The translations under genes and the position numbers were made by a program. 52,914 nt of DNA from the NCBI GenBank assembly GCA_001789045.1, contig MFYG01000013.1, positions 12,016-64,929 of the forward strand, in the 5' to 3' direction. The notes beneath the pieces were generated by a model. That model did not search any database. It had not been told where the DNA came from and was given only the letters and a program-made list of their open reading frames with translations. Of this stretch, positions 1-52,914 are shown piece by piece (within the stretch, counting starts at the first letter, position 1; every line of letters begins with the position of its first letter). The stretch comes from Candidatus Peribacteria bacterium RIFCSPLOWO2_12_FULL_55_15 (GTDB lineage Bacteria; Patescibacteriota; Gracilibacteria; Peribacterales; Peribacteraceae).

Positions 1-2
1 CA

Positions 3-458
3 GGACTCCTCCTCCTCGTCGTCGGCGGGAAAATTGCCGTGGACGGCGCTGTGAGCATCGCAACGTTCCTCGGCGTTTCCCAGGCTCTCATCGGACTCAC
101 TGTCGTCGCAATCGGCACATCGCTCCCGGAACTCGCAACCTCCGTCGTCGCGGCACGGAAGGGAAAAGCGGACATCGCCATCGGGAACATCGTCGGGAGC
201 AATATCTTCAACATCTTCTGGGTCCTCGGCGTGAGCGCGAGCATCCGCCACCTCACCTTTCGCCCGGAACTCAACATCGACCTCCTCGTCGGTATCCTCG
301 CCACCATCATCCTCTTCATCGTCGTCCACACCGGCGCCCTCCACCGCCGCCTCCTCTTCTGGCAGCAGCGCTCAGGACACATCATTGAACGGAAAGAGGG
401 CTTCCTCATGCTCCTCGTGTACGCCGCGTACCTCGCCTACCTTGTCTGGCGCGGATGA
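3..458 (+). CDS. Ca2+/Na+ antiporter (CaCA/YrbG family), 5'-truncated by the window edge
   Basis: Alpha-repeat motifs GTSLPELATS and GNIVGSNIFN; hydrophobic helices; frame open from position 3. Confidence 0.9.
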   Translation, partial: GLLLLVVGGKIAVDGAVSIATFLGVSQALIGLTVVAIGTSLPELATSVVAARKGKADIAIGNIVGSNIFNIFWVLGVSASIRHLTFRPELNIDLLVGILATIILFIVVHTGALHRRLLFWQQRSGHIIERKEGFLMLLVYAAYLAYLVWRG

Positions 459-475
459 GATACTATACTCATAGT

Positions 476-871
476 ATGTCGACCATCGTCACCACCTGCT
501 TCACACTCTTCCTCTTCCTCGGGAATCTCTGCCCAATGCAACTCCTCGCGTATGCCGCAGAAGCATCGAAGCCAGACAGTCTTACGACCTCCGCAGAGGG
601 ACATCTCGCCTGCACAAGGACGCGTACGTCGCCAATCGCATACGATGTTCCTCAGAGCAATCGTTGCACCTCTGGTCACTGCGTCACGGCGGATCCCGCA
701 GACGCAGTACTGACCGTGATGCGAGGTATAGAACAGCACGTACCCTTCTCTCTCCCTCTCGCTTCCAAAATCTCGGCCCCACTCCACTCCGCTCTTCCCT
801 CGGCCCTCGCTGCCAACTTCCCTATCGGTCCGCCTCTCTCTCACATAGCCACCATCGTCCTCCGCATATAG
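476..871 (+). CDS. Small exported Cys/His-containing protein; possible regulatory leader ORF
   Basis: Signal-peptide-like N-terminus, CTSGHC, C-terminal IGPP; TATACT at 464-469 just upstream of ATG 476. Confidence 0.55.
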   Translation: MSTIVTTCFTLFLFLGNLCPMQLLAYAAEASKPDSLTTSAEGHLACTRTRTSPIAYDVPQSNRCTSGHCVTADPADAVLTVMRGIEQHVPFSLPLASKISAPLHSALPSALAANFPIGPPLSHIATIVLRI

Positions 872-940
872 CCGGATTTTTCCACGAAAGTCTCCCCCTG
901 CCAGACAGGGACTTTTCCCCTATACTTTCACCCTCCGACT

Positions 941-2305
941 ATGCCACAGGAATCCCCACCGACCTGTACCGCAACGCTCCGGATTACCGGGATGCATTGC
1001 CAGAGCTGCGAACTCCTCCTCGAACGCGTCCTGAAGAAGATTCCAGGCATCCTCGCCGCGGATGTGAATCATCGCACCGGTATGGCCACGATCACCGCCA
1101 ACACGAAGAACCTGCCACCAGAGAGCGCCATTGAACATGCTGTCGAGAAAGCGGGCTACCGTCTTTCCACGGAAGGAGAGCGCCGTCCCTGCGGAGAGAC
1201 GCCACAGGAAAAATGGCTCCATATCGCCGCTTCCCTCATTATCATCTTCGCGCTGTACAAGATTGTCCGTACATTCGATCTCGCATCCATCGCCCCCGCG
1301 ACATCGGACGCCGTCTCCCTCGGAGGGGTCCTCCTCATCGGCCTCGTCGCAGGGACGTCGAGCTGCCTCGCCGTCACCGGCGGCCTCCTCCTGAGCGTCG
1401 CCGCAAAGTACAACGAGACTGTCCGGGAACGCACGGCATGGGGAAAATTGCTCCCCATGCTGCACTTCAACATAGGCCGTCTCGCCTCCTACTTCATCCT
1501 CGGAGGACTCGTCGGTCTCCTCGGACAGACCATCACCATCAGCACCCGCATAACGGGGTACCTCAATATCGCCGTTGCCATCGTCATGCTCTGGCTCGCG
1601 CTCCAAATGCTCCACATTATTCCGAAGGGAAGCTGTCCCCTCCGCCCGCCGAAAGCGCTCGCGCGGTGGATTGCCGGTCTTTCCGAGAGCAAGAATCCCC
1701 TCGCCCCGCTCGCCCTCGGCGCCCTCACATTCTTCCTCCCCTGCGGCTTCACGCAATCCCTCCAACTCGTCGCGCTCGCCTCCGGTAGCTTCCTGCAGGG
1801 CGCCCTCACGATGTTCACCTTCGCTCTCGGAACTCTTCCTTCCCTCGTTGGCATCAGCATGCTCTCCGCAACCGCTAAAGGACGCTTCCAAATCCTCTTC
1901 CTCCGCTTCGCAGGGACGCTCGTCTTCGTACTGGCGCTCCTCAACATCTCTAGCGGCCTCACGCTCACGGGATTCACTCTCCCCCGCCTGGCCTCCTTCG
2001 GAGGAACAACAGCCGCCGCAGAATTGCCGGCAATAGTGAATGGTTTCCAGGAAATTACCATGCGCATCGGCCCCGGCTACTACGAGCCGAACCGCCTCAC
2101 GGTGAAAGCGGGCATTCCTGTCCGCTGGACGATTGATGGGACGCAGGCCAGCGGCTGCACAAACGTCCTCGTCGTCCCATCGCTCAACATTACCCAGGTC
2201 ATGAAAACCGGTCCTAATGTCGTTACCTTCACCCCGCCGAACGCAGGCTCCCTCGCCTTCAGCTGTTCCATGGGAATGGTCAGCGGCACCATCACCGTCA
2301 TCTAA
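941..2305 (+). CDS. HMA + DsbD_2/TauE-like membrane domain + cupredoxin-domain protein
   Basis: GMHCQSC; SSCLAVTGG and FFLPCGFTQ membrane motifs; C-terminal FSCSMGM. Confidence 0.85.
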   Translation: MPQESPPTCTATLRITGMHCQSCELLLERVLKKIPGILAADVNHRTGMATITANTKNLPPESAIEHAVEKAGYRLSTEGERRPCGETPQEKWLHIAASLIIIFALYKIVRTFDLASIAPATSDAVSLGGVLLIGLVAGTSSCLAVTGGLLLSVAAKYNETVRERTAWGKLLPMLHFNIGRLASYFILGGLVGLLGQTITISTRITGYLNIAVAIVMLWLALQMLHIIPKGSCPLRPPKALARWIAGLSESKNPLAPLALGALTFFLPCGFTQSLQLVALASGSFLQGALTMFTFALGTLPSLVGISMLSATAKGRFQILFLRFAGTLVFVLALLNISSGLTLTGFTLPRLASFGGTTAAAELPAIVNGFQEITMRIGPGYYEPNRLTVKAGIPVRWTIDGTQASGCTNVLVVPSLNITQVMKTGPNVVTFTPPNAGSLAFSCSMGMVSGTITVI

Positions 2306-2344
2306 CGCCTTTTCAATTCTCAATTTTTTATCCCCCCTCTTTCT

Positions 2345-3139
2345 ATGGCAACCATCAACTGGCAACCGGCGTCTCAAAAGAACGTCCCAAGTTCCTCAGT
2401 CCACACCGTGATGAGCCTGCCTGCCGGCAAGACAGGATCGAATCCATGGTTCGCCGTTTCCCTCGGCCTCATGGGCGTCATCATCGGCTTCGGCATAGGA
2501 AAATGGCGGATCGGTGATTTTCCTCTCCTCGCAGGCGCCCCCCCGGGCCAGGTCGCTCAGGTTCCAGCCCCCACACCTCCACCCCCGCCACCGGCGCCCT
2601 CCGGCCCCGTTCCACCGATTGACCCGAAGGCAGATCACATTCGCGGCGATCTCAAGAAAGCCCAAGTCGCGGTCATCGAGTACTCCGATATGGAATGCCC
2701 CTTCTGTAAACGCGTCCACCCGACCTACCAGCAGATCATGCAGACCTACGATGACAAGGTGGTATGGGTCTACCGACACTTCCCGCTCTCCTTCCACCAG
2801 AACGCGGAACCGGCAGCAATGGCTTCGGAATGCGCAAATGATCTTGGAGGGAATGACGCATTTTGGAAATTCACGGATAAAATCTTCGAGACACAAGGCG
2901 AATGGGCATACGAGAAGTACGCCACAGAACTCGGTCTCGATGCCGCGAAGTTCAAAGACTGCATCGCAAGCGGCAAATTCAAGCAGCATGTCCAAGACGA
3001 CATGAACGAGGGCAGTAACGCAGGCGTGAGCGGCACCCCAGGCAACTTCGTCATGAACCTGAAAACACAGAAGGCACAGGAAGTCTCCGGCGCACAACCA
3101 TTCGAAAGCTTCAAGGCCGCCATCGATGCGGCTTTCTAA
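2345..3139 (+). CDS. Membrane-anchored DsbA-family thioredoxin
   Basis: EYSDMECPFC, YRHFPL, GVSGTP, GAQP; TM helix and Pro-rich linker. Confidence 0.9.
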   Translation: MATINWQPASQKNVPSSSVHTVMSLPAGKTGSNPWFAVSLGLMGVIIGFGIGKWRIGDFPLLAGAPPGQVAQVPAPTPPPPPPAPSGPVPPIDPKADHIRGDLKKAQVAVIEYSDMECPFCKRVHPTYQQIMQTYDDKVVWVYRHFPLSFHQNAEPAAMASECANDLGGNDAFWKFTDKIFETQGEWAYEKYATELGLDAAKFKDCIASGKFKQHVQDDMNEGSNAGVSGTPGNFVMNLKTQKAQEVSGAQPFESFKAAIDAAF

Positions 3140-3164
3140 CCATACTTCTTCCCACTGCGAACAT

Positions 3165-3530
3165 ATGAAACGCCTTTTGTTACTCTCACCGATCCTCATG
3201 CTCTTACTTGCTGCCTGCACCACTGCACCTATTGTGGAACAAGTTGCTCCACAAGGACGGATTATCCCTGTCACCGCGGAACTCTGGAAATTCACGCCGA
3301 ATGTCATTCAAGCCAAACAGGGCGAAGAAGCCGTCCTCCAGATTACCGGCGTCAGCGGAACCCACGGCTTCTCGGTTCCCGACCTCGGAATCAACGCGAC
3401 AATCATCCAGGGACAGACTGTCTCCGTAACGCTCCCGACGGACAGGCCGGGCACCTTCGACTTTCGATGTTCTGTTCCCTGCGGAGCAGGGCACAAGGAT
3501 ATGACGGGACAGATCATCGTGGCACCGTAA
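3165..3530 (+). CDS. Lipoprotein with CuA-type cupredoxin domain (COX2 C-terminal-like)
   Basis: Lipobox LAAC; HGF and CSVPCGAGHKDM CuA ligand pattern. Confidence 0.8.
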   Translation: MKRLLLLSPILMLLLAACTTAPIVEQVAPQGRIIPVTAELWKFTPNVIQAKQGEEAVLQITGVSGTHGFSVPDLGINATIIQGQTVSVTLPTDRPGTFDFRCSVPCGAGHKDMTGQIIVAP

Positions 3531-3540
3531 AAAAATCCTC

Positions 3541-3577
3541 TTGACCCCGGAATGCGGAGGGGGGTAGCATATACCCC
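3541..3577 (+). promoter_or_regulatory. Putative sigma70 promoter overlapped by a CsoR-type G/C-tract operator
   Basis: TTGACC-N18-TAGCAT; inverted repeat GGGGTA-gcata-TACCCC at 3561-3577 directly upstream of csoR. Confidence 0.55.
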
Positions 3578-3598
3578 TACCCCCTTCCCCTTCCACAC

Positions 3599-3874
3599 AT
3601 GCACCACGACGTGAAGAAAAAAACACTGAGCGCCATCGGGCGGCTGGAAGGCCTGACAGCCAGGCTGCGCACGATGGTCGGGGAGGATGCCTACTGCCCG
3701 AAAATCCTCGAGATCGCCCTCGCCATGCAGGGGCAACTGAAATACATCCACGGCACCGTCCTGGAAAACCACCTGCGCACCTGCGCCGTGAAGAAGCTCA
3801 CATCCAAATCCGGAACGGAACGGGACAGGTGTATTGCGGAGCTCCTCGCAATCATCGGCCTCTCCACCCGCTAA
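3599..3874 (+). CDS. csoR: CsoR/RcnR-family metal-sensing repressor
   Basis: RLEG..YC...LENHLRTC (Cys-His-Cys) pattern; lies before copZ/copA. Confidence 0.85.
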   Translation: MHHDVKKKTLSAIGRLEGLTARLRTMVGEDAYCPKILEIALAMQGQLKYIHGTVLENHLRTCAVKKLTSKSGTERDRCIAELLAIIGLSTR

Positions 3875-3888
3875 CCCCTGTTACCCCT

Positions 3889-4110
3889 ATGCAAACAGTC
3901 GTTTCCATTCCCGGCATACACTGCCCCTCGTGCGTCGCGATGATCCGCGAAATCAGCGGCGAATTTTCTGAAATCCAGACTGTCGACGTCGATATGGCGA
4001 CGAAGACCGTCACGCTCACCCACACCAACACCCTCGATATTCAACAGTGGAAACGGGAAATCGAATCCCTCGGCGAGAACTATAAAATGGCCTCCTCCGT
4101 GTCACCCTGA
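3889..4110 (+). CDS. copZ: HMA copper chaperone (CopZ-like)
   Basis: GIHCPSC; ~73 aa; lies between csoR and copA. Confidence 0.8.
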
Positions 4111-4129
4111 CAACCATCTCCTCTCCCTT

Positions 4130-7100
4130 ATGTCATCCTCCCGTACCACCCTCGCCATCACCGGCATGCACTGCTCCTCATGCGCCGCCCTCATCACCCG
4201 CAAACTCAAGAAAACCCCCGGCGTCGAGGACGCCAACGTGAACTTCGCGGCGGCCAAGGCGCACGTGCGCTTCGATCCGCAACAGACCAAAGAACAGGAC
4301 ATGATTGCCGCGGTGGCATCCGCGGGATACGGCGCTCTCATTGCCGATGAGCGCGATCGCGACGCCGACCGCAGGCGCAGGGCAGAGGAAATCGCAACCT
4401 ACCGCTGGAAATTCTGGACGGGGCTCGTCTTGAGTCTCCCGATGCTCGCGTTCATGGTCATGGCGTTCTTCCCGCATAACGCCATGCACCAGGCCCTTCT
4501 TCCATATATGGGAATTCTCTCGCTACTTCTTGCGACACCTGTGCAATTTTGGCTCGGTTACGGCTTCTATCGCGGCATGTGGTCGAGCCTGAAGATGGGA
4601 ACATTCACCATGGACAGCCTCATCGCCATCGGCACGTCGACGGCCTACGCCTACAGCATCTACGGATTCGCCGACCATGTGCTCTCCGAGGGGACGCTGC
4701 TCGGAGAAGTCCACAACCTATACTTCGAGGTCGCCGCGCTCCTCATCACGTTCGTGCTGCTGGGCAAATGGCTCGAAGCGCGCGCGAAGGGCAGCACGAG
4801 CGAAGCGATTCAGAAGCTCATGGGATTACAGGCAAAAACGGCGCGGGTGCTGCGGAATGGAGAAACCATCGATATTCCCATCGAGGACGTGCAGGTGGGA
4901 GATACTGTCATTGTCCGGCCCGGCGAGAAAATCCCGGTGGACGGTACGATTCTCAAGGGATTGTCCGCCGTTGACGAATCCATGCTCACAGGCGAGAGCA
5001 TCCCCGTGGAGAAGAAGGAGGGGGACCGAATCTTCGGCGCGACCATGAACAAGAACGGCTCCTTCGAATTCCGCGCGGAGAAAGTCGGCGCAGAAACCGC
5101 CCTCGCGCAGATCATCCGGTTTGTCGAAGATGCCCAAGGGAGCAAGGCGCCGATACAGGCATTTGCCGATTGGGTGTCCTCGTGGTTCGTCCCCGCCGTG
5201 ATCGGCATAGCTCTCCTCACGCTCGCGACGTGGATCGTCCTCGGAGCGACGCTCACGTTCGCTCTTCTCGCCTTCGTCTCCGTGATCGTCATCGCTTGCC
5301 CATGTGCTCTCGGCCTCGCGACACCAACGAGCATCATGGTCGCGACGGGCAAAGGAGCGGAACTCGGCATTCTCATCCGTGGCGGGGAACCGCTCGAAGC
5401 GGCCAAAAAGATCGATACCATTATCTTTGATAAGACCGGAACATTAAGCAAAGGCAAGCCGGAGGTGACGGATGTCATGAGCATCTCCGAAATATCTTCG
5501 ATGGAAGAAGTTCTAAGGATTGCAGCATCATTGGAACAGGGATCAGAACACCCGCTTGCGGAAAGCATCGTAACGTACGCGCAGAACAAGGGTGTCACGC
5601 TGAGCGTAGTCGAAGCGTTCAAAGCCATCCCCGGCCACGGCGTGGAGGGGGAACTTGGTGGGAAGATGTATTTTCTCGGGAACCGAAAACTTATGGAGAA
5701 GATAGCAGTGTCTTCTTTGGAAGCCGAAGAGAAACTACAAGCGCTTGAAGAGGAAGGAAAGACGGCCATGCTGCTAGCGGATGAGAAACATGTTCTCGGC
5801 ATCATCGCTGTAGCAGATACCCTCAAGGAGACCTCGAAAGAAGCCGTCGATCAGCTCAAATGGATGGGAATCGAGGTCTACATGATCACCGGTGATAACA
5901 AGCGGACTGCTAACGCGCTCGCGCGGATTACGGGCATCGAGCGCGTGCTCGCGGAAGTGCTTCCCGAAGACAAGGCAAAAGAAGTGGAGAAATTACAGGC
6001 GGACGGCAAGCGGGTCGCCATGGTCGGCGACGGGATCAACGACAGCCCGGCGCTCGCGCAGGCCGACCTGGGCATTGCCATGGGCAGCGGCACGGATATT
6101 GCAATGGAAACAGGCGGCATTATCCTCGTCAAGAACGACCTGCGGGATGTCGTGACGGCCATCACACTCAGCCGGAAAACAGTCGGGAAAATCAGACAGA
6201 ACATGTTCTTCGCACTCTTCTACAATATCGCGGGTATCCCCATCGCCGCCGGCGCGCTCTCCTCTCTTGGTCTCACTCTCCGTCCGGAACTCGCGGGGCT
6301 CGCGATGGCGCTGAGTTCGGTCTCCGTCGTCACAAACTCGCTCCTCCTCAAAGGCTTCCGCCCCTCCCGCCGCAACTGGCTCTCGGACAGCGCTCCGGTC
6401 TTTATGACCGTCGGCTTCACCGCTCTCTTCCTCCTCTTCGCAAACATCAGCAGCGCCACCGCCGGCGAGAGCACTCTCTTCCAACGAGGACCGTTTCCGG
6501 AAATCAGTCGACCCGCAAACGACCTCTCCACTCCCATCGCGCGCAACAACGACGGCCTTGCGGTGATCACACTCGAAACGCGCGAGGTGGTCGCAGAACT
6601 CGCTCCGGGCACTACGTACGAGTACTGGACATACAACGGCACGGTTCCCGGTCCTTTTCTTCGCGTGCGCGAAGGGGAATCCGTGGAAATCCGCCTGACC
6701 CATCCTGAGGACGAAGACGAAGATACACAGAAACACGAAGTAGCGGGACACGAGAAGCACTCCATCGATCTCCACGCCGTCACAGGGCCTGGTGGAGGCG
6801 CGGCTCTCACGCAAGTGAAGGATGGCGAAACGAAAATTTTCCGCTTCAAAGCGGACCGTCCCGGCATCTACGTCTATCACTGCGCGAGCCCGCACGTGCC
6901 GACGCATATCGCCAACGGCATGTACGGCCTCATCGTCGTGGAACCCGCGAAGAAGCTCCAACCCGTTGATCACGAATTCTACGTCATGCAGGGTGAACTC
7001 TACACACATGGCGTGCTCGGCCGAACCGGCTTCCAGAGTTTCAGTAAGAGGAAAATGCTGAAGGAGGCGCCGGAGTATTTTGTCTTCAACGGACGCGTCG

Positions 7101-7447
7101 GCGCACTGCGCGGAAGCGGTGCGCTGAAAGCGAACGTGGGAGAGCGCATCAGGCTCTACGTCGGCGTCGGCGGCTTCGTGCCATCGAACTTCCACGTGAT
7201 CGGCGCAGTGTTCGACAAGGTCTACCCGGAAGGCGACCTCCTCTCGCCGCCGCACCGGAACATCCAGACCACCACGATTCCCGCAGGCGGAGCCGTCGTC
7301 GTGGAATTCACAGTGGACGTTCCCGGCACGTACCTTCTCGTCGATCACAGCCTCACGCGCTCCATCGATAAGGGAGCGCTTGGAGAAATCATCGTCGAGG
7401 GGCCAGGCAATCCGCAAATCTTCTCCGCCGTGAATCCCGATCTCTAA
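4130..7447 (+). CDS. copA: Cu(I) P1B-ATPase (CopA) fused to a C-terminal copper-containing nitrite reductase (NirK) domain
   Basis: CSSC, TGES, CPC, DKTGT, SEHP, GDGIND, YN, MALSS; then [39 protein letters not shown] from ~6550; one uninterrupted frame. Confidence 0.9.
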
Positions 7448-7465
7448 TTTTCCCCCCTTTCCTTC

Positions 7466-7666
7466 ATGTGGTGCTGCTCACGCAAAATATTGTTCATTCT
7501 CCTCGTTGTCGCAGGCATCCTCGGGCTCCTCATTGCAACAGGAACAGTGAATGCCTATGCGATTCTTCCGTTCCTTCCGTTCCTCGCCTGCCCGCTCATG
7601 TGTGTCGTCATGATGATGTTCGGACGGAAATGTGATGATAAAAGTTGCGACAAAAAATCTCTTTAA
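7466..7666 (+). CDS. Small membrane protein (DUF2933-like)
   Basis: Two TM helices and LACPLM motif typical of small proteins in cop operons. Confidence 0.6.
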   Translation: MWCCSRKILFILLVVAGILGLLIATGTVNAYAILPFLPFLACPLMCVVMMMFGRKCDDKSCDKKSL

Positions 7667-7683
7667 CTCTTTCCTTGTTTCCT

Positions 7684-8553
7684 ATGACAATGCGACACGT
7701 CACCATAGGCATTCTTCTCCCTCTCCTCCTCACAGCGTGTGCTGGTGGGAATCCCATTGCCTCGCTCAAAGCAAGCCACGTCCACGGTCTTGCAGTGGAT
7801 CGGAACGATAGTAATCGCGTGTACATCGCCACCCATGAAGGTCTCTTGGCAGTGCAGAACGACACCGACCTACAGCGCGTAGGCGGCAGCCGCGACGATT
7901 TCATGGGTTTCTCTCCCCATCCGACCGATCCAAACACTCTCTTCTCCAGTGGCCACCCAAAAGGTGGAGGAAATATCGGGTTCCAGAAATCGATCAATGC
8001 GGGGAAGACCTGGGAAAAAATCAGCAACGGCAATCCCAGTGGCCCCGCGGACTTCCACGCAATGCTCGTACATCCGTCGAATCCCGATCACATCTACGGC
8101 TGGTACCGTCTCCGCATCCACCGCTCGCTCGACGGCGGAAAAACATGGAAAATTCTCACAAAACAGCCACCAGAAGTGCTGAGTTTCGCTGGTGATTCGC
8201 AGAACGAGAACATTGTCTATATCGGCACCATCGGCAATCTCATCATGAGTACCGATAAAGGGGAATCCTGGACAAGCATGACGGACACCATCGGTTACGA
8301 TGTCGTGTTCGATATTGAGACTGACCAAAACGGCACACTCTACATTGCAACGAGAGACAATGGTATACAGCGCGTCGTCAGAAATCCGAAAGGCGGGTAC
8401 ACGCTCGAGACCATCGGGAAACTTCCGGACGGCGATGTGCCGCAGCATCTCGCGTTCGATCCGAAGAATGCAGAAGTGCTGTACGCATTCGGAAAATCCA
8501 ACACGCTCTACAAGTCTGTAGATAGAGGCAAGAATTGGCAAAAGGTGCTCTGA
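7684..8553 (+). CDS. BNR/Asp-box beta-propeller lipoprotein
   Basis: Lipobox LTAC; repeated SxDxGxTW boxes; HVHGL, ATHEGL, DFMGF, DFHAM. Confidence 0.8.
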   Translation: MTMRHVTIGILLPLLLTACAGGNPIASLKASHVHGLAVDRNDSNRVYIATHEGLLAVQNDTDLQRVGGSRDDFMGFSPHPTDPNTLFSSGHPKGGGNIGFQKSINAGKTWEKISNGNPSGPADFHAMLVHPSNPDHIYGWYRLRIHRSLDGGKTWKILTKQPPEVLSFAGDSQNENIVYIGTIGNLIMSTDKGESWTSMTDTIGYDVVFDIETDQNGTLYIATRDNGIQRVVRNPKGGYTLETIGKLPDGDVPQHLAFDPKNAEVLYAFGKSNTLYKSVDRGKNWQKVL

Positions 8554-8557
8554 GCGT

Positions 8558-9019
8558 ATGCCGACCTTCTCCCAAAATCGGGCTTTCCAACTGGTAACTT
8601 TCTTCCTAAGCAGCGCGCTCATGCATCTTCTCTGGGAAAACGCACAGGCGCCGCTCTATGCAGGGTATGAATCTTTTGGACAGCACTTCTGGATCTGTTT
8701 CAAAGCGACAGGAGGAGACCTCCTCTTCATGTTCGTGATATACGTAGTACTTGCGGTCATGCATCAGGATCTGTTTTGGATCGCGAACCGAGCTGTTTAC
8801 GCGCATTCGGCGACGTGGATCATCGCCGTATTCATCGGAATGCTCCTCGCGGTAAGCTTTGAACTCTGGGCTATCCACGTTGACCACCGATGGGCATACG
8901 CTGGAATGCCGATCATCCCTCTCCTTAAGATCGGCCTCACCCCTATCCTCCAGATGCTCATCATCCCTCCGCTCACGCTCCTCATCACCAAAAACTTCTC
9001 CCACCGGAAACAACCATGA
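8558..9019 (+). CDS. Hypothetical membrane protein
   Basis: Four hydrophobic segments, WENAQAPLY motif; translationally coupled to ackA. Confidence 0.7.
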   Translation: MPTFSQNRAFQLVTFFLSSALMHLLWENAQAPLYAGYESFGQHFWICFKATGGDLLFMFVIYVVLAVMHQDLFWIANRAVYAHSATWIIAVFIGMLLAVSFELWAIHVDHRWAYAGMPIIPLLKIGLTPILQMLIIPPLTLLITKNFSHRKQP

Positions 9020-10215
9020 TAGTTCAGTCTCCTTCTCTTCTAATCCTTAACAGCGGCTCCTCCAGCATCAAGTTCGCGCTCTTCGCGCAAACTATGCCGC
9101 TGAAGCGCTTACTATCGGGCAACGTCGAACGCATCGGTTCCACGCAGGCGCTACTGCATCGTACCGACCATCGCAACGAGAGAACCGAGCAGCACCACCT
9201 TGAAGCGCATGACCATGTTTCGGCGCTTCGGCAAATCATCACATCCATCCGGGATTCGACAGGACCCATTGTAGCCACAGGGCATCGCATTGTTCTCGGG
9301 GGCACGTACAAGGATCCTCAGCTGCTCAACGAATCAGTCATACGAGAACTGGAGACATTGGCTCTTATCGCGCCGGAACACATGCTAAATGAGCTTGCAG
9401 TCGTTCGCGTCACAGCAGAAGCGCTCCCTTCCGTCCCGCAACTCGCCTGTTTTGACACTGCCTTCCACGCTGACCTCCCGCATGTTGCCCGTCTCGTGCC
9501 ACTGCCGCACGCTCTCACTGATCGCCTCGGAATCCGGCGCTACGGTTTCCATGGACTCTCGTACACATTCCTCCTGGAAGAATTGAAGAACATTGCCGGA
9601 GAGCGCGCGGCCAACGGAAGACTGATCTTGCTCCACCTCGGCAACGGCGCGAGCATGGCCGCCGTTTCGGGAGGCGTTTGCAAGGACACGACAATGGGAT
9701 TCACGCCAACGGGAGGACTCATGATGAGCACACGCTTGGGCGACCTGGACCCGGGAATCCTCTGGCACCTGATGAAGTCCGGTTACGCCTCCCCAGATGC
9801 CATCCATCATCTCATCAACCGTGAATCGGGCCTCCTCGGCGTCTCTGGAAAAAGCTCGGACATGCGTGATCTCCTCGCCGCAGAGAAGAGCAATCCACGA
9901 GCAGCCGACGCTGTTCGGCTTTTCTGCTACAGCGCAAAAAAATTTCTGGGAGCTCTGACAGCTGCAATTGGCGGCGTCGACACGGTGATCTTCACAGGTG
10001 GCATCGGCGGGAATGCGCCGGAAATTCGGACGCGCATCTGCGATGGCCTGGAGCATCTTGGTATCGCTCTCCATGCGGAACATAATGCGGAGAACCAAGG
10101 TGTGATCTCCTCAGACAAGAGTACCGTGACAGTACGCGTGATGCGCACTGATGAGGAACTGATGATCGCGCGAGCAGTCGCCCGTCACATGAAGTCTTCC
10201 AACAATCACGCATGA
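9016..10215 (+). CDS. ackA: Acetate kinase
   Basis: [52 protein letters not shown]. Confidence 0.95.
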
Positions 10216-12590
10216 ACAAACCGCTTTCAGCAGAAGAGTTGCAAAAAATCGATGCCTACTGGCGTGCAGCGAACTACCTGTCTGTGGGACAAATCTACCT
10301 CTTCGATAATCCACTCCTCAAGGAGCCGCTCAAATCCGAACACATCAAGCCGAGACTCCTCGGCCACTGGGGAACAACGCCAGGACTGAACTTCATCTAC
10401 GTCCATCTAAACCGCATCATCAGACAGAGAGACGTTACTATGATGTACGTCACGGGCCCAGGGCACGGCGGACCCGCGCTCGTGGCAAACACATATCTCG
10501 AAGGGACGTACAGCGAACTGTATCCGGATGTTTCCAGGGACGAAGCAGGAATGAAGCGTCTCTTCACCCAATTTTCCTTCCCAGGAGGCATCCCTAGTCA
10601 CGTGTCACCAAATGTGCCCGGATCCATTAATGAAGGAGGGGAATTGGGCTACGCGCTTGCGCACGCCTACGGCGCGGCGTTCGATAACCCGAATATAATC
10701 GTCGCATGCGTCGTCGGAGACGGCGAAGCCGAAACCGGCCCGCTCGCCACTAGCTGGCACAGCAACAAATTTCTCAATCCGGCTCGCGACGGAGCGGTGC
10801 TGCCAATTCTCCACCTCAATGGATATAAGATCGCCGGTCCGACTGTGCTCGGGCGTATACCTAAAGAGGAACTGACGAAGCTGTTCGAGGGATACGGATA
10901 CGCTCCACACTACATAGAGGGGGAAGAGCCGGCAATGATGCACCAACAGATGGCCAGCACGCTCGATACCGTCATGGATGACATTGCCAATATCCAGAGA
11001 GACGCACGAAAGAATGGCCTCGGCCAGGGGCGTCCGCGGTGGCCGCTGATCATTCTGCGAAGCCTAAAAGGCTGGACAGGGCCAAAGGAGTCGGACGGTC
11101 TTCCGATCGAAGGAACATTTCGTGCCCATCAGGTTCCGCTGACGGACCCGAAGCATAATCCCGAACACCTGCGACTCCTCGAACAGTGGATGAAAAGTTA
11201 TACCCCCAAGGAGTTGTTCGATGAACATGGCACACTGCGTACGGAACTAGTGGAGCTCGCACCGAAAGGAGACAAACGCATGGGGAAGAACCCTCATACG
11301 AACGGCGGCATGCTCCTGCAGGATCTTCGTATGCCCGATTTCCGCACATACGCGCTGGAAGTGCCGCAGCCAGGCGCCGTCCTGGGCGAAGCGACGCGCG
11401 AACAAGGGAAATTCATTCGGGACGTACTCACATTCAATGAGAAACAGCGAAATTTTCGCGTATTCAGCCCCGATGAGACCGCTTCCAACAAATGGACAGC
11501 GGTATTTGACGCAACGAACCGCATGTCTGCAGCGGAGATCATTCCGACGGACGATCACATCGCGCATGACGGGCGAGTGATGGAAGTCTTGAGCGAACAT
11601 CTGTGCGAGGGCTGGCTGGAGGGATATTTACTCACTGGACGTCACGGATTCCTCTCCTGCTACGAGGCATTCATCCACATCATAGACTCGATGTTCAATC
11701 AGCATGCCAAATGGCTGAAGATCACGCGCCAGATCCCATGGAGACGGCCCATTGCGTCGCTCAACATCCTCCTCACATCGCACGTCTGGCAACAGGACCA
11801 CAATGGCTTTTCCCACCAGGATCCAGGATTCATTGATAACGTCGTGAACAAGAAGGCCGAAGTCGTCCGCATCTATCTGCCACCGGATGCAAATTCCCTC
11901 CTCTCCATCACCGACCACTGCCTTCGTAGCCGCAACTACATCAATGTCATCATTGCCGGAAAACAGCCGGCATTGCAGTGGCTCTCCATGGAGGACGCTG
12001 TCAAACACTGCACATCGGGGATCGGTATCTGGAACTTCGCGAGCAACGATCACCATGAAAAGCCCGACGTCGTCATGGCATGCGCCGGGGATGTGCCAAC
12101 ACTGGAGACGCTCGCAGCGGTACAGATATTGCGACAGTTCGCGTCCGCTCTGAAAGTTCGCGTCGTCAACGTCGTGGATCTGATGACGCTCCAGCCACAG
12201 GAAGAACATCCTCATGGATTGAGCAATCAGGATTTCGATAGCATTTTCACCATCGACACTCCAATCGTCTTCGCGTTTCATGGATACCCATGGCTCATCC
12301 ATCGTCTAACGTACCGTCGCACAAGCAACAAAAATCTGCACGTCCGAGGCTACAAGGAGGAGGGCACGACGACGACGCCGTTCGACATGCTCGTCCTGAA
12401 TGACCTGGATCGCTTCCATCTGGTGCAGGATGTCGTAGATCGCGTTCCGAAACTGCAGAGTGACGCTGCCAACATACGACAGAAGATGCGGGACAAGCTC
12501 AACGAGCACCGGCAGTACATCCACGAGCACGGCGAAGACATGCCGGAGATCCGGGAATGGAGATGGCTTACCGCTCCTGCTATCCAATGA
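10212..12590 (+). CDS. xfp: Phosphoketolase (XFP family)
   Basis: [41 protein letters not shown]. Confidence 0.97.
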
Positions 12591-13294
12591 CACGCCTTCC
12601 GGAACTCGATGCCCTCCGCGGCCTCGCAGTCCTCCTCATGGTAATCTACCACGCAGCTTTTGTCCTGCAGTTCTTCTACGGATGGCAAATTGCCGTCTTC
12701 GCCGGAGGATGGTGGCTCCTCGCGCGGACCGCTGCCATCCTCTTTCTCCTCATCGCCAGCATCTGTTTCACAATCTCCTGGGAACGGACACCACCGCAGC
12801 TTCGCTGGGAAAAAATTGCCAAGCGCTTCGCGGTCCTCGCAAGTGCAGCGGCGCTCGTTTCCATCGGCACGTGGCTCATTGCTCCGCAAGACTTCGTAAA
12901 GTTCGGCATCCTTCACTTCTTCGCTCTCTCGACACTCCTCCTCCCACTCTTCTCCACACTGAAACACTGGAATGGGCTCCTCGGCGCCCTCGTCTTCTAC
13001 ATACCCACAATACTCACTATACCCACAATACCCACTTTACCCACCCTACTCGCCATTCCTCTCGGATTCCCTCCCTTAAATTTTTCCTCCCTCGACTACT
13101 TCCCAATTATCCCGTGGTTTGGGATAATCCTCCTAGGCACTGCACTGGCTCACGTTCTCAACCTACAATCGCACCCATTCCCAATACATCTCCCATCACC
13201 AAGAATCCTCCAATGGGCAGGCCGCCACTCCCTCGTTCTCTATCTCCTCCACCTACCACTCATTCTCGCCATCCTCAAGATGCTGCACACATGA
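12587..13294 (+). CDS. DUF1624 / HGSNAT-like membrane acyltransferase
   Basis: [41 protein letters not shown]. Confidence 0.85.
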
Positions 13295-13297
13295 GTC

Positions 13298-14296
13298 TTA
13301 CCTCCATAAAAGACCGTAGAGCTCCAGTAAAATGAGGACAAACCACCCGAGCTGCAAAAAGAAAAATAATATGATCTGGACCATCTCGAAGTAATGGAAC
13401 TTCGATACCGAGAAATTCTCTGAAATGATCCCGTACACACCCTCGAGCGATTCGAGCTTCTCTTTGATCGACCGCCGCCATTCCGCGAACTTGTACTTGC
13501 GGCCGGCGAGATCGTAAAGCCGTGCATAATACCAGTCCCCGATCATCTTAATATCCCGATCAATCGCATCGAACTCCGCGATCGATTGTACGCGGAGGTG
13601 GATTACTTCCTCAAACGCCGTATTCATCTCGCGATTCCAGGACAGAGCACGCTTGGGTGTGGATGTCCGAACGAGCTTGCCGACACGCTGCAGACGCTTA
13701 TCGAGATCAGCATCAAGCATGCGATACCGCAGCAACTGATAATTCGCGAGTTCGATGAGTTCGACGATGGGCTCGATCTGACCAGTGGGTTCGAACACAA
13801 GCGCTCCGTCCCAATCAATGATCACGAGATCATCCTTGGCATACTTGATCTGTGATTCGAGCGTGTAACTCACCTCCTTCTCATCGAGCGAGAGCGGCTC
13901 CGATTTGAGGAAACACGCCATCGCATCCGCCCGTTCCAGGAACTGCTCCGGATCCCCATCGTAATGATCAATAATCCCGATCGCGTACTCCTCGCTGAGC
14001 ACCACATCTCCCCGATACTTGCGGACGAGCCGGTGACACTTCTTCGTGAGCTCCTCGCGCAACTGGAATGTCGACGATGAAAAAATGTCGTCAACCTCCC
14101 GCCGTACCTCGACCAGGAACACGTTGGGAGGATATGACCGCAGGACGAACTCCCTTTCGCGCCCAATGACGAACTGCTGGGGAATCGAGGCGCCGAAGTA
14201 GTGCGGTGCACTCTGGAGTGGCTTCACACTCTCCCCTTTCTCCCCCTTCTTCACCCACGCACTTTCCGCCATGACGAAGACAACCAGTCTGTGCAT
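13298..14296 (-). CDS. Hypothetical protein with C-terminal TM helix (possibly RMD1/DUF155-like)
   Basis: 332-aa ORF; IIDWDGA, IGDWYYARLY; hydrophobic C-terminus. Confidence 0.7.
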   Translation of the reverse strand: MHRLVVFVMAESAWVKKGEKGESVKPLQSAPHYFGASIPQQFVIGREREFVLRSYPPNVFLVEVRREVDDIFSSSTFQLREELTKKCHRLVRKYRGDVVLSEEYAIGIIDHYDGDPEQFLERADAMACFLKSEPLSLDEKEVSYTLESQIKYAKDDLVIIDWDGALVFEPTGQIEPIVELIELANYQLLRYRMLDADLDKRLQRVGKLVRTSTPKRALSWNREMNTAFEEVIHLRVQSIAEFDAIDRDIKMIGDWYYARLYDLAGRKYKFAEWRRSIKEKLESLEGVYGIISENFSVSKFHYFEMVQIILFFFLQLGWFVLILLELYGLLWR

Positions 14297-14321
14297 GTAC
14301 AGTATCTTACCACCATCCGAG

Positions 14322-14359
14322 TGGTGCCACGGGGTGGAATCGAACCACCGACCTCGGGC
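14322..14359 (-). repeat. Duplicate of the tRNA(CAT) 3' half (att-like direct repeat)
   Basis: 38-bp exact copy of 15082-15119, extending to 45 bp with 2 mismatches. Confidence 0.95.
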
Positions 14360-14386
14360 GTATAAGACTTATGCTACACTATACAT

Positions 14387-14773
14387 ATGACACAAGAAGA
14401 AGCCGTCTCGCACTGGCGAAAGAGGGCGCGGGCAGAGATGAAAGCCGCGCAGGCCTTATTTGAAAAGCAAGATTCTGAGTTGTATGGCGAAGTACTTTTT
14501 CACTGTCATCTGGCGCTTGAACTTGCCTTAAAGGCGGCGTACATACGGGAGAAAAATGCAGCGGCACCTTTCACACATGATCTCAATGAGATCGCGGATG
14601 CTCTCCGGGAAGAGTCGATAAAATTTGAGCGAGAAGCGTTTGAAGAAATTACAGAGTTTGCCATTCTCTCTCGATATGGCGACGAAGAGTGGCATGCTTC
14701 TCATGCAACAAGAGAAAAAGCTGAAGAGTGGCTGTCGAAAACGCAGAAATTCATTTTCAATATTCTCCCATGA
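14387..14773 (+). CDS. HEPN-domain protein (putative toxin)
   Basis: FHCHLALELALKA, THDL, SRYGD; ATGA overlap with the MNT gene. Confidence 0.85.
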   Translation: MTQEEAVSHWRKRARAEMKAAQALFEKQDSELYGEVLFHCHLALELALKAAYIREKNAAAPFTHDLNEIADALREESIKFEREAFEEITEFAILSRYGDEEWHASHATREKAEEWLSKTQKFIFNILP

Positions 14774-15081
14774 AACAGAAAGAAGCTCTCGCTTTGGCAA
14801 AAAAATACAAACAACTGCTGAAAGAGGCAGGCATTCCAGTTTCCGCTTTGATCGTGTTTGGCTCAGCCGCAAGGGATCGGATGCACGAGCAGAGTGATAT
14901 TGATATTGCGGTCATCGGAACGTCATTCAAAGGAAACCGCATCGAAGAAATGCTGGACGTTCGAAAATTGCGTTTCTCAGTCAGCTACAAAATTCAGCCC
15001 ATCTGGTTCTATCCGGAGCACCTAGAAGATAACTACTCGACCCTTGCACAGGAAATCAAGAAGGATGGAATTGCCGTGTAA
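14770..15081 (+). CDS. Minimal nucleotidyltransferase (MNT antitoxin)
   Basis: VFGSAAR...SDIDIAV (GS-x10-DxD). Confidence 0.9.
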   Translation: MKQKEALALAKKYKQLLKEAGIPVSALIVFGSAARDRMHEQSDIDIAVIGTSFKGNRIEEMLDVRKLRFSVSYKIQPIWFYPEHLEDNYSTLAQEIKKDGIAV

Positions 15082-15158
15082 TGGTGCCACGGGGTGGAAT
15101 CGAACCACCGACCTCGGGCTTATGAGTCCCGCGCTCTAACCGACTGAGCTACCGTGGC
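15082..15158 (-). tRNA. tRNA with CAT anticodon (elongator Met or Ile2)
   Basis: Cloverleaf GCCACGG...CCGTGGCACCA; loop CTCATAA; G1-C72 pair so not initiator. Confidence 0.93.
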
Positions 15159-15219
15159 ATACGAATAGATTACCTTCAACACAGCCTCCAGAACACACCA
15201 ACCCCGCTACAATGAGATC

Positions 15220-16188
15220 ATGATCGAATGTCAGCGCAAACTCCTAGGCGACAAAGTACGGAACGACGCGCTCTTCCACGCACTGAAGGCAATCATCACA
15301 CCTGGCTGCACCGTCACCGATATTGGATCGGGGACTGGCTTCCTAGGCTTTCTCGCTCTGAAACTCGGAGCAAAGCACTGCTATCTCTACGAGACATCGC
15401 ACGACCTCCTCACACTCAGCAGGCGCATCGCGCGCGCCAATGGACTCCATCGTGGATGTACATTCGTCCATGCACATTCACGAAACATGCGTTCGCCGAT
15501 GAAGACCGATATTGTGATATCTGAAACGCTCGGGAATTTCGCCACTGAAGAGCACATCATCGAGACCATGAACGATGCAAAACGATTCCTGAAACCAGAA
15601 GGAGTGCTCATCCCACAAAAACTGCGACAGTACGTTGCACCGGTCACAAACGATCGACTATGGAAGGAAATAAACATATGGGATGACATAACCCCAACTC
15701 TCGACTTCGCTGCCGCTAAAGAGGTTGCCCTGAATAATATGTATGTGAAAACAGTGAGGCCGGAAGACCTGCTGATCCCCCCTCCCCCACCACTCACCCC
15801 TCACCCTAACCCTCTCCCCTGGGGAGAGGGAAAATGGGACTCCCTCGACTTCACCAAGAAAAACACAAGCAAAAGAGAGGGGCTGGTGACGTGGATCATT
15901 CCACAAGAAACCACCGTCTATGGCTTCGCCGTTTGGTGGGAATGCGACCTTGTTCCCGGCATGACGCTCTCCACGAGTCCATTCGCCAGACCCACGCACT
16001 GGGAACAAATCTTCCTCCCCATCCTCTCTCCCATTACCACTAAAAAGGAAGATCGCCTCACATGCGCCGTTGCATCCGACTCGAACAGCAGGACATGTCT
16101 CAACGTAACCTGGAAAACGACGCTCCATAAAGGAAAACGGTGTATCGGACAACGGCAGGAACTCCGTAAGGGTATGATCTTCCCATGA
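15220..16188 (+). CDS. Protein-arginine-methyltransferase-like SAM-dependent methyltransferase
   Basis: DKVRN, DIGSGTG, DIVISETLGNFATEE (double-E-like loop), PTHWEQ. Confidence 0.75.
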   Translation: MIECQRKLLGDKVRNDALFHALKAIITPGCTVTDIGSGTGFLGFLALKLGAKHCYLYETSHDLLTLSRRIARANGLHRGCTFVHAHSRNMRSPMKTDIVISETLGNFATEEHIIETMNDAKRFLKPEGVLIPQKLRQYVAPVTNDRLWKEINIWDDITPTLDFAAAKEVALNNMYVKTVRPEDLLIPPPPPLTPHPNPLPWGEGKWDSLDFTKKNTSKREGLVTWIIPQETTVYGFAVWWECDLVPGMTLSTSPFARPTHWEQIFLPILSPITTKKEDRLTCAVASDSNSRTCLNVTWKTTLHKGKRCIGQRQELRKGMIFP

Positions 16189-16988
16189 AAATGATCCTCC
16201 TCTGTCTCCACGGATGGGGTGGTAGCAAAGAATCTTTCACGGAGCTTCGCAAGGCCCTCGAAGGAACGGATAGTGAAATCCTCACACCAGATCTCCCCGG
16301 CTTCGGCACAGAGCCGGAACCAACAACAGTCTGGGGCATCGACGAATACACGGAATGGGTAGAAGAATGGCTCCATAAAACCTACAACCTACAACCTACC
16401 CTTCGGCCTCCCGTTCAGGGTCTGAGGACCCCTCAGGGTCTCGAACGACGAGCTCATGGCCGAGAGGCAACCTACAACCTACTTCTCCTCGGACACTCGT
16501 TTGGTGGACAAATTGCTGTGAAACTCGCGCTCCGCGGAAACCTCCCGATCCGCCACCTCTTCCTCTGCGCCCCCGCCGCCATCCGCCCATGCTTTTCACT
16601 CAAACGAACCGTGGGATACGTAATCGCAAAATGCGGCAAGACGCTCCTCGCTCTCCCCGGTCTCCACCTCCTCCAACCGATCTTCCGAGCAGTCCTCTAC
16701 CGCCTAATGGGCGTGCACGATTATGAACGAGCTTCTCCACTGATGCAGAAGACTATGCTCCGCGTAACGCACCAGGACCTCACACAAGAGCTCCACCGCC
16801 TCTCGCTCCCCGTCGACCTCTTCTGGGGCCTCGATGATCGCATCACTCCCCTCTGGAAAGGCCAGCGCATGAACAAACTCATCCCCGGAAGCTCCATCCA
16901 TGCTTTCCCAAACACCCGCCACGGAGTCCATCGCGATCGGGCACAGGAGATTGCAGCCATTATCACCGCTAGAATAAACAGGAAATGA
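16185..16988 (+). CDS. Alpha/beta hydrolase
   Basis: LHGWG, DLPGFG, GHSFGG, WGLDDRITP, His near C-terminus; carries a repeat-derived insertion. Confidence 0.88.
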   Translation: MKMILLCLHGWGGSKESFTELRKALEGTDSEILTPDLPGFGTEPEPTTVWGIDEYTEWVEEWLHKTYNLQPTLRPPVQGLRTPQGLERRAHGREATYNLLLLGHSFGGQIAVKLALRGNLPIRHLFLCAPAAIRPCFSLKRTVGYVIAKCGKTLLALPGLHLLQPIFRAVLYRLMGVHDYERASPLMQKTMLRVTHQDLTQELHRLSLPVDLFWGLDDRITPLWKGQRMNKLIPGSSIHAFPNTRHGVHRDRAQEIAAIITARINRK

Positions 16989-18553
16989 CGCAATCTCTCC
17001 TCATTGGACTGACCATCGTCGCCAGCCTCTCCCCCCTCCTGACGTTCGCCCACCTATTCCAACTGAAAGAGTGGCGACTAGACCGCCTGCGGGAACACCT
17101 GAGGGAAACAGGATGGCTGCAACTTACCGGAACAGTGCGCCCAGTGGCACTGTCCATACTGATACTCCTGTTTCAAATTCCCAGCCTTCGCAATTCTCAA
17201 TTTCTCAATTTTCAATTCGTCGCATTGGGTGCTCTCACCCTCCTCAACGTCGCACAAATCCTTCTTAAAAAACAGCCGTATCCAGTCTGGACGCAGAAAG
17301 CGATCACACTCGTCATGGGAAGCCTCATCCTCACAGCCATAGCGAGTTATTGGTTATCGGTTATTGGTTATTGGTTTCCCATTGTGTTCATACCATTACT
17401 GCAATTCCTTGTCCTAACCATTGCCCTCATCCTCCTTTCCCCTCTCGATTACTTTCTCAAACAACACATTCACGCTCGTGCTTGCACACTCCGCGCCCAA
17501 TTCCCAGATCTCACCGTCATTGGCATCACAGGAAGTGCGGGAAAGACAACAACGAAAGAACTCCTCGCCCACATCCTTGGACCGGAGCACGCCCTCGCCA
17601 CGCCGGAACACGTGAATAGTGAACTCGGCGTCGCTCAATGGCTCATAACAAACCTACAACCTACCACCTACAACCTACAACCTGTACTCATCGTCGAAAT
17701 GGGCGCCTACCGCGCAGGCGAAATTGCGACCCTCTGCACAATCACACAACCGACCATCGGCATCATTACCTCCATCGGCACCCAACACATTGGTCTCTTC
17801 GGTTCGCAGAAAGCAATTGCCAAAGCAAAGGGGGAACTCTTCGAAGCACTACCTCCGCACGGCCAAGCCTTCACCGGAGAAGGCCCGTTCACTCAGTACC
17901 TCCAAACGCTCTGCAGATGTCCGATGACGGTTGTTTCTCCCTTCCCCCTTCACATTTCCCTCTCCCCCGTCCCCCTGCCTGCCGGCAGGCAGGCTCTCCC
18001 CGCTGCGGCAGGAGAGGGGGGGAACGGTATCTCCTTCCACTTCCTCGAACGAGAATGGCATGTGCCACTCCACGGCACCCACAACGCAACAAATGCCGCT
18101 CTCGCGATCGCCGTCGCCCGTTACATCGGAACCCACGATGAGGCCATCGCAGAGCGACTCCGAACCTTCCGGCCATCGGCCCACACATTCTCCATCCGGG
18201 AAGAACGCGGCATCCAAATCCTCGATGACACCCACAACGCGAGCCCGGAGAGCTTCCGCGCGGCAATCGTTTGGGCAAAAAACCAGCAACATCCCCATAA
18301 AGTTCTCCTCTCCCCCGGCATCATCGAACAGGGCAGCAACATCCAAACCATCCATCGAGAACTGGGATCGCTCGCAAAAGATGTCTTCGCCGACGCCTTC
18401 ATTCTGAACAAAAAACTTGCTCAATATTTTGAACAGGGCTTCGTGGAACCCGTTCGTTCCCTACCCCCTACCCCCTACCCCCTACCCCCTCACACACTCC
18501 TCGTCTGCGTCGGAAGAGTGCCACAAAACACCATTCAAAAATTCCTCCCATGA
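16985..18553 (+). CDS. murF: MurF-like Mur ligase with N-terminal membrane segments
   Basis: GITGSAGKTTTKE, VEMGAY, DDTHNASP, PGIIEQG. Confidence 0.85.
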   Translation: MTQSLLIGLTIVASLSPLLTFAHLFQLKEWRLDRLREHLRETGWLQLTGTVRPVALSILILLFQIPSLRNSQFLNFQFVALGALTLLNVAQILLKKQPYPVWTQKAITLVMGSLILTAIASYWLSVIGYWFPIVFIPLLQFLVLTIALILLSPLDYFLKQHIHARACTLRAQFPDLTVIGITGSAGKTTTKELLAHILGPEHALATPEHVNSELGVAQWLITNLQPTTYNLQPVLIVEMGAYRAGEIATLCTITQPTIGIITSIGTQHIGLFGSQKAIAKAKGELFEALPPHGQAFTGEGPFTQYLQTLCRCPMTVVSPFPLHISLSPVPLPAGRQALPAAAGEGGNGISFHFLEREWHVPLHGTHNATNAALAIAVARYIGTHDEAIAERLRTFRPSAHTFSIREERGIQILDDTHNASPESFRAAIVWAKNQQHPHKVLLSPGIIEQGSNIQTIHRELGSLAKDVFADAFILNKKLAQYFEQGFVEPVRSLPPTPYPLPPHTLLVCVGRVPQNTIQKFLP

Positions 18554-19815
18554 TTTTCCACCCCATCCACCACACCTTCGCCCCCCACGTCGATGCGGCA
18601 TACGCATGGGCTGCTCTCAGACTGCTCTTCAAGCCCTGGAAATGGCAAAAGGGGAAGGAAACGGATGAACTCCGCGCTGCGCTCACGCGGCACTTTCAGG
18701 CTGACTCTATCCTCTTCGCCTCCGGCCGCGAAGCGCTCCTCGCGCTCCTCCAAACAATGAATGTCGGTAAAGGTGACGAGGTGGTCATCCAAAGCTTCAC
18801 ATGCCTCGTCGTCCCAAATGCCATCGCGGCGAGCGGAGCGACCCCCATCTACGCCGACATTGATCCGGAAACCCTCAACCTTACGCCGGAAACCGTCGAG
18901 CGCGTCATCAGCAACAGGACAAAAGCCGTCATCTGCCAACACACCTTTGGCATCCCTGCCGACACGGAACGCCTCCGCGACCTTTGCGATCAATACGAAC
19001 TCCCCATCATTGAGGACTGCGCCCACATCATTCCTGATACAGAAGGACCGAAGGAAATCGGAAAGTACGGCGACTACCTCATCCTGAGCTTTGGAAGAGA
19101 TAAAGCCATCTCGGGGATCACTGGGGGTGCCTTGGTTATAAAAAACGTCGCGTGTCATGGTGAGCCCGTCGAACCATCACGCGGCGCCATCCTTCGACGA
19201 GCTCAGGATGACACCTATCCATTTTCTCACGTCCGTATCCTCCGCCTCCTCCTCTATCCCATCCTCTACTTCATCGCACGACCGTTCTACAGTCTCGGCA
19301 TCGGAAAAATTCTCCTCTGGCTCGCAGCAAAAGCCGGCCTCCTCGTCCCCATTGTCACAAAGAAGGAAAAGGAGGGACAAATGGACACAACACTCCATGC
19401 CATTCCCAACGCCTGCGCTGCCCTCGCTCTCACACAATTCCGCAAGCTCCAGCAGATCAATGACCATCGACGCATGCTCACGAAATTTTACCTGCAAGCA
19501 TGTAAAGATCGAGAATGGCGGGTGCTCGACGGCATCACCGAAGATCTCCCCATCCAGAAGTTTCCGTTGTTTCCCTCTCCCACAGAATCCCCTCTCCCCG
19601 CGGGAGAGGGTCAGGGTGAGAGGCTAGCCAGTCGCATCCGTACTCTCCTTAAACGTCGGAACATCCACATATCAGACGGCTGGACCGGATGCACCATTTG
19701 CCCGCCATCGGCAGAAGGAATGGCCACTAGCATCCTCTCGCTTCCCACACATCCAACAATGTCTTTAGTGCAAGCCCACACCATCATAGATACAATCGCC
19801 AAGTGCCAACGGTAA
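18550..19815 (+). CDS. DegT/DnrJ/EryC1/StrS-family PLP aminotransferase
   Basis: SGREAL, QHTFG, IEDCAH, SFGRDK, LSLPTH. Confidence 0.88.
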   Translation: MIFHPIHHTFAPHVDAAYAWAALRLLFKPWKWQKGKETDELRAALTRHFQADSILFASGREALLALLQTMNVGKGDEVVIQSFTCLVVPNAIAASGATPIYADIDPETLNLTPETVERVISNRTKAVICQHTFGIPADTERLRDLCDQYELPIIEDCAHIIPDTEGPKEIGKYGDYLILSFGRDKAISGITGGALVIKNVACHGEPVEPSRGAILRRAQDDTYPFSHVRILRLLLYPILYFIARPFYSLGIGKILLWLAAKAGLLVPIVTKKEKEGQMDTTLHAIPNACAALALTQFRKLQQINDHRRMLTKFYLQACKDREWRVLDGITEDLPIQKFPLFPSPTESPLPAGEGQGERLASRIRTLLKRRNIHISDGWTGCTICPPSAEGMATSILSLPTHPTMSLVQAHTIIDTIAKCQR

Positions 19816-21062
19816 CCGAAGCCCACGACCGGGTGGCCTGGAACTCCTTCCTGGCCTCCCCCGCCCTACCAGATGGTCGTTCGGGCAGGCAACCATTCCG
19901 CCCCTTCCTCCAGAGCTGGGAGATGGGAGAGGTATACAGAGATGTAGGGAATGAGATCGTGCGACTTGAAATACGAGAAAGAAATGAGCTCATTGGTATC
20001 TGCTTTGGGCACATTGTGCCCGCGAGACGGGGGAGACATCTGAGCATTCCGTATGGACCAATCTTAGGGACTGGTGGCTGGGGATTGCTCCTCGAAGAAC
20101 TGACCCACTTCGCGAAAGACGCTGGCTGTACCTTCATCCGCATGAGTCCGTTCTTGCCACTACATCATGGTTCGACAGAGCTCACCATGACACAACAAGG
20201 CTTCCGCCCGTCACCCCTTCACCTTCTCGCAGAACATTTGTGGTATCTCCCTCTCGTGGAACCGGATCCGTGGGCTAACACGTGTCACACTGAGCCTGTC
20301 GAAGTGTCGACACACGCCGGCAACGGTCTCCTTCGACGAGCTCAGGATGACACGTTGCCAATGACCAAGGAAGATATTTTCAAGGAAATGCGCGCAACGA
20401 CCCGCAACCTCATTCGCCGCGCGGAGAATGAGGACGTGACGATCACAGTCTCCGACGACCCCATCCGCGACATGCCGCTCTTCCTCGCGCTCCACGACGA
20501 AACACGTAAACGCCATGGCTTCACCCCATACACCGATGCCTTCTTCCACGCCCAACTGAAACACTTTCCAAGTCCCAGTTCCCAGTTCCCAGTTCCCAGT
20601 TCCCCCTCCTGCTCCCTCTACCTCGCTCACTACCAGAACGAAGTCATCGCCGCATCCATCCACATGCACTTTGCCGGAGAGACGAGCTACCACCATGGAG
20701 CAAGTTCGCAGAAATATCGGAACATTCCCGCAAGCTATCTCCTCCAGTGGCACGCAATCCAAGATGCACTTGCCCGCAGCGATCACATCTACAATTTCTG
20801 GGGCATTGCCCCACTATCGCGCGACGAGCAGGCAATTTTTTTACAGGAAAAGCAGCCGAAGGGCTCATGGGGCATTCCCTTATCGCCCTGTAAAAAAATT
20901 GCCTGCCCAGCACGGCATCCATTCGCTGGTGTGACAACATTCAAAACCGGCTTCGGCGGTAAGCTCCTCGAACTCCAGCACTGCATGGACCTTCCCCTCT
21001 CGCCCACCTACTACCTCACACGATCTTTCGAAACGCTCCGCAAGTGGCGACGGGGATTCTGA
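19803..21062 (+). CDS. FemAB/FemX-family peptidoglycan bridge aminoacyltransferase
   Basis: FLQSWE, PYGP, TRNLIRRA, YHHGAS, YNFWGI, FKTGFGG. Confidence 0.88.
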   Translation: MPTVTEAHDRVAWNSFLASPALPDGRSGRQPFRPFLQSWEMGEVYRDVGNEIVRLEIRERNELIGICFGHIVPARRGRHLSIPYGPILGTGGWGLLLEELTHFAKDAGCTFIRMSPFLPLHHGSTELTMTQQGFRPSPLHLLAEHLWYLPLVEPDPWANTCHTEPVEVSTHAGNGLLRRAQDDTLPMTKEDIFKEMRATTRNLIRRAENEDVTITVSDDPIRDMPLFLALHDETRKRHGFTPYTDAFFHAQLKHFPSPSSQFPVPSSPSCSLYLAHYQNEVIAASIHMHFAGETSYHHGASSQKYRNIPASYLLQWHAIQDALARSDHIYNFWGIAPLSRDEQAIFLQEKQPKGSWGIPLSPCKKIACPARHPFAGVTTFKTGFGGKLLELQHCMDLPLSPTYYLTRSFETLRKWRRGF

Positions 21063-21074
21063 TACAATTACTCC

Positions 21075-21383
21075 ATGCCTAAACTACAGAGCACACAACA
21101 GGAACCAACTCATACAAAAGAGACCATCGAACAAAAACTCGACCGCATCGCGGAATCACTCTCTCGCCTCGATCGACGTGACAAAATCCGTACCTCATGG
21201 ATGACCATTCGCAGTATCATCAGCATAATCCCCCTCCTCGCTATCATCGGAGGGGCGCTCTACCTCTATTGGAAAGGGGACGATCTCCTCCAGAACTTCA
21301 CGGGTACTCTCGCAAAACAATTCCAGATCCATGGTCTCCAAACGGGTCCACTCCTGAAACAGTTTGAACAATTTCTCCGCTAA
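21075..21383 (+). CDS. Small hypothetical membrane protein
   Basis: ORF with one TM helix; TACAAT just upstream. Confidence 0.65.
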   Translation: MPKLQSTQQEPTHTKETIEQKLDRIAESLSRLDRRDKIRTSWMTIRSIISIIPLLAIIGGALYLYWKGDDLLQNFTGTLAKQFQIHGLQTGPLLKQFEQFLR

Positions 21384-22762
21384 TTCCCTTTCACAATCCG
21401 CACAATGTCGTCTTCCGTCATCCCCTTCGAGACGAGATAGCTCGGGAGACGCAGGAATTGGGACCGCGTGAATGCGCGTTCGGGCACGGAACCGACGCCG
21501 AGAAGGTATCCCGCCTTCGCCGCATGCTGCATCACCCGCTCATTCACTCCCCCGGAAGGATAGAGGACAGCGAAGACGGTTTTCTTCGTGAGATCCTCCA
21601 GAAGCCGTCGGCTCTGAAGGAATTCAGCATCGAGTTGGGAATCCGTAAGGGACCGGAGATCTTCGCCAGTGTGCCCCTCAGATTGGACATCAAATCCATT
21701 TGCCAGCAACGTGAGAAGCATCTTCTCCGTCACTCCGACAAGTCCGACATTCTTCGTCGAAAGAAAGAGTGTTGCACGGACGCCAACAGAGGAAAGAGCA
21801 TCGGAAACCTCCCGCACATTTTCCCCTGTCACCCCGGAAATAGCGATAAGCACACCTCGCGGCGGCAAACGGACATCACGCTTCTCCTGACGGAGGAGAA
21901 CATCGTAGAAATCACGGAACGTGAGGAACGTCACCCCCTGCCCCCGCAGCTTCTCTGTGTGAGAAAGAAGCGCATCAATACCATGGGATTCCGTGAGAGA
22001 GTATTGGAGAATGGGCAGGGTATACACATCCTGTCGCACAAGGAAATTCGGGAAGAAAGGTGAGAGGTACTGACGCGCGACGTAGCCCTCCTTCCCCTGG
22101 AAAGGAATTCGTGCCCACACAGAATCCATACTGATCGGACGAACGATGGCCTGTCCGGCGAGCTCCCCAAACTTCTCGCTTTGCTGATCCGGCGAGCGCC
22201 GCACGTTGACGAAACCAAAATCGACAAAGTACATCCCATCGAATTCCTTCTTCTCTTCTGGAAGCCTTGCGTCCGTTGTCAGCCTGGCAATATAACGCTG
22301 TGCGACGAACCCTTCCTTACCATCGGAAAGTTTTACGCGCGCCCATGCCGCATCCGTAAAATCGAGAACAGTCACTGCATCACCATGCACAAGCCGTTTC
22401 ACAATGGAAGCAGTCACACGGGACTCCGTGCGAACATTGAGAAACTCATTCGTCACCCGATACACCTCTGCATCTGTATCGGTATCTGCTCGCATGTCCT
22501 CATGCGCCTCATTAAGAGAGAAGTAAACAGTGTCATCATCATCCGAAACGGCATCTAGCGGTTCGAGGTACGGAATACCAAGTGTCCCCGTCTCCGACTC
22601 TCTTGAACGAGCTTGCTGTGCCAGTTCACGAAAACGCACGACATCCTCAGCAGTGAAGGTGAACTCCTCTTCGACGTCATCCGGTCCTTGCACACGACCA
22701 CAACCGGACAGGACGACGGCCGAACACACGATGAGAGCGAGGAGGAAACGCATAGAGAGCAT
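21380..22762 (-). CDS. Lipoprotein with two SH3_3 domains and a degenerate polysaccharide deacetylase domain
   Basis: Lipobox LSGC; two LNVR/VNVR...W...GxEG(F/Y)V repeats; ATLF, SEGHTG, YPSG. Confidence 0.78.
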   Translation of the reverse strand: MLSMRFLLALIVCSAVVLSGCGRVQGPDDVEEEFTFTAEDVVRFRELAQQARSRESETGTLGIPYLEPLDAVSDDDDTVYFSLNEAHEDMRADTDTDAEVYRVTNEFLNVRTESRVTASIVKRLVHGDAVTVLDFTDAAWARVKLSDGKEGFVAQRYIARLTTDARLPEEKKEFDGMYFVDFGFVNVRRSPDQQSEKFGELAGQAIVRPISMDSVWARIPFQGKEGYVARQYLSPFFPNFLVRQDVYTLPILQYSLTESHGIDALLSHTEKLRGQGVTFLTFRDFYDVLLRQEKRDVRLPPRGVLIAISGVTGENVREVSDALSSVGVRATLFLSTKNVGLVGVTEKMLLTLLANGFDVQSEGHTGEDLRSLTDSQLDAEFLQSRRLLEDLTKKTVFAVLYPSGGVNERVMQHAAKAGYLLGVGSVPERAFTRSQFLRLPSYLVSKGMTEDDIVRIVKGN

Positions 22763-22767
22763 GGGTA

Positions 22768-24462
22768 CTACATACGATCAGGAACCTGGAGTGTCAGGAG
22801 CCCGGCTCCTGTACGAAGAACGGATGCAGTACATGACGTGAAGAACAAGCGCATATCGCGCACAGATGACGTTGCAGTGAGAATGGGATCAACATTGTAG
22901 AAGGCATTATACGCCTGGCAGAGCTGGTAGAGATACTGGCAAAGTTTATGCGGCATGCGATCATCCCGAGACTCCTGGAGCACAGAGGGGAACTGCAAGA
23001 GTTGAACAACAAGAGAGCGTTCTGTTGGTGTTAGAGATGCTACGTTGGCGATGGCTCCTTCCCCTCCGGCTTTGCGTAGAACCGATCGCGCACGGGCATA
23101 GGTATACTGGAAATACGGAGCGCTATTCCCATCAAAACTGAGGAAGCGATCCCAATCGAAGATAATGTCCATCTTCCTGTTCTGACTGAGAATACCGTAC
23201 ACAAGAGCGCCTGTGCCCATCATTTCCGCAAGCGCATTTCGGTCATCAGTCTGAATAGTGTCACGATGTTGATCAATCACAGAACCTGCACGGTCCACCG
23301 CCTCGTCGAGCACGTGTTCCAGTTTGAGAATTGTCCCCTTCCGTGTGCTCATTTCTACATCAGCAAAGCGCATGCGACCGAAAACGACGTGCTCGAGATG
23401 CGGAACCTCCCACTGTAGCTGCCGCGCAGTGGCAAAAAGTTGCTGGAAGTAAAGGGATTGTGCGCTGTCAACAACATGGAGAATGGCTGAAGGGTGCCAA
23501 CGATCAATACGATCACGCATGAGTGCAAGATCGCGCGTAAAGTAAACAGTCGAACCATCCGACTTCAATACGACTGCCGTCGGCAGATTCTCCTGAAAAA
23601 AATCAATAATGAGTGCGCCACGCTCACCCTCTCGAAATACTCCCTTTCGTTTCCCTTCATCAAGAATGGACCCAATCTTCCCCTCATACGCACTCTCGCC
23701 AAGACCAACATCGAAATGGACCCGTAACCGCTGGTACACCTGATCATTTGCATGCTTCGTGATAGCAACAAATGCTTCCCAGATCAAACGGAGCTTCGGA
23801 TCGCCACTCTCCAACTTTTTGAATGCCTCCTGTGCAGAAGACTCAAGAGAAACATCGCGCTCTGCCTCTTCATGAAAACGAACGTAGAGCGCAAGAAGCT
23901 CATCGAGTGTGAACGATTCTGGTAGACGTCTGCCTCCCCATCGCTCGTACGCCACAGCAAGCTTTCCATACTGGGTACCCCAGTCACCAATGTAATTCCA
24001 CCGCACCACAGGATATCCTGCATGAACATACAGGTTTCCCAGCGTCTGACCAATTATAGTGCTGAGAATATGGTGAATCCCAAGAGGCTTGGCGATATTC
24101 GGTGAAGAGTAATCGATAATGACCGGTGCACGATCGCAATGGAGAGGCAGTGGTGAACACACTTGATGCACCACACCAAGCTCTTCTATAAGAAAAGATG
24201 AAGTAAACCACACGTTGACATATCCCGCTCCGGCGACGTCGCAGCGCTCGACGCCGCGGCACTTCTGCACCTCGCAAGCAAGACGTTCCGCAATCGCCAC
24301 AGGTGATTGACGAAGACGCTTTGCAAGATGAAAGGCAAGAGGGGTAGCGGTATCCCCATAATCCTGGAACGGGAACTCCCAACGGATATCCACCTCTGTG
24401 AGTCCCCATTCCCGATAAAGGAACACTGAGAGAGCCTCCGTGAGTAATGCGCAGATAGCCAT
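22768..24462 (-). CDS. argS: Arginyl-tRNA synthetase
   Basis: YGD, AGAGYVN, DYSSPNIAKP, GDWGTQ, MSTRKG, GNSAPYFQY, C-terminal RM; start approximate. Confidence 0.95.
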   Translation of the reverse strand: MAICALLTEALSVFLYREWGLTEVDIRWEFPFQDYGDTATPLAFHLAKRLRQSPVAIAERLACEVQKCRGVERCDVAGAGYVNVWFTSSFLIEELGVVHQVCSPLPLHCDRAPVIIDYSSPNIAKPLGIHHILSTIIGQTLGNLYVHAGYPVVRWNYIGDWGTQYGKLAVAYERWGGRRLPESFTLDELLALYVRFHEEAERDVSLESSAQEAFKKLESGDPKLRLIWEAFVAITKHANDQVYQRLRVHFDVGLGESAYEGKIGSILDEGKRKGVFREGERGALIIDFFQENLPTAVVLKSDGSTVYFTRDLALMRDRIDRWHPSAILHVVDSAQSLYFQQLFATARQLQWEVPHLEHVVFGRMRFADVEMSTRKGTILKLEHVLDEAVDRAGSVIDQHRDTIQTDDRNALAEMMGTGALVYGILSQNRKMDIIFDWDRFLSFDGNSAPYFQYTYARARSVLRKAGGEGAIANVASLTPTERSLVVQLLQFPSVLQESRDDRMPHKLCQYLYQLCQAYNAFYNVDPILTATSSVRDMRLFFTSCTASVLRTGAGLLTLQVPDRM

Positions 24463-24496
24463 GGAAACCGCGCAAACTATACCATAGAATGAGACG

Positions 24497-25321
24497 GTGT
24501 CCCCCTCCCTGAGAATTCTCACACTGCAAACACTCTGTCTCCTCCTTCTCTTGGGATGTCGCTCATCGCCAAAACAAAAAGAAGGACAAACGCTCCATAA
24601 TGCCAGAGATGCGACAGTGTACGTCACCATCGTTACCCGTGCACTCGCCTCACTTCCTCTCCCCACTCGACCAAGTGCATCACTCGGCATTCACCTGAGC
24701 ACATACCTCAGTAAATTGGAAACCACAGTCCATGGCGCACTTGAGAACACAGCCATCATCTACACACTCGCGCGAACTTCCGACACAACCGAAACACCAT
24801 TCATGACCATTCAGACCTTGGGGAATCTTATACAGACGAACATTGTAGAGGCCATGAACAAAAATCCGGAGCGAGGAGATGTCCTGAACCGCCATCTAAC
24901 ACTCCTCCGCTCCACACTGCAGAATGCACAGAAAGACAAAAGGAATTTAGAGGACAGTCTACACCAACTGGTGGGAAAGGAACGAGAGCAACGCAATACT
25001 CTCCGCACTCTTCAAAAGGAAATCAATGCAGCTGAGAAAGCCATCGATTTCCAAGCAGTGGGATTCCATCAGAGAGCACTGAGAGAAGCAAAGGGAGAAC
25101 ATGGAAAAACCGAAGCATCGCTTGATGAACTGGAGAAAACCATGGAAATCCTCGATGACCTCACCAGCCTCGCTGAAGAGCGACTAAATGCCATCGAAGA
25201 GAACCGAAAAGCTCTGATGGCTGGCATTCGGGTTGTGGAAATCCCCGGCCTGGGAACCTCACCCCGCCGCTCTCGAAGACAGGAACGCGGTGGGGGTCTG
25301 CTTGATTTTTCTGACCTTTAG
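24497..25321 (+). CDS. Hypothetical coiled-coil lipoprotein
   Basis: Lipobox LLGC; long heptad-rich region. Confidence 0.65.
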   Translation: MSPSLRILTLQTLCLLLLLGCRSSPKQKEGQTLHNARDATVYVTIVTRALASLPLPTRPSASLGIHLSTYLSKLETTVHGALENTAIIYTLARTSDTTETPFMTIQTLGNLIQTNIVEAMNKNPERGDVLNRHLTLLRSTLQNAQKDKRNLEDSLHQLVGKEREQRNTLRTLQKEINAAEKAIDFQAVGFHQRALREAKGEHGKTEASLDELEKTMEILDDLTSLAEERLNAIEENRKALMAGIRVVEIPGLGTSPRRSRRQERGGGLLDFSDL

Positions 25322-25380
25322 TGTCTTCGAAACATGCCTATGCCTTGAAAAGACAGTGTTTTTCTGGCAAAATGGAAGGA

Positions 25381-27420
25381 ATGCCCGAAGAAACCATAAT
25401 CAATCCGGCCGCACCCGAACCACCTACCCCTCCTATTACTATCGCTGCAACGAAAAAAAAGCTGTCTCTTTTTGATCTCGATGCTGTTCTTGGCCTCCAC
25501 GAAAAAGCAGATCACGCACGGGAAAAAGGGAAACTCACACCCGAGGAACGACAGATTCTCAAACATTACCAGGAAGGGATCCAGAAAATGCTGGATATTA
25601 TCGCGCCAGCCGCCATGGATGTTCGCAAGAAAGACATCATCCTCAACGACACATACGTCAGAACACTCTACGTCTACAACTGGCCTAACTTCATCTACCC
25701 CAATTGGCTCGCGCCCCTCGTGAACTTCGATGCAAAACTCGACATCGCACACTTCATCTATCCGGCAGACAACAAGGCCATTATGCGCATGCTCCGGAAG
25801 AAGGTGACGGAAATTCGTTCTTCGATCCGTATGTTGGAGCAACGCGGCATTGTACGAGACCCAACGCTGGAGGCCGCACTCCAAGATGCAGAGGAACTAC
25901 GCGATCTCCTCGCTAGAGGGCAGGAAAAACTCTTCCAACTCGGGATGTATGTAACAATCTATGCAGACTCGGAAGAGAAAATGAAGAAATTCCAGACCGA
26001 CATTGAATCTATCCTCGGCGGCAAGCTCGTTCTCACAAAACCTGCCATGTTCCAGATGGAACACGGGTGGACGAGCACACTCCCGCTCTGCCTCGACGAA
26101 CTCGAAATCAACCGAAACATGAATACCTCTCCACTCGCTGCAAGTTTTCCATTTTCCAGCAGCGACTTTTCCGAAGATAAAGGCATCCTCTACGGCATCA
26201 ATCGCCACAATAACAGCTTGGTTATTTTCGACCGCTTCGACCTCCCGAATGCCAATGCGAATATTTTCGCGACATCCGGAGCAGGAAAATCCTTCACAGC
26301 GAAGATGGAACTGCTCCGGTACCTCATGACCGGAACAGAGATTCTAGTCATCGATCCGGAAAATGAATACACGAATCTCTGCGAAGCGGTCGATGGGACG
26401 TTCATTCCAATCTCCATCCAAAGCTCAGCGCGCATCAACCCTTTTGACCTCCCGAAAGCTATCCGCGGAGAAGAGGCATCGCCAGGAGAAGTCCTCCGCT
26501 CTGCCATCATCAGCCTCCATGGACTCTTCAAACTCATGCTTGGAACACTTACGCCTTCAGAAGAAGGTGTTCTCGACAAGGCGATCATTGATACCTACGC
26601 GCTCCACGGCATTACCATGGACAATGCGCTACAGGAAACACCCCCTCCAACACTCCATGACCTTGTCGATGTGCTCCTCACCACAAATGGGGGAGAAAAC
26701 ATAGCACGCACATTACAGAAATACACCACAGGAAGCTTCGCTGGCCTCTTCGATCAGCCGACAAACCTGGAACTCGACAGTCACATGGTCGTCTTCCAAA
26801 TCCGTGATTTGGAGGAACAGTTACGACCAATCGCCATGTACATCGTCCTCAATTTCGTCTGGAACAAGGTGCGCTCAGAATTCAAGCAACGCATCCTCGT
26901 GGTGGATGAGGCATGGAACCTCATGCAATACGAAGATTCCGCACGCTTCCTGTACAGCATCATCAAGCGCGCACGGAAATACTTCCTCGGAGTGACAACC
27001 ATTACCCAAGATGTCGATGATTTCGTAGAATCCCCTTATGGGCACCCTATTATTACAAACTCAGCCCTCCAGATCCTCATGAAACAATCCCCTGCAACAG
27101 TAGATAGCATCCAGAAACTCTTCTACCTCACTGATGGGGAAAAATACCTACTCATGAATTCCGATATCGGACAGGGGATTCTCTTTGCTGGCTACAAGCA
27201 CGTCGCAATCCAATTCGTCGCAGGACCAGAGGAAACTGCCCTTATCACCACTAAACCGCAGGACATCATAGAACAAAAACAACAAGCTCAACGCTCCATG
27301 GAACCTTCTCAACCGCCAATCCCAGAACCACCATCCAAACTAACAGCGCCCAATGGAGAAGAATCGGAACCACACCCAACCGAAGGAGAAGAGTCATCCG
27401 ACGGAACAACCGTCCAATGA
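25381..27420 (+). CDS. VirB4/TraC-like ATPase
   Basis: GILYGIN, ATSGAGKS, IDPENEY, INPFD, VVDEAW, RARKY, TQ. Confidence 0.9.
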   Translation: MPEETIINPAAPEPPTPPITIAATKKKLSLFDLDAVLGLHEKADHAREKGKLTPEERQILKHYQEGIQKMLDIIAPAAMDVRKKDIILNDTYVRTLYVYNWPNFIYPNWLAPLVNFDAKLDIAHFIYPADNKAIMRMLRKKVTEIRSSIRMLEQRGIVRDPTLEAALQDAEELRDLLARGQEKLFQLGMYVTIYADSEEKMKKFQTDIESILGGKLVLTKPAMFQMEHGWTSTLPLCLDELEINRNMNTSPLAASFPFSSSDFSEDKGILYGINRHNNSLVIFDRFDLPNANANIFATSGAGKSFTAKMELLRYLMTGTEILVIDPENEYTNLCEAVDGTFIPISIQSSARINPFDLPKAIRGEEASPGEVLRSAIISLHGLFKLMLGTLTPSEEGVLDKAIIDTYALHGITMDNALQETPPPTLHDLVDVLLTTNGGENIARTLQKYTTGSFAGLFDQPTNLELDSHMVVFQIRDLEEQLRPIAMYIVLNFVWNKVRSEFKQRILVVDEAWNLMQYEDSARFLYSIIKRARKYFLGVTTITQDVDDFVESPYGHPIITNSALQILMKQSPATVDSIQKLFYLTDGEKYLLMNSDIGQGILFAGYKHVAIQFVAGPEETALITTKPQDIIEQKQQAQRSMEPSQPPIPEPPSKLTAPNGEESEPHPTEGEESSDGTTVQ

Positions 27421-28361
27421 ACACTCGACTGGAGCCGCCCCGGGACCGCAAATCCCGCCGCTCGCCGGTGCCCCCCTCCACGGAGACGACTTGCCATTGC
27501 ATTGACATCAATATCATCACGGAGTGTACGCAGCGATCCCTTCACCACTCCATCACGTTCCGAGAGCACGAGAGAAAACCGCATCCCAGGAACAGCATTC
27601 ACATAATCAATAGCGCCAGAGAGTTCCGAATACTCTGCTCCTGTGGAACGGAAATCCCCCTCCGTTACAGCGGAGATTGCCCCACCAACGTCCGAAATCG
27701 TAATTTTCTCGAGCACTCTCCCCCACAGACGAAGCGTACTAGGCTTCACCGTGCGGAAGACAGAACTTACAACAAGCTGATGTCGTGCACCGGAACGCAT
27801 AAGTTCAGAGACAGTCCGGTATACTTCCGCCGTCGTGTTGCTATGAAGAAGACCCCCGGTATCGGTATACACCCCCATGAGAAGACATGTTGCACTATCG
27901 GTATCAAGAGACCATGACCACTCCCTCGCAAGTTGAAAAACAATCTCGCACGTTGACGAAGCTGCCGGAATGATGATGTTCACTGTTCCAAAACCAGGAT
28001 TACTCACATGATGATCGATCAGGAGAACAGGAAAATCTCCACGGAAGAGTGAAGGGTGTTTCTCACTGTACCCCGTAAGCTTCGGCTCAGCACAATCGAG
28101 GAAAATCACTGCATCACCCGGTTGTGGGAGAAGGTCTGACCGAACACGCCAAACACCTGGAAGAAAACGAAACGTCTCCGGCACAGCATCAATGCAATGG
28201 AAGAGCACAGGCACATTCACAAGATGCTGCTCAAGAAGCAGACCCATACTTAGAAGCGAGCCGATAGCATCTCCATCGGGCGCACGATGGCAAATACAAA
28301 GCACACGCCTCGCCTTTGTGATCAACGACAGTGCCTGTTGTACATCGTGTGCGCGGATCAT
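27309..28361 (-). CDS. nrnA: DHH/DHHA1 phosphoesterase (NrnA-like)
   Basis: HRAPDGDAIGS, IDHH, TDTG, SLR, GGGHRRAAG. Confidence 0.9.
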   Translation of the reverse strand: MIRAHDVQQALSLITKARRVLCICHRAPDGDAIGSLLSMGLLLEQHLVNVPVLFHCIDAVPETFRFLPGVWRVRSDLLPQPGDAVIFLDCAEPKLTGYSEKHPSLFRGDFPVLLIDHHVSNPGFGTVNIIIPAASSTCEIVFQLAREWSWSLDTDSATCLLMGVYTDTGGLLHSNTTAEVYRTVSELMRSGARHQLVVSSVFRTVKPSTLRLWGRVLEKITISDVGGAISAVTEGDFRSTGAEYSELSGAIDYVNAVPGMRFSLVLSERDGVVKGSLRTLRDDIDVNAMASRLRGGGHRRAAGFAVPGRLQSSVHWTVVPSDDSSPSVGCGSDSSPLGAVSLDGGSGIGG

Positions 28362-28465
28362 AGGGGAAAGACTCGAGGCTATGTCGAGTGAGCTCGAACA
28401 GCAATACATCTACGAAGAGTTGGTGTTGCTGTGATAGAAAAACTCATGTGCGCTACACTGCATCC

Positions 28466-29404
28466 GTGAGTTCACTGTTCCACATCGTGTTTTGCGGAAC
28501 GCCGATCTTCGCTGTCCCCGCACTCAAGGCTCTCACGGAAGATCCGGCTTTTATTGTGGATCTCGTCATAACACAACCCGATCGTCCAGTGGGCCGCAAG
28601 CACCTCATGACATCGCCACCAGTGAAGATTGCAGCAGAGCAGCTAGGCTTGCCCATATTCCAACCACAGAACATCAACAAAGAATTGTTACCCTATCTCC
28701 ATTCTCCAGCCTTCGCCAAGGCTTCGGCCGGCAAGCAATTTTCAATGATCAATTTTCAATTTCTTGTTGTCGTCGCGTACGGCCAAATCCTCTCCAAAGA
28801 AATTCTTGACCTCCCACGCATTGCCCCAGTGAATCTCCATGCTTCGCTCCTCCCCAGATGGCGTGGCGCCTCTCCCATCGAACACGCAATCCTCGCAGGA
28901 GATCAGAAAACAGGAGTCACCATTCAGCGTATGGTAGAAACCCTCGATGCAGGACCGATCTTGGCACAGAAGACAATAGACATTGACCCACGGGAGACGA
29001 CTGAAACTCTCCGCCTACGCCTAGCACAGCTTGGTACGCTACTCCTTACTGAAACACTGAAAAATCCTCTCTCACCAACCCCACAAGAAAAAACCGGAGT
29101 AACCCTCTGTTACAAGCTCACACGGAATTCCGGCATCATCGATCCCAAGCAGATGACTGCGGTAGACCTCGATCGCCACGTGCGCGCACTCGCAGAAGAG
29201 CCTGGGATCCATTGCACAATTGATGGCTTCCCTCTCCGCATCCTTCAAACAAAAATTCATCCCTCCAAAGGGGCAATACCGCTCTCCTGTACAGAGGGAA
29301 CAACAGTGTACATTGCAAAAGTCCAACCACCCGGAAAAAATGGCATGACAGGGGATGCCTGGCTGCGTGGACACAGGAGAAGGAGACAACAATACTATGG
29401 GTGA
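28466..29404 (+). CDS. fmt: Methionyl-tRNA formyltransferase
   Basis: FCGTP, TQPDRPVGR, VAYG, NLHASLLPRWRGASPI, LDAGP. Confidence 0.95.
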   Translation: MSSLFHIVFCGTPIFAVPALKALTEDPAFIVDLVITQPDRPVGRKHLMTSPPVKIAAEQLGLPIFQPQNINKELLPYLHSPAFAKASAGKQFSMINFQFLVVVAYGQILSKEILDLPRIAPVNLHASLLPRWRGASPIEHAILAGDQKTGVTIQRMVETLDAGPILAQKTIDIDPRETTETLRLRLAQLGTLLLTETLKNPLSPTPQEKTGVTLCYKLTRNSGIIDPKQMTAVDLDRHVRALAEEPGIHCTIDGFPLRILQTKIHPSKGAIPLSCTEGTTVYIAKVQPPGKNGMTGDAWLRGHRRRRQQYYG

Positions 29405-29618
29405 TGTGGCAAGTACCCCATATACGGAGCACGTTGCCAAGGGGCAAGTTCTCGGACTCATCGAGAGCTACCACGATGGCACGTTCCGTCCCGCTCAACA
29501 GATCACACGGGCCGAAGCGGCAAAAATCATCTACATCATCATGATCAGCAACCCCGGAGTGAATGGGTACATTGTCCTACCTACACATGACTCTTCATCT
29601 CCTGGAATGCCTGAATGA
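29397..29618 (+). CDS. Single SLH-domain ORF, possibly a gene remnant
   Basis: GLIESYHDGTFRPAQQITRAEAAKII; AGGAGA upstream. Confidence 0.55.
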   Translation: MGDVASTPYTEHVAKGQVLGLIESYHDGTFRPAQQITRAEAAKIIYIIMISNPGVNGYIVLPTHDSSSPGMPE

Positions 29619-29868
29619 ACTGATCAAGATCTTCGACATCGAACATTATCGTGGTCTTCTGCCCTCCACGAGACTTCTCCGAGATCTTGAAAAACTTCCC
29701 ATTCGACGACTGCTTAAGATCGACGTAGAACGTGCGCTGGCGCGCATGAATCGTAATAGAGTGTACGTCATCCGCAAACTGCCGCCCTTGTTGCGGGGCA
29801 CGAACGCTACTGGGAACACTATCATCGGAACTCTGCGAACCCTGAAGATCGGACATGGGATCGAACAT
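29581..29868 (-). CDS. PUR-repeat/DUF3276 nucleic-acid-binding protein
   Basis: RTFYVDLKQSSNGKFFKISE...IMFDVEDL. Confidence 0.8.
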   Translation of the reverse strand: MFDPMSDLQGSQSSDDSVPSSVRAPQQGRQFADDVHSITIHARQRTFYVDLKQSSNGKFFKISEKSRGGQKTTIMFDVEDLDQFIQAFQEMKSHV

Positions 29869-29993
29869 AGAGAAAGGGTAAAAGAGGTAAAAAGCTCGCC
29901 CCCTTCGCCACTCCACTCACAGCAAACGCTGATCGGTATCGTGTGTACGAGAGCGTTCTCAGTGTAGCGGAAGAGCTCCTCCATGCAATGCCT

Positions 29994-31511
29994 CTAATCG
30001 ACCTTGGGGAAGAGAATTTCCGGCTCCCCCACCTTCTTCCAGTCTTTACACCCTCCCCACTGCTTCATTGCATCTGTCATAACAAACCCCTTTTCAAGCA
30101 TCTTGTCCGCATATGGCACCCCAAGCTGCACACTGATCTTCTGCGCGGTCCCTGGAATGAAGGGGAGAAGCATGAGAGAGATATGACGGAGCGATTCCGC
30201 AACGCCGCTCAAGAACTGCGCCTTTTTCTCTCCTATAAGCGCCCACGGCTTCCCCTCATCCACCGCCTTATTGAGACCTGCAATCATATGCATCGGAATG
30301 GCAATCGCCTCGGAGCAGGCAAAACGCCGAATCCGTTCAGTAAAGCTATGCCAGGTTTCATTGACATCACCAATCGAAGCAACGAGAGCACAATCATCTT
30401 TCTTTAGGAGAAGCAGAACGCGATTGAGCAAATTTCCAAGCTGATTTCCAAGTTTCGCTTGGTAAATTTCCCCAAACCTCTTCCAACTAAAATCACCATC
30501 ATTCCCCACAGGAATCTCATGCATAAGGTAAAACCGGAGGGCATCGACGCCGTACTTCTCGATCACCTCGACAGGATCCACCACATTCCCAATGCTCTTA
30601 CTCATTTTCTGCCCTTCGTTCGTGATGAACCCATGGATGAGGAGACGATGCGGCGGCGGCACTGAAAGACCAGCATGTTTCAACATCGCCGGCCAGATCA
30701 AGGCATGGAACCGGGCAATATCTTTGCCAATCACATGCGTCACTTCCGCGCCTTCCCACCATTCTTTTTCGTCATGACCTGTGAAGTATCCGAGTCCGGA
30801 GATGTAGTTCGTCAACGCATCGCACCACACGTACATCGTCTGCTCCGGATCACCCGGTACGGGAATGCCCCATGAAAGACTACTGCTCGATCGCGAGAAT
30901 GAAACATCCTCTAAACCCTGATCGATAAGCGATAGCGTCTCATGAGAACGGGCTATTGGAACGACGTGGTAACCATCCTCTCGCATGAGAAGATCTCGAA
31001 GCCACTTCCCTTCCCTCCTAAGTAGGAAAAACCAGTTCTCTTCACACACTTCCTCCGGCACCTTCTGATGATCAGGGCACTTCCCATCGAGAAGATCCTT
31101 CTTCGTCATAAACTTCTCACATCCGCTGCAATAGAGTCCTTTATATGTACGCTTCTCGAGTGCTCCACTCTTCTGCAAGCGCTTCCAAAGCTCCTGCACC
31201 GTCGGCCAGTGCATCGCATGATCCGTCGTCCGGATGAAACGGTCATAACTGATATGCAGCTGGTCATAGTGACCACGAAAAAGCGGCACATTCCGATCAA
31301 CGAGCTTCTGTGGACTGACACCTTCCCTATCAGCAGTCTGCTGAATCTTCACACCATGTTCATCTGTCCCAATCTGGAACCGCACATCGTCGCCACTTAG
31401 CCGCCACCATCGCGCGATGACATCCGCAAGAATCTTCTCCAGCACATGTCCCATGTGTGGAGGAGCGTTCGGATAGTCAATCGCTGTCGTGATATAGCGC
31501 CGCACTGCCAC
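29994..31511 (-). CDS. metG: Methionyl-tRNA synthetase (short form)
   Basis: YPNAPPHMGH, GTDEHG, YVWCDAL, GKDI, KMSKS. Confidence 0.97.
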   Translation of the reverse strand: MAVRRYITTAIDYPNAPPHMGHVLEKILADVIARWWRLSGDDVRFQIGTDEHGVKIQQTADREGVSPQKLVDRNVPLFRGHYDQLHISYDRFIRTTDHAMHWPTVQELWKRLQKSGALEKRTYKGLYCSGCEKFMTKKDLLDGKCPDHQKVPEEVCEENWFFLLRREGKWLRDLLMREDGYHVVPIARSHETLSLIDQGLEDVSFSRSSSSLSWGIPVPGDPEQTMYVWCDALTNYISGLGYFTGHDEKEWWEGAEVTHVIGKDIARFHALIWPAMLKHAGLSVPPPHRLLIHGFITNEGQKMSKSIGNVVDPVEVIEKYGVDALRFYLMHEIPVGNDGDFSWKRFGEIYQAKLGNQLGNLLNRVLLLLKKDDCALVASIGDVNETWHSFTERIRRFACSEAIAIPMHMIAGLNKAVDEGKPWALIGEKKAQFLSGVAESLRHISLMLLPFIPGTAQKISVQLGVPYADKMLEKGFVMTDAMKQWGGCKDWKKVGEPEILFPKVD

Positions 31512-31541
31512 AGCTTACCTGCATACACCATGAGAGGAAGA

Positions 31542-31931
31542 TTAAGAAATTACATTCCCTAATAGATCACGGATTGCATTCATAATAGGCTCAACAGAGA
31601 GCGCAATAAATACTCCAATGAGCGCTATGACGGCCATTTTTTTTGCAGCAGCAACCTTGTCATCCTGTCCTTGCGATACAATTATCCGTATACATGCGTA
31701 GATAAAAACGCACACACCAACCCCTGCGGAAAAGTCGATAATGGAACTCACCACCTTCCCCAGAATATTTGACGATCCATCAGACACGATCATGCCACAC
31801 ATCCAGTCAGGAACCATTCCCCCACCGCAAATATTTCCACGGTATTTTTCCAACTCGCCTGCGACACTAGCGGCAGAGGTGCTGCGCGGAAGGCCGAGAA
31901 ACAAGAGCACTATATGAAACAATGTCCTCAT
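31542..31931 (-). CDS. VirB2/TrbC-like pilin-domain membrane protein
   Basis: Signal peptide, Cys pair, TM-SQG..KVAAAKK-TM; TAATG coupling. Confidence 0.6.
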   Translation of the reverse strand: MRTLFHIVLLFLGLPRSTSAASVAGELEKYRGNICGGGMVPDWMCGMIVSDGSSNILGKVVSSIIDFSAGVGVCVFIYACIRIIVSQGQDDKVAAAKKMAVIALIGVFIALSVEPIMNAIRDLLGNVIS

Positions 31932-32527
31932 TATACACCAAAGACAGTAAGAACAGCACCCACAAGCGTGCGTGCCACATTCACTATCACAGCTCCGGCA
32001 ATCGCCCACATAATCGCCTTCTTTGCACGATCGAACCCTTCAGGTTGTCCATGCCCCATGAGCATTCGAATCCCGGCAAAAATGATCACCGAGAGGAAAA
32101 TGACATTCATCGCATTCACCAGGATTTTCACGGCCCGATGAATAATACTCGCGGCTGTATCATCACCGACAAGTGGAGTCTCGGCAACAATTCCCACAAA
32201 TACTTGTGAGAGAATTGCGCCAAAAAGCCCCATGAGAGCATAGACAATCGCCCACTTCGCCTGAGTGGTTTTGGCATCATCACCCATGCTGATAAGCATG
32301 AGAATCCCACCCCATACAATGAAAAGAACCGAAAGTCCTACAGCCACTTCTAGGAGAAACTTTGCAATTTTCGGAAGGATTTCTACTGTCACTGTATTCG
32401 TATTCTGTGTATCACAGGCGCCAAAAGGTACTCCTTGACATAAACCTGCGCCAGCAATGACTGACATTGGAAAGAACGTAAGAACACAGGCAATCATGAC
32501 GCCGCTAAGAACAGTAAAAAATTTCAT
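31931..32527 (-). CDS. Tandem VirB2/TrbC-like pilin-domain protein
   Basis: Two TM-G...AK.AI..A-TM units. Confidence 0.65.
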   Translation of the reverse strand: MKFFTVLSGVMIACVLTFFPMSVIAGAGLCQGVPFGACDTQNTNTVTVEILPKIAKFLLEVAVGLSVLFIVWGGILMLISMGDDAKTTQAKWAIVYALMGLFGAILSQVFVGIVAETPLVGDDTAASIIHRAVKILVNAMNVIFLSVIIFAGIRMLMGHGQPEGFDRAKKAIMWAIAGAVIVNVARTLVGAVLTVFGV

Positions 32528-32617
32528 ACCACCAAATTATTTGTAGCATACAATGAGAAACAAGACACTGCACATCGTTGCGGAGAATTCTACCACGTCA
32601 TAGGATGCCACATGCAT

Positions 32618-32694
32618 GCGGATGTAGCTCAGTTGGCTAGAGCGTCGCCTTGCCAAGGCGAAGGTCGCGGGTTCGAACCCCGTCATCCGCTCCA
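32618..32694 (+). tRNA. tRNA-Gly(GCC)
   Basis: GCGGATG...CATCCGCTCCA; loop TTGCCAA. Confidence 0.97.
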
Positions 32695-32720
32695 AGATGC
32701 GCATGCGCATCTTGGAGCGG
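32687..32720. repeat. Perfect 34-bp palindrome overlapping the tRNA-Gly(GCC) 3' end
   Basis: CCGCTCCAAGATGCGCA|TGCGCATCTTGGAGCGG. Confidence 0.95.
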
Positions 32721-32851
32721 GCTCGCTACGCTCGCGTGACATTGTTTTGAATGAGAGGGAAACCTGCGGTTTCTCCTCTCAAACACTCCCTTCCCTTACG
32801 TTATAATCCTCCAAGTTGGTTTTCCTAAAGCTCTTTGTCTCCTCATATTCC

Positions 32852-32925
32852 GCGGGATTAGTACAGTGGCAGTACGCTAGCTTCCCAAGCTAGAGATGCG
32901 AGTTCGATTCTCGTATCCCGCTCCA
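32852..32925 (+). tRNA. tRNA-Gly(CCC)
   Basis: GCGGGAT...ATCCCGCTCCA; loop TTCCCAA. Confidence 0.96.
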
Positions 32926-33068
32926 TCTGAAAAAGTACCTCTTTCAGCTCTACTAGAAGCCAAGAGAAAGTTCTAACGTCTGTGATTTCAGTGCACCATT
33001 TCCTCCATAAGTGGCAGAAAGAGGTTGGCTATTGCTGAGTAATTTTTTTACTGTAGATTGCTCCCCCT

Positions 33069-34022
33069 ATGCCAATGCCAAAGTGTTCTTTTGTGGGCAA
33101 TGCTCTGAGTGTAGAAAAACTGGAAGAGACACTGCCCATTATCTGCGATCAAGACACATCTTTTGATGCGCAGAAGTGGACGCAAGAGAATCCACTGTAC
33201 GGACACTGCGGTGTGGTCACTACCATTGCGCACGATCTCCTAGGCGGGAAGATCATTGAAGGATGGTTGAAGGGAAGTACACGGAAGGAGACCATGGATG
33301 CCATCTTTGATGGTAAGGGAGATCCGAAGAAGGAATATCTCCTCCATCTTTGGAATGAACGATCGGATGGCGAGCGGCATGACTTCACACGCAAACAGTT
33401 TGGAGACCACTATCCTGATCTCATCGGTGAACCCGTGACGCGAGAGTATGTCCTTTCCTTTGCACCAACTATTCAGCGGTATCGAACCTTGGCATGGCGC
33501 TTGTTCACACAAAGGTTTCCAACGATGCCACTCTCCAACGATCCCCTCTACGAGCAATGCTTTAGAGAGTCACTTCTCTCAGATTGTGAGAATATGCGAT
33601 TCGGGAGTGTTATTGTCCTCAACGGAGAGATTGTTGCCCGGGGAACAAATATGCGAAACAAACTCCTACAGTGTTGTGATCCAGTCTGCTTCCGCAGAAA
33701 CGTAAAGGTTCCATTCTGGTCTCCCCTTGGATGTGATCATGCAGAGGAGACAGCGCTTTGGAATCTCTTGAACGATGAGAAAGTTCCGAAAGATGCTCAT
33801 AAAGACTGTGACATCTACATTGCGGGGTTCAGTACGGATCATCGTCCATGGATGAAAGAGGAACCTAACCACACTTGTATGCGTTGTTCTCCTCAAATGT
33901 ATCGAGCAAAGGTTCGAAAAATCCTTGTCCCCGTAGAGGGGGATTGGGGAGAAATGACTCCGGAACAAGCGGTACAAACAGCAAAGGAGTATATGAGATT
34001 GGAAGAGCATAATCCGTACTAA
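33069..34022 (+). CDS. YunG-like domain fused to a zinc-dependent (dCMP/cytidine-type) deaminase domain
   Basis: N-terminal ENPLYGHC, HLWN, DFT..QF; C-terminal FGSVIV..GTN, HAEE, CMRC. Confidence 0.7.
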   Translation: MPMPKCSFVGNALSVEKLEETLPIICDQDTSFDAQKWTQENPLYGHCGVVTTIAHDLLGGKIIEGWLKGSTRKETMDAIFDGKGDPKKEYLLHLWNERSDGERHDFTRKQFGDHYPDLIGEPVTREYVLSFAPTIQRYRTLAWRLFTQRFPTMPLSNDPLYEQCFRESLLSDCENMRFGSVIVLNGEIVARGTNMRNKLLQCCDPVCFRRNVKVPFWSPLGCDHAEETALWNLLNDEKVPKDAHKDCDIYIAGFSTDHRPWMKEEPNHTCMRCSPQMYRAKVRKILVPVEGDWGEMTPEQAVQTAKEYMRLEEHNPY

Positions 34023-34036
34023 CTTTCCATGCCCCA

Positions 34037-34096
34037 TCATGCGACCACCATTCCCGAGAGCATCGCGGTTCTAATAGCCTCGAGTTTAGAGCTCCA
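34037..34096 (-). repeat. att-like repeat copy 1 (encodes WSSKLEAIRTAMLSGMVVA*)
   Basis: Matches 37163-37222 and 38678-38737; ends in GCTCCA on the + strand. Confidence 0.92.
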
Positions 34097-34143
34097 AGCT
34101 CAAGAACCAGGAGCGCAGCGACGCAGTTGTTGGCTTGGACAGG

Positions 34144-34344
34144 TTACCATGAGCGAAGCCGAATGGGTATCCCGCTCCAAACAGGAATGACCTTCTCAAG
34201 GACGCTCTTTCTGACCTTATCTAAGCCACATTCCAGCGGTTCTAGCGAACCGATCTTCTTCCGCAGTTCCTCCTTCGCATGGGAGTCGAGGCTTACTGCC
34301 TTGCGGCCTATACCCTCTTCCTCCTGAATTTCATTTGGGAGCAA
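34144..34344 (-). pseudogene. Possible 3' remnant of a tRNA-targeting recombinase
   Basis: ORF ...LEPLECGLDKVRKSVLEKVIPVWSG reads through a 13-bp copy of the tRNA-Gly(CCC) 3' end; family identity is inferred. Confidence 0.35.
34167..34179 (+). repeat. 13-bp copy of the tRNA-Gly(CCC) 3' end
   Basis: GTATCCCGCTCCA identical to 32913-32925. Confidence 0.8.
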
Positions 34345-34549
34345 CTCCGCATTCGATGCGGAATACCTCCGCTGAGAATAAGCAAGAAGTTCCTACGTCT
34401 GAGCCCACTCGCTACCGCGCTCCGTAGAGACGCGATACTCTGGTGAGTTTTCACCTACGCTCATCGCTTCGGTGATCGCAGAGACGAGGTGCGCCGCGAG
34501 ACGGAACCGTAATCCCGGATACAAGAGCGAGGCACGAATGCAGTGTATC

Positions 34550-34584
34550 AAAAAGAACCCCCGCGAAAAATGTCGCGGAGGTTC
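34550..34584 (-). terminator. Hairpin plus U-tract downstream of the DGR target gene
   Basis: Minus strand GAACCTCCGCGA-loop-TCGCGGGGGTTC followed by TTTTT. Confidence 0.7.
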
Positions 34585-34623
34585 AAGGCGTCAAGAAGGC
34601 GGAAGCCCTCAAGACTTCAAGGC

Positions 34624-35298
34624 TCAGGACTTCCGAGGGGCGGCGGCGAGACCGAGGCTCGGGCCGCACCCGCCATCCCAGCAGTAGGCGACGACGACGC
34701 CATCGCCATCGAAGTAACCGACGCAGACGCGGACGCCGTCCGAGCCCTTGTCGATGCAGCGCACGTAACAGTCCGACAAGAGACGCTTGCCAGTTGCCAG
34801 TGCATTGATGACGAGGAACGTGGCGACGCTGCGCGTGGAGGGCACTTCTTCCTCAGGAAGGAGGAGCTTCTCCTGATCCGGGAAGGTCTTGTTGAAGGAA
34901 CCTTCCACGGGGATGCGGAGATTCCGCTCCTGAGGGGCGTCCTCGCGCTTGGCCCAGTCGTACGGCTCATACCAGTCCTGGCGGTAGACGAGCTTCTTCT
35001 GGCGAACGAGCGAGAGGTCGCGCAGCGTGACGAGCGAGATGCAGGGATCGAAGAACCGGTATACCCCGTTCTCGCACTGCACACCCTTCTCCACGGCGGC
35101 CTGGAGCGCCTGCATGGCAACCAGGAGGGGGTCCTCTTTCACCATCTCCATCACGCGGCGGAAGAGGCCCTCGTCGTGAGCGAGTGCGGCATAGAAGTCG
35201 CTGCCCGCACCGACCTTGCGGCCCGTCACGATCATCTCGTGGACGAGGCCGAGGTCCTTGCCGAAGTCGCTCTGACGCACGATGTCTTTGGACATCAC
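34624..35298 (-). CDS. Putative DGR target (variable) protein with C-terminal VR
   Basis: C-terminus VRCIDKGSDGVRVCVGYFDGDGVVVAYCWDGGCGPSLGLAAAPRKS resembles CLec-type DGR variable regions; NNC/NNT-rich; adjacent to a DGR-type RT. Confidence 0.7.
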   Translation of the reverse strand: MMSKDIVRQSDFGKDLGLVHEMIVTGRKVGAGSDFYAALAHDEGLFRRVMEMVKEDPLLVAMQALQAAVEKGVQCENGVYRFFDPCISLVTLRDLSLVRQKKLVYRQDWYEPYDWAKREDAPQERNLRIPVEGSFNKTFPDQEKLLLPEEEVPSTRSVATFLVINALATGKRLLSDCYVRCIDKGSDGVRVCVGYFDGDGVVVAYCWDGGCGPSLGLAAAPRKS

Positions 35299-35445
35299 AC
35301 ACCAACCTTTCTGGAAAAACAGAGACCCAAATCGTCGGGGACGGCGTTGCCTCGGAACGAGACAAGCGCCCTAGGCACGTTCAATGCGAAGAGAGCTTGT
35401 CTCATACATGAATCTTGACGATGCTCTGAAAGAACACCATGATAT

Positions 35446-35474
35446 AATTTATCACCAAAGGATGTTTCTGTCAA
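35446..35474 (-). promoter_or_regulatory. Putative promoter for the DGR target gene
   Basis: Minus strand TTGACA-N17-TAAATT. Confidence 0.5.
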
Positions 35475-35523
35475 TGGTGCAAACGCGGCAAAAACCACTC
35501 AGGCACACGGGTAAAATGCAACA

Positions 35524-36357
35524 ATGCAGGTACACCGACACCTCTTCGAGCGCATCATTTCCAAGGAAAACCTTTTCACTGCGTGGGAGGAGTTCCGCAA
35601 AGGGAAGCAGGGACGGAAGGATGTGCAGGAGTTCGAGCGAAAGCTGGAACAGAATCTTTTTCGTCTGCACCGGGGGCTTGTGGCTGGAACCTACAGGCAT
35701 CAGCCGTACAGCGCCTTCATTATCTGCGATCCCAAGCAGCGGCGCATCCACAAAGCTACAGTCCGGGACCGTATCCTCCACCACGCGGTATTCACCGTGC
35801 TCAACCCCATTTTCGAGCCGGCGTTCATTGCCCATTCCTTCTCCTGCCGGAAAGGCAAAGGGACACACAAAGCAGTGGACGCCTTGGATCGGATGCTCAG
35901 GAGCGTGAGCCGCAACGGGACGCGGCCCTGCTTTGGCCTCAAATGTGACATCCATCAGTTCTTCGCGTCCGTCGATCACGACATCCTGCTCGGAATCCTC
36001 GAAAAACGCTTGAAGGACGAGAAAACAATCGCGCTCCTCCTTCCTATCCGCTCATTCCTCAAGGAGCATCTGCATCTCGATCTCCACCCGCACAAAGTGA
36101 CACTCCGAAAATACCGCCAGGGTATCGACTTCCTCGGCTATGTGCTTCTGCCGCATCACCGTGTTCTTCGCACGAAAGCGAGGCGCAGGATAGTGCGCAA
36201 GCTGGGCGAGCGCATCACGGCGCACAAGGCGGGATTGCTCACTGAGGAAAGTGTCGAGCAATCATTGCAGTCGTACCTCGGCGTCCTCTCTCACGCGAAC
36301 TGCTACCGACTGAGCCAGGACTTTCAGAACCAATGCTGGTTCCTGCTCCAAGAGTAG
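35524..36357 (+). pseudogene. DGR-type reverse transcriptase with an in-frame deletion of the catalytic core
   Basis: ENLFTAW, DPKQRRI, RDRILHHA, SFSCRKGKGTH, KCDIHQFF, GIDFLGY, SYLGVLSHAN present; G.PIG..TSQ and YxDD absent. Confidence 0.85.
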
Positions 36358-36517
36358 TTCTTTTTTATGGCGTCCGAAAACTCAGCAAAGTCCGGTTGAG
36401 TTCGGTCTTGCCACGAGTGCCGCTGAGAGTTGCCGATCCAGTTTTTCCTCTGTACATGAGCAAAAGGGCGATAGTGGCAGGAGTGGCGAGAAATCTGGGA
36501 TATTTGCAAAAGAGCCT

Positions 36518-36545
36518 TTGACCAGGATCAGTGTGTTGCTATAAT
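36518..36545 (+). promoter_or_regulatory. Strong promoter pointing antisense into the NYN gene 3' end
   Basis: TTGACC-N16-TATAAT with TGn extension. Confidence 0.65.
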
Positions 36546-36550
36546 AGGAG

Positions 36551-36593
36551 CAATCACGCCCGATGGGATTTCGGTCCCGTCGGGATATTTTTT
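36551..36593 (+). ncRNA. Candidate ~45-nt small RNA (UUCG hairpin plus U-tract) antisense to the NYN gene end
   Basis: CCCGATGGGAT-TTCG-GTCCCGTCGGG then ATATTTTTT immediately after the promoter. Confidence 0.4.
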
Positions 36594-37145
36594 GTCTCGA
36601 TGAAGGGGCGCAGACGTTCGAGTGAACAGAGGAAGATCGCCCGCTTGCGCTGTTCATCCTCGATGTACTCCCGCCCAAGTCCTCCTTTGGGAAAGACCAA
36701 GATGGCTTGTTTGCGGCGCTCGCGGAGCGCATCGAAGATCGGAGCATAGTCGCCGTCGCCGCTCACGAGGATGAAGCCTTGGTACGTATCCAAGGCTGAG
36801 CAAAATCTCTTTCGCGATCTCAACATCGAAATCGCACTTGCGCCGCAAGATAGGTTTGAGAAGGGGCTTGCCCTCGTGATCCACGGTCACCGGCACCTTC
36901 TTCACGGCCTTCGTGACGATGCGGTAGCCGACAGCAGCTTGTGCTGTGAGGAATGATGCCGATTTCTCATGCTGATCCGTTCCGTGGAAGAGGACGATGT
37001 CCTGCACCTCCTGATGATCCTTGAAGAGGGTGAAGAGTCTGCGGGTATCGACGTTCCACCCGTTCTTGCGCTGCGCGTGGAATACGTTTGCCCAGTCGAT
37101 GAGGACGAGGGTCTTGCCTTTAAGTGTGAAGAACGGAGTCGCCAT
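36554..37145 (-). pseudogene. NYN/LabA (DUF88, PIN-like) nuclease, frameshifted near 36790
   Basis: IDWANV and KCDFDVEIA in one frame; SGDGDYAP in the adjacent frame. Confidence 0.85.
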
Positions 37146-37162
37146 GTGCGCGGCATCGTACA

Positions 37163-37222
37163 TCATTCGAGTGCCACCCCGGAACACATGGCGATTCTAA
37201 TAGCGTCGAGTTTAGAGCTCCA
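37163..37222 (-). repeat. att-like repeat copy 2 (encodes WSSKLDAIRIAMCSGVALE*)
   Basis: Matches copies 1 and 3. Confidence 0.92.
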
Positions 37223-37585
37223 CGAAGTAGAGAACCGAAGGCCATGAAGGGCATTTTCGCTGCGCTCATTCGGCTCACGCTTCGTGGCGCAGCCATGGTT
37301 CTCTGCCGCGCGCCCTGTAGCGTGGCGCGCGCCGTGTACCGTGCGAAGCTCTGATACTGGCGGAAGCCTCTGCTACTGGGGAGTGCCCTGTAGCGTCCTG
37401 TAGCGTCCTGTAGTCACCAAAGGTGTACTACTGGGGCAGTTTTGAATGAAAGAATGGCTTGTAGCTATGTACTTCGTTCTCTATATTTCCCTACTCGTTC
37501 TTTCACATCATTTTTCCCCCCACCCACTTCCCTTCCTCGTTGGAGGGGAAATGCCGTGGGGGAAAATATTGGAAAGGAGAGCATC

Positions 37586-38122
37586 ATGAAAACGTGGATA
37601 GGAATTGGAACAATCCTCCTTAGCTGCACACTAGGAGGAACTCTACAGTCAGAGACCATCACCGCTGGCATCGAAATCGTACAGAAAGTCCTTCCGGACG
37701 ACGAAATCGACACCACAATGAACATCAAGGTCACTGCCCGGGAGCACTTGAATTGGGTGACGTTCCGATACTGCCGTCACCCGAAGGATGAGAAGCGCGG
37801 AACCATCACTGTTAGTATTGGCTGCAGTGGTGCAGGACTTTCAAGCCTCGTGCTCTATCAACCAAAATCGCTCACGATCAATGGTATCATTGTGCTCCCG
37901 AGCAAGGTTGCAAAGGACAGAAAGAGCTTCGAGGAAGAGGAAAGTTCCGTGACGCGCTACCGGTATTCTTTGAAAGAGGGAAAACCACTCGAGCCAATAG
38001 AAGAACGGCTCGAGGGAAAGATTATCCGCACAAAGGGCGGACCATTCATCTTTCACCAGGATGGGCCGCATCGGCGCGTCTGGGAGTGCATCCCACTCCA
38101 CAAAGAGACAGATTCTCCGTAA
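37586..38122 (+). CDS. Hypothetical secreted protein
   Basis: AAGGAG SD before ATG; signal-peptide-like N-terminus. Confidence 0.65.
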   Translation: MKTWIGIGTILLSCTLGGTLQSETITAGIEIVQKVLPDDEIDTTMNIKVTAREHLNWVTFRYCRHPKDEKRGTITVSIGCSGAGLSSLVLYQPKSLTINGIIVLPSKVAKDRKSFEEEESSVTRYRYSLKEGKPLEPIEERLEGKIIRTKGGPFIFHQDGPHRRVWECIPLHKETDSP

Positions 38123-38196
38123 AACCAAACCACACCCACCACGGCATGGGGCATGGCTTCGCGGCCATGCCCTTCTTTAGCATTGACACAAACTCC

Positions 38197-38622
38197 TCAT
38201 GCCACCGCCTCTTCCAGTCGTGTGATCCGATGTTCGTGGTTTTCAATCTTTGGTGTCAGTCGTTTGTCGATATTCCCAAGAATAGCCAGAATTTGATCAT
38301 CTGTTTCATAGAGTCTCGCGAATTTATCATCGAATTTCTTCTCGATCCTTTGAACATCGGTCCCTAACTTCTGGACGGCAACGTCCAGTCTCTGCACCGT
38401 ACCATCCAGCTTCTGAAACTTTTCCTCTAGCCCCTGAAACCTGTCCTCCAGTCTCTGCACCGTACCATCCAGCTTCTGAAACTTTTCCTCTAGCCCCTGA
38501 AACCTGTCCTCCAGTCTCTGCACCGTACCATCCAGCCTTTGAAAACTGCCCTCCAGCTTTTGTATACTATTCTTTACCTTCCCAATATCCGCTTTCGTGG
38601 CTGGTGCTGTGTCATCGGACAT
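38197..38622 (-). CDS. Coiled-coil protein with 21-aa tandem repeats
   Basis: ATKADI...HEHRITRLE; internal 63-bp duplication. Confidence 0.7.
   Translation of the reverse strand: MSDDTAPATKADIGKVKNSIQKLEGSFQRLDGTVQRLEDRFQGLEEKFQKLDGTVQRLEDRFQGLEEKFQKLDGTVQRLDVAVQKLGTDVQRIEKKFDDKFARLYETDDQILAILGNIDKRLTPKIENHEHRITRLEEAVA
38384..38536. repeat. 63-bp tandem repeat (2.4 copies)
   Basis: Exact units at 38384-38446 and 38447-38509, partial unit 38510-38536. Confidence 0.92.
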
Positions 38623-38677
38623 GACCGCATGGTAGTTTTTCATTGCTTCTGATGCAAGCAGCTGCATCAGTTCAGCC

Positions 38678-38737
38678 TCATGCGATGGTTACTCTCGAAA
38701 GCATCGCGGTTCTAATAGCGTCGAGTTTAGAGCTCCA
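38678..38737 (-). repeat. att-like repeat copy 3 (encodes WSSKLDAIRTAMLSRVTIA*)
   Basis: Matches copies 1 and 2. Confidence 0.92.
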
Positions 38738-39012
38738 GATAGTACACGTCGCTGCGCTCCGTGACAACATGGCACAGCCACTTATCAAGACCAATCATTG
38801 TGCGACGTGGACGCCGGTTCCAATCTCCCACAACTCCGGCAATGCGCGAAAGAACGACGGCGGGCTGGGCAACGCGGGGTGCGGGGCGCGGGCATGTTCG
38901 GGAAACAACGGAGGCATCGCTTCGGTCACGGCGAGGAAACCGTAGGAGACGCGGACGTTGACTTTCCATTGACATACAGGGAACATCTTATCATAAACGT
39001 TACCATCGCCCC

Positions 39013-39712
39013 ATGAGCCCCCTCTCACCAGCCGATCGCGCCTTCATCGAACGGAAAGCGGACGACCTCGTAGAAAACATCCAGAAGGAACTCGAAAACC
39101 TCCTGCAATACCATTGCTCCGACCACGCGGTGGCGGCCGAAAGCGGTGCAGGGATTCCTCGATGATCTCCCCCGCCACAGAGACCGCATCATCAACGCGT
39201 TCGTCGGATGGAAGACGCTCAATATTTCCGCGGACATCCTCCGGAAATCCGCAGACGATGCGAAGCTCCTCCGCGAGGGGAAAGACCCACGCAGTCACGA
39301 AAGCCTTACGGACGAAGACCGCCGGAGAAAAGAGGAAATGAAAAACCTTGATGAAGATCTCCGGAACGAGGGCGAGGCGGACGATCAGGAAGTGGCGGGA
39401 AGCGCGCAAACCGACGCCGCGCGCGACCGGAGCATTACGGAAAGAGACATCGCCCGAAACGCCTACGACGAGTCCTTTGTATACCAAGATGCTTTCGACC
39501 GCATTCCGACTGGAGCGGAATGCTTCCGAAAAGCGACGCGACTCCTCTTCCACGGCATTATCCGCGGATGCATCGAAAAGGGCGCCCGCCTGCGCCCCCT
39601 CGAAGAACTCGCCATTGTAACACGGAAGCAAATCGATGCGCTGATCGGAAACATGTACTCCCTGATCAGCGAACTCCGGATTCCGGATGAGCAGAAGGAT
39701 GAAGACCTGTAA
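39013..39712 (+). pseudogene. Hypothetical helical protein, apparently frameshifted near 39100
   Basis: MSPLSPADRAFIERKADD... from ATG 39013 appears to continue in the +1 frame (...VQGFLDDLPRH to stop 39712). Confidence 0.5.
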
Positions 39713-39723
39713 GCTCATGATGC

Positions 39724-39798
39724 GCCCTCGTAGGTCAATGGATAGACCGGCGGCCTCCGAAGCCACAGATACAGGTTCGATTCCTGTCGGGGGCACCA
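39724..39798 (+). tRNA. tRNA-Arg(CCG)
   Basis: GCCCTCG...CGGGGGCACCA; loop CTCCGAA. Confidence 0.93.
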
Positions 39799-39804
39799 CA
39801 TCTT

Positions 39805-39838
39805 CCCTCTCCCCAAGGGAGAGGGCTAGGGTGAGGGG
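39805..39838. repeat. REP-like element (CCCTCTCCC..GGGAGAGGG family)
   Basis: Related copies at 15797-15830, 19589-19623, 41061-41086 and ~43620-43646. Confidence 0.75.
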
Positions 39839-40599
39839 TTGAGCCTAAAGAACCCCATCGCATTCGCGGTCGTCACACGATCAACCTCCTCCAAAGAAAG
39901 CCCTTTCGTCTCCGCCACAACCTTCGCCACTTCGATAACGTACGCCGGCTCATTCCGCTTCCCGCGATGGGGAACGGGGGGCAAATACGGCGCATCAGTC
40001 TCCACCATGATCTGCCCGAGAGGACACATCTGGATGGTGCGTCGGACCTCTTCAGCGTTGGGATAGGTGGCAATGCCCGTAAACGAGAGAAGATATCCGC
40101 AGTCGACAAACCGCCGCACATTCTCCCACCGCTCGGTACAGCAGTGGATCACGAGCTTCTCCGGTCGTACGGAATCGACGATCGACCACACATCTTCGAC
40201 CGCTTGGCGGCAGTGCACCACCACCGGCATCTGCAATTCCTTCGCTAGTTCCAGTTGCTCCTGAAATACGCGCCGCTGCACATCGCGTGGCGAGAAATCG
40301 TAGTGATAGTCGAGCCCGATCTCGCCGATTGCAACGACCTTGGACATTCGCGCGAGAGAACGCAGGCGCTCCCGATCCCAGTCTTTCCATTCCTTCGCAT
40401 GATGGGGATGAACTCCGATTGAACAAATAATCTGTTCATATTTTTCAGTAATTGCAACGCATTTTCCACTCTCTTCCAATGAATCAGCAATCGTCACTAT
40501 CCGCACAACACCCGCGGCAACCGCACGCCGAATGACAGCGTCGAGATCATCCGCAAACCGTTCGTCCGTGAGATGGCAGTGGGAATCGATCACCGCCAT
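39826..40599 (-). CDS. tatD: TatD-family DNase
   Basis: IDSHCH, GVHPH, GEIGLDY, VHCR, ETDAPYL, NEP. Confidence 0.95.
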   Translation of the reverse strand: MAVIDSHCHLTDERFADDLDAVIRRAVAAGVVRIVTIADSLEESGKCVAITEKYEQIICSIGVHPHHAKEWKDWDRERLRSLARMSKVVAIGEIGLDYHYDFSPRDVQRRVFQEQLELAKELQMPVVVHCRQAVEDVWSIVDSVRPEKLVIHCCTERWENVRRFVDCGYLLSFTGIATYPNAEEVRRTIQMCPLGQIMVETDAPYLPPVPHRGKRNEPAYVIEVAKVVAETKGLSLEEVDRVTTANAMGFFRLNPSP

Positions 40600-40647
40600 A
40601 GCATACCCATAGCAGAGCCGGGAATGATGACGTAAGATTTGGAAAGC

Positions 40648-40723
40648 GGGTCGGTAGCTCAGTTGGTAGAGCAGTGGCCTTTTAAGCCATTGGTCGTGGG
40701 TTCAATCCCCACCCGACCCACCA
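40648..40723 (+). tRNA. tRNA-Lys(TTT)
   Basis: GGGTCGG...CCGACCCACCA; loop CTTTTAA. Confidence 0.96.
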
Positions 40724-40758
40724 ATACACAAGGAGCGGGTCTACGGTATGGTAGAGGA

Positions 40759-41958
40759 GTGAAAGTCGCTCTCGTCCATGAACTCCTGACGCAAAAAGGC
40801 GGCGCGGAGCGGGTCCTCCGGGTCCTCGCAGCGATGTATCCCGATGCCCCGATCTACACCCTCCTTTATGACGAGAAAAAACTGGGCGACTGGTTCCCAC
40901 GAACACGGATCCGCACGAGCGCGCTGCAAAAATTCGCACGGTTTTCCTCAAATCATCATTATTATTTGTCCTGGTTTCCGAATGCAGTGGAAGCGTGGAA
41001 TTTTGATCCATGCTCATCCCATCACCCTCCTCCTTCGCTAAAGCTACGGCGGACAGGTAACCCTCTCCCCTTCGAAGGGGAGAGGGAGGAGTGTTTCGAC
41101 CTCGTCATCTCCTCCTCCTCCGCCTTCGCCCATGGAATCATCACCAATGGAAAGCCAAAACACCTCTGCTACGTCCACTCCCCTGCCAGGTACCTGTGGG
41201 ACCGGACACACGACGTTCTTACGCAAAGTTCCAAGGGGCTCTTAGGACCACTCAAACGATGGTACCTGTCTCACCTCTTTCATACGTTGCGCATTTGGGA
41301 TGCGGAATCCGCCGACCGCCCCGACGCGCTCCTCGCCGCATCGAAAACAGTCCAGCGCCGCATCGAACTCTACTGGCGTCGTGAGAGCGCCGTCATCTAT
41401 CCCCCCATCGATGACCACTGGTTCTCCGTCAGTCATAGGTCCCATGTCCTAGGTCCTAGATCCTATTTTCTCATCGTCTCCACCCTCGCCCCCTACAAAC
41501 GCATCGACATCGCAATCGAAGCGTATAATCATCTTCGACTCCCCCTCACGATCACAGGAAGCGGCCCTGATCGGAAACGTCTGGAACGCCTGGCCGGCCC
41601 AACCGTTACATTCCTCGGCTACGTCCCGGAAGAGAATCTCCCTGATCTCTACCGAGGAGCCATCGCGACCATCTGCCCCGGCGACGAAGACTTCGGCCTC
41701 GTGCCACTCGAATCCATGGCCTGCGGCACCCCCGTGATTGCCTTCCGCAGTGGGGGGGCTCTCGAAACGATCCAAGAAAACATCACAGGGCAATTTTTCA
41801 ACGAGCCTACAGCACCGTCTCTCGCTGAGGCCATCCAGTATTTCGATAGAAGCCATTTTTCCGAAGACACTTGCCGCGCTCACGCGCAAAAATTCTCCCG
41901 GGAAGCATTTGAAAAAGACATCCGATCCGCTGTAGCAAAATTGCTTATCGTCTCCTGA
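40759..41958 (+). CDS. GT4-family glycosyltransferase
   Basis: VALVHE...GGAERV, CYVHSPARYLW, EDFGLVPLESMACG; GTG start after the tRNA. Confidence 0.9.
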   Translation: MKVALVHELLTQKGGAERVLRVLAAMYPDAPIYTLLYDEKKLGDWFPRTRIRTSALQKFARFSSNHHYYLSWFPNAVEAWNFDPCSSHHPPPSLKLRRTGNPLPFEGEREECFDLVISSSSAFAHGIITNGKPKHLCYVHSPARYLWDRTHDVLTQSSKGLLGPLKRWYLSHLFHTLRIWDAESADRPDALLAASKTVQRRIELYWRRESAVIYPPIDDHWFSVSHRSHVLGPRSYFLIVSTLAPYKRIDIAIEAYNHLRLPLTITGSGPDRKRLERLAGPTVTFLGYVPEENLPDLYRGAIATICPGDEDFGLVPLESMACGTPVIAFRSGGALETIQENITGQFFNEPTAPSLAEAIQYFDRSHFSEDTCRAHAQKFSREAFEKDIRSAVAKLLIVS

Positions 41959-41984
41959 TCGAATACGTAAGTTTTTCTCTACTA

Positions 41985-43022
41985 CTAGAGTAACGCTGAT
42001 TGGACGGGTACTGGCAAAGAAATGCCAACCTTCTGATACGCTTTTGGGGTTGCAATGCGTCCCTTCGGAGTCCGTTGCAGGTAGCCCTGCTGCAAAAGGT
42101 AGGGCTCATAGACTTCTTCTAGGGTATCTTCCTCCTCCGCAAGAATGGCAGCAAGGGTGGAGAGTCCCACGGGCCCACCGGCAAAACTCTCGACAATCGT
42201 CCGCAGCACGCGGTGATCCGTCGCATCCAATCCATCACGATCGATCTCGAGACACCGGAGCGTCTCTCGAACAATAGAATGATCCACCGGAGAAACACCT
42301 CGCACCTCGGCAAAATCACGCACAGCACGGATGAGACGATTCCCCACACGCGGCGTTGCGCGACTCGCCTCAGCCAGAAGACGCGCAGCCCCCGCTCCCA
42401 ACGGAACATTGAGAATCCCCGACGCCCGCTCAACAATAGATTCCATCTCCCCTGCCGAATAAAACCCTAATTTGAACACATGGAGGAAACGATCTCGGAG
42501 CGGCGCACTGATCGATCCGACTTTGGTCGTCGCCCCGATGAACGAGAACGGTTGTAACTGGAGTCGCACGGAACGCGCGGTTGGCCCCTTTCCAATGATA
42601 ATATCGAGCACACCGTCTTCCATGGCGCCGTAGAGAATCTCCTCGAGAGGCGGACGGAGACGATGCACCTCATCAATGAAGAGAATATCTCCGACCTGGA
42701 GGTTCGTGAGAAGAGAGGCAATGTCTCCCGGCTTCTCAAGAGCAGGTCCGCTCGTGACCCTGATCTGTGCCGCCATCTCGCGGGCAATGACATGCGCCAA
42801 CGTCGTCTTTCCAAGACCCGGAGGCCCGTGGAGCAACGTGTGGCCGAGTGGCTCCTTGCGCTTGCGAGCAGCGGCCATATGGATTTGGAGATGTTCTTTA
42901 ATCTTTTCCTGACCAACGTACTCCTGCAAATATTGCGGACGGAGCGTCTGCTCCACAGCATCAACCGCTTGCGGGGCAGGATCGCTCATAGTCTGCTCCC
43001 GTCGACGACGTTGGAGAACCAT
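41985..43022 (-). CDS. ruvB: Holliday junction helicase RuvB
   Basis: LRP..L.EYVGQ, GPPGLGKTT, FIDEVHRL, PLRDRF, EPYL, RTPKGR; start approximate. Confidence 0.96.
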   Translation of the reverse strand: MVLQRRRREQTMSDPAPQAVDAVEQTLRPQYLQEYVGQEKIKEHLQIHMAAARKRKEPLGHTLLHGPPGLGKTTLAHVIAREMAAQIRVTSGPALEKPGDIASLLTNLQVGDILFIDEVHRLRPPLEEILYGAMEDGVLDIIIGKGPTARSVRLQLQPFSFIGATTKVGSISAPLRDRFLHVFKLGFYSAGEMESIVERASGILNVPLGAGAARLLAEASRATPRVGNRLIRAVRDFAEVRGVSPVDHSIVRETLRCLEIDRDGLDATDHRVLRTIVESFAGGPVGLSTLAAILAEEEDTLEEVYEPYLLQQGYLQRTPKGRIATPKAYQKVGISLPVPVQSALL

Positions 43023-43050
43023 CGAACGCATCATACGCTACAATCCACCC

Positions 43051-43605
43051 ATGCGAAGATTTCTCCTTCTTGGAAGCGGCAGCATCCTTCTCATCATCGG
43101 CCTCATCACTGCGGAAAGCATCCTCCTCCATCCTCTCCCACGTTCCTCCCAAACTCCCCCCTCCACAGAGACTACAAACCAAGAACACCAAAACCGTGTG
43201 CAGGATATCATCGCACAAATGCAGTTCACTGCGCAGGAAAGCGCCGAGGACACGTTACTGAAGCAAATCGCGACAAATGATGTTCCGACCAACACACTAG
43301 TGCTCCTCGCAGAAAATGATCGCAGCGGACTCCTCTCCTGGATTAAATCACCAGATGCGCATCTATACTTCTCAGCGCTGAAAGAAGCTCTAAGCGCCTC
43401 CTTCTCTCCGGAACTCCATGACCTCCGCGATGATAGAGAAGAGCTGCCTAAAAATCGCACACGAGAAATTCTCTCGTTCCGCGACCCCGCTCTAAGCGCA
43501 GAACAAATCACTATCATCCTTTCCGGAAATACCATCTACGAATTCCACATCAGTCCGGGGAAAGAGGAGCGCATTTCCCCCCTCATCGAGGCACTGACAA
43601 TGTAA
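43051..43605 (+). CDS. Hypothetical protein with N-terminal membrane anchor
   Basis: 184-aa ORF; TACAAT upstream. Confidence 0.65.
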   Translation: MRRFLLLGSGSILLIIGLITAESILLHPLPRSSQTPPSTETTNQEHQNRVQDIIAQMQFTAQESAEDTLLKQIATNDVPTNTLVLLAENDRSGLLSWIKSPDAHLYFSALKEALSASFSPELHDLRDDREELPKNRTREILSFRDPALSAEQITIILSGNTIYEFHISPGKEERISPLIEALTM

Positions 43606-43706
43606 TCACCCACTATCTCCCCTCTCTTACCGCAGTGGGAGAGGGGTAGCAGTTACCCGACAACGGATTGACAAGAGGAATCACAATCTAGACAATCGCT
43701 ACCAAT

Positions 43707-44132
43707 ATGGCAAAAGTCATCAAGAAAGTCATCAAGGTACAAGCCAAAGGCGGACAGGCTCCCCCCGCCCCTCCATTGGGACCTGTGCTCGGACAAGCTG
43801 GAGTGGATATTGCCAGCTTCTGCAACCAATTTAACCAGAAAACAAAGGATCGTATGGGCCAGATCGTCCCCATCGTACTCACAGTCTTTGAGGACCGAAG
43901 CTTCACCTTCATCATGAAGCAACCGCCGGCAAGTGCTCTCATCATGGAACGTGCGAAAATTGAAAAAGGCAGCGGGGATCCAAAGAAAACTCCCGTCGGC
44001 TCTATTACACAGAATGACGTTCGGGACATTGCTCGCACCAAACTCCAAGACCTCAATACCACAAGCCTGGAATCCGCGATGCGAACAATAGAAGGCGCTG
44101 CACGAAGTATGGGAGTTTCCATTGAGAAATAG
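43707..44132 (+). CDS. rplK: 50S ribosomal protein L11
   Basis: PAPPLGPVLGQ, FCNQFN, GAARSMG. Confidence 0.97.
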   Translation: MAKVIKKVIKVQAKGGQAPPAPPLGPVLGQAGVDIASFCNQFNQKTKDRMGQIVPIVLTVFEDRSFTFIMKQPPASALIMERAKIEKGSGDPKKTPVGSITQNDVRDIARTKLQDLNTTSLESAMRTIEGAARSMGVSIEK

Positions 44133-44238
44133 ACAAGAAGAATGTGCACAAGATCATGGCATGACCGTGGGCGCAACGCATTTCTCATACATCATGGTCC
44201 ATTCCCCACTAGACTATGGACATCCTCTTCCATTTGTT

Positions 44239-44844
44239 ATGCATATGTTTACACCTTTTCAGGTTATCCACCCAATTGGGCTCCTCTCCGTGCTCCTAGG
44301 CATCCTCTTCCTACTCCTAATTTTCTGCCTCATTCTCGCAACGAGCCTCGCCCGGGAAGCAGCAAAGCCTCAGGCTGTCGGAGAAGCAGTCTATTGCTAT
44401 CTCGTACAGAGCGTCGGCATAACTCTCATGAGCATTGGTGCAGTTCCGACACTATACTCAGTCTTCTCGCGTACCCCACTCCAAAGCCTCACGTACGCAG
44501 CGCTTCTTTTCGTCTTCTCCATCGGAGGTCTTATTTTTCTCTGGCATGATACTCTCGCTCACCGCCTTTCACCTCCTTCGCGCGCCGTTCCGGAAGCTAT
44601 CTTTCTATCCACATGGAAATTCATCGGTTTCACTCTCTTTGTCTTCGCCATCATCTCGATCATCTTGAACATCCTTCTCCGAAGCGCCCTCCCCACCTCC
44701 TCTCTCACTCTGCATAGCATCCTTGCCTTGTATGGTCTTGTTCTCTGGTGGTCTACGCAGAATTCCCCACATACCGCCGGTTCCACAACGAAGGCAGCCT
44801 CCACTTCTCTTGCCTCTCAGAAGCGGAAGCGACTTCATCGATGA
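44239..44844 (+). CDS. Hypothetical multi-pass membrane protein
   Basis: About five hydrophobic segments; lies between rplK and rplA. Confidence 0.7.
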   Translation: MHMFTPFQVIHPIGLLSVLLGILFLLLIFCLILATSLAREAAKPQAVGEAVYCYLVQSVGITLMSIGAVPTLYSVFSRTPLQSLTYAALLFVFSIGGLIFLWHDTLAHRLSPPSRAVPEAIFLSTWKFIGFTLFVFAIISIILNILLRSALPTSSLTLHSILALYGLVLWWSTQNSPHTAGSTTKAASTSLASQKRKRLHR

Positions 44845-44915
44845 TGTAGTGGGAAAAACCTTGTTTTTCCTCTACGGTGCGCGTACACTTCAATTCTCAT
44901 TTTCTTGTGCCACTC

Positions 44916-45620
44916 ATGCCATCAGCACTCCAAAAATCCCACGCAAAAAAGCGCGGAAAGAAGTACCTGGAAAAAGCGGGCATCGTCCAACTAAGCGCCT
45001 ACATCCTCCCTGAAGCAGTTGCGCTCCTCACAAAAGTGAGCACGGTTTCCTTTGATGCAACGGCTGAAGTTCACTTCCGCATCAATGCAGATCCCACACA
45101 GGCAGATCAAATCGTACGGACGGTGGTCGATCTCCCCCACGGCACAGGAAAAACTCCCAGGATTGCCGCCTTCGTCCCTGATGACCTTATCGAGACGGCG
45201 AAGAAAGCAGGAGCTCTCAAAGCAGGGAATGCCGACCTCATTCGTGAGGTGGAAGAAGGAAAGATCGACTTTGATATTGCAATCGCAGTTCCGAAAATCA
45301 TGAAGGACTTGGGAAAAGTGGCAAAAATCCTCGGACAACGCGGCCTCATGCCAAATCCTAAAGCAGGGACCGTCACCGAGAACGTCGCGAAGACGATCGA
45401 GGCTCTTCGCAAAGGTCGCACCGAGTGCAAGATGGATACTTTCGGAATCATCCATACCATCTTCGGAAAAATCTCCTTCGGTAAAGAAAAGTTGCAAGAG
45501 AACCTCCAGAGCCTTGTACAGGCCATCGAGGAAGCGCGCCCCGCGGGGATCAAAGACCCGTACATTCGCTCGATCACCATTACTCCAACAATGGGACCGG
45601 GGATTCGGATAACACTGTAG
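44916..45620 (+). CDS. rplA: 50S ribosomal protein L1
   Basis: FDATAE, LPHGTGK, GLMPNPKAGTV, TMGPG. Confidence 0.97.
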   Translation: MPSALQKSHAKKRGKKYLEKAGIVQLSAYILPEAVALLTKVSTVSFDATAEVHFRINADPTQADQIVRTVVDLPHGTGKTPRIAAFVPDDLIETAKKAGALKAGNADLIREVEEGKIDFDIAIAVPKIMKDLGKVAKILGQRGLMPNPKAGTVTENVAKTIEALRKGRTECKMDTFGIIHTIFGKISFGKEKLQENLQSLVQAIEEARPAGIKDPYIRSITITPTMGPGIRITL

Positions 45621-45634
45621 GAAAAATGCTGACG

Positions 45635-45739
45635 TGTCATGGTGAGGTGCAAGGCTCAGAGCTGAGCCACGAACCATAACACGTTGTCGCCCTTCGTGGC
45701 TCCCCTTCGACAAGCTCAGGATCGCACCTCAGGGTGACA
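45635..45739. repeat. Intergenic composite REP-like element (TGTCA...TGACA family)
   Basis: Shares TGTCATGGTGAG, CGAACCAT and CCTTCGAC.AGCTCAGG with 19153-19213 and 20283-20352. Confidence 0.7.
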
Positions 45740-45844
45740 AAATCCCACCTTCAATGGTTCCTATAATCCTTTATCCACTCCACCATACTTTTTCATCTAG
45801 CGCGAGTTCCGTTCAGCAAAAACTTCGTGCACAATTATCGTACA

Positions 45845-46186
45845 ATGTTTTTTTACTTTCCCGAACTTGTGCTCGTTTTCTCCATCCCACTCCCTGCATA
45901 CGCAGGTCTTATTCCAGATCTCCCAGGCTGCGCATTCACCACAGGAATCTTTGGTGCCAATTGTGTCCCAATCTTCATTGGACAGTTGATCAAGTGGATT
46001 CTTGGATTTACAGGAGGCATTTGTCTCATTAACATCATGATCGGCGGCTACCAGATCGCTCTCGGTTCTGCGATTGGTGATAAAGAAGCAGGGAAAAGCC
46101 GCGTGCTGTGGGCATTAGTCGGTCTCCTCGTCTCCATGCTATCATACGGCATTCTCAATACCATTATCGGAACGCTTAGCCTATGA
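45845..46186 (+). CDS. VirB2/TrbC-like pilin-domain protein
   Basis: Cys pair, TM-GGY...KEAGK..WALVG-TM. Confidence 0.6.
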   Translation: MFFYFPELVLVFSIPLPAYAGLIPDLPGCAFTTGIFGANCVPIFIGQLIKWILGFTGGICLINIMIGGYQIALGSAIGDKEAGKSRVLWALVGLLVSMLSYGILNTIIGTLSL

Positions 46187-47445
46187 CCAAACAGTCAGAA
46201 CCTGCCGGCTTCACATCACTACGCATCCTTGGCAAACATGCGCAACAACTCCTTACAAAAGCAAAAACAATGCGGGAACAGAAAAAAAAAAGACACGGAA
46301 AAGCTCCGAAGCTCCAATCCATAGAGAAATCTCCACAGATCCGTATCCAGTTTTCACTTCGGAGCGTCATTCAGTCAACCTGCGTAATTATTGCAATCGC
46401 CACGGGAACATGGATCATTTTCATGATTCACGACAAACTCATTCTCATTCTCCTCGCATTCTTCCTCGCCGCTATCATTGATCCTGGTGTGCGCTGGATG
46501 GAGTCTCACCGCGTGCCTCGAGGCCTCGCCATCCTTCTCCACTACCTTCTCGCCCTTCTCTTCCTAATTTTCCTCCTAACATCCCTCATTCCTATCATCG
46601 CTGCCCAGCTGCAGCAAATCGCCCTCTTTATGAGTCTCGAGGTTGATGCCTTTCTGAACCACCCGCAAATTACCTTCCCATTCCTCTCGGATACCATCAA
46701 CCTCCGTCTCACGAACTTCGCACAGGGTATGCTCCAAGACATCTCGGTCTATGAATTCGCTGATGCTCTTCAGCGCCTCGGTCAAAATCTCTCGATCACA
46801 GCTCAGGGCTCCGTCCTCTTTGCCACGCGCATCGCAGGCTCCGTCGTGAACTTCTTCATCCGCATGATTGTCGTACTCATACTCGCCTTCTTCATCCAGA
46901 GCGAAAAGGAGAACATACGACTCTGGATACGTGGCTTCTTTCCCCACAATTATCGCGCGTACATCGATGAGAAAATAGAGGCTATCCATGGGAAAATCGG
47001 ACAGTGGGTACGAGGGCAACTATTGCTCGGCCTCAGTATCGGACTCCTGGTTTTCCTCGCCCTCACTATCCTCGGAATGCCGTATGCCCTTACACTCTCT
47101 GTGCTTGCAGGCTTCACGGAATTCATACCCTACGTCGGCCCGTTTATTGCCGCAATTCCCGCTGTCCTGATTGCTCTCACCCAGGAAGGTCTCCTCTGGG
47201 CTGTTGTCCTCATCGGTGTCTACTATGTCATCCAGTGGTGTGAAAATAATCTCCTCGTTCCTCTCATCATGAAACGAGCAGTCGGTCTCTCCCCTATCGC
47301 CATCATCGCCTCCATGCTTTTCGGCGTAAGTTTCCCAGACTTCATTCACCCCATCCTCGGTCTCTTCCTTGCGGTTCCTGCCACTACCATCATCACGCTC
47401 TTCATCGAAGACTGGCACATTCTCCGAGGAAAACCACCAGCCTAG
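46183..47445 (+). CDS. AI-2E family transporter
   Basis: WVRGQL, FIPYVGP, QWCENNLLVP, LAVP. Confidence 0.9.
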   Translation: MTKQSEPAGFTSLRILGKHAQQLLTKAKTMREQKKKRHGKAPKLQSIEKSPQIRIQFSLRSVIQSTCVIIAIATGTWIIFMIHDKLILILLAFFLAAIIDPGVRWMESHRVPRGLAILLHYLLALLFLIFLLTSLIPIIAAQLQQIALFMSLEVDAFLNHPQITFPFLSDTINLRLTNFAQGMLQDISVYEFADALQRLGQNLSITAQGSVLFATRIAGSVVNFFIRMIVVLILAFFIQSEKENIRLWIRGFFPHNYRAYIDEKIEAIHGKIGQWVRGQLLLGLSIGLLVFLALTILGMPYALTLSVLAGFTEFIPYVGPFIAAIPAVLIALTQEGLLWAVVLIGVYYVIQWCENNLLVPLIMKRAVGLSPIAIIASMLFGVSFPDFIHPILGLFLAVPATTIITLFIEDWHILRGKPPA

Positions 47446-47506
47446 CTTCTCTGGGCCACACGTGGTAGAATGATCGGAACTCCTAACAAGTTATCAATCC
47501 TCCACC

Positions 47507-50143
47507 ATGCTTCCCTTTGATCGCTTCACGCCGAATGCCAAACTTGCCCTCCAGCTCGCAGAACAAGAGGCCAAAAACTCCAAGGGGAGCTATATTGGCT
47601 CCGAACACCTCCTCCTCGGTCTCCTCAGCATCCCCAAATCCCTCGGCTTCTCCATTTTTACCGGTGCAGGGGTAACGTTGGAAAACACGCGCATCCTCCT
47701 TAAAACAACGAAGTCCACAAATGATGAAGGGGAAAACATTAAACACGGTCTTTCTGTTTCCATCCATAACGTCATCGAGCAGTCTGTCGTCACCGCCCAC
47801 AAATATCGCCACGCAAACGTCGGCACAGAGCATCTCGTTCATGCACTGGTTTCCACAGGAAAAAATGCGGCAACCATCCTCCTCGAACAGATGCAGGTCG
47901 ACCCGGAGGAACTCCGCCTGCGCGTTGAAGAAATGTTCGGACAAATCAGCCAATTCCGGCAACAGAGCCGTGATATTGAGCAATCTCTCGAAGCATTTTT
48001 CCATGGACTCCAGGGGGCAATCGTAGGCATGCAAGCCACTCCAGGAAATGAACCGGAAGGACTACGGAGACGACGAGCGGAGAAGAACAGTAAGACGCCT
48101 GTCCTCGATTACTTCACAGATGATCTCGTCGTGAAAGCGCGAACAGGAAAACTCGACCCAACCATCGGGAGAGACAGCGAAATCGAGAGACTCATTCACA
48201 TTCTCAATCGAAAAACGAAGAATAACCCAATACTCATCGGAGAACCGGGAGTTGGAAAAACGGCCATTGTAGAAGGATTGGCTCTCCGCATCGCCAAAGG
48301 CAGCGTCCCAAGTTCACTCAACGGAAAACGGATCCTTCTCCTCAATATGGGAGCGCTCGTGGCAGGCACAAAGTATCGCGGGGAATTTGAACAACGATTT
48401 GAAGACATTATTAAGGAAGCAGCGCAAGCAGAAGGAAAGATCATCCTCTTCATCGATGAAATGCATACCGTCATTGGTGCAGGATCTGCCGAGGGATCAC
48501 TCGATGCGGCGAATATTCTCAAGCCGGCGCTCAGCCGCGGTACACTGCAAGTTATCGGCGCAACGACACTCGATGAGTACCGTACGCTCGAAAAAGACAG
48601 GGCACTGACGCGTCGTCTCCAGGCAATCGTCGTGGAAGAACCAAATATTGCGGATACTCTCGAAATCCTGCACGGCATCCGGTCATCCTTCGAGCAATTC
48701 CATCACGTCGCCATAACGGACGAAGCTCTGGAAACAGCAGTACATTTGAGTAAACGCTACATCTTTGAACGCTTCCTCCCGGATAAAGCCATTGATATCC
48801 TCGACGAAGCTGCAGCAGGGAAGAGACTCGCCCACACAGAATCCGTACCGGAAATACAGAAAATTGATGGGAAACTTGAAGAACTCACAACAAAGCAGCA
48901 GAGCGCCGTTCATGAGCAGAAATACCACATTGCACTCAAGCTGAAACAGGAGCAGCAAACACTGAAGGAACAGAGAGACCAACTAATCGCCATCAGGGAT
49001 GGAGACTGCCGCTCTCCAGTAAATATCACCGGCGATGACATCGCTGCTGTCGTTAGTAGGATGACAGGAATTCCAGTCACCAAACTCCTGAAGACCGAGA
49101 TCCGGCGTCTCACCAACCTCGAACAGCATTTTCGCAAGCACATTGTCGGACAGGATGATGCCATCCGTAACGTCGCTCGAGCTATCCGACGCAATCGCGT
49201 AGGGATTGGCGATGCCAGGCGTCCCATTGGTTCTTTCCTCTTTCTTGGGCCCACAGGCGTTGGGAAAACCGAGCTCGTACGAACAATTGCGCGAGAAGTA
49301 TTCAACCGAGAGGATGCCCTCATCAAAATCGACATGTCAGAATTCATGGAACGTCACAACGTTTCTCGCCTTACAGGCGCAACGCCGGGTTATGTGGGCT
49401 ATGAAGAGGGTGGACAATTGACCGAAATGGTCCGCCGAAAACCGTATTCTGTCATCCTCTTCGATGAGGTGGAGAAAGCACACCCGGAATTCTTCAATCT
49501 TCTCCTCCAAATTTTAGAAGATGGAGTACTGACGGACGGACAAGGAAAACGCGTTGACTTCACCAATACCATCATTGTCATGACAAGTAATATCGGGTCA
49601 GAAAAACTGAGCCGCCAGGCAGCGAAAATTGGCTTCAAGCTCCATGGCGAAGCACAAGCAGAAGAACTCCAATATGAAGAAAAACGACAGGAGGTCATCA
49701 CAGAACTCAAAGAGCACTTCCGCCCCGAATTTCTGAATCGCATTGACCACATCGTAGTCTTCAATGCTCTCAATCAGGAACATATCCGCAAAATTGTAAA
49801 AATGCATATCGAATTCCTCGCAGAACGCTTACAAAAACAGGGGTACAGTCTCTCAGTGGAACAGAGCGTCATTAACATGCTTGCAAGCGATGGTTTCGAC
49901 CCGGAATACGGAGCGCGTCCAGTTCGCCGACTCCTCCAACAACGCCTCGAAGATGAAATTGCCGAGCATATCCTGAAAGGAATCTTCCAAAAAGGAGATA
50001 CGATCTGCGTGATCAAACGCGGACCGCAAACGATAGAATTCTTGCCAAAAAAACAAAAATCACTTTCCAGTCATTCACCCCACTTCGCCCTTTCCTCCAA
50101 TCTAATCGGCACAGGTGGAAAGGAATCCACAGACATGGTATAA
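47507..50143 (+). CDS. clpC: ClpC-type Clp ATPase
   Basis: Clp_N repeats (EHLLLGL), GEPGVGKT, GPTGVGKT, DMSEFME, short UVR-like middle domain, GARP. Confidence 0.93.
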   Translation: MLPFDRFTPNAKLALQLAEQEAKNSKGSYIGSEHLLLGLLSIPKSLGFSIFTGAGVTLENTRILLKTTKSTNDEGENIKHGLSVSIHNVIEQSVVTAHKYRHANVGTEHLVHALVSTGKNAATILLEQMQVDPEELRLRVEEMFGQISQFRQQSRDIEQSLEAFFHGLQGAIVGMQATPGNEPEGLRRRRAEKNSKTPVLDYFTDDLVVKARTGKLDPTIGRDSEIERLIHILNRKTKNNPILIGEPGVGKTAIVEGLALRIAKGSVPSSLNGKRILLLNMGALVAGTKYRGEFEQRFEDIIKEAAQAEGKIILFIDEMHTVIGAGSAEGSLDAANILKPALSRGTLQVIGATTLDEYRTLEKDRALTRRLQAIVVEEPNIADTLEILHGIRSSFEQFHHVAITDEALETAVHLSKRYIFERFLPDKAIDILDEAAAGKRLAHTESVPEIQKIDGKLEELTTKQQSAVHEQKYHIALKLKQEQQTLKEQRDQLIAIRDGDCRSPVNITGDDIAAVVSRMTGIPVTKLLKTEIRRLTNLEQHFRKHIVGQDDAIRNVARAIRRNRVGIGDARRPIGSFLFLGPTGVGKTELVRTIAREVFNREDALIKIDMSEFMERHNVSRLTGATPGYVGYEEGGQLTEMVRRKPYSVILFDEVEKAHPEFFNLLLQILEDGVLTDGQGKRVDFTNTIIVMTSNIGSEKLSRQAAKIGFKLHGEAQAEELQYEEKRQEVITELKEHFRPEFLNRIDHIVVFNALNQEHIRKIVKMHIEFLAERLQKQGYSLSVEQSVINMLASDGFDPEYGARPVRRLLQQRLEDEIAEHILKGIFQKGDTICVIKRGPQTIEFLPKKQKSLSSHSPHFALSSNLIGTGGKESTDMV

Positions 50144-50150
50144 TGATGAG

Positions 50151-50627
50151 ATGGCAATTGAGACCGTAAAAATACCACAGAACGTCCTCATTGAGGACCG
50201 CATCATCGGCACCGTCACTCTGCGGCAACTGATCATTACAATAATAGGGTGCGGGATCAGCTACGCAATCTGGTCAAACCTGCAGAAAATCTTCGTCAAC
50301 ATCAGTATTCCCGTTACTATTATCGCGTGGATACCAGCAGTGATCTTCATTGCCTTCGCATTCGTAAAAGTTTACGACTTGAGCCTCTTACGCATTATAT
50401 TCCTCATGATCGAGAGGTCCGTAAAACCACAAACTCGCATATGGGCTCCTCGCTCAGGAATGAGCACCATAAATCCCCATACATTCGCAAAACCCGAAAA
50501 AAAGAAGATATCCACTGGAACAGAACAGGAAAAACCACAGAGCATCGAGAAATTGAGTTCCATGCTCGACATCTCCCAACTTGATGCGTCACAGATCTCC
50601 ATGGTTTCCTACAAACATACACTATGA
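50151..50627 (+). CDS. PrgI-family (VirB3-like) membrane protein
   Basis: KIPQNV..EDRIIG..TLRQ, two TM helices; TATAAT just upstream. Confidence 0.8.
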   Translation: MAIETVKIPQNVLIEDRIIGTVTLRQLIITIIGCGISYAIWSNLQKIFVNISIPVTIIAWIPAVIFIAFAFVKVYDLSLLRIIFLMIERSVKPQTRIWAPRSGMSTINPHTFAKPEKKKISTGTEQEKPQSIEKLSSMLDISQLDASQISMVSYKHTL

Positions 50628-51340
50628 CAACGAAACCACCACCAGATACCGTCAGACAACGGAAGAAAAACACTACGATAGGAACACAACGATACCTCCC
50701 AATTGCTGAAATCCGCAATAACACAGTGATCCTGAAAAACGGCGGCTTGCGTGCGATCCTCCATGTTGAAGCAACCAACTTTCATCTGAAAAGTGAGACG
50801 GAACAGGAAGCAATCATCGCAGGATACGGCGCATTTTTGAATACCGTCTCTTTCCCAATACAGATTCTCGTACGCTCAACGCATATCAACATCGATACAT
50901 ACCTGGCTTACCTACAGTCGAAAATGGAGCAGCAGAAGAACTTGCTTCTTCAAGAACAGACCGCATCACATATCAACTTCATCGTACGCCTCCTGGAAAT
51001 GGCAGATATCATGCAGAAACATTTCTATCTCATCCTGCCCATCGACCGGAACGTCCGACGGAAAACGCTCCTAGAGAAATTCCTCGAATGGCTTCATCCC
51101 GAGGATAGTGCGGTAAAAGCTGCGCAACGGAATAGGGAATTCAATGAAGGTGCCCGCATGCTGAATGACCGCATTGAACTGGCACAATCTGGATTAAATG
51201 GCGTCGGACTCCATACCAGCCGACTCCAAACGAGAGAACTCATCCAGCTCTATTACGAGATATACAATCCCCAAACGAGCCAGCGCCAGAAAATCCCCCA
51301 AAATATTACAGATCTCAACACCGACGCGACAACGCTCTGA
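50624..51340 (+). CDS. Conserved T4SS-associated protein (TraC/VirB4 N-terminal-like)
   Basis: TQRYLPIAEIR, NFHLKSETEQEAI, FLN..FPIQI, YYEIYNP; follows PrgI. Confidence 0.7.
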   Translation: MTTKPPPDTVRQRKKNTTIGTQRYLPIAEIRNNTVILKNGGLRAILHVEATNFHLKSETEQEAIIAGYGAFLNTVSFPIQILVRSTHINIDTYLAYLQSKMEQQKNLLLQEQTASHINFIVRLLEMADIMQKHFYLILPIDRNVRRKTLLEKFLEWLHPEDSAVKAAQRNREFNEGARMLNDRIELAQSGLNGVGLHTSRLQTRELIQLYYEIYNPQTSQRQKIPQNITDLNTDATTL

Positions 51341-51452
51341 GTGGGGGGATTGACAGGAAAAACATAGGATGGAAAAATCAGTGCTGGCATGTTGCTCGTG
51401 CAGGAACACTGCCACCTCGTTGTATCCATTCCCCCTGCACCCATCTCCCATC

Positions 51453-52793
51453 ATGTCAAAAACACCGTCGACAGCGACACACAGCATGGAAGAACTCCTC
51501 CGAAATTCCCCGGAAGTGCTCCGTCCAAGGCCTGGAGAACTCCTAGAAGGGACGGTAATTTTTAAAGGCAAGAACAAGCTCCTCCTAGATCTTCATGGAG
51601 TCACGACTGCAATTATCTCGGGACGGGAACTCCGAGATTCTTTTAACACATTCCGGGACCTCCAGATTGGGAGTTGTGTAATAGCGCTTGTCCTCGAAGA
51701 AGAGAACGATGAGGGGCTCGTAGTCATGAGTTTGAGAAAAGCAAGCCAACAAAAGGCTTGGGATCACTTTCATGACCTCATCGGTTCTGGAAAAACCATG
51801 CCATTCACTGCACAAGAAGCAAATAAGGGGGGACTCCTTGCAAATATTGACGGCATCCGCACATTCCTCCCCGTCAGTCAACTCGCTCCCGCGCACTACC
51901 CACGAGTATCCAACGCAGACACGAGTGAAATTCTTTCTCGGCTCCAAAAACTGGTCGGTCATACGTTCTCTGTAAAAATAATCACCATGGATGAGGATGC
52001 AGGAAAAATCGTTGTATCGGAACGCGAAGCGATGGCAGAAGAACGATCAAAAACACTCGAAAGTCTCAAAATGGGCGATGTCCGCGATGGAATTGTCAGT
52101 GGCATTGCCAAATTCGGCTTGTTTGTGACCTTCGAAGGCCTCGAAGGACTCGTGCATATTTCAGAGATCGCATGGGGCCACGTGAAGAATCCTGCCGAGC
52201 ATGCAGAAGCAGGCGACAGAGTGACCGTGAAAGTGATTGGCATCGATGGTGACAAGCTTTCCCTCAGTATGAAACAATTGGCAAATGACCCATGGGAGGA
52301 AGTGGCGGAACGCTACCCAGTTGGCAAGAAAGTAACAGGGTCGGTTGTGCGTTTCGCGGACTACGGCGCATTCATACGACTCGAGAAAGATATCAACGGT
52401 CTCATTCATCTCTCCGAACTCGCACATCACCACATCAACGACCCTGCAGAGGTCCTCACGATCGGCCAGCGTATTGACGCACAGGTCATTAATATCGATG
52501 TCGACGAGCGACGTATCGGTCTCTCCCTCAAAGCTCTCCTCCCCATCGATAAGGAAACCCTCGAGCGCATCCGGCGCGAGCGTGAGGAAGAGGAAAAAAG
52601 AAAAGAAGAAAAAGATGCATCCTCCTCCGCCAAGGCTACGGAGGACAAGAAAGAGGAAAGTGCATGGGTCGCAAGTAAAACAGGCAAAAAATACTACCCG
52701 AAAAATTCTGCTACTGCCAAGAAAATTAAAGAGGAAAACCGCGTGTATTTCGCTAATGCAGAAGAGGCAGAAAAGGCTGGCTACTCTGCGTAG
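51453..52793 (+). CDS. rpsA: 30S ribosomal protein S1 (four S1 domains) with a C-terminal Ada-like appendage
   Basis: NKGGL, FLPVSQL, EGLVHISE, GLIHLSE, RIGLSLK; tail VASKTGKKYY...EEAEKAGY. Confidence 0.92.
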   Translation: MSKTPSTATHSMEELLRNSPEVLRPRPGELLEGTVIFKGKNKLLLDLHGVTTAIISGRELRDSFNTFRDLQIGSCVIALVLEEENDEGLVVMSLRKASQQKAWDHFHDLIGSGKTMPFTAQEANKGGLLANIDGIRTFLPVSQLAPAHYPRVSNADTSEILSRLQKLVGHTFSVKIITMDEDAGKIVVSEREAMAEERSKTLESLKMGDVRDGIVSGIAKFGLFVTFEGLEGLVHISEIAWGHVKNPAEHAEAGDRVTVKVIGIDGDKLSLSMKQLANDPWEEVAERYPVGKKVTGSVVRFADYGAFIRLEKDINGLIHLSELAHHHINDPAEVLTIGQRIDAQVINIDVDERRIGLSLKALLPIDKETLERIRREREEEEKRKEEKDASSSAKATEDKKEESAWVASKTGKKYYPKNSATAKKIKEENRVYFANAEEAEKAGYSA

Positions 52794-52796
52794 ATT

Positions 52797-52913
52797 TTAG
52801 AACTCTTGATCGGAGAGAAAATGGAGGTGGAGGTAAAACACCTCCTGCCCTCCCGCCTTCCCGACATGGAAGAGGAGCTTGTACCCCGTGAGGCTCTTCT
52901 CCTTCGCAAATTG
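52797..52913 (-). CDS. 3' end of a HIT-family protein (truncated by the window edge)
   Basis: Minus-strand translation ...GYKLLFHVGKAGGQEVFYLHLHFLSDQEF*. Confidence 0.7.
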   Translation of the reverse strand, partial: QFAKEKSLTGYKLLFHVGKAGGQEVFYLHLHFLSDQEF

Positions 52914-52914
52914 T

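Follow-up and report, generated by a model that had tools for sequence, protein, structure and literature searches.

The window analysed here, a stretch of 52,914 nucleotides (GCA_001789045.1, MFYG01000013.1:12016-64929), comes from Candidatus Peribacteria bacterium RIFCSPLOWO2_12_FULL_55_15, a groundwater bacterium with a tiny genome. Its copper gene cluster opens on the + strand with a 454-aa membrane protein (941..2305) matching DsbD_2 (119.3 bits), HMA (47.4 bits) and, at the C-terminus, Cupredoxin_1 (35.5 bits), the DsbD_2 domain being transmembrane and thiol-relay-like; a counterpart lies upstream of the CopA-NirK fusion described below in loci L031, L033, L034 and L035. The antisense ORF 920-2377 had no Pfam match and was taken as spurious. 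Next on the + strand are a DsbA-like thioredoxin-fold protein (2345..3139) with an N-terminal membrane helix and a CPFC motif (Thioredoxin_4, 90.3 bits; DSBA, 60.4 bits; NF041057, 81 bits, below that model's cut-off), whose gene adjoins the fusion in L032-L035, and a CuA-type cupredoxin lipoprotein (3126..3530) with an LAAC lipobox and the motif H...CxxxCxxxHxxM. The latter matched Pfam Cupredoxin_1 and COX2, and CoxB and the NosZ CuA region at E about 1e-12, below cut-offs; its residues 34-132 align with the Thermus ba3 CuA domain (2CUA/6PTY), ligand motif included. It adjoins the fusion in just 2 of 8 fused loci (the window and L032).

The genes for a CsoR-family copper-sensing repressor (3599..3874; Trns_repr_metal, 44.5 bits), a CopZ-like HMA copper chaperone (3829..4110; HMA, 36.8 bits) and the fusion itself (4130..7447) form a co-directional + strand cluster with gaps of at most 20 nt and the make-up of a copper efflux operon. 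The true start of copZ is likely near 3889, because in the ORF as listed the HMA domain does not start until residue 24. csoR was found upstream of the fusion in L031, L033, L034, L035, L044 and L045, copZ is kept in 7/7 fused loci, and the order csoR-copZ-fusion recurs in six of seven fused relatives. Upstream of csoR, a G/C-tract inverted repeat (3549..3594; GGAGGGGGGTAG / CTACCCCCTTCC, 92% complementary, 9 nt apart) overlaps a promoter-like TTGACC-18-TAGCAT (3541-3570); it may resemble the CsoR operator consensus and is possibly a CsoR operator. Counts from a promoter and terminator scan of the window were not above those of shuffles.

Downstream of the fusion, also on the + strand, are a small Cys-rich membrane protein that is weakly DUF2933-like (7466..7666; 19.5 bits, below cut-off), with a 65% identical counterpart adjoining the fusion in L033, and a membrane protein with neither a Pfam nor an NCBIfam match (8558..9019), found at 63-64% identity downstream of the fusion in L032 and L034. 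All six fused relatives whose downstream flank was covered (L031-L035 and G127) have a multicopper-oxidase-like gene beside the fusion, and unfused NirKs from other families of the class have a CsoR, CopA, multicopper oxidase or DsbA-like neighbour in 7/8 loci. The multicopper neighbours tested (two from fused loci, five from unfused) are three-domain oxidases with 4-5 HxH each. The nirK of the window belongs to copper homeostasis and not to a denitrification cluster.

A search of the genome (96% complete) found no COX1/NOR, haem-copper oxidase, cytochrome c or TatC, no plastocyanin/azurin-type donor and no separate multicopper oxidase. Apart from the fusion it yielded neither a copper P1B ATPase nor a multicopper protein. 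Among NO-consuming enzymes, neither COX1/NOR nor Hcp was found; an NnrS search gave no match, and control genomes were silent as well. With COX1/NOR, cytochrome c and TatC not found, the cell looks non-respiring, in line with the earlier note, which had held this probable.

Pump core, ninth helix and nitrite reductase domain

The fusion is encoded by a single uninterrupted ORF of 1105 aa in the ORF listing of the window and runs from a Cu(I) P1B-1 ATPase through a ninth membrane helix and a linker of ~30 residues into a full NirK. Pfam matches were HMA (residues 7-67), E1-E2_ATPase (233-410), HAD hydrolase (428-646) and Cu-oxidase_3/_2 (823-941), and the AF2 model has a pLDDT of 88.6. The earlier note had described a copper-exporting ATPase and a complete nitrite reductase joined in one frame; the ORF and its Pfam and NCBIfam domains confirm that description.

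The CopA core (4130..6376, +), with eight membrane helices, was identified from Pfam, NCBIfam, hydropathy, AF2 and Foldseek. It matches TIGR01511 (copper P-type ATPase) with 631 bits against a cut-off of 397 over residues 143-741 and TIGR01525 with 662.9 bits against 346.25, and stays below the cut-off of the E. coli CopA equivalog NF007952 (667 vs 1316). The N-terminal HMA domain (56.9 bits) carries MHCSSC at 13-18, in which CSSC is the CxxC, and the pump motifs TGE (287), DKTGT (434-438, from D434) and GDGIND (633) are invariant in 15/15 aligned fusions. P1B classification assigns Cu(I) transport to CPC in helix 4, YN in helix 5 and MxxSS in helix 6; the fusion has CPC at 390-392, YN at 698-699 and MALSS at 726-730, and the P1B-1 signature motifs, like the NirK ligands, are retained in 31/31 fused rows. 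Foldseek placed the pump part on 7R0G_A with a target-normalised TM-score of 0.89 and 49% identity. By these motifs the pump part is a predicted Cu(I)-exporting P1B-1 ATPase. Its chain departs from the CopA layout of eight helices and two cytoplasmic ends in that a ninth helix follows the eight core ones, a difference of architecture that leaves the pump core unaffected.

The earlier note had placed an extra helix at ~6390-6450. It was found by hydropathy and AF2 at 6377..6478 (+; residues ~750-783, and 750-783 in the AF2 model), with a hydrophobic core at 755-773 beyond the eight canonical helices, four K/R on its N-terminal side and net acidic charge after it, and its motif NW.S..AP..M is present in 31/31 fused rows. 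A flexible linker follows (6479..6556, +; residues ~784-809), with pLDDT <50 at 781-786 and the first long strand from 810. With a ninth helix after eight core helices, the C-terminus should lie outside, so that the odd helix count (8+1) predicts, as had been claimed, a NirK part opposite the cytoplasmic ATPase domains. Tat export through the Tat-like SRRNWL before helix 9 was considered and rejected, RR not being conserved (RK, KK and KR occur) and TatC not having been found.

The NirK domain (6503..7435, +) has two cupredoxin folds with type-1 and type-2 copper sites, as assigned by TIGR02376, alignment and Foldseek. The copper nitrite reductase model TIGR02376 gave 304.6 bits against a cut-off of 296.3 over residues 792-1102 (308.2 bits in the genome scan), the small margin being due to an insertion described below. 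In Foldseek comparisons the NirK part reached a target-normalised TM-score of 0.94 (rmsd 2.4, 51% identity) against 6THE and TM-scores of 0.85-0.88 against AniA, and its motifs line up with those of 6THE, 2DV6 and 2ZOO at about 55-60% identity. HSIDLH (877-882; 6758..6775) supplies type-1 His877, catalytic Asp880 and type-2 His882, roles that, with their numbering, we take to follow established NirK structures. YHC (916-918) with H926 and M931 (6875..6922) supplies type-2 His917 and type-1 Cys918, His926 and Met931; FHVIG (1021-1025; 7190..7204) supplies catalytic His1022 and Ile1024, the Ile gate; VDHSL (1071-1075; 7340..7354) supplies type-2 His1073. All four lie on the + strand and were read in 31 fused rows, which represent 28 distinct proteins: FHVIG matches in 30/31, P0023 having LHVIG, so that the catalytic His is retained in 31/31, and the other three, with all four type-1 ligands, in 31/31. 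In solved NirK trimers the counterpart of His1073 comes from the adjacent subunit. All type-1 (H877, C918, H926, M931) and type-2 (H882, H917, H1073) ligands are thus present and the catalytic set D880, H1022 and I1024 is complete; the copper ligands and catalytic residues listed in the earlier note were all recovered in alignment with solved NirKs. By its residues, the NirK part is catalytically complete and class II-like.

Just before the type-1 His lies an acidic, His-bearing insertion (6704..6757, +), opposite an 11-residue gap in the PDB NirKs. The spacing here is 38 in the window, 38-78 in the 28 fused rows and 48-80 in 13 DsbD-fused rows, against 27 in 7/7 lipoprotein NirKs of the class, so that the window has the shortest version in the fused clade. 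Assignment as a multicopper oxidase (CueO-like or a two-domain laccase) was rejected, since the HxH motifs that bind a trinuclear cluster are absent from residues 790-1105.

Conservation of the fusion and the nine-helix pump clade

Integrity of the junction was assessed on assembled contigs of the sequencing runs, not on raw reads. Contigs from 4/4 runs cover all 30 bins with no other letters or indels listed, and the junction region 6350-6560 is bridged in each run (X1 record 3, 4354-7700; X3 record 16, 6014-7700; X8 record 23, 6322-7354; X9 record 30, 6329-6646), with no differences there. Runs X8 and X9 carried no flag as possible sources. One X3 contig skips 157 nt (6039 to 6197), with only 23 letters on one side and away from the junction, and contig depth peaks at 5984-6107, the conserved GDGIND region; both were read as pumps of other organisms and set aside.

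A merger of two adjacent genes by assembly or gene calling can be given almost no credence: the genome is metagenome-assembled (24 contigs), no support for a merger was found, and independent contigs from all runs bridge the junction without a listed indel. The architecture search proposed in the earlier note found pump plus NirK in 20 further protein clusters, and the fusion is present in 12 genomes of the same GTDB family, with helix 9 and linker conserved. Against the copy from the same genus, dN/dS was 0.154 for the pump, 0.233 for the linker (residues 746-808) and 0.142 for NirK; by this estimate purifying selection acts across the pump-NirK junction. Relatives retain the fusion, and a separate nirK lay downstream of the pump in 0/19 loci with helix-9-only pumps, so that the two-gene arrangement named in the earlier note as a refutation did not appear. 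The CopA-NirK fusion is real, complete and conserved, and not an assembly artefact. The note's author had known of no such architecture, and no published description was found in the literature searched.

Homologous helices 9 occur in CopAs that carry nothing after them and in CopAs with other cargo. Across 61 genomes of the family, most 9-helix CopAs end directly after helix 9 and others bear domains A, B and C of unknown family; beyond the family, helix 9 bears among others an alpha/beta hydrolase in P0129 and a beta-propeller in P0124, neither of them a copper enzyme. The outside C-terminus may therefore be empty or hold NirK, one of the three unknown domains, the hydrolase or the propeller. 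In a CopA tree (FastTree, local supports only), NirK carriers are interleaved with non-carriers, with at least seven gains or losses, and the near-identical pumps of L033 and L048 differ solely by the NirK cassette. On this comparison of sequences, helix 9 predates the fusion, was not invented for NirK and is the mark of a clade of 9-helix CopA pumps in the Candidate Phyla Radiation (CPR). A NirK-specific account is weakened by helix 9 being shared with empty and other-cargo pumps.

In module A six His, arranged as three HxH pairs, are invariant; it gave no Pfam or NCBIfam match, protein atlas scores of 0.89 or less, no Foldseek match at E <= 0.001 and a best VIA Z of 6.7 to 3U7Z, below the trusted level; modules B and C had no family match. 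Module A also occurs as a separate gene ~1 kb from a helix-9-only pump, on the other strand, in L076, and module B as a separate gene directly after such a pump in L073.

Sister NirKs within the same clade hold to the membrane through a lipobox, one helix or a DsbD-like module, and those of sister families are lipoproteins (7/8) or anchored by a single helix (1/8). One genome of the same genus (G313) has a lipobox/single-helix NirK copy 1.6 kb from its own fusion. Given that copy and close NirK relatives lacking a fused pump, fusion does not appear to be required for copper loading.

Proposed copper loading, anchoring and electron supply

We put at about even the chance that the fusion is a copper-induced nitrite reductase, tethered to the membrane, that receives its copper from the pump in the same chain; what follows on its topology, its trimer, the transfer of copper, the electron donor and its role in the cell is inferred. 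Transcription would be tied to copper through CsoR, and CopZ would feed the pump. As no Tat system was found, the NirK part would be threaded out unfolded during membrane insertion, helix 9 would turn the chain outward, and NirK would fold outside, where, TatC not having been found, its copper must be acquired. Type-1 and type-2 copper would be taken from the Cu(I) released by NirK's own pump. By homology NirK would be a homotrimer with type-2 sites at the interfaces, and the trimer would tie three pumps together. The tethered NirK would convert nitrite to NO with electrons from an outside copper carrier, for which the CuA cupredoxin lipoprotein (3126-3530) is the best encoded candidate. In a fermenter, the fusion likely serves to remove nitrite or as an electron sink and not to conserve energy. 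A DsbA-cupredoxin fusion was rejected as an electron path because the Cupredoxin_1 matches near the fusions belong to the HMA-DsbD_2-cupredoxin proteins and not to DsbA; a DsbB homologue is present, so DsbA could be reoxidised without need of NirK.

Self-metallation by the tethered pump is a plausible hypothesis, and plain anchoring is a serious rival, because the helix is not specific to NirK, the carriers are interleaved and sister NirKs are anchored otherwise. If the pump is an anchor only, the 9-helix CopA would be a general holder of outside domains and NirK would gain co-expression with copper alone; in a cell without an outer membrane the pump would stand in for the lipid anchor of other NirKs. 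We regard this as possible but less likely than not. Helix 9 bears non-copper cargo (P0129, P0124) or nothing, the sister-family NirKs hold to the membrane by lipid or a single helix, lipobox and single-helix forms occur within the same NirK clade, and the cassette has been gained or lost between near-identical pumps, all of which fit an anchor. Yet a lipobox or a single helix would suffice for anchoring, and the partner is recurrently a copper pump; NirK adjoins CsoR and CopA class-wide even when unfused, modules A and B also stand as separate genes near helix-9-only pumps, which fits a functional link, and the HxH pairs of module A point the same way. Far less probable is a polyprotein with helix 9 as an internal signal peptide, from which signal peptidase, cutting after ...ISSA, frees NirK. 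The helix does have an n-h-c signal-peptide layout with small residues at -3/-1 in most of 15 aligned proteins, and the annotation of P0277 (89% identical) gives a NirK of 347 aa on its own, beginning at the Met within helix 9. However, the end ...FA(K/R)(I/L)SS also occurs in pumps that stop there with nothing to release, which marks it as a helix feature; the fused protein P0019 has Val at -1; and a cell with no outer membrane would not retain a free NirK, the sister NirKs all being anchored. P0278 and P0279 begin at an internal Met on contigs of just 1361 and 1470 nt, so the start of P0277 is probably a gene-calling effect.

In an improbable alternative, the type-1 site oxidises pump-released Cu(I), and nitrite (or, at a slow rate, O2) takes up the electrons; the fusion would then be an anoxic counterpart of CueO, with the pump giving substrate besides cofactor. 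A type-1 site can be reduced by Cu(I), which is how CueO works. The gene sits in a copper-stress operon; the genome has no separate multicopper oxidase, six fused relatives do have such a gene beside the fusion, and no cytochrome c or plastocyanin/azurin-type donor was found. The acidic, His-bearing insertion is shared by all 28 fused rows and all 13 DsbD-fused rows, and canonical NirKs lack it; we give only a slim chance to a modular 'pump with an outside workbench', whose loop, putatively over the type-1 site, catches Cu(I) for nitrite reduction. Against cuprous oxidation, no member of the clade has a shorter insertion than the window (11 extra residues), the chain retains in full the catalytic Asp/His/Ile residues of a true nitrite reductase, the reaction would yield toxic NO, for which no sink was found, and the CuA cupredoxin next door could be an ordinary donor. 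Were cuprous oxidation the true function, copper would be detoxified without oxygen, a respiratory chain, another multicopper oxidase or cytochrome c.

Relation to known copper enzymes and transporters

CopA-type P1B-1 ATPases (7R0G, 3RFU, 4BBJ, 3J09) share with the fusion their motifs, eight-helix core and CsoR/CopZ operon, at 45-49% identity and TM-scores up to 0.90 for the solved pumps. Whereas canonical CopAs of sister families stop 7-8 residues past core helix 6, the chain here goes on with the ninth helix and a 330-residue outside enzyme. Understanding of how extracytoplasmic enzymes acquire copper is only partial, and the case for their being fed by P1B pumps is genetic and indirect. 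Known cases of copper ATPases supplying cuproenzymes are CcoI/CopA2 for cbb3 oxidase and the route from CopA/GolT through CueP to SodCII in Salmonella. In these, exported Cu(I) is the copper source for outside enzymes, as proposed here, but the proteins are separate and have intervening chaperones, whereas in the window pump and client are one chain. A family-conserved chain of this kind is a gene-fusion argument for a pump-fed copper route and a natural test case for copper supply to outside enzymes, and it offers a ready experimental system with pump and client one-to-one in one construct.

[quoted passage not shown] Neisseria AniA is a lipoprotein, its N-terminal membrane tether resembling that of the fusion. 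The fusion differs in having a polytopic copper pump and not a lipid as tether, in its acidic, His-bearing insertion, and in that the search turned up no cytochrome c or azurin-type donor either fused to it or close by. In three- and four-domain NirKs (Hyphomicrobium 2DV6, Ralstonia 3ZIY, the Bradyrhizobium parent of 6THE), which were the next-best long matches after the CPR fusions, NirK is likewise fused to a functional partner; there the partner is an electron donor (a cupredoxin or cytochrome c), whereas in the window it is a membrane-crossing copper transporter.

A CPR clade of NirK with conserved copper ligands has been described, together with a cupredoxin proposed as donor and the puzzling role of the enzyme where a respiratory chain is lacking (Danczak et al. 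2017, PMC5581439). The main text of that paper contains none of the words 'fused', 'fusion' and 'ATPase', and neither the copper-operon setting nor the pump fusion is described in its main text. The present locus bears on why nirK is retained by bacteria that lack a respiratory chain. New besides the fusion is that helix 9 is older than it and shared by a clade with interchangeable outside modules; three of these, being of unknown family, point to unstudied copper-handling domains, and this result may be of broader use than the fusion itself.

The sister clade of the pump fusions, on a joint branch with support 100/99, consists of the DsbD_TM-NirK fusions of Parcubacteria/Wolfebacteria (P0024-P0037, P0079). 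These have the insertion before the type-1 His in common with the pump fusions, and in them, too, NirK forms the outside C-terminal end of a polytopic membrane protein; it is joined there to a thiol-relay-type module and not to a pump, whereas the DsbD_2 relative of the window is a separate gene at 941-2305.

The fused protein and its integrity

Positions 4130-7447 (+) hold a single, stop-free open reading frame of 1105 aa (ORF listing). Pfam assigned an HMA domain to residues 7-67, E1-E2_ATPase to residues 233-410, a HAD hydrolase to residues 428-646 and multicopper-oxidase-type cupredoxin domains to residues 823-941, and NCBIfam models placed residues 143-741 in the copper P-type ATPase subfamily TIGR01511 (631 bits, cut-off 397) and residues 792-1102 in the copper nitrite reductase family TIGR02376 (304.6 bits, cut-off 296.3). 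A hydropathy scan recovered the canonical helices and one extra at residues 755-773 (helix 9), with four Lys/Arg in its N-terminal flank and a net acidic stretch after it. In the AF2 model of the whole protein, computed from an 83-row alignment (mean pLDDT 88.6), residues 750-783 form a helix, confidence is low at 781-786 and beta strands begin at 810. The earlier note had read a pump, an extra helix and a NirK in one frame, and ORF listing, Pfam, NCBIfam, hydropathy and AF2 all bear this out; the NirK motifs that it named are all present (at 877, 916, 926, 931, 1021 and 1071).

Pump motifs were complete (CSSC in the HMA domain, TGE 287, CPC 390, DKTGT 434, GDGIND 633, YN 698 and MALSS 726), as were those of NirK (HSIDLH 877, YHC 916 with H926 and M931, FHVIG 1021 and VDHSL 1071), which align to those of the solved NirKs 6THE, 2DV6, 2ZOO and AniA 1KBV at ~55-60% identity; the assignment of residues to coppers was assumed from established NirK structures. 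Foldseek matched the first ~745 residues to copper P1B pumps (7R0G_A, target-normalised TM-score 0.89, 49% identity; 3RFU and ATP7B also among the matches) and the last ~310 residues to NirKs (6THE, TM-score 0.94, rmsd 2.4). Both halves are members of well-known families.

At least 95% of sampled words of 5800-7600 were present in nine sequencing runs. Per-run contigs, the material of the junction check, covered 30 of 30 bins of 4000-7700 in all four runs, with no other letters or indels listed, and the 6350-6560 junction, whose coverage the earlier note had singled out, was spanned by one contig in each of the four, two of which were not flagged as possible sources. Base composition showed no break across the junction. 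A domain-architecture search, also proposed in that note, was run with the NirK part on proteins of 607-1934 aa and returned 20 further clusters with E1-E2_ATPase and NirK domains (P0003, P0005-P0023; 1119-1324 aa; 65-72% identity in the NirK part) and two fragments; where named, the clusters are Peregrinibacteria or Patescibacteria. An end-to-end alignment of fifteen of the fused proteins gave 72-78% identity, all pump and NirK motifs being invariant, and every ligand motif is kept in 31 of 31 fused rows (28 distinct proteins), the sole pattern miss being LHVIG in P0023, in which the His is kept. Against the same-genus copy in genome G313 (dS ~0.6), dN/dS came to 0.154 (pump), 0.233 (helix 9 plus linker) and 0.142 (NirK); more distant pairs, which are saturated, pointed in the same direction. 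The fusion is not an artefact, and it is conserved.

No description of a pump-NirK architecture was found in the literature searched, in keeping with the earlier note, which knew of none, and public annotations label the fused proteins only as copper or heavy-metal ATPases. The available part of one study describes CPR nirK genes with conserved ligands and a cupredoxin proposed as donor, and the words 'fused', 'fusion' and 'ATPase' do not occur in its main text (PMC5581439). Cytochrome-NirS fusions are described for Chloroflexi in the portion available of another, whose appendix has CopZ, a DsbD_2-cupredoxin protein, a copper ATPase and a CsoR-like gene close to a nir gene, a neighbourhood similar to that of the window but with no fusion there (PMC8756737). 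Expression of CsoR, copA and nirK is linked in Bradyrhizobium, according to the part available of a third (PMC10457146). The window protein is a real, conserved fusion of two known kinds, with a function that is predicted beyond the domain level.

Nine-helix pumps and the NirK cassette

The window's genome (895,810 bases in 24 contigs, 96.3% complete) has one NirK. Among 301 sampled genomes of the class, 40 of them from the window's own GTDB family, strong NirK matches occurred in 7 of the 40 and in G000, all within open frames of 1167-1321 aa; NirK-bearing frames in other families of the class were 367-552 aa. A second sample of 61 family genomes, queried with pump plus helix 9, added G302, G312, G313 and G327, giving 12 family genomes with the fusion. 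G082 has an additional 105-aa NirK fragment elsewhere in its genome. A second NirK in G313 (L081, contig C22, 3830-5461; 544 aa), composed of a lipobox, NirK with an insertion and module A (see below), lies 1.6 kb downstream of the G313 fusion; the window is without it, that interval holding acetate kinase, phosphoketolase and an acyltransferase.

A phmmer scan of 1.84 billion representatives yielded 150 listed proteins, 20 of which have helix 9, and the nearest pumps among the matches listed align through it, up to query residues 771-781. P0125, P0126, P0136, P0158 and P0165 end there (775-791 aa); P0124 continues into a beta-propeller, P0129 into an alpha/beta hydrolase, and P0121, P0131, P0138 and P0145 into sequence without a Pfam family. 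The named nine-helix proteins are Patescibacteria or Parcubacteria. Within the family, most nine-helix pumps (19 loci fetched) stop exactly at ...FA(K/R)(I/L)SS, and others carry one of three outside modules of unknown family. Such modules were noted on nine-helix pumps of L047-L049, L051 and L053-L056 and on P0121, P0123, P0138, P0145 and P0156. Module A (~170 aa) has six Cys and three HxH pairs, the six His of which are invariant; module B bears the motif MHLIVVR..L..F.HLHP; module C contains two repeats. Next to helix-9-only pumps, module B occurs as a separate gene directly 3' (L073) and module A as a separate gene ~1 kb off on the other strand (L076). Most fusions have NirK followed by module A, whereas the window protein, its relative from the same genus and G312:C40 have NirK only; the C-terminus of the window protein, ...NPDL, falls at the very start of the NPDP motif that opens module A in relatives. 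Canonical pumps of sister families end 7-8 residues past core helix 6. Helix 9 predates the fusion.

The NirK-domain tree (IQ-TREE) comprised 70 of the 135 domain sequences found, namely all 28 fused and 14 DsbD-fused rows, the 8 class loci and 20 hand-picked others; the remaining 65 were left out. Pump-fused NirKs formed one group (100/99), with the DsbD_TM-fused NirKs as their sister (joint branch 100/99), and lipoprotein NirKs of the same class fell elsewhere. In the pump tree (FastTree, 58 rows, local supports only; partial L058 and L059 and motif-less L057 dropped), nine-helix pumps formed one group with support 100, within which the distribution of NirK carriers needs at least 7 changes. 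Closest to the pump of the window are two from G316 and G310 that have helix 9 only (80% identity). Pumps of L033 (NirK plus A, G127) and L048 (A only, G312) are almost identical, as are those of L034 (G215) and L079 (G312), with end branches of 0.004-0.03 between genomes assigned to different genera. Such pairs could reflect recent transfer or a mixed bin, and G312, with four pump copies, may be one. Because at least 7 changes are needed and near-identical pumps occur with and without NirK (L033/L048), NirK behaves as a cassette, set in frame between helix 9 and module A and often lost or exchanged; the changes may be losses, recombinations or transfers.

Copper gene cluster and genome content

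Upstream of the fusion lie genes for an HMA-DsbD_2-Cupredoxin_1 membrane protein (941-2305, +), a DsbA-like thioredoxin (2345-3139), a CuA-type cupredoxin lipoprotein (3126-3530), of which residues 34-132, with the ligand motif, align to the Thermus ba3 CuA domain, CsoR (3599-3874) and CopZ (3829-4110). Downstream, in order, are genes for a small membrane protein rich in Cys, a protein with BNR repeats and a conserved membrane protein. An antisense ORF at 920-2377 (-; 485 aa) had no family match and was set aside as a probable by-product of the G+C-rich sequence. A G/C-tract inverted repeat before csoR (3549-3594), which we take to resemble CsoR operators, overlaps a promoter-like site, with scan counts not above chance.

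The order CsoR-CopZ-fusion recurs in 6 of 7 fused relatives and CopZ in all 7. A multicopper-oxidase-like gene adjoins the fusion in the six fused relatives with a fetched downstream flank (L031-L035, G127), and the seven such neighbours tested, two from fused and five from unfused loci, were all three-domain oxidases. In other families of the class, the unfused NirKs were lipoproteins with a DUF1573-like domain (a label assumed from sequence pattern, not from family search) and a His/acid-rich linker in 7 of 8 cases and single-helix anchored in the eighth; 7 of the 8 loci also contain a CsoR, CopA, multicopper oxidase or DsbA-like gene. The nirK genes of this class belong to copper homeostasis. 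Cupredoxin_1 proteins occurred in all five fused genomes tested; the CuA lipoprotein itself adjoins the fusion only in the window and L032. It is a stand-alone CuA-type protein, in a genome that gave no haem-copper oxidase match.

The fusion is the genome's only copper P1B ATPase, and a genome scan with the NirK/multicopper model matched only its NirK domain, also the sole Cu-oxidase_3 match. Searches of the 96%-complete genome found no haem-copper oxidase/NOR, cytochrome c, DsbD_TM, plastocyanin/azurin-type protein over cut-off, VKOR, TatC or Hcp; DsbB is present. Neighbouring genes are fermentative (acetate kinase, phosphoketolase).

Proposed working, other fusions and further genes

From the odd number of helices, the bias in charge and the AF2 model, the NirK part is predicted to lie outside the cell. 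There it would probably trimerise, since in solved NirKs the neighbouring subunit provides the third type-2 His, and would fold and take up copper, since no Tat system was found. Copper would be supplied by the cell's only pump, tied to NirK by ~30 residues; the fusion would be made when copper is present, via CsoR, and electrons would come from an outside copper carrier, for which the CuA lipoprotein is the best candidate here. This combined reading, of an outside, trimeric, CsoR-controlled NirK with copper from its own pump and an outside copper electron carrier, has in our judgement an even chance of being right.

Its main rival, that helix 9 is a mere anchor platform, draws on the non-copper cargo that helix 9 bears elsewhere and on the lipid anchors that serve NirK well, and is possible at a clearly lower probability. 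The boldest reading, a cuprous oxidase with nitrite as electron acceptor, seems improbable; it would account for the copper-stress operon, for the missing donors, for a genome without any other multicopper oxidase and for the acidic insertion with His residues that precedes the type-1 His. Both membrane-fused NirK clades are marked by this insertion (spacing 38-78 in pump-fused and 48-80 in DsbD-fused proteins vs 27 in canonical NirKs), and its loop presumably borders the donor-docking surface. Release of NirK by cleavage at ...ISSA is very unlikely, because the same motif closes pumps with nothing to release. The fusion deserves interest both because it is a natural chain of pump and client and because it gives entry to a modular family of nine-helix copper pumps.

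NirK also occurs at the C-terminus of a DsbD_TM (CcdA-like) membrane module in P0024-P0037 and P0079 (705-776 aa), from Wolfebacteria and other CPR bacteria. These are the sister clade of the pump-fused NirKs and share with them the insertion before the type-1 His, and the arrangement hints at a thiol-relay link to NirK. P0087 (856 aa), another membrane-protein fusion of NirK, joins an NnrS membrane domain (45.6 bits) to it. In P0223 (1416 aa) and P0268 (1693 aa), a copper P1B ATPase is fused to ETR1_N (105-108 bits), a copper-binding membrane domain of the ethylene-receptor type, with GAF/PAS and histidine-kinase domains after it; these are a second instance of a copper pump linked to a client that needs copper.

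Elsewhere in the window, at 14387-15078, a HEPN gene (65 bits) lies next to a nucleotidyltransferase gene (37 bits), the usual HEPN/MNT toxin-antitoxin layout. Type IV secretion-like genes (a TraG P-loop ATPase, a T4SS pilin and a PrgI-family protein) are scattered at 25321-27417, 31934-32527 and 50115-50624, and a 277-aa ORF at 35524-36354 has a weak reverse-transcriptase domain (36 bits).

What the first reader, a model, noticed from the sequence alone, without database searches (positions are those of the whole stretch)
32926..38737. Integron-like tandem cassette array at tRNA-Gly, delimited by tRNA-end-mimicking repeats that encode a conserved protein tail
Seen: three 60-bp repeats (34037-34096, 37163-37222, 38678-38737), with 1-3 differences over their last 36 bp, all ending in GCTCCA exactly like the upstream tRNA-Gly. 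On the minus strand each reads from TGG (the complement of CCA) as 19 codons plus TGA: WSSKLEAIRTAMLSGMVVA*, WSSKLDAIRIAMCSGVALE*, WSSKLDAIRTAMLSRVTIA*. The substitutions are mostly synonymous or conservative, which suggests selection as protein. The repeats split the region into units of 1171, 3126 and 1515 bp with unrelated cargo and no integrase. Established: some integrases carry attP within their own 3' end, so integration swaps their C-terminus. Inference: these are att junctions holding the severed tail of a tRNA-Gly-targeting recombinase. The units would then be integrase-less cassettes inserted one after another at the tRNA 3' end, either mobilised in trans or decayed after insertion. 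This would be a tRNA-anchored gene-capture array, and it is the best candidate for a new system in this window.
Basis: partly seen in the sequence, partly recalled or inferred. Interest (0 to 1): 0.88.

Follow-up and report, generated by a model that had tools for sequence, protein, structure and literature searches.

The report
Serine-recombinase tail scars at tRNA-Gly
The three repeats are the severed last 19 codons of a large serine recombinase gene, left behind each time a mobile element inserted at the CCA end of a tRNA-Gly gene in an uncultured groundwater bacterium.

Summary
There are three ~60-nt direct repeats (R), all ending in GCTCCA, downstream of tRNA-Gly(CCC). A fourth copy lies 1.4 kb downstream of tRNA-Gly(TCC) on another contig.

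A 548-aa metagenomic protein with Resolvase, Recombinase and Zn-ribbon domains ends ...VLEKVIPVWSAKLDAIRTAMCSGMALA. The window keeps 35 codons of this gene (34180-34284, minus strand), reading into a 13-bp copy of the tRNA-Gly 3' end.

LSR homologues occur in 134 of 200 genomes of the same Peribacteria family. In 25 of the 30 best loci the ORF enters an antisense tRNA exactly at a conserved Trp codon (TGG, the complement of CCA). R is therefore the P arm of attP, left as an attR scar.

The array is an accretion hotspot. Related contigs carry the same units in different order and number. The units now lack a recombinase, and whether they move in trans or are decay products is unresolved. It fails the integron tests: no IntI, no attC hairpin.

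I rate it a new variant of a known kind, interest about 0.6.

The parts
32618..32694 (+). tRNA-Gly(GCC). Its last 6 nt begin a perfect 30-bp palindrome (32689-32718).
   Evidence: ARAGORN; Rfam; flank read
32852..32925 (+). tRNA-Gly(CCC). It is the anchor of the array, and its encoded CCA (32923-32925) is the junction.
   Evidence: junction comparison
32926..34096 (+). Unit 1 (1171 bp), holding a YunG + dCMP/cytidine-deaminase-domain gene (33069-34022, +) and repeat R1. A contig of a co-occurring relative lacks this unit precisely.
   Evidence: Pfam. In Logan contigs of run X8, 32925 is joined to 34132 with a 36-nt variant of the spacer start between them.
34037..34096 (-). R1: the last 19 codons plus stop of an LSR gene (P arm of attP, an attR-type scar)
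   Evidence: tblastn of P0002 aa 530-548
34097..34179 (+). T-spacer: an 83-nt spacer ending in a 13-bp copy of the tRNA-Gly(CCC) 3' end (34167-34179). It supplies the B-side of an attL-like junction.
   Evidence: The same spacer type occurs in G001 and L028, and directly after tRNA-Gly(CCC) in G194.
34180..34284 (-). Remnant of the LSR gene (matches P0002 aa 495-529; P' arm). It reads ...KVIPV then W-S-G-I-P into the tRNA-end copy.
   Evidence: tblastn hit aa 495-532 at window 34171-34284, 89% identity over 38 aa; translation
34624..35298 (-). 224-aa ORF with no family match. Homologues lie next to attR-type junctions in L029 and G077.
   Evidence: no family
35524..36357 (+). Group-II-intron-like reverse transcriptase gene with an internal deletion of about 206-212 bp (cargo, probably dead)
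   Evidence: RVT_1 matched only at profile positions 9-94 of 205. Full-length copies in G004 and L028 have the extra segment. Classification.
36654..37166 (-). NYN-domain gene (cargo). It starts next to R2.
   Evidence: Pfam NYN; conserved NYN+R module in G025, G004, L017, L028, L029
37163..37222 (-). R2: LSR tail scar
37223..37420 (+). F element: a structured trailer that normally follows tRNA-Gly genes. It has the inverted repeat CCACGAAG (37220-37227) / CTTCGTGG (37280-37287) and the motif GAGTGCCCTGTAG (37381-37393). R2|F is therefore an attR-type junction (P|B').
   Evidence: Homology with the trailer of tRNA-Gly(TCC) on C17 starts exactly at GCTCCA. F-like trailers follow tRNA-Gly in other genera.
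37586..38122 (+). ORF that looks like a signal-peptide/lipoprotein gene (my reading, no family match). It has a paralogue on C17.
38197..38667 (-). Coiled-coil protein gene with 21-nt tandem repeats (38363-38572). It has a paralogue on C17 and an orthologue in L029 unit 1.
38678..38737 (-). R3: LSR tail scar, followed by a degenerate F-like sequence
39724..39798 (+). tRNA-Arg(CCG). The conserved far flank of the hotspot, preceded by the conserved gene at 39013-39712.

Best explanation
The 60-nt repeats (R) are the 3' end of a large serine recombinase (LSR) gene: a Trp codon, 18 more codons and the stop.

This LSR family has its attP inside its own coding sequence. The crossover lies at or next to a conserved Trp codon, TGG. 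On the other strand TGG is the genomically encoded CCA end of a tRNA gene.

Integration at tRNA-Gly therefore produces two junctions. One is attL, the tRNA followed by the body of the LSR gene, which now reads into antisense tRNA and ends ...VWSG*. The other is attR, the severed tail R followed by the former tRNA trailer F.

The window is a hotspot where several such events piled up at tRNA-Gly(CCC), with the newest nearest the tRNA (inferred). The LSR genes have since been lost, except for a 35-codon remnant. Units have also been shuffled, probably by recombination among the repeated R and F sequences.

Shown: what R is, the family-wide TGG/CCA geometry, the remnant, and unit-level differences between related contigs. 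Inferred: the order of events, the exact crossover position, and how the LSR genes were lost.
For: 1. A recombinase carries the tail. In the near-identical metagenome contig L029, the frame upstream of an R copy reads VAVSVLESLECGLDQIKKSVLEKVIPV|WSAKLEAIRIAMLAGMALA*. Searching this 46-mer among longer proteins gave 1 hit from 37 candidates: P0002, 548 aa, 80% identity, ending ...KVIPVWSAKLDAIRTAMCSGMALA. P0002 has Resolvase, Recombinase and Zn_ribbon_recom domains.

2. The window holds a remnant. P0002 aa 495-532 match window 34171-34284 at 89% identity. Its tail matches R1 and R2.

3. The tRNA geometry is family-wide. With P0002 as query, 134 of 200 genomes of the same family have a match. 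In 25 of the 30 best loci a tRNA lies antisense at the LSR 3' end, and the ORF enters it exactly at TGG = CCA. The tRNAs are Gly, Thr, Arg, Cys, Asn, Leu and Glu. Of the 5 loci without a tRNA, 3 are cut by contig ends.

4. R is tied to tRNA-Gly. Of 20 R copies in 15 loci, 12 copies in 8 loci lie downstream of a tRNA-Gly (CCC, TCC or GCC) in the same orientation. The other 8 sit on pieces with less than 5.2 kb held upstream. None lies by another tRNA.

5. Junctions are precise. The window's R2|CGAAG... and C17's tRNA-Gly(TCC)|CGAAG... become homologous exactly at GCTCCA.

6. Related contigs differ by whole units. L029 (83-96% identity over the aligned blocks) has another order and number of units. 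One Logan contig joins the tRNA directly to the T-spacer, without unit 1.

7. Candidate complete elements exist in relatives: about 9.2 kb in G005 and 6.65 kb in G077. Each has the LSR at the tRNA-Gly end and a tail-like ORF at the far end, matching the pattern W-x-x-[KL]-L-[DE]-x-[IVL]-x-T.

8. The own genome has a second LSR subfamily with the same geometry at 6 more tRNAs.
Against: No intact LSR of this subfamily is in the assembly, which is 96% complete. The closest intact own LSRs are 27-32% identical to P0002.

The free-form tail attached to an intact LSR was seen in only 1 of the 4 proteins returned by the C-terminal search. Its contig could not be fetched, so it may be an internal R|LSR junction of a tandem array rather than a free circle.

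Most units have no P' remnant at their left end. Simple decay does not readily explain such clean junctions.

In G025 a 134-bp F copy (133 of 134 identical) follows both the tRNA and the first R. One canonical attP x attB event does not produce that.

No significant dyad symmetry was found around the junctions (10-11 of 22 matches; null mean 10.2, 95th percentile 12).

No circle junction appeared in the contigs laid.

The G005 candidate attR lies inside the 3' end of a cargo ORF.
Confidence: 0.78

Rival explanations
1. The recombinase-less units, each running from an F-type left end through cargo to R, are true non-autonomous cassettes. An LSR encoded elsewhere would excise them as circles and re-insert them at the CCA of tRNA-Gly genes or of other R copies. 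That would be a serine-recombinase counterpart of an integron or of trans-mobilised SCC/CIME elements.
For: The same LSR-less unit type (F, ORF, coiled-coil gene, R) sits behind tRNA-Gly(TCC) on C17 and behind R2 in the window, with both ends precise.

In G025 two different units both begin with the same 134-bp F, 133 of 134 identical.

R copies (20) far outnumber intact LSRs of the subfamily seen (P0002 and G004's copy).

Unit 1 is present or absent with exact boundaries.
Against: F bears no likeness to the LSR's own P' arm. F-like trailers also follow tRNA-Gly in other genera without any R in the 1.5 kb held (6-7 of about 11 true tRNA-Gly hits), so F looks like the native attB side.

Canonical LSRs recombine only attP with attB (recalled; abstract of PMC3783163 seen in the listing).

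No cognate LSR is in the assembly and no circle junctions were seen. Homologous recombination between F or R copies gives the same products.
Confidence: 0.25
2. The array is a pure fossil with no site-specific activity for a long time. The present variation between related contigs would come only from homologous recombination among the 60-nt R and the roughly 100-134-nt F repeats, plus ordinary deletions.
For: The LSR is reduced to 35 codons and the RT has an internal deletion.

Some breakpoints between L029 and the window are not at R, for example window 38813 joined to 34498 and the precise loss of 35483-36394.

Degenerate R copies have lost the stop or gained an early one, in L021, L024 and L026.
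Against: The 99% identical F duplication in G025 and the 92-95% identical R copies between genomes point to recent events.

Intact LSRs with the same geometry are common in the family.

Variable sites in the first 12 codons of R fall mostly at codon position 3 (counts 3, 3 and 9; p = 0.03). That fits copies drawn from functional genes rather than long neutral decay in place.
Confidence: 0.3
3. R is an independent functional element: a portable promoter or 5' leader, or a small upstream ORF for the gene that starts next to it. It would not be a recombination scar.
For: The NYN, coiled-coil and zeta-like P-loop genes each start within about 0-30 nt of R and read away from it. In two copies the TGA of the R frame overlaps an ATG.
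Against: R1 has no such gene behind it; it abuts the 3' end of the deaminase gene. The upstream frame has no conserved start. The sequence is contiguous with an LSR ORF in P0002 and L029. These roles are not exclusive, but they cannot explain the link to tRNA-Gly.
Confidence: 0.05

Closest known systems
Phage and ICE large serine recombinases (phiC31, Bxb1, A118, TP901-1 type)
   Same: The three-domain architecture is the same: Resolvase, Recombinase and Zn-ribbon. The att sites are short and share almost no identity with each other. The element carries its recombinase at one end.
   Different: Here attP lies inside the recombinase's own last 19 codons, and the target is the CCA end of tRNA genes. 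Known LSRs are described as using protein-coding or intergenic sites (recalled). [quoted passage not shown] Activity is untested here.
SCCmec / pseudo-SCC composite islands and CIME accretion-mobilisation (recalled; only the listing entry of PMC6222049 was seen)
   Same: Units lie in tandem at the 3' end of a conserved gene and are separated by direct repeats. Many units lack a recombinase. The recombinases involved are LSRs.
   Different: In SCC the direct repeat is the 3' end of the target gene (rlmH). Here it is the 3' end of the recombinase gene. Trans-mobilisation is shown for SCC and CIME but not here.
SSV-type archaeal integrases with attP inside the int gene (PMC8371274; listing entry seen, the rest recalled)
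   Same: attP lies within the integrase ORF. Integration into a tRNA gene splits or alters the enzyme's coding sequence.
   Different: Those are tyrosine recombinases with long (about 40-nt) identical cores, and the gene is split in two. Here a serine recombinase loses only an 18-residue tail.
Integration-dependent immunity of mycobacteriophages (PMC8092301, passages read)
   Same: attP lies inside a gene's 3' end at a tRNA, so integration swaps the C-terminus. In those phages the free form carries a C-terminal degradation tag.
   Different: There the gene is the repressor and the integrase is a tyrosine type. Whether the LSR tail here is a degron or a directionality switch is untested.
Integrons
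   Same: The array has units with one conserved end, and unit content differs between related contigs.
   Different: There is no IntI, no attI or Pc, and no attC hairpin. Gene orientations are mixed.

Membership tests
Large serine recombinase integrative element (att scars) | The protein bearing the tail has Resolvase, Recombinase and Zn-ribbon domains | tested here: met
   P0002 scores 58.7 bits for PF00239, 26.5 for PF07508 and 24.7 for PF13408; the last is just under its 25.3 cut-off
Large serine recombinase integrative element (att scars) | The repeat is contiguous with the recombinase ORF in an unsplit (attP-type) arrangement | tested here: met
   P0002 C-terminus; L029 R2|LSR remnant
Large serine recombinase integrative element (att scars) | Integrated copies show attL (target|P') and attR (P|target flank) | tested here: met
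   Window T-spacer|LSR remnant and R2|F; 25 of 30 family loci have tRNA|LSR junctions. The attR sites in G005 and G077 are candidates only.
Large serine recombinase integrative element (att scars) | A recombinase gene is present in the element | tested here: not met
   Only aa 495-532 remain in the window. No cognate LSR is in the assembly.
Large serine recombinase integrative element (att scars) | Imperfect dyad symmetry of the att sites around a central dinucleotide | tested here: inconclusive
   Best 10-11 of 22 matches; null mean 10.2, 95th percentile 12
Large serine recombinase integrative element (att scars) | Catalysis of attP x attB recombination | not testable with these tools
   Needs a recombination assay
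Integron | An IntI-type tyrosine recombinase next to the array | tested here: not met
   One PF00589 match in the genome, on contig C21
Integron | attC sites that fold as imperfect hairpins in single-stranded DNA | tested here: not met
   Fold z-scores of 0.63, 0.90, -1.46 and -1.52 for 4 R copies, with no common hairpin
Integron | Cassettes co-oriented behind a common promoter | tested here: not met
   Cargo genes lie on both strands
Integron | Cassette-level gain and loss between relatives | tested here: met
   L029 compared with the window; Logan contig without unit 1
SCC-like composite island / accretion of non-autonomous units | Tandem units separated by direct repeats at the 3' end of a conserved gene, with many units lacking the recombinase | tested here: met
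SCC-like composite island / accretion of non-autonomous units | The direct repeat derives from the target gene's 3' end | tested here: not met
   R derives from the recombinase gene. Only GCTCCA is shared with the tRNA.
SCC-like composite island / accretion of non-autonomous units | Mobilisation of recombinase-less units in trans | not testable with these tools
   No circle junctions in the contigs laid. Needs raw long reads or an experiment.

The most novel reading that the evidence does not exclude
Peribacteria may carry a serine-recombinase counterpart of the integron. A family of LSRs would be anchored on the encoded CCA end of tRNA genes through a conserved Trp codon. They would insert their own elements and also move recombinase-less units (F-type left end, cargo, R) between tRNA-Gly sites in trans, building gene-capture arrays. 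In addition, the swap of the 18-residue tail on integration would act as a built-in sensor of the integrated versus free state, controlling stability or direction.
Probability: 0.22. Interest if true: 0.82.

Novelty: new variant of a known kind. Interest (0 to 1): 0.62.

Why it matters
tRNA genes are the classic targets of tyrosine integrases. Large serine recombinases are the workhorses of genome engineering and are known for other kinds of site.

This family is widespread in one CPR lineage: 134 of 200 genomes have a homologue of the query LSR. It places attP inside its own last codons and lines up a conserved Trp codon with the CCA end of at least 7 tRNA identities. That gives three things:
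- a simple rule for predicting attP and attB pairs from sequence alone;
- a natural case in which integration rewrites the enzyme's C-terminus;
- evidence that tRNA ends are heavily used insertion points in a tiny 0.9-Mb genome, where at least 8 of 45 tRNA genes carry an LSR gene, a remnant or an R-bearing array.

For the finding itself, a puzzling 'coding' repeat now has a concrete and testable origin.

Tried and rejected
R as a tRNA fragment or known RNA family. Rfam at permissive threshold found only the four tRNAs in 31000-42000. R has no T-arm or acceptor geometry, by inspection.

R as an attC-like hairpin. Rejected.

Tyrosine integrase. There is only one PF00589 match in the genome, on C21. 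The remnant does not match it.

A DGR or Avd reading of 34180-34620 and of the 224-aa ORF. This was my own recalled lead. Pfam, NCBIfam and PADLOC gave nothing. The RT scores as group-II-intron-like or generic (PDLC01136 at 191 bits; TIGR04416 at 176 bits against a cut-off of 300). I dropped the lead.

A tRNA-primed retro-insertion idea, with UGGAGC acting as a primer-binding site. I considered it because of the RT. It became unnecessary once the LSR was found, and the RT is absent from most units.

Dyad symmetry of the att sites. Not above the null.

Viral contigs. No relative of P0002 was found.

Literature. I ran six searches. I read passages of PMC8092301 and PMC6813254, and otherwise saw only listings. 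I found no description of LSRs with attP in their own 3' end at the tRNA CCA. This is not proof that none exists. Supplements were not consulted.

Sequencing runs. No RNA holder was listed. In the four runs laid (Logan contigs only) no circle junction was seen. Three of the four runs (X1, X5, X8) cover the whole stretch. X1 and X5 may be the source sample, so they are not independent.

Full report
**Observation.** The window holds tRNA-Gly(GCC) at 32618-32694 and tRNA-Gly(CCC) at 32852-32925, both on the + strand. Downstream lie three direct repeats of about 60 nt at 34037-34096, 37163-37222 and 38678-38737, with spacing 3126 and 1515. All three end GCTCCA, as the tRNA does. In none of the copies is the frame part of a long ORF: the open frame upstream runs 1 to 50 codons with no conserved start. 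The assembly has 24 contigs, 0.896 Mb and about 54% G+C. It contains only one more copy, at C17:1569-1629. That copy lies 1.37 kb downstream of tRNA-Gly(TCC), in the same orientation.

**The junction is the tRNA's GCTCCA.** The unit on C17 is a paralogue (77-91% identity) of the window's third unit. The homology begins exactly at GCTCCA. On C17 that hexamer is the tRNA's 3' end, and in the window it is the end of repeat R2. The repeat end and the tRNA end are therefore interchangeable left borders of the same unit.

**Distribution.**
- A 67-nt query found the repeat in 4 of 60 relatives, all in the same family.
- Exact-pattern scans returned 7 genome contigs and 7 metagenome contigs. The record titles name Candidatus Peribacteria/Peregrinibacteria MAGs.
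- Counting every copy in the 15 loci I oriented gives 20 copies, 18 of them distinct.
- Twelve copies in 8 loci lie downstream of a tRNA-Gly in the same orientation. All three isoacceptors (CCC, TCC, GCC) are used.
- The other 8 copies, in 7 loci, sit on pieces with less than 5.2 kb held upstream.
- No copy lies beside another kind of tRNA.
- L023, L025 and L027 carry an identical copy and may be one population. One 168-nt piece (L020) was not analysed.

**What the repeat is.** L029 is a 4.8-kb metagenome contig that matches the window at 83-96% identity over the aligned blocks. In it the frame upstream of the second repeat reads VAVSVLESLECGLDQIKKSVLEKVIPV, followed by the tail. The window has the homologous ...LECGLDKVRKSVLEKVIPV at 34180-34344 on the minus strand. 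There it runs into WSGIP..., which is the antisense of a 13-bp copy of the tRNA-Gly(CCC) 3' end at 34167-34179.

I searched the L029 46-mer among longer proteins. This gave one hit out of 37 candidates: P0002, 548 aa, 80% identical over 96% of the query. It ends ...AKEELRKKIGSLEPLECGLDQVKKSVLEKVIPVWSAKLDAIRTAMCSGMALA. P0002 has the Resolvase, Recombinase and zinc-ribbon domains of a large serine recombinase. tblastn of P0002 against the own genome places aa 495-532 at window 34171-34284 (89% identity) and places the tail on R1 and R2. The repeats are therefore the last 19 codons and stop of an LSR gene. The window still holds 35 codons of the gene body, joined to a tRNA-end copy in an attL-type junction.

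A codon-position count on the 18 distinct copies agrees with a coding origin. In codons 1-12 the variable columns number 3, 3 and 9 at positions 1, 2 and 3 (p = 0.03). This is a weak test on its own.

**The family rule.**
- With P0002 as query, 134 of 200 genomes of the same family have a match at E <= 1e-5.
- In 25 of the 30 best loci a tRNA gene lies antisense at the 3' end of the LSR, and the ORF enters it exactly at a Trp codon, TGG, the complement of the tRNA's CCA.
- The tRNAs are Gly (GCC, TCC, CCC), Thr (TGT, CGT, GGT), Arg (TCT), Cys, Asn, Leu (GAG) and Glu (TTC).
- Of the five loci without a tRNA, three are cut by contig ends (L035, L043, L056).
- The fourth, L049, keeps a tail of its own, WLPLLDGLRTTW....
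- The fifth, G004's copy, is 88% identical to P0002 and is joined after the Trp codon to a non-tRNA sequence.
- Integrated Gly-type genes end ...VWSG*. Integration therefore replaces the 18-residue tail by whatever the antisense tRNA encodes.
- All 45 tRNA genes of the own genome encode CCA.
- Two relatives have candidate complete elements, about 9.2 kb in G005 and 6.65 kb in G077. Each has the LSR at the tRNA-Gly end and, at the far end, a GCTCCA whose antisense reads WSGKLDDVLTAAERLRHIE* or WSGLLESITTVMRPARSLCP*.
- These two, the P0002 tail and the L049 tail all share W-x-x-[KL]-L-[DE]-x-[IVL]-x-T.
- The G005 site lies inside the 3' end of a cargo ORF, so I treat both as candidates only.

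**Anatomy of the array.** In tRNA orientation the order is as follows.
1. tRNA-Gly(CCC).
2. Unit 1: a YunG + deaminase-domain gene, then R1.
3. An 83-nt T-spacer ending in the 13-bp tRNA-end copy.
4. The LSR remnant, a 224-aa ORF of unknown family, a reverse transcriptase gene, an NYN gene, then R2.
5. The F trailer, an ORF that looks like a lipoprotein gene (no family match), a coiled-coil gene, then R3.
6. A degenerate F-like sequence, then the conserved flank gene and tRNA-Arg.

The sequence after R2 (F) is the structured trailer that directly follows tRNA-Gly genes elsewhere. It has the inverted repeat CCACGAAG...CTTCGTGG and a GAGTGYCCYGTAG motif about 70-160 nt further on. CCGCTCCA|CGAAG occurs in 42 of 200 family genomes. 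Of the 31 matches I read, about 11 are true tRNA-Gly ends, and 6-7 of those show the F architecture without any R in the 1.5 kb held. R|F is thus what an attR (P arm plus former tRNA trailer) should look like.

The T-spacer follows tRNA-Gly(CCC) directly in G194, where a partial LSR is joined to it. One Logan contig of run X8 joins window 32925 to 34132 through a 36-nt variant of the spacer start. That is the same locus without unit 1 (depth about 10, shorter side 28 letters, from a related strain).

These junctions fit serial insertion at the tRNA's CCA, with older material pushed outward. This ordering is an inference.

**Variation between related contigs.**
- L029 has the coiled-coil unit first and a unit of the 224-aa ORF plus NYN second, with no RT.
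- After its second repeat L029 has the LSR remnant and a second copy of the 224-aa ORF.
- Some L029 breakpoints are not at repeats.
- G025 has a lipoprotein-like + zeta-like unit and an NYN unit. G013 has a zeta-like unit. G004 and L028 have a full-length RT plus NYN.
- In G025 a 134-bp F copy, 133 of 134 identical, follows both the tRNA and the first repeat.

This last point, together with the clean left ends that lack any P' remnant, is not what a single canonical attP x attB event followed by random decay predicts. It keeps two rivals open: trans-mobilised units, and shuffling by homologous recombination among R and F copies.

**What does not fit, or was not shown.**
- No cognate LSR is in the 96%-complete assembly.
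- The tail joined to an intact LSR was seen in 1 of the 4 proteins returned by a C-terminal search. The others are G004's copy and two Thr-type integrated forms.
- No dyad symmetry above the null was found.
- No circle junctions appeared in the contigs laid.
- No relative was found in viral contigs.
- Activity, crossover position and the function of the tail are untested.

**Comparison with known systems.** By domain content the enzyme is an LSR. The array fails the integron tests: no IntI, no attC-like fold, and mixed gene orientation. In layout it works most like tandem accretion at a conserved gene's 3' end, as in SCC and pseudo-SCC islands (recalled). The difference is that here the separating repeat comes from the recombinase gene, not from the target. 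An attP inside the integrase ORF is known for SSV-type tyrosine integrases (listing only). A C-terminus swap on integration at tRNA genes is known for repressors of some mycobacteriophages (PMC8092301, passages read). [quoted passage not shown] In six literature searches I found no account of serine recombinases with this TGG/CCA arrangement.

**Verdict.** The integron comparison and the 'new system' claim are not supported as stated. The wider result is a lineage-wide family of tRNA-CCA-anchored serine recombinases whose attP lies in their own tail, which I rate a new variant of a known kind and worth an experimental test.

Noticed in passing
G000 contigs C1:15050, C2:3427, C2:24583, C8:35565, C11:10198, C13:502 (outside the window): A second LSR subfamily, ending ...GWRVL...R[NT]W, reads into six further tRNAs at TGG = CCA. 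Two genes are intact, at tRNA-Glu(CTC) and tRNA-Val(CAC). Four are remnants of 48-167 codons, at tRNA-Ala(TGC), Glu(TTC), Ala(CGC) and Ile(GAT). With the two tRNA-Gly sites, at least 8 of 45 tRNA genes are occupied.
   Followed up: partly
L063 (G004:C5) 103-123 and 6126-6146: The LSR closest to P0002 (88% identity) is not at a tRNA. Right after its Trp codon comes one arm of a 21-nt inverted repeat (95% complementary), and the other arm lies 6 kb upstream. This may be an invertible segment or a secondary site.
   Followed up: partly
window 35524-36357: The reverse transcriptase gene lacks about 206-212 bp that are present in G004 and L028, including the catalytic part. The full-length form scores as group-II-intron-like or generic RT and sits next to an NYN gene. 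The RT+NYN pairing was not explained.
   Followed up: partly
window 32689-32718: The last 6 nt of tRNA-Gly(GCC) begin a perfect 30-bp palindrome, GCTCCAAGATGC GCATGC GCATCTTGGAGC. An inverted copy of the att core therefore sits right after this tRNA. The F trailer has a similar inverted repeat that includes CCA.
   Followed up: no
window 37223-37420; also L012, L066, L072, L077, L086, L090: F is a conserved structured trailer of about 90-134 nt after tRNA-Gly genes in several genera. It has the inverted repeat CCACGAAGT...ACTTCGTGG and the motif GTACTGAGTGCCGTGTAG. Its function is unknown.
   Followed up: partly
window 38363-38572: The coiled-coil gene holds eight 21-nt (7-residue) tandem units. 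The region aligns with gaps against the C17 paralogue and L029, so copy number seems to vary.
   Followed up: no
window 38795-39028 (minus strand) and 34624-34760: The stretch after R3 has an open frame reading RGGSW...NVRVSYGFLAV. The 224-aa ORF ends in a Gly/Asp/Tyr-rich stretch that differs strongly between its copies. By recall only, both look like variable regions of diversity-generating retroelements. A 26-nt similarity links the two places (family D8). This was not tested.
   Followed up: no
L060 (G005:C11) 2498-5050, 6763-7050, 7073-7996: The candidate 9.2-kb LSR element at tRNA-Gly(GCC) in G005 carries a PriCT_1 primase-like gene, a 95-aa ORF that looks like a DNA-binding protein by eye, and a tyrosine recombinase gene. 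This suggests a plasmid-like integrative element.
   Followed up: partly
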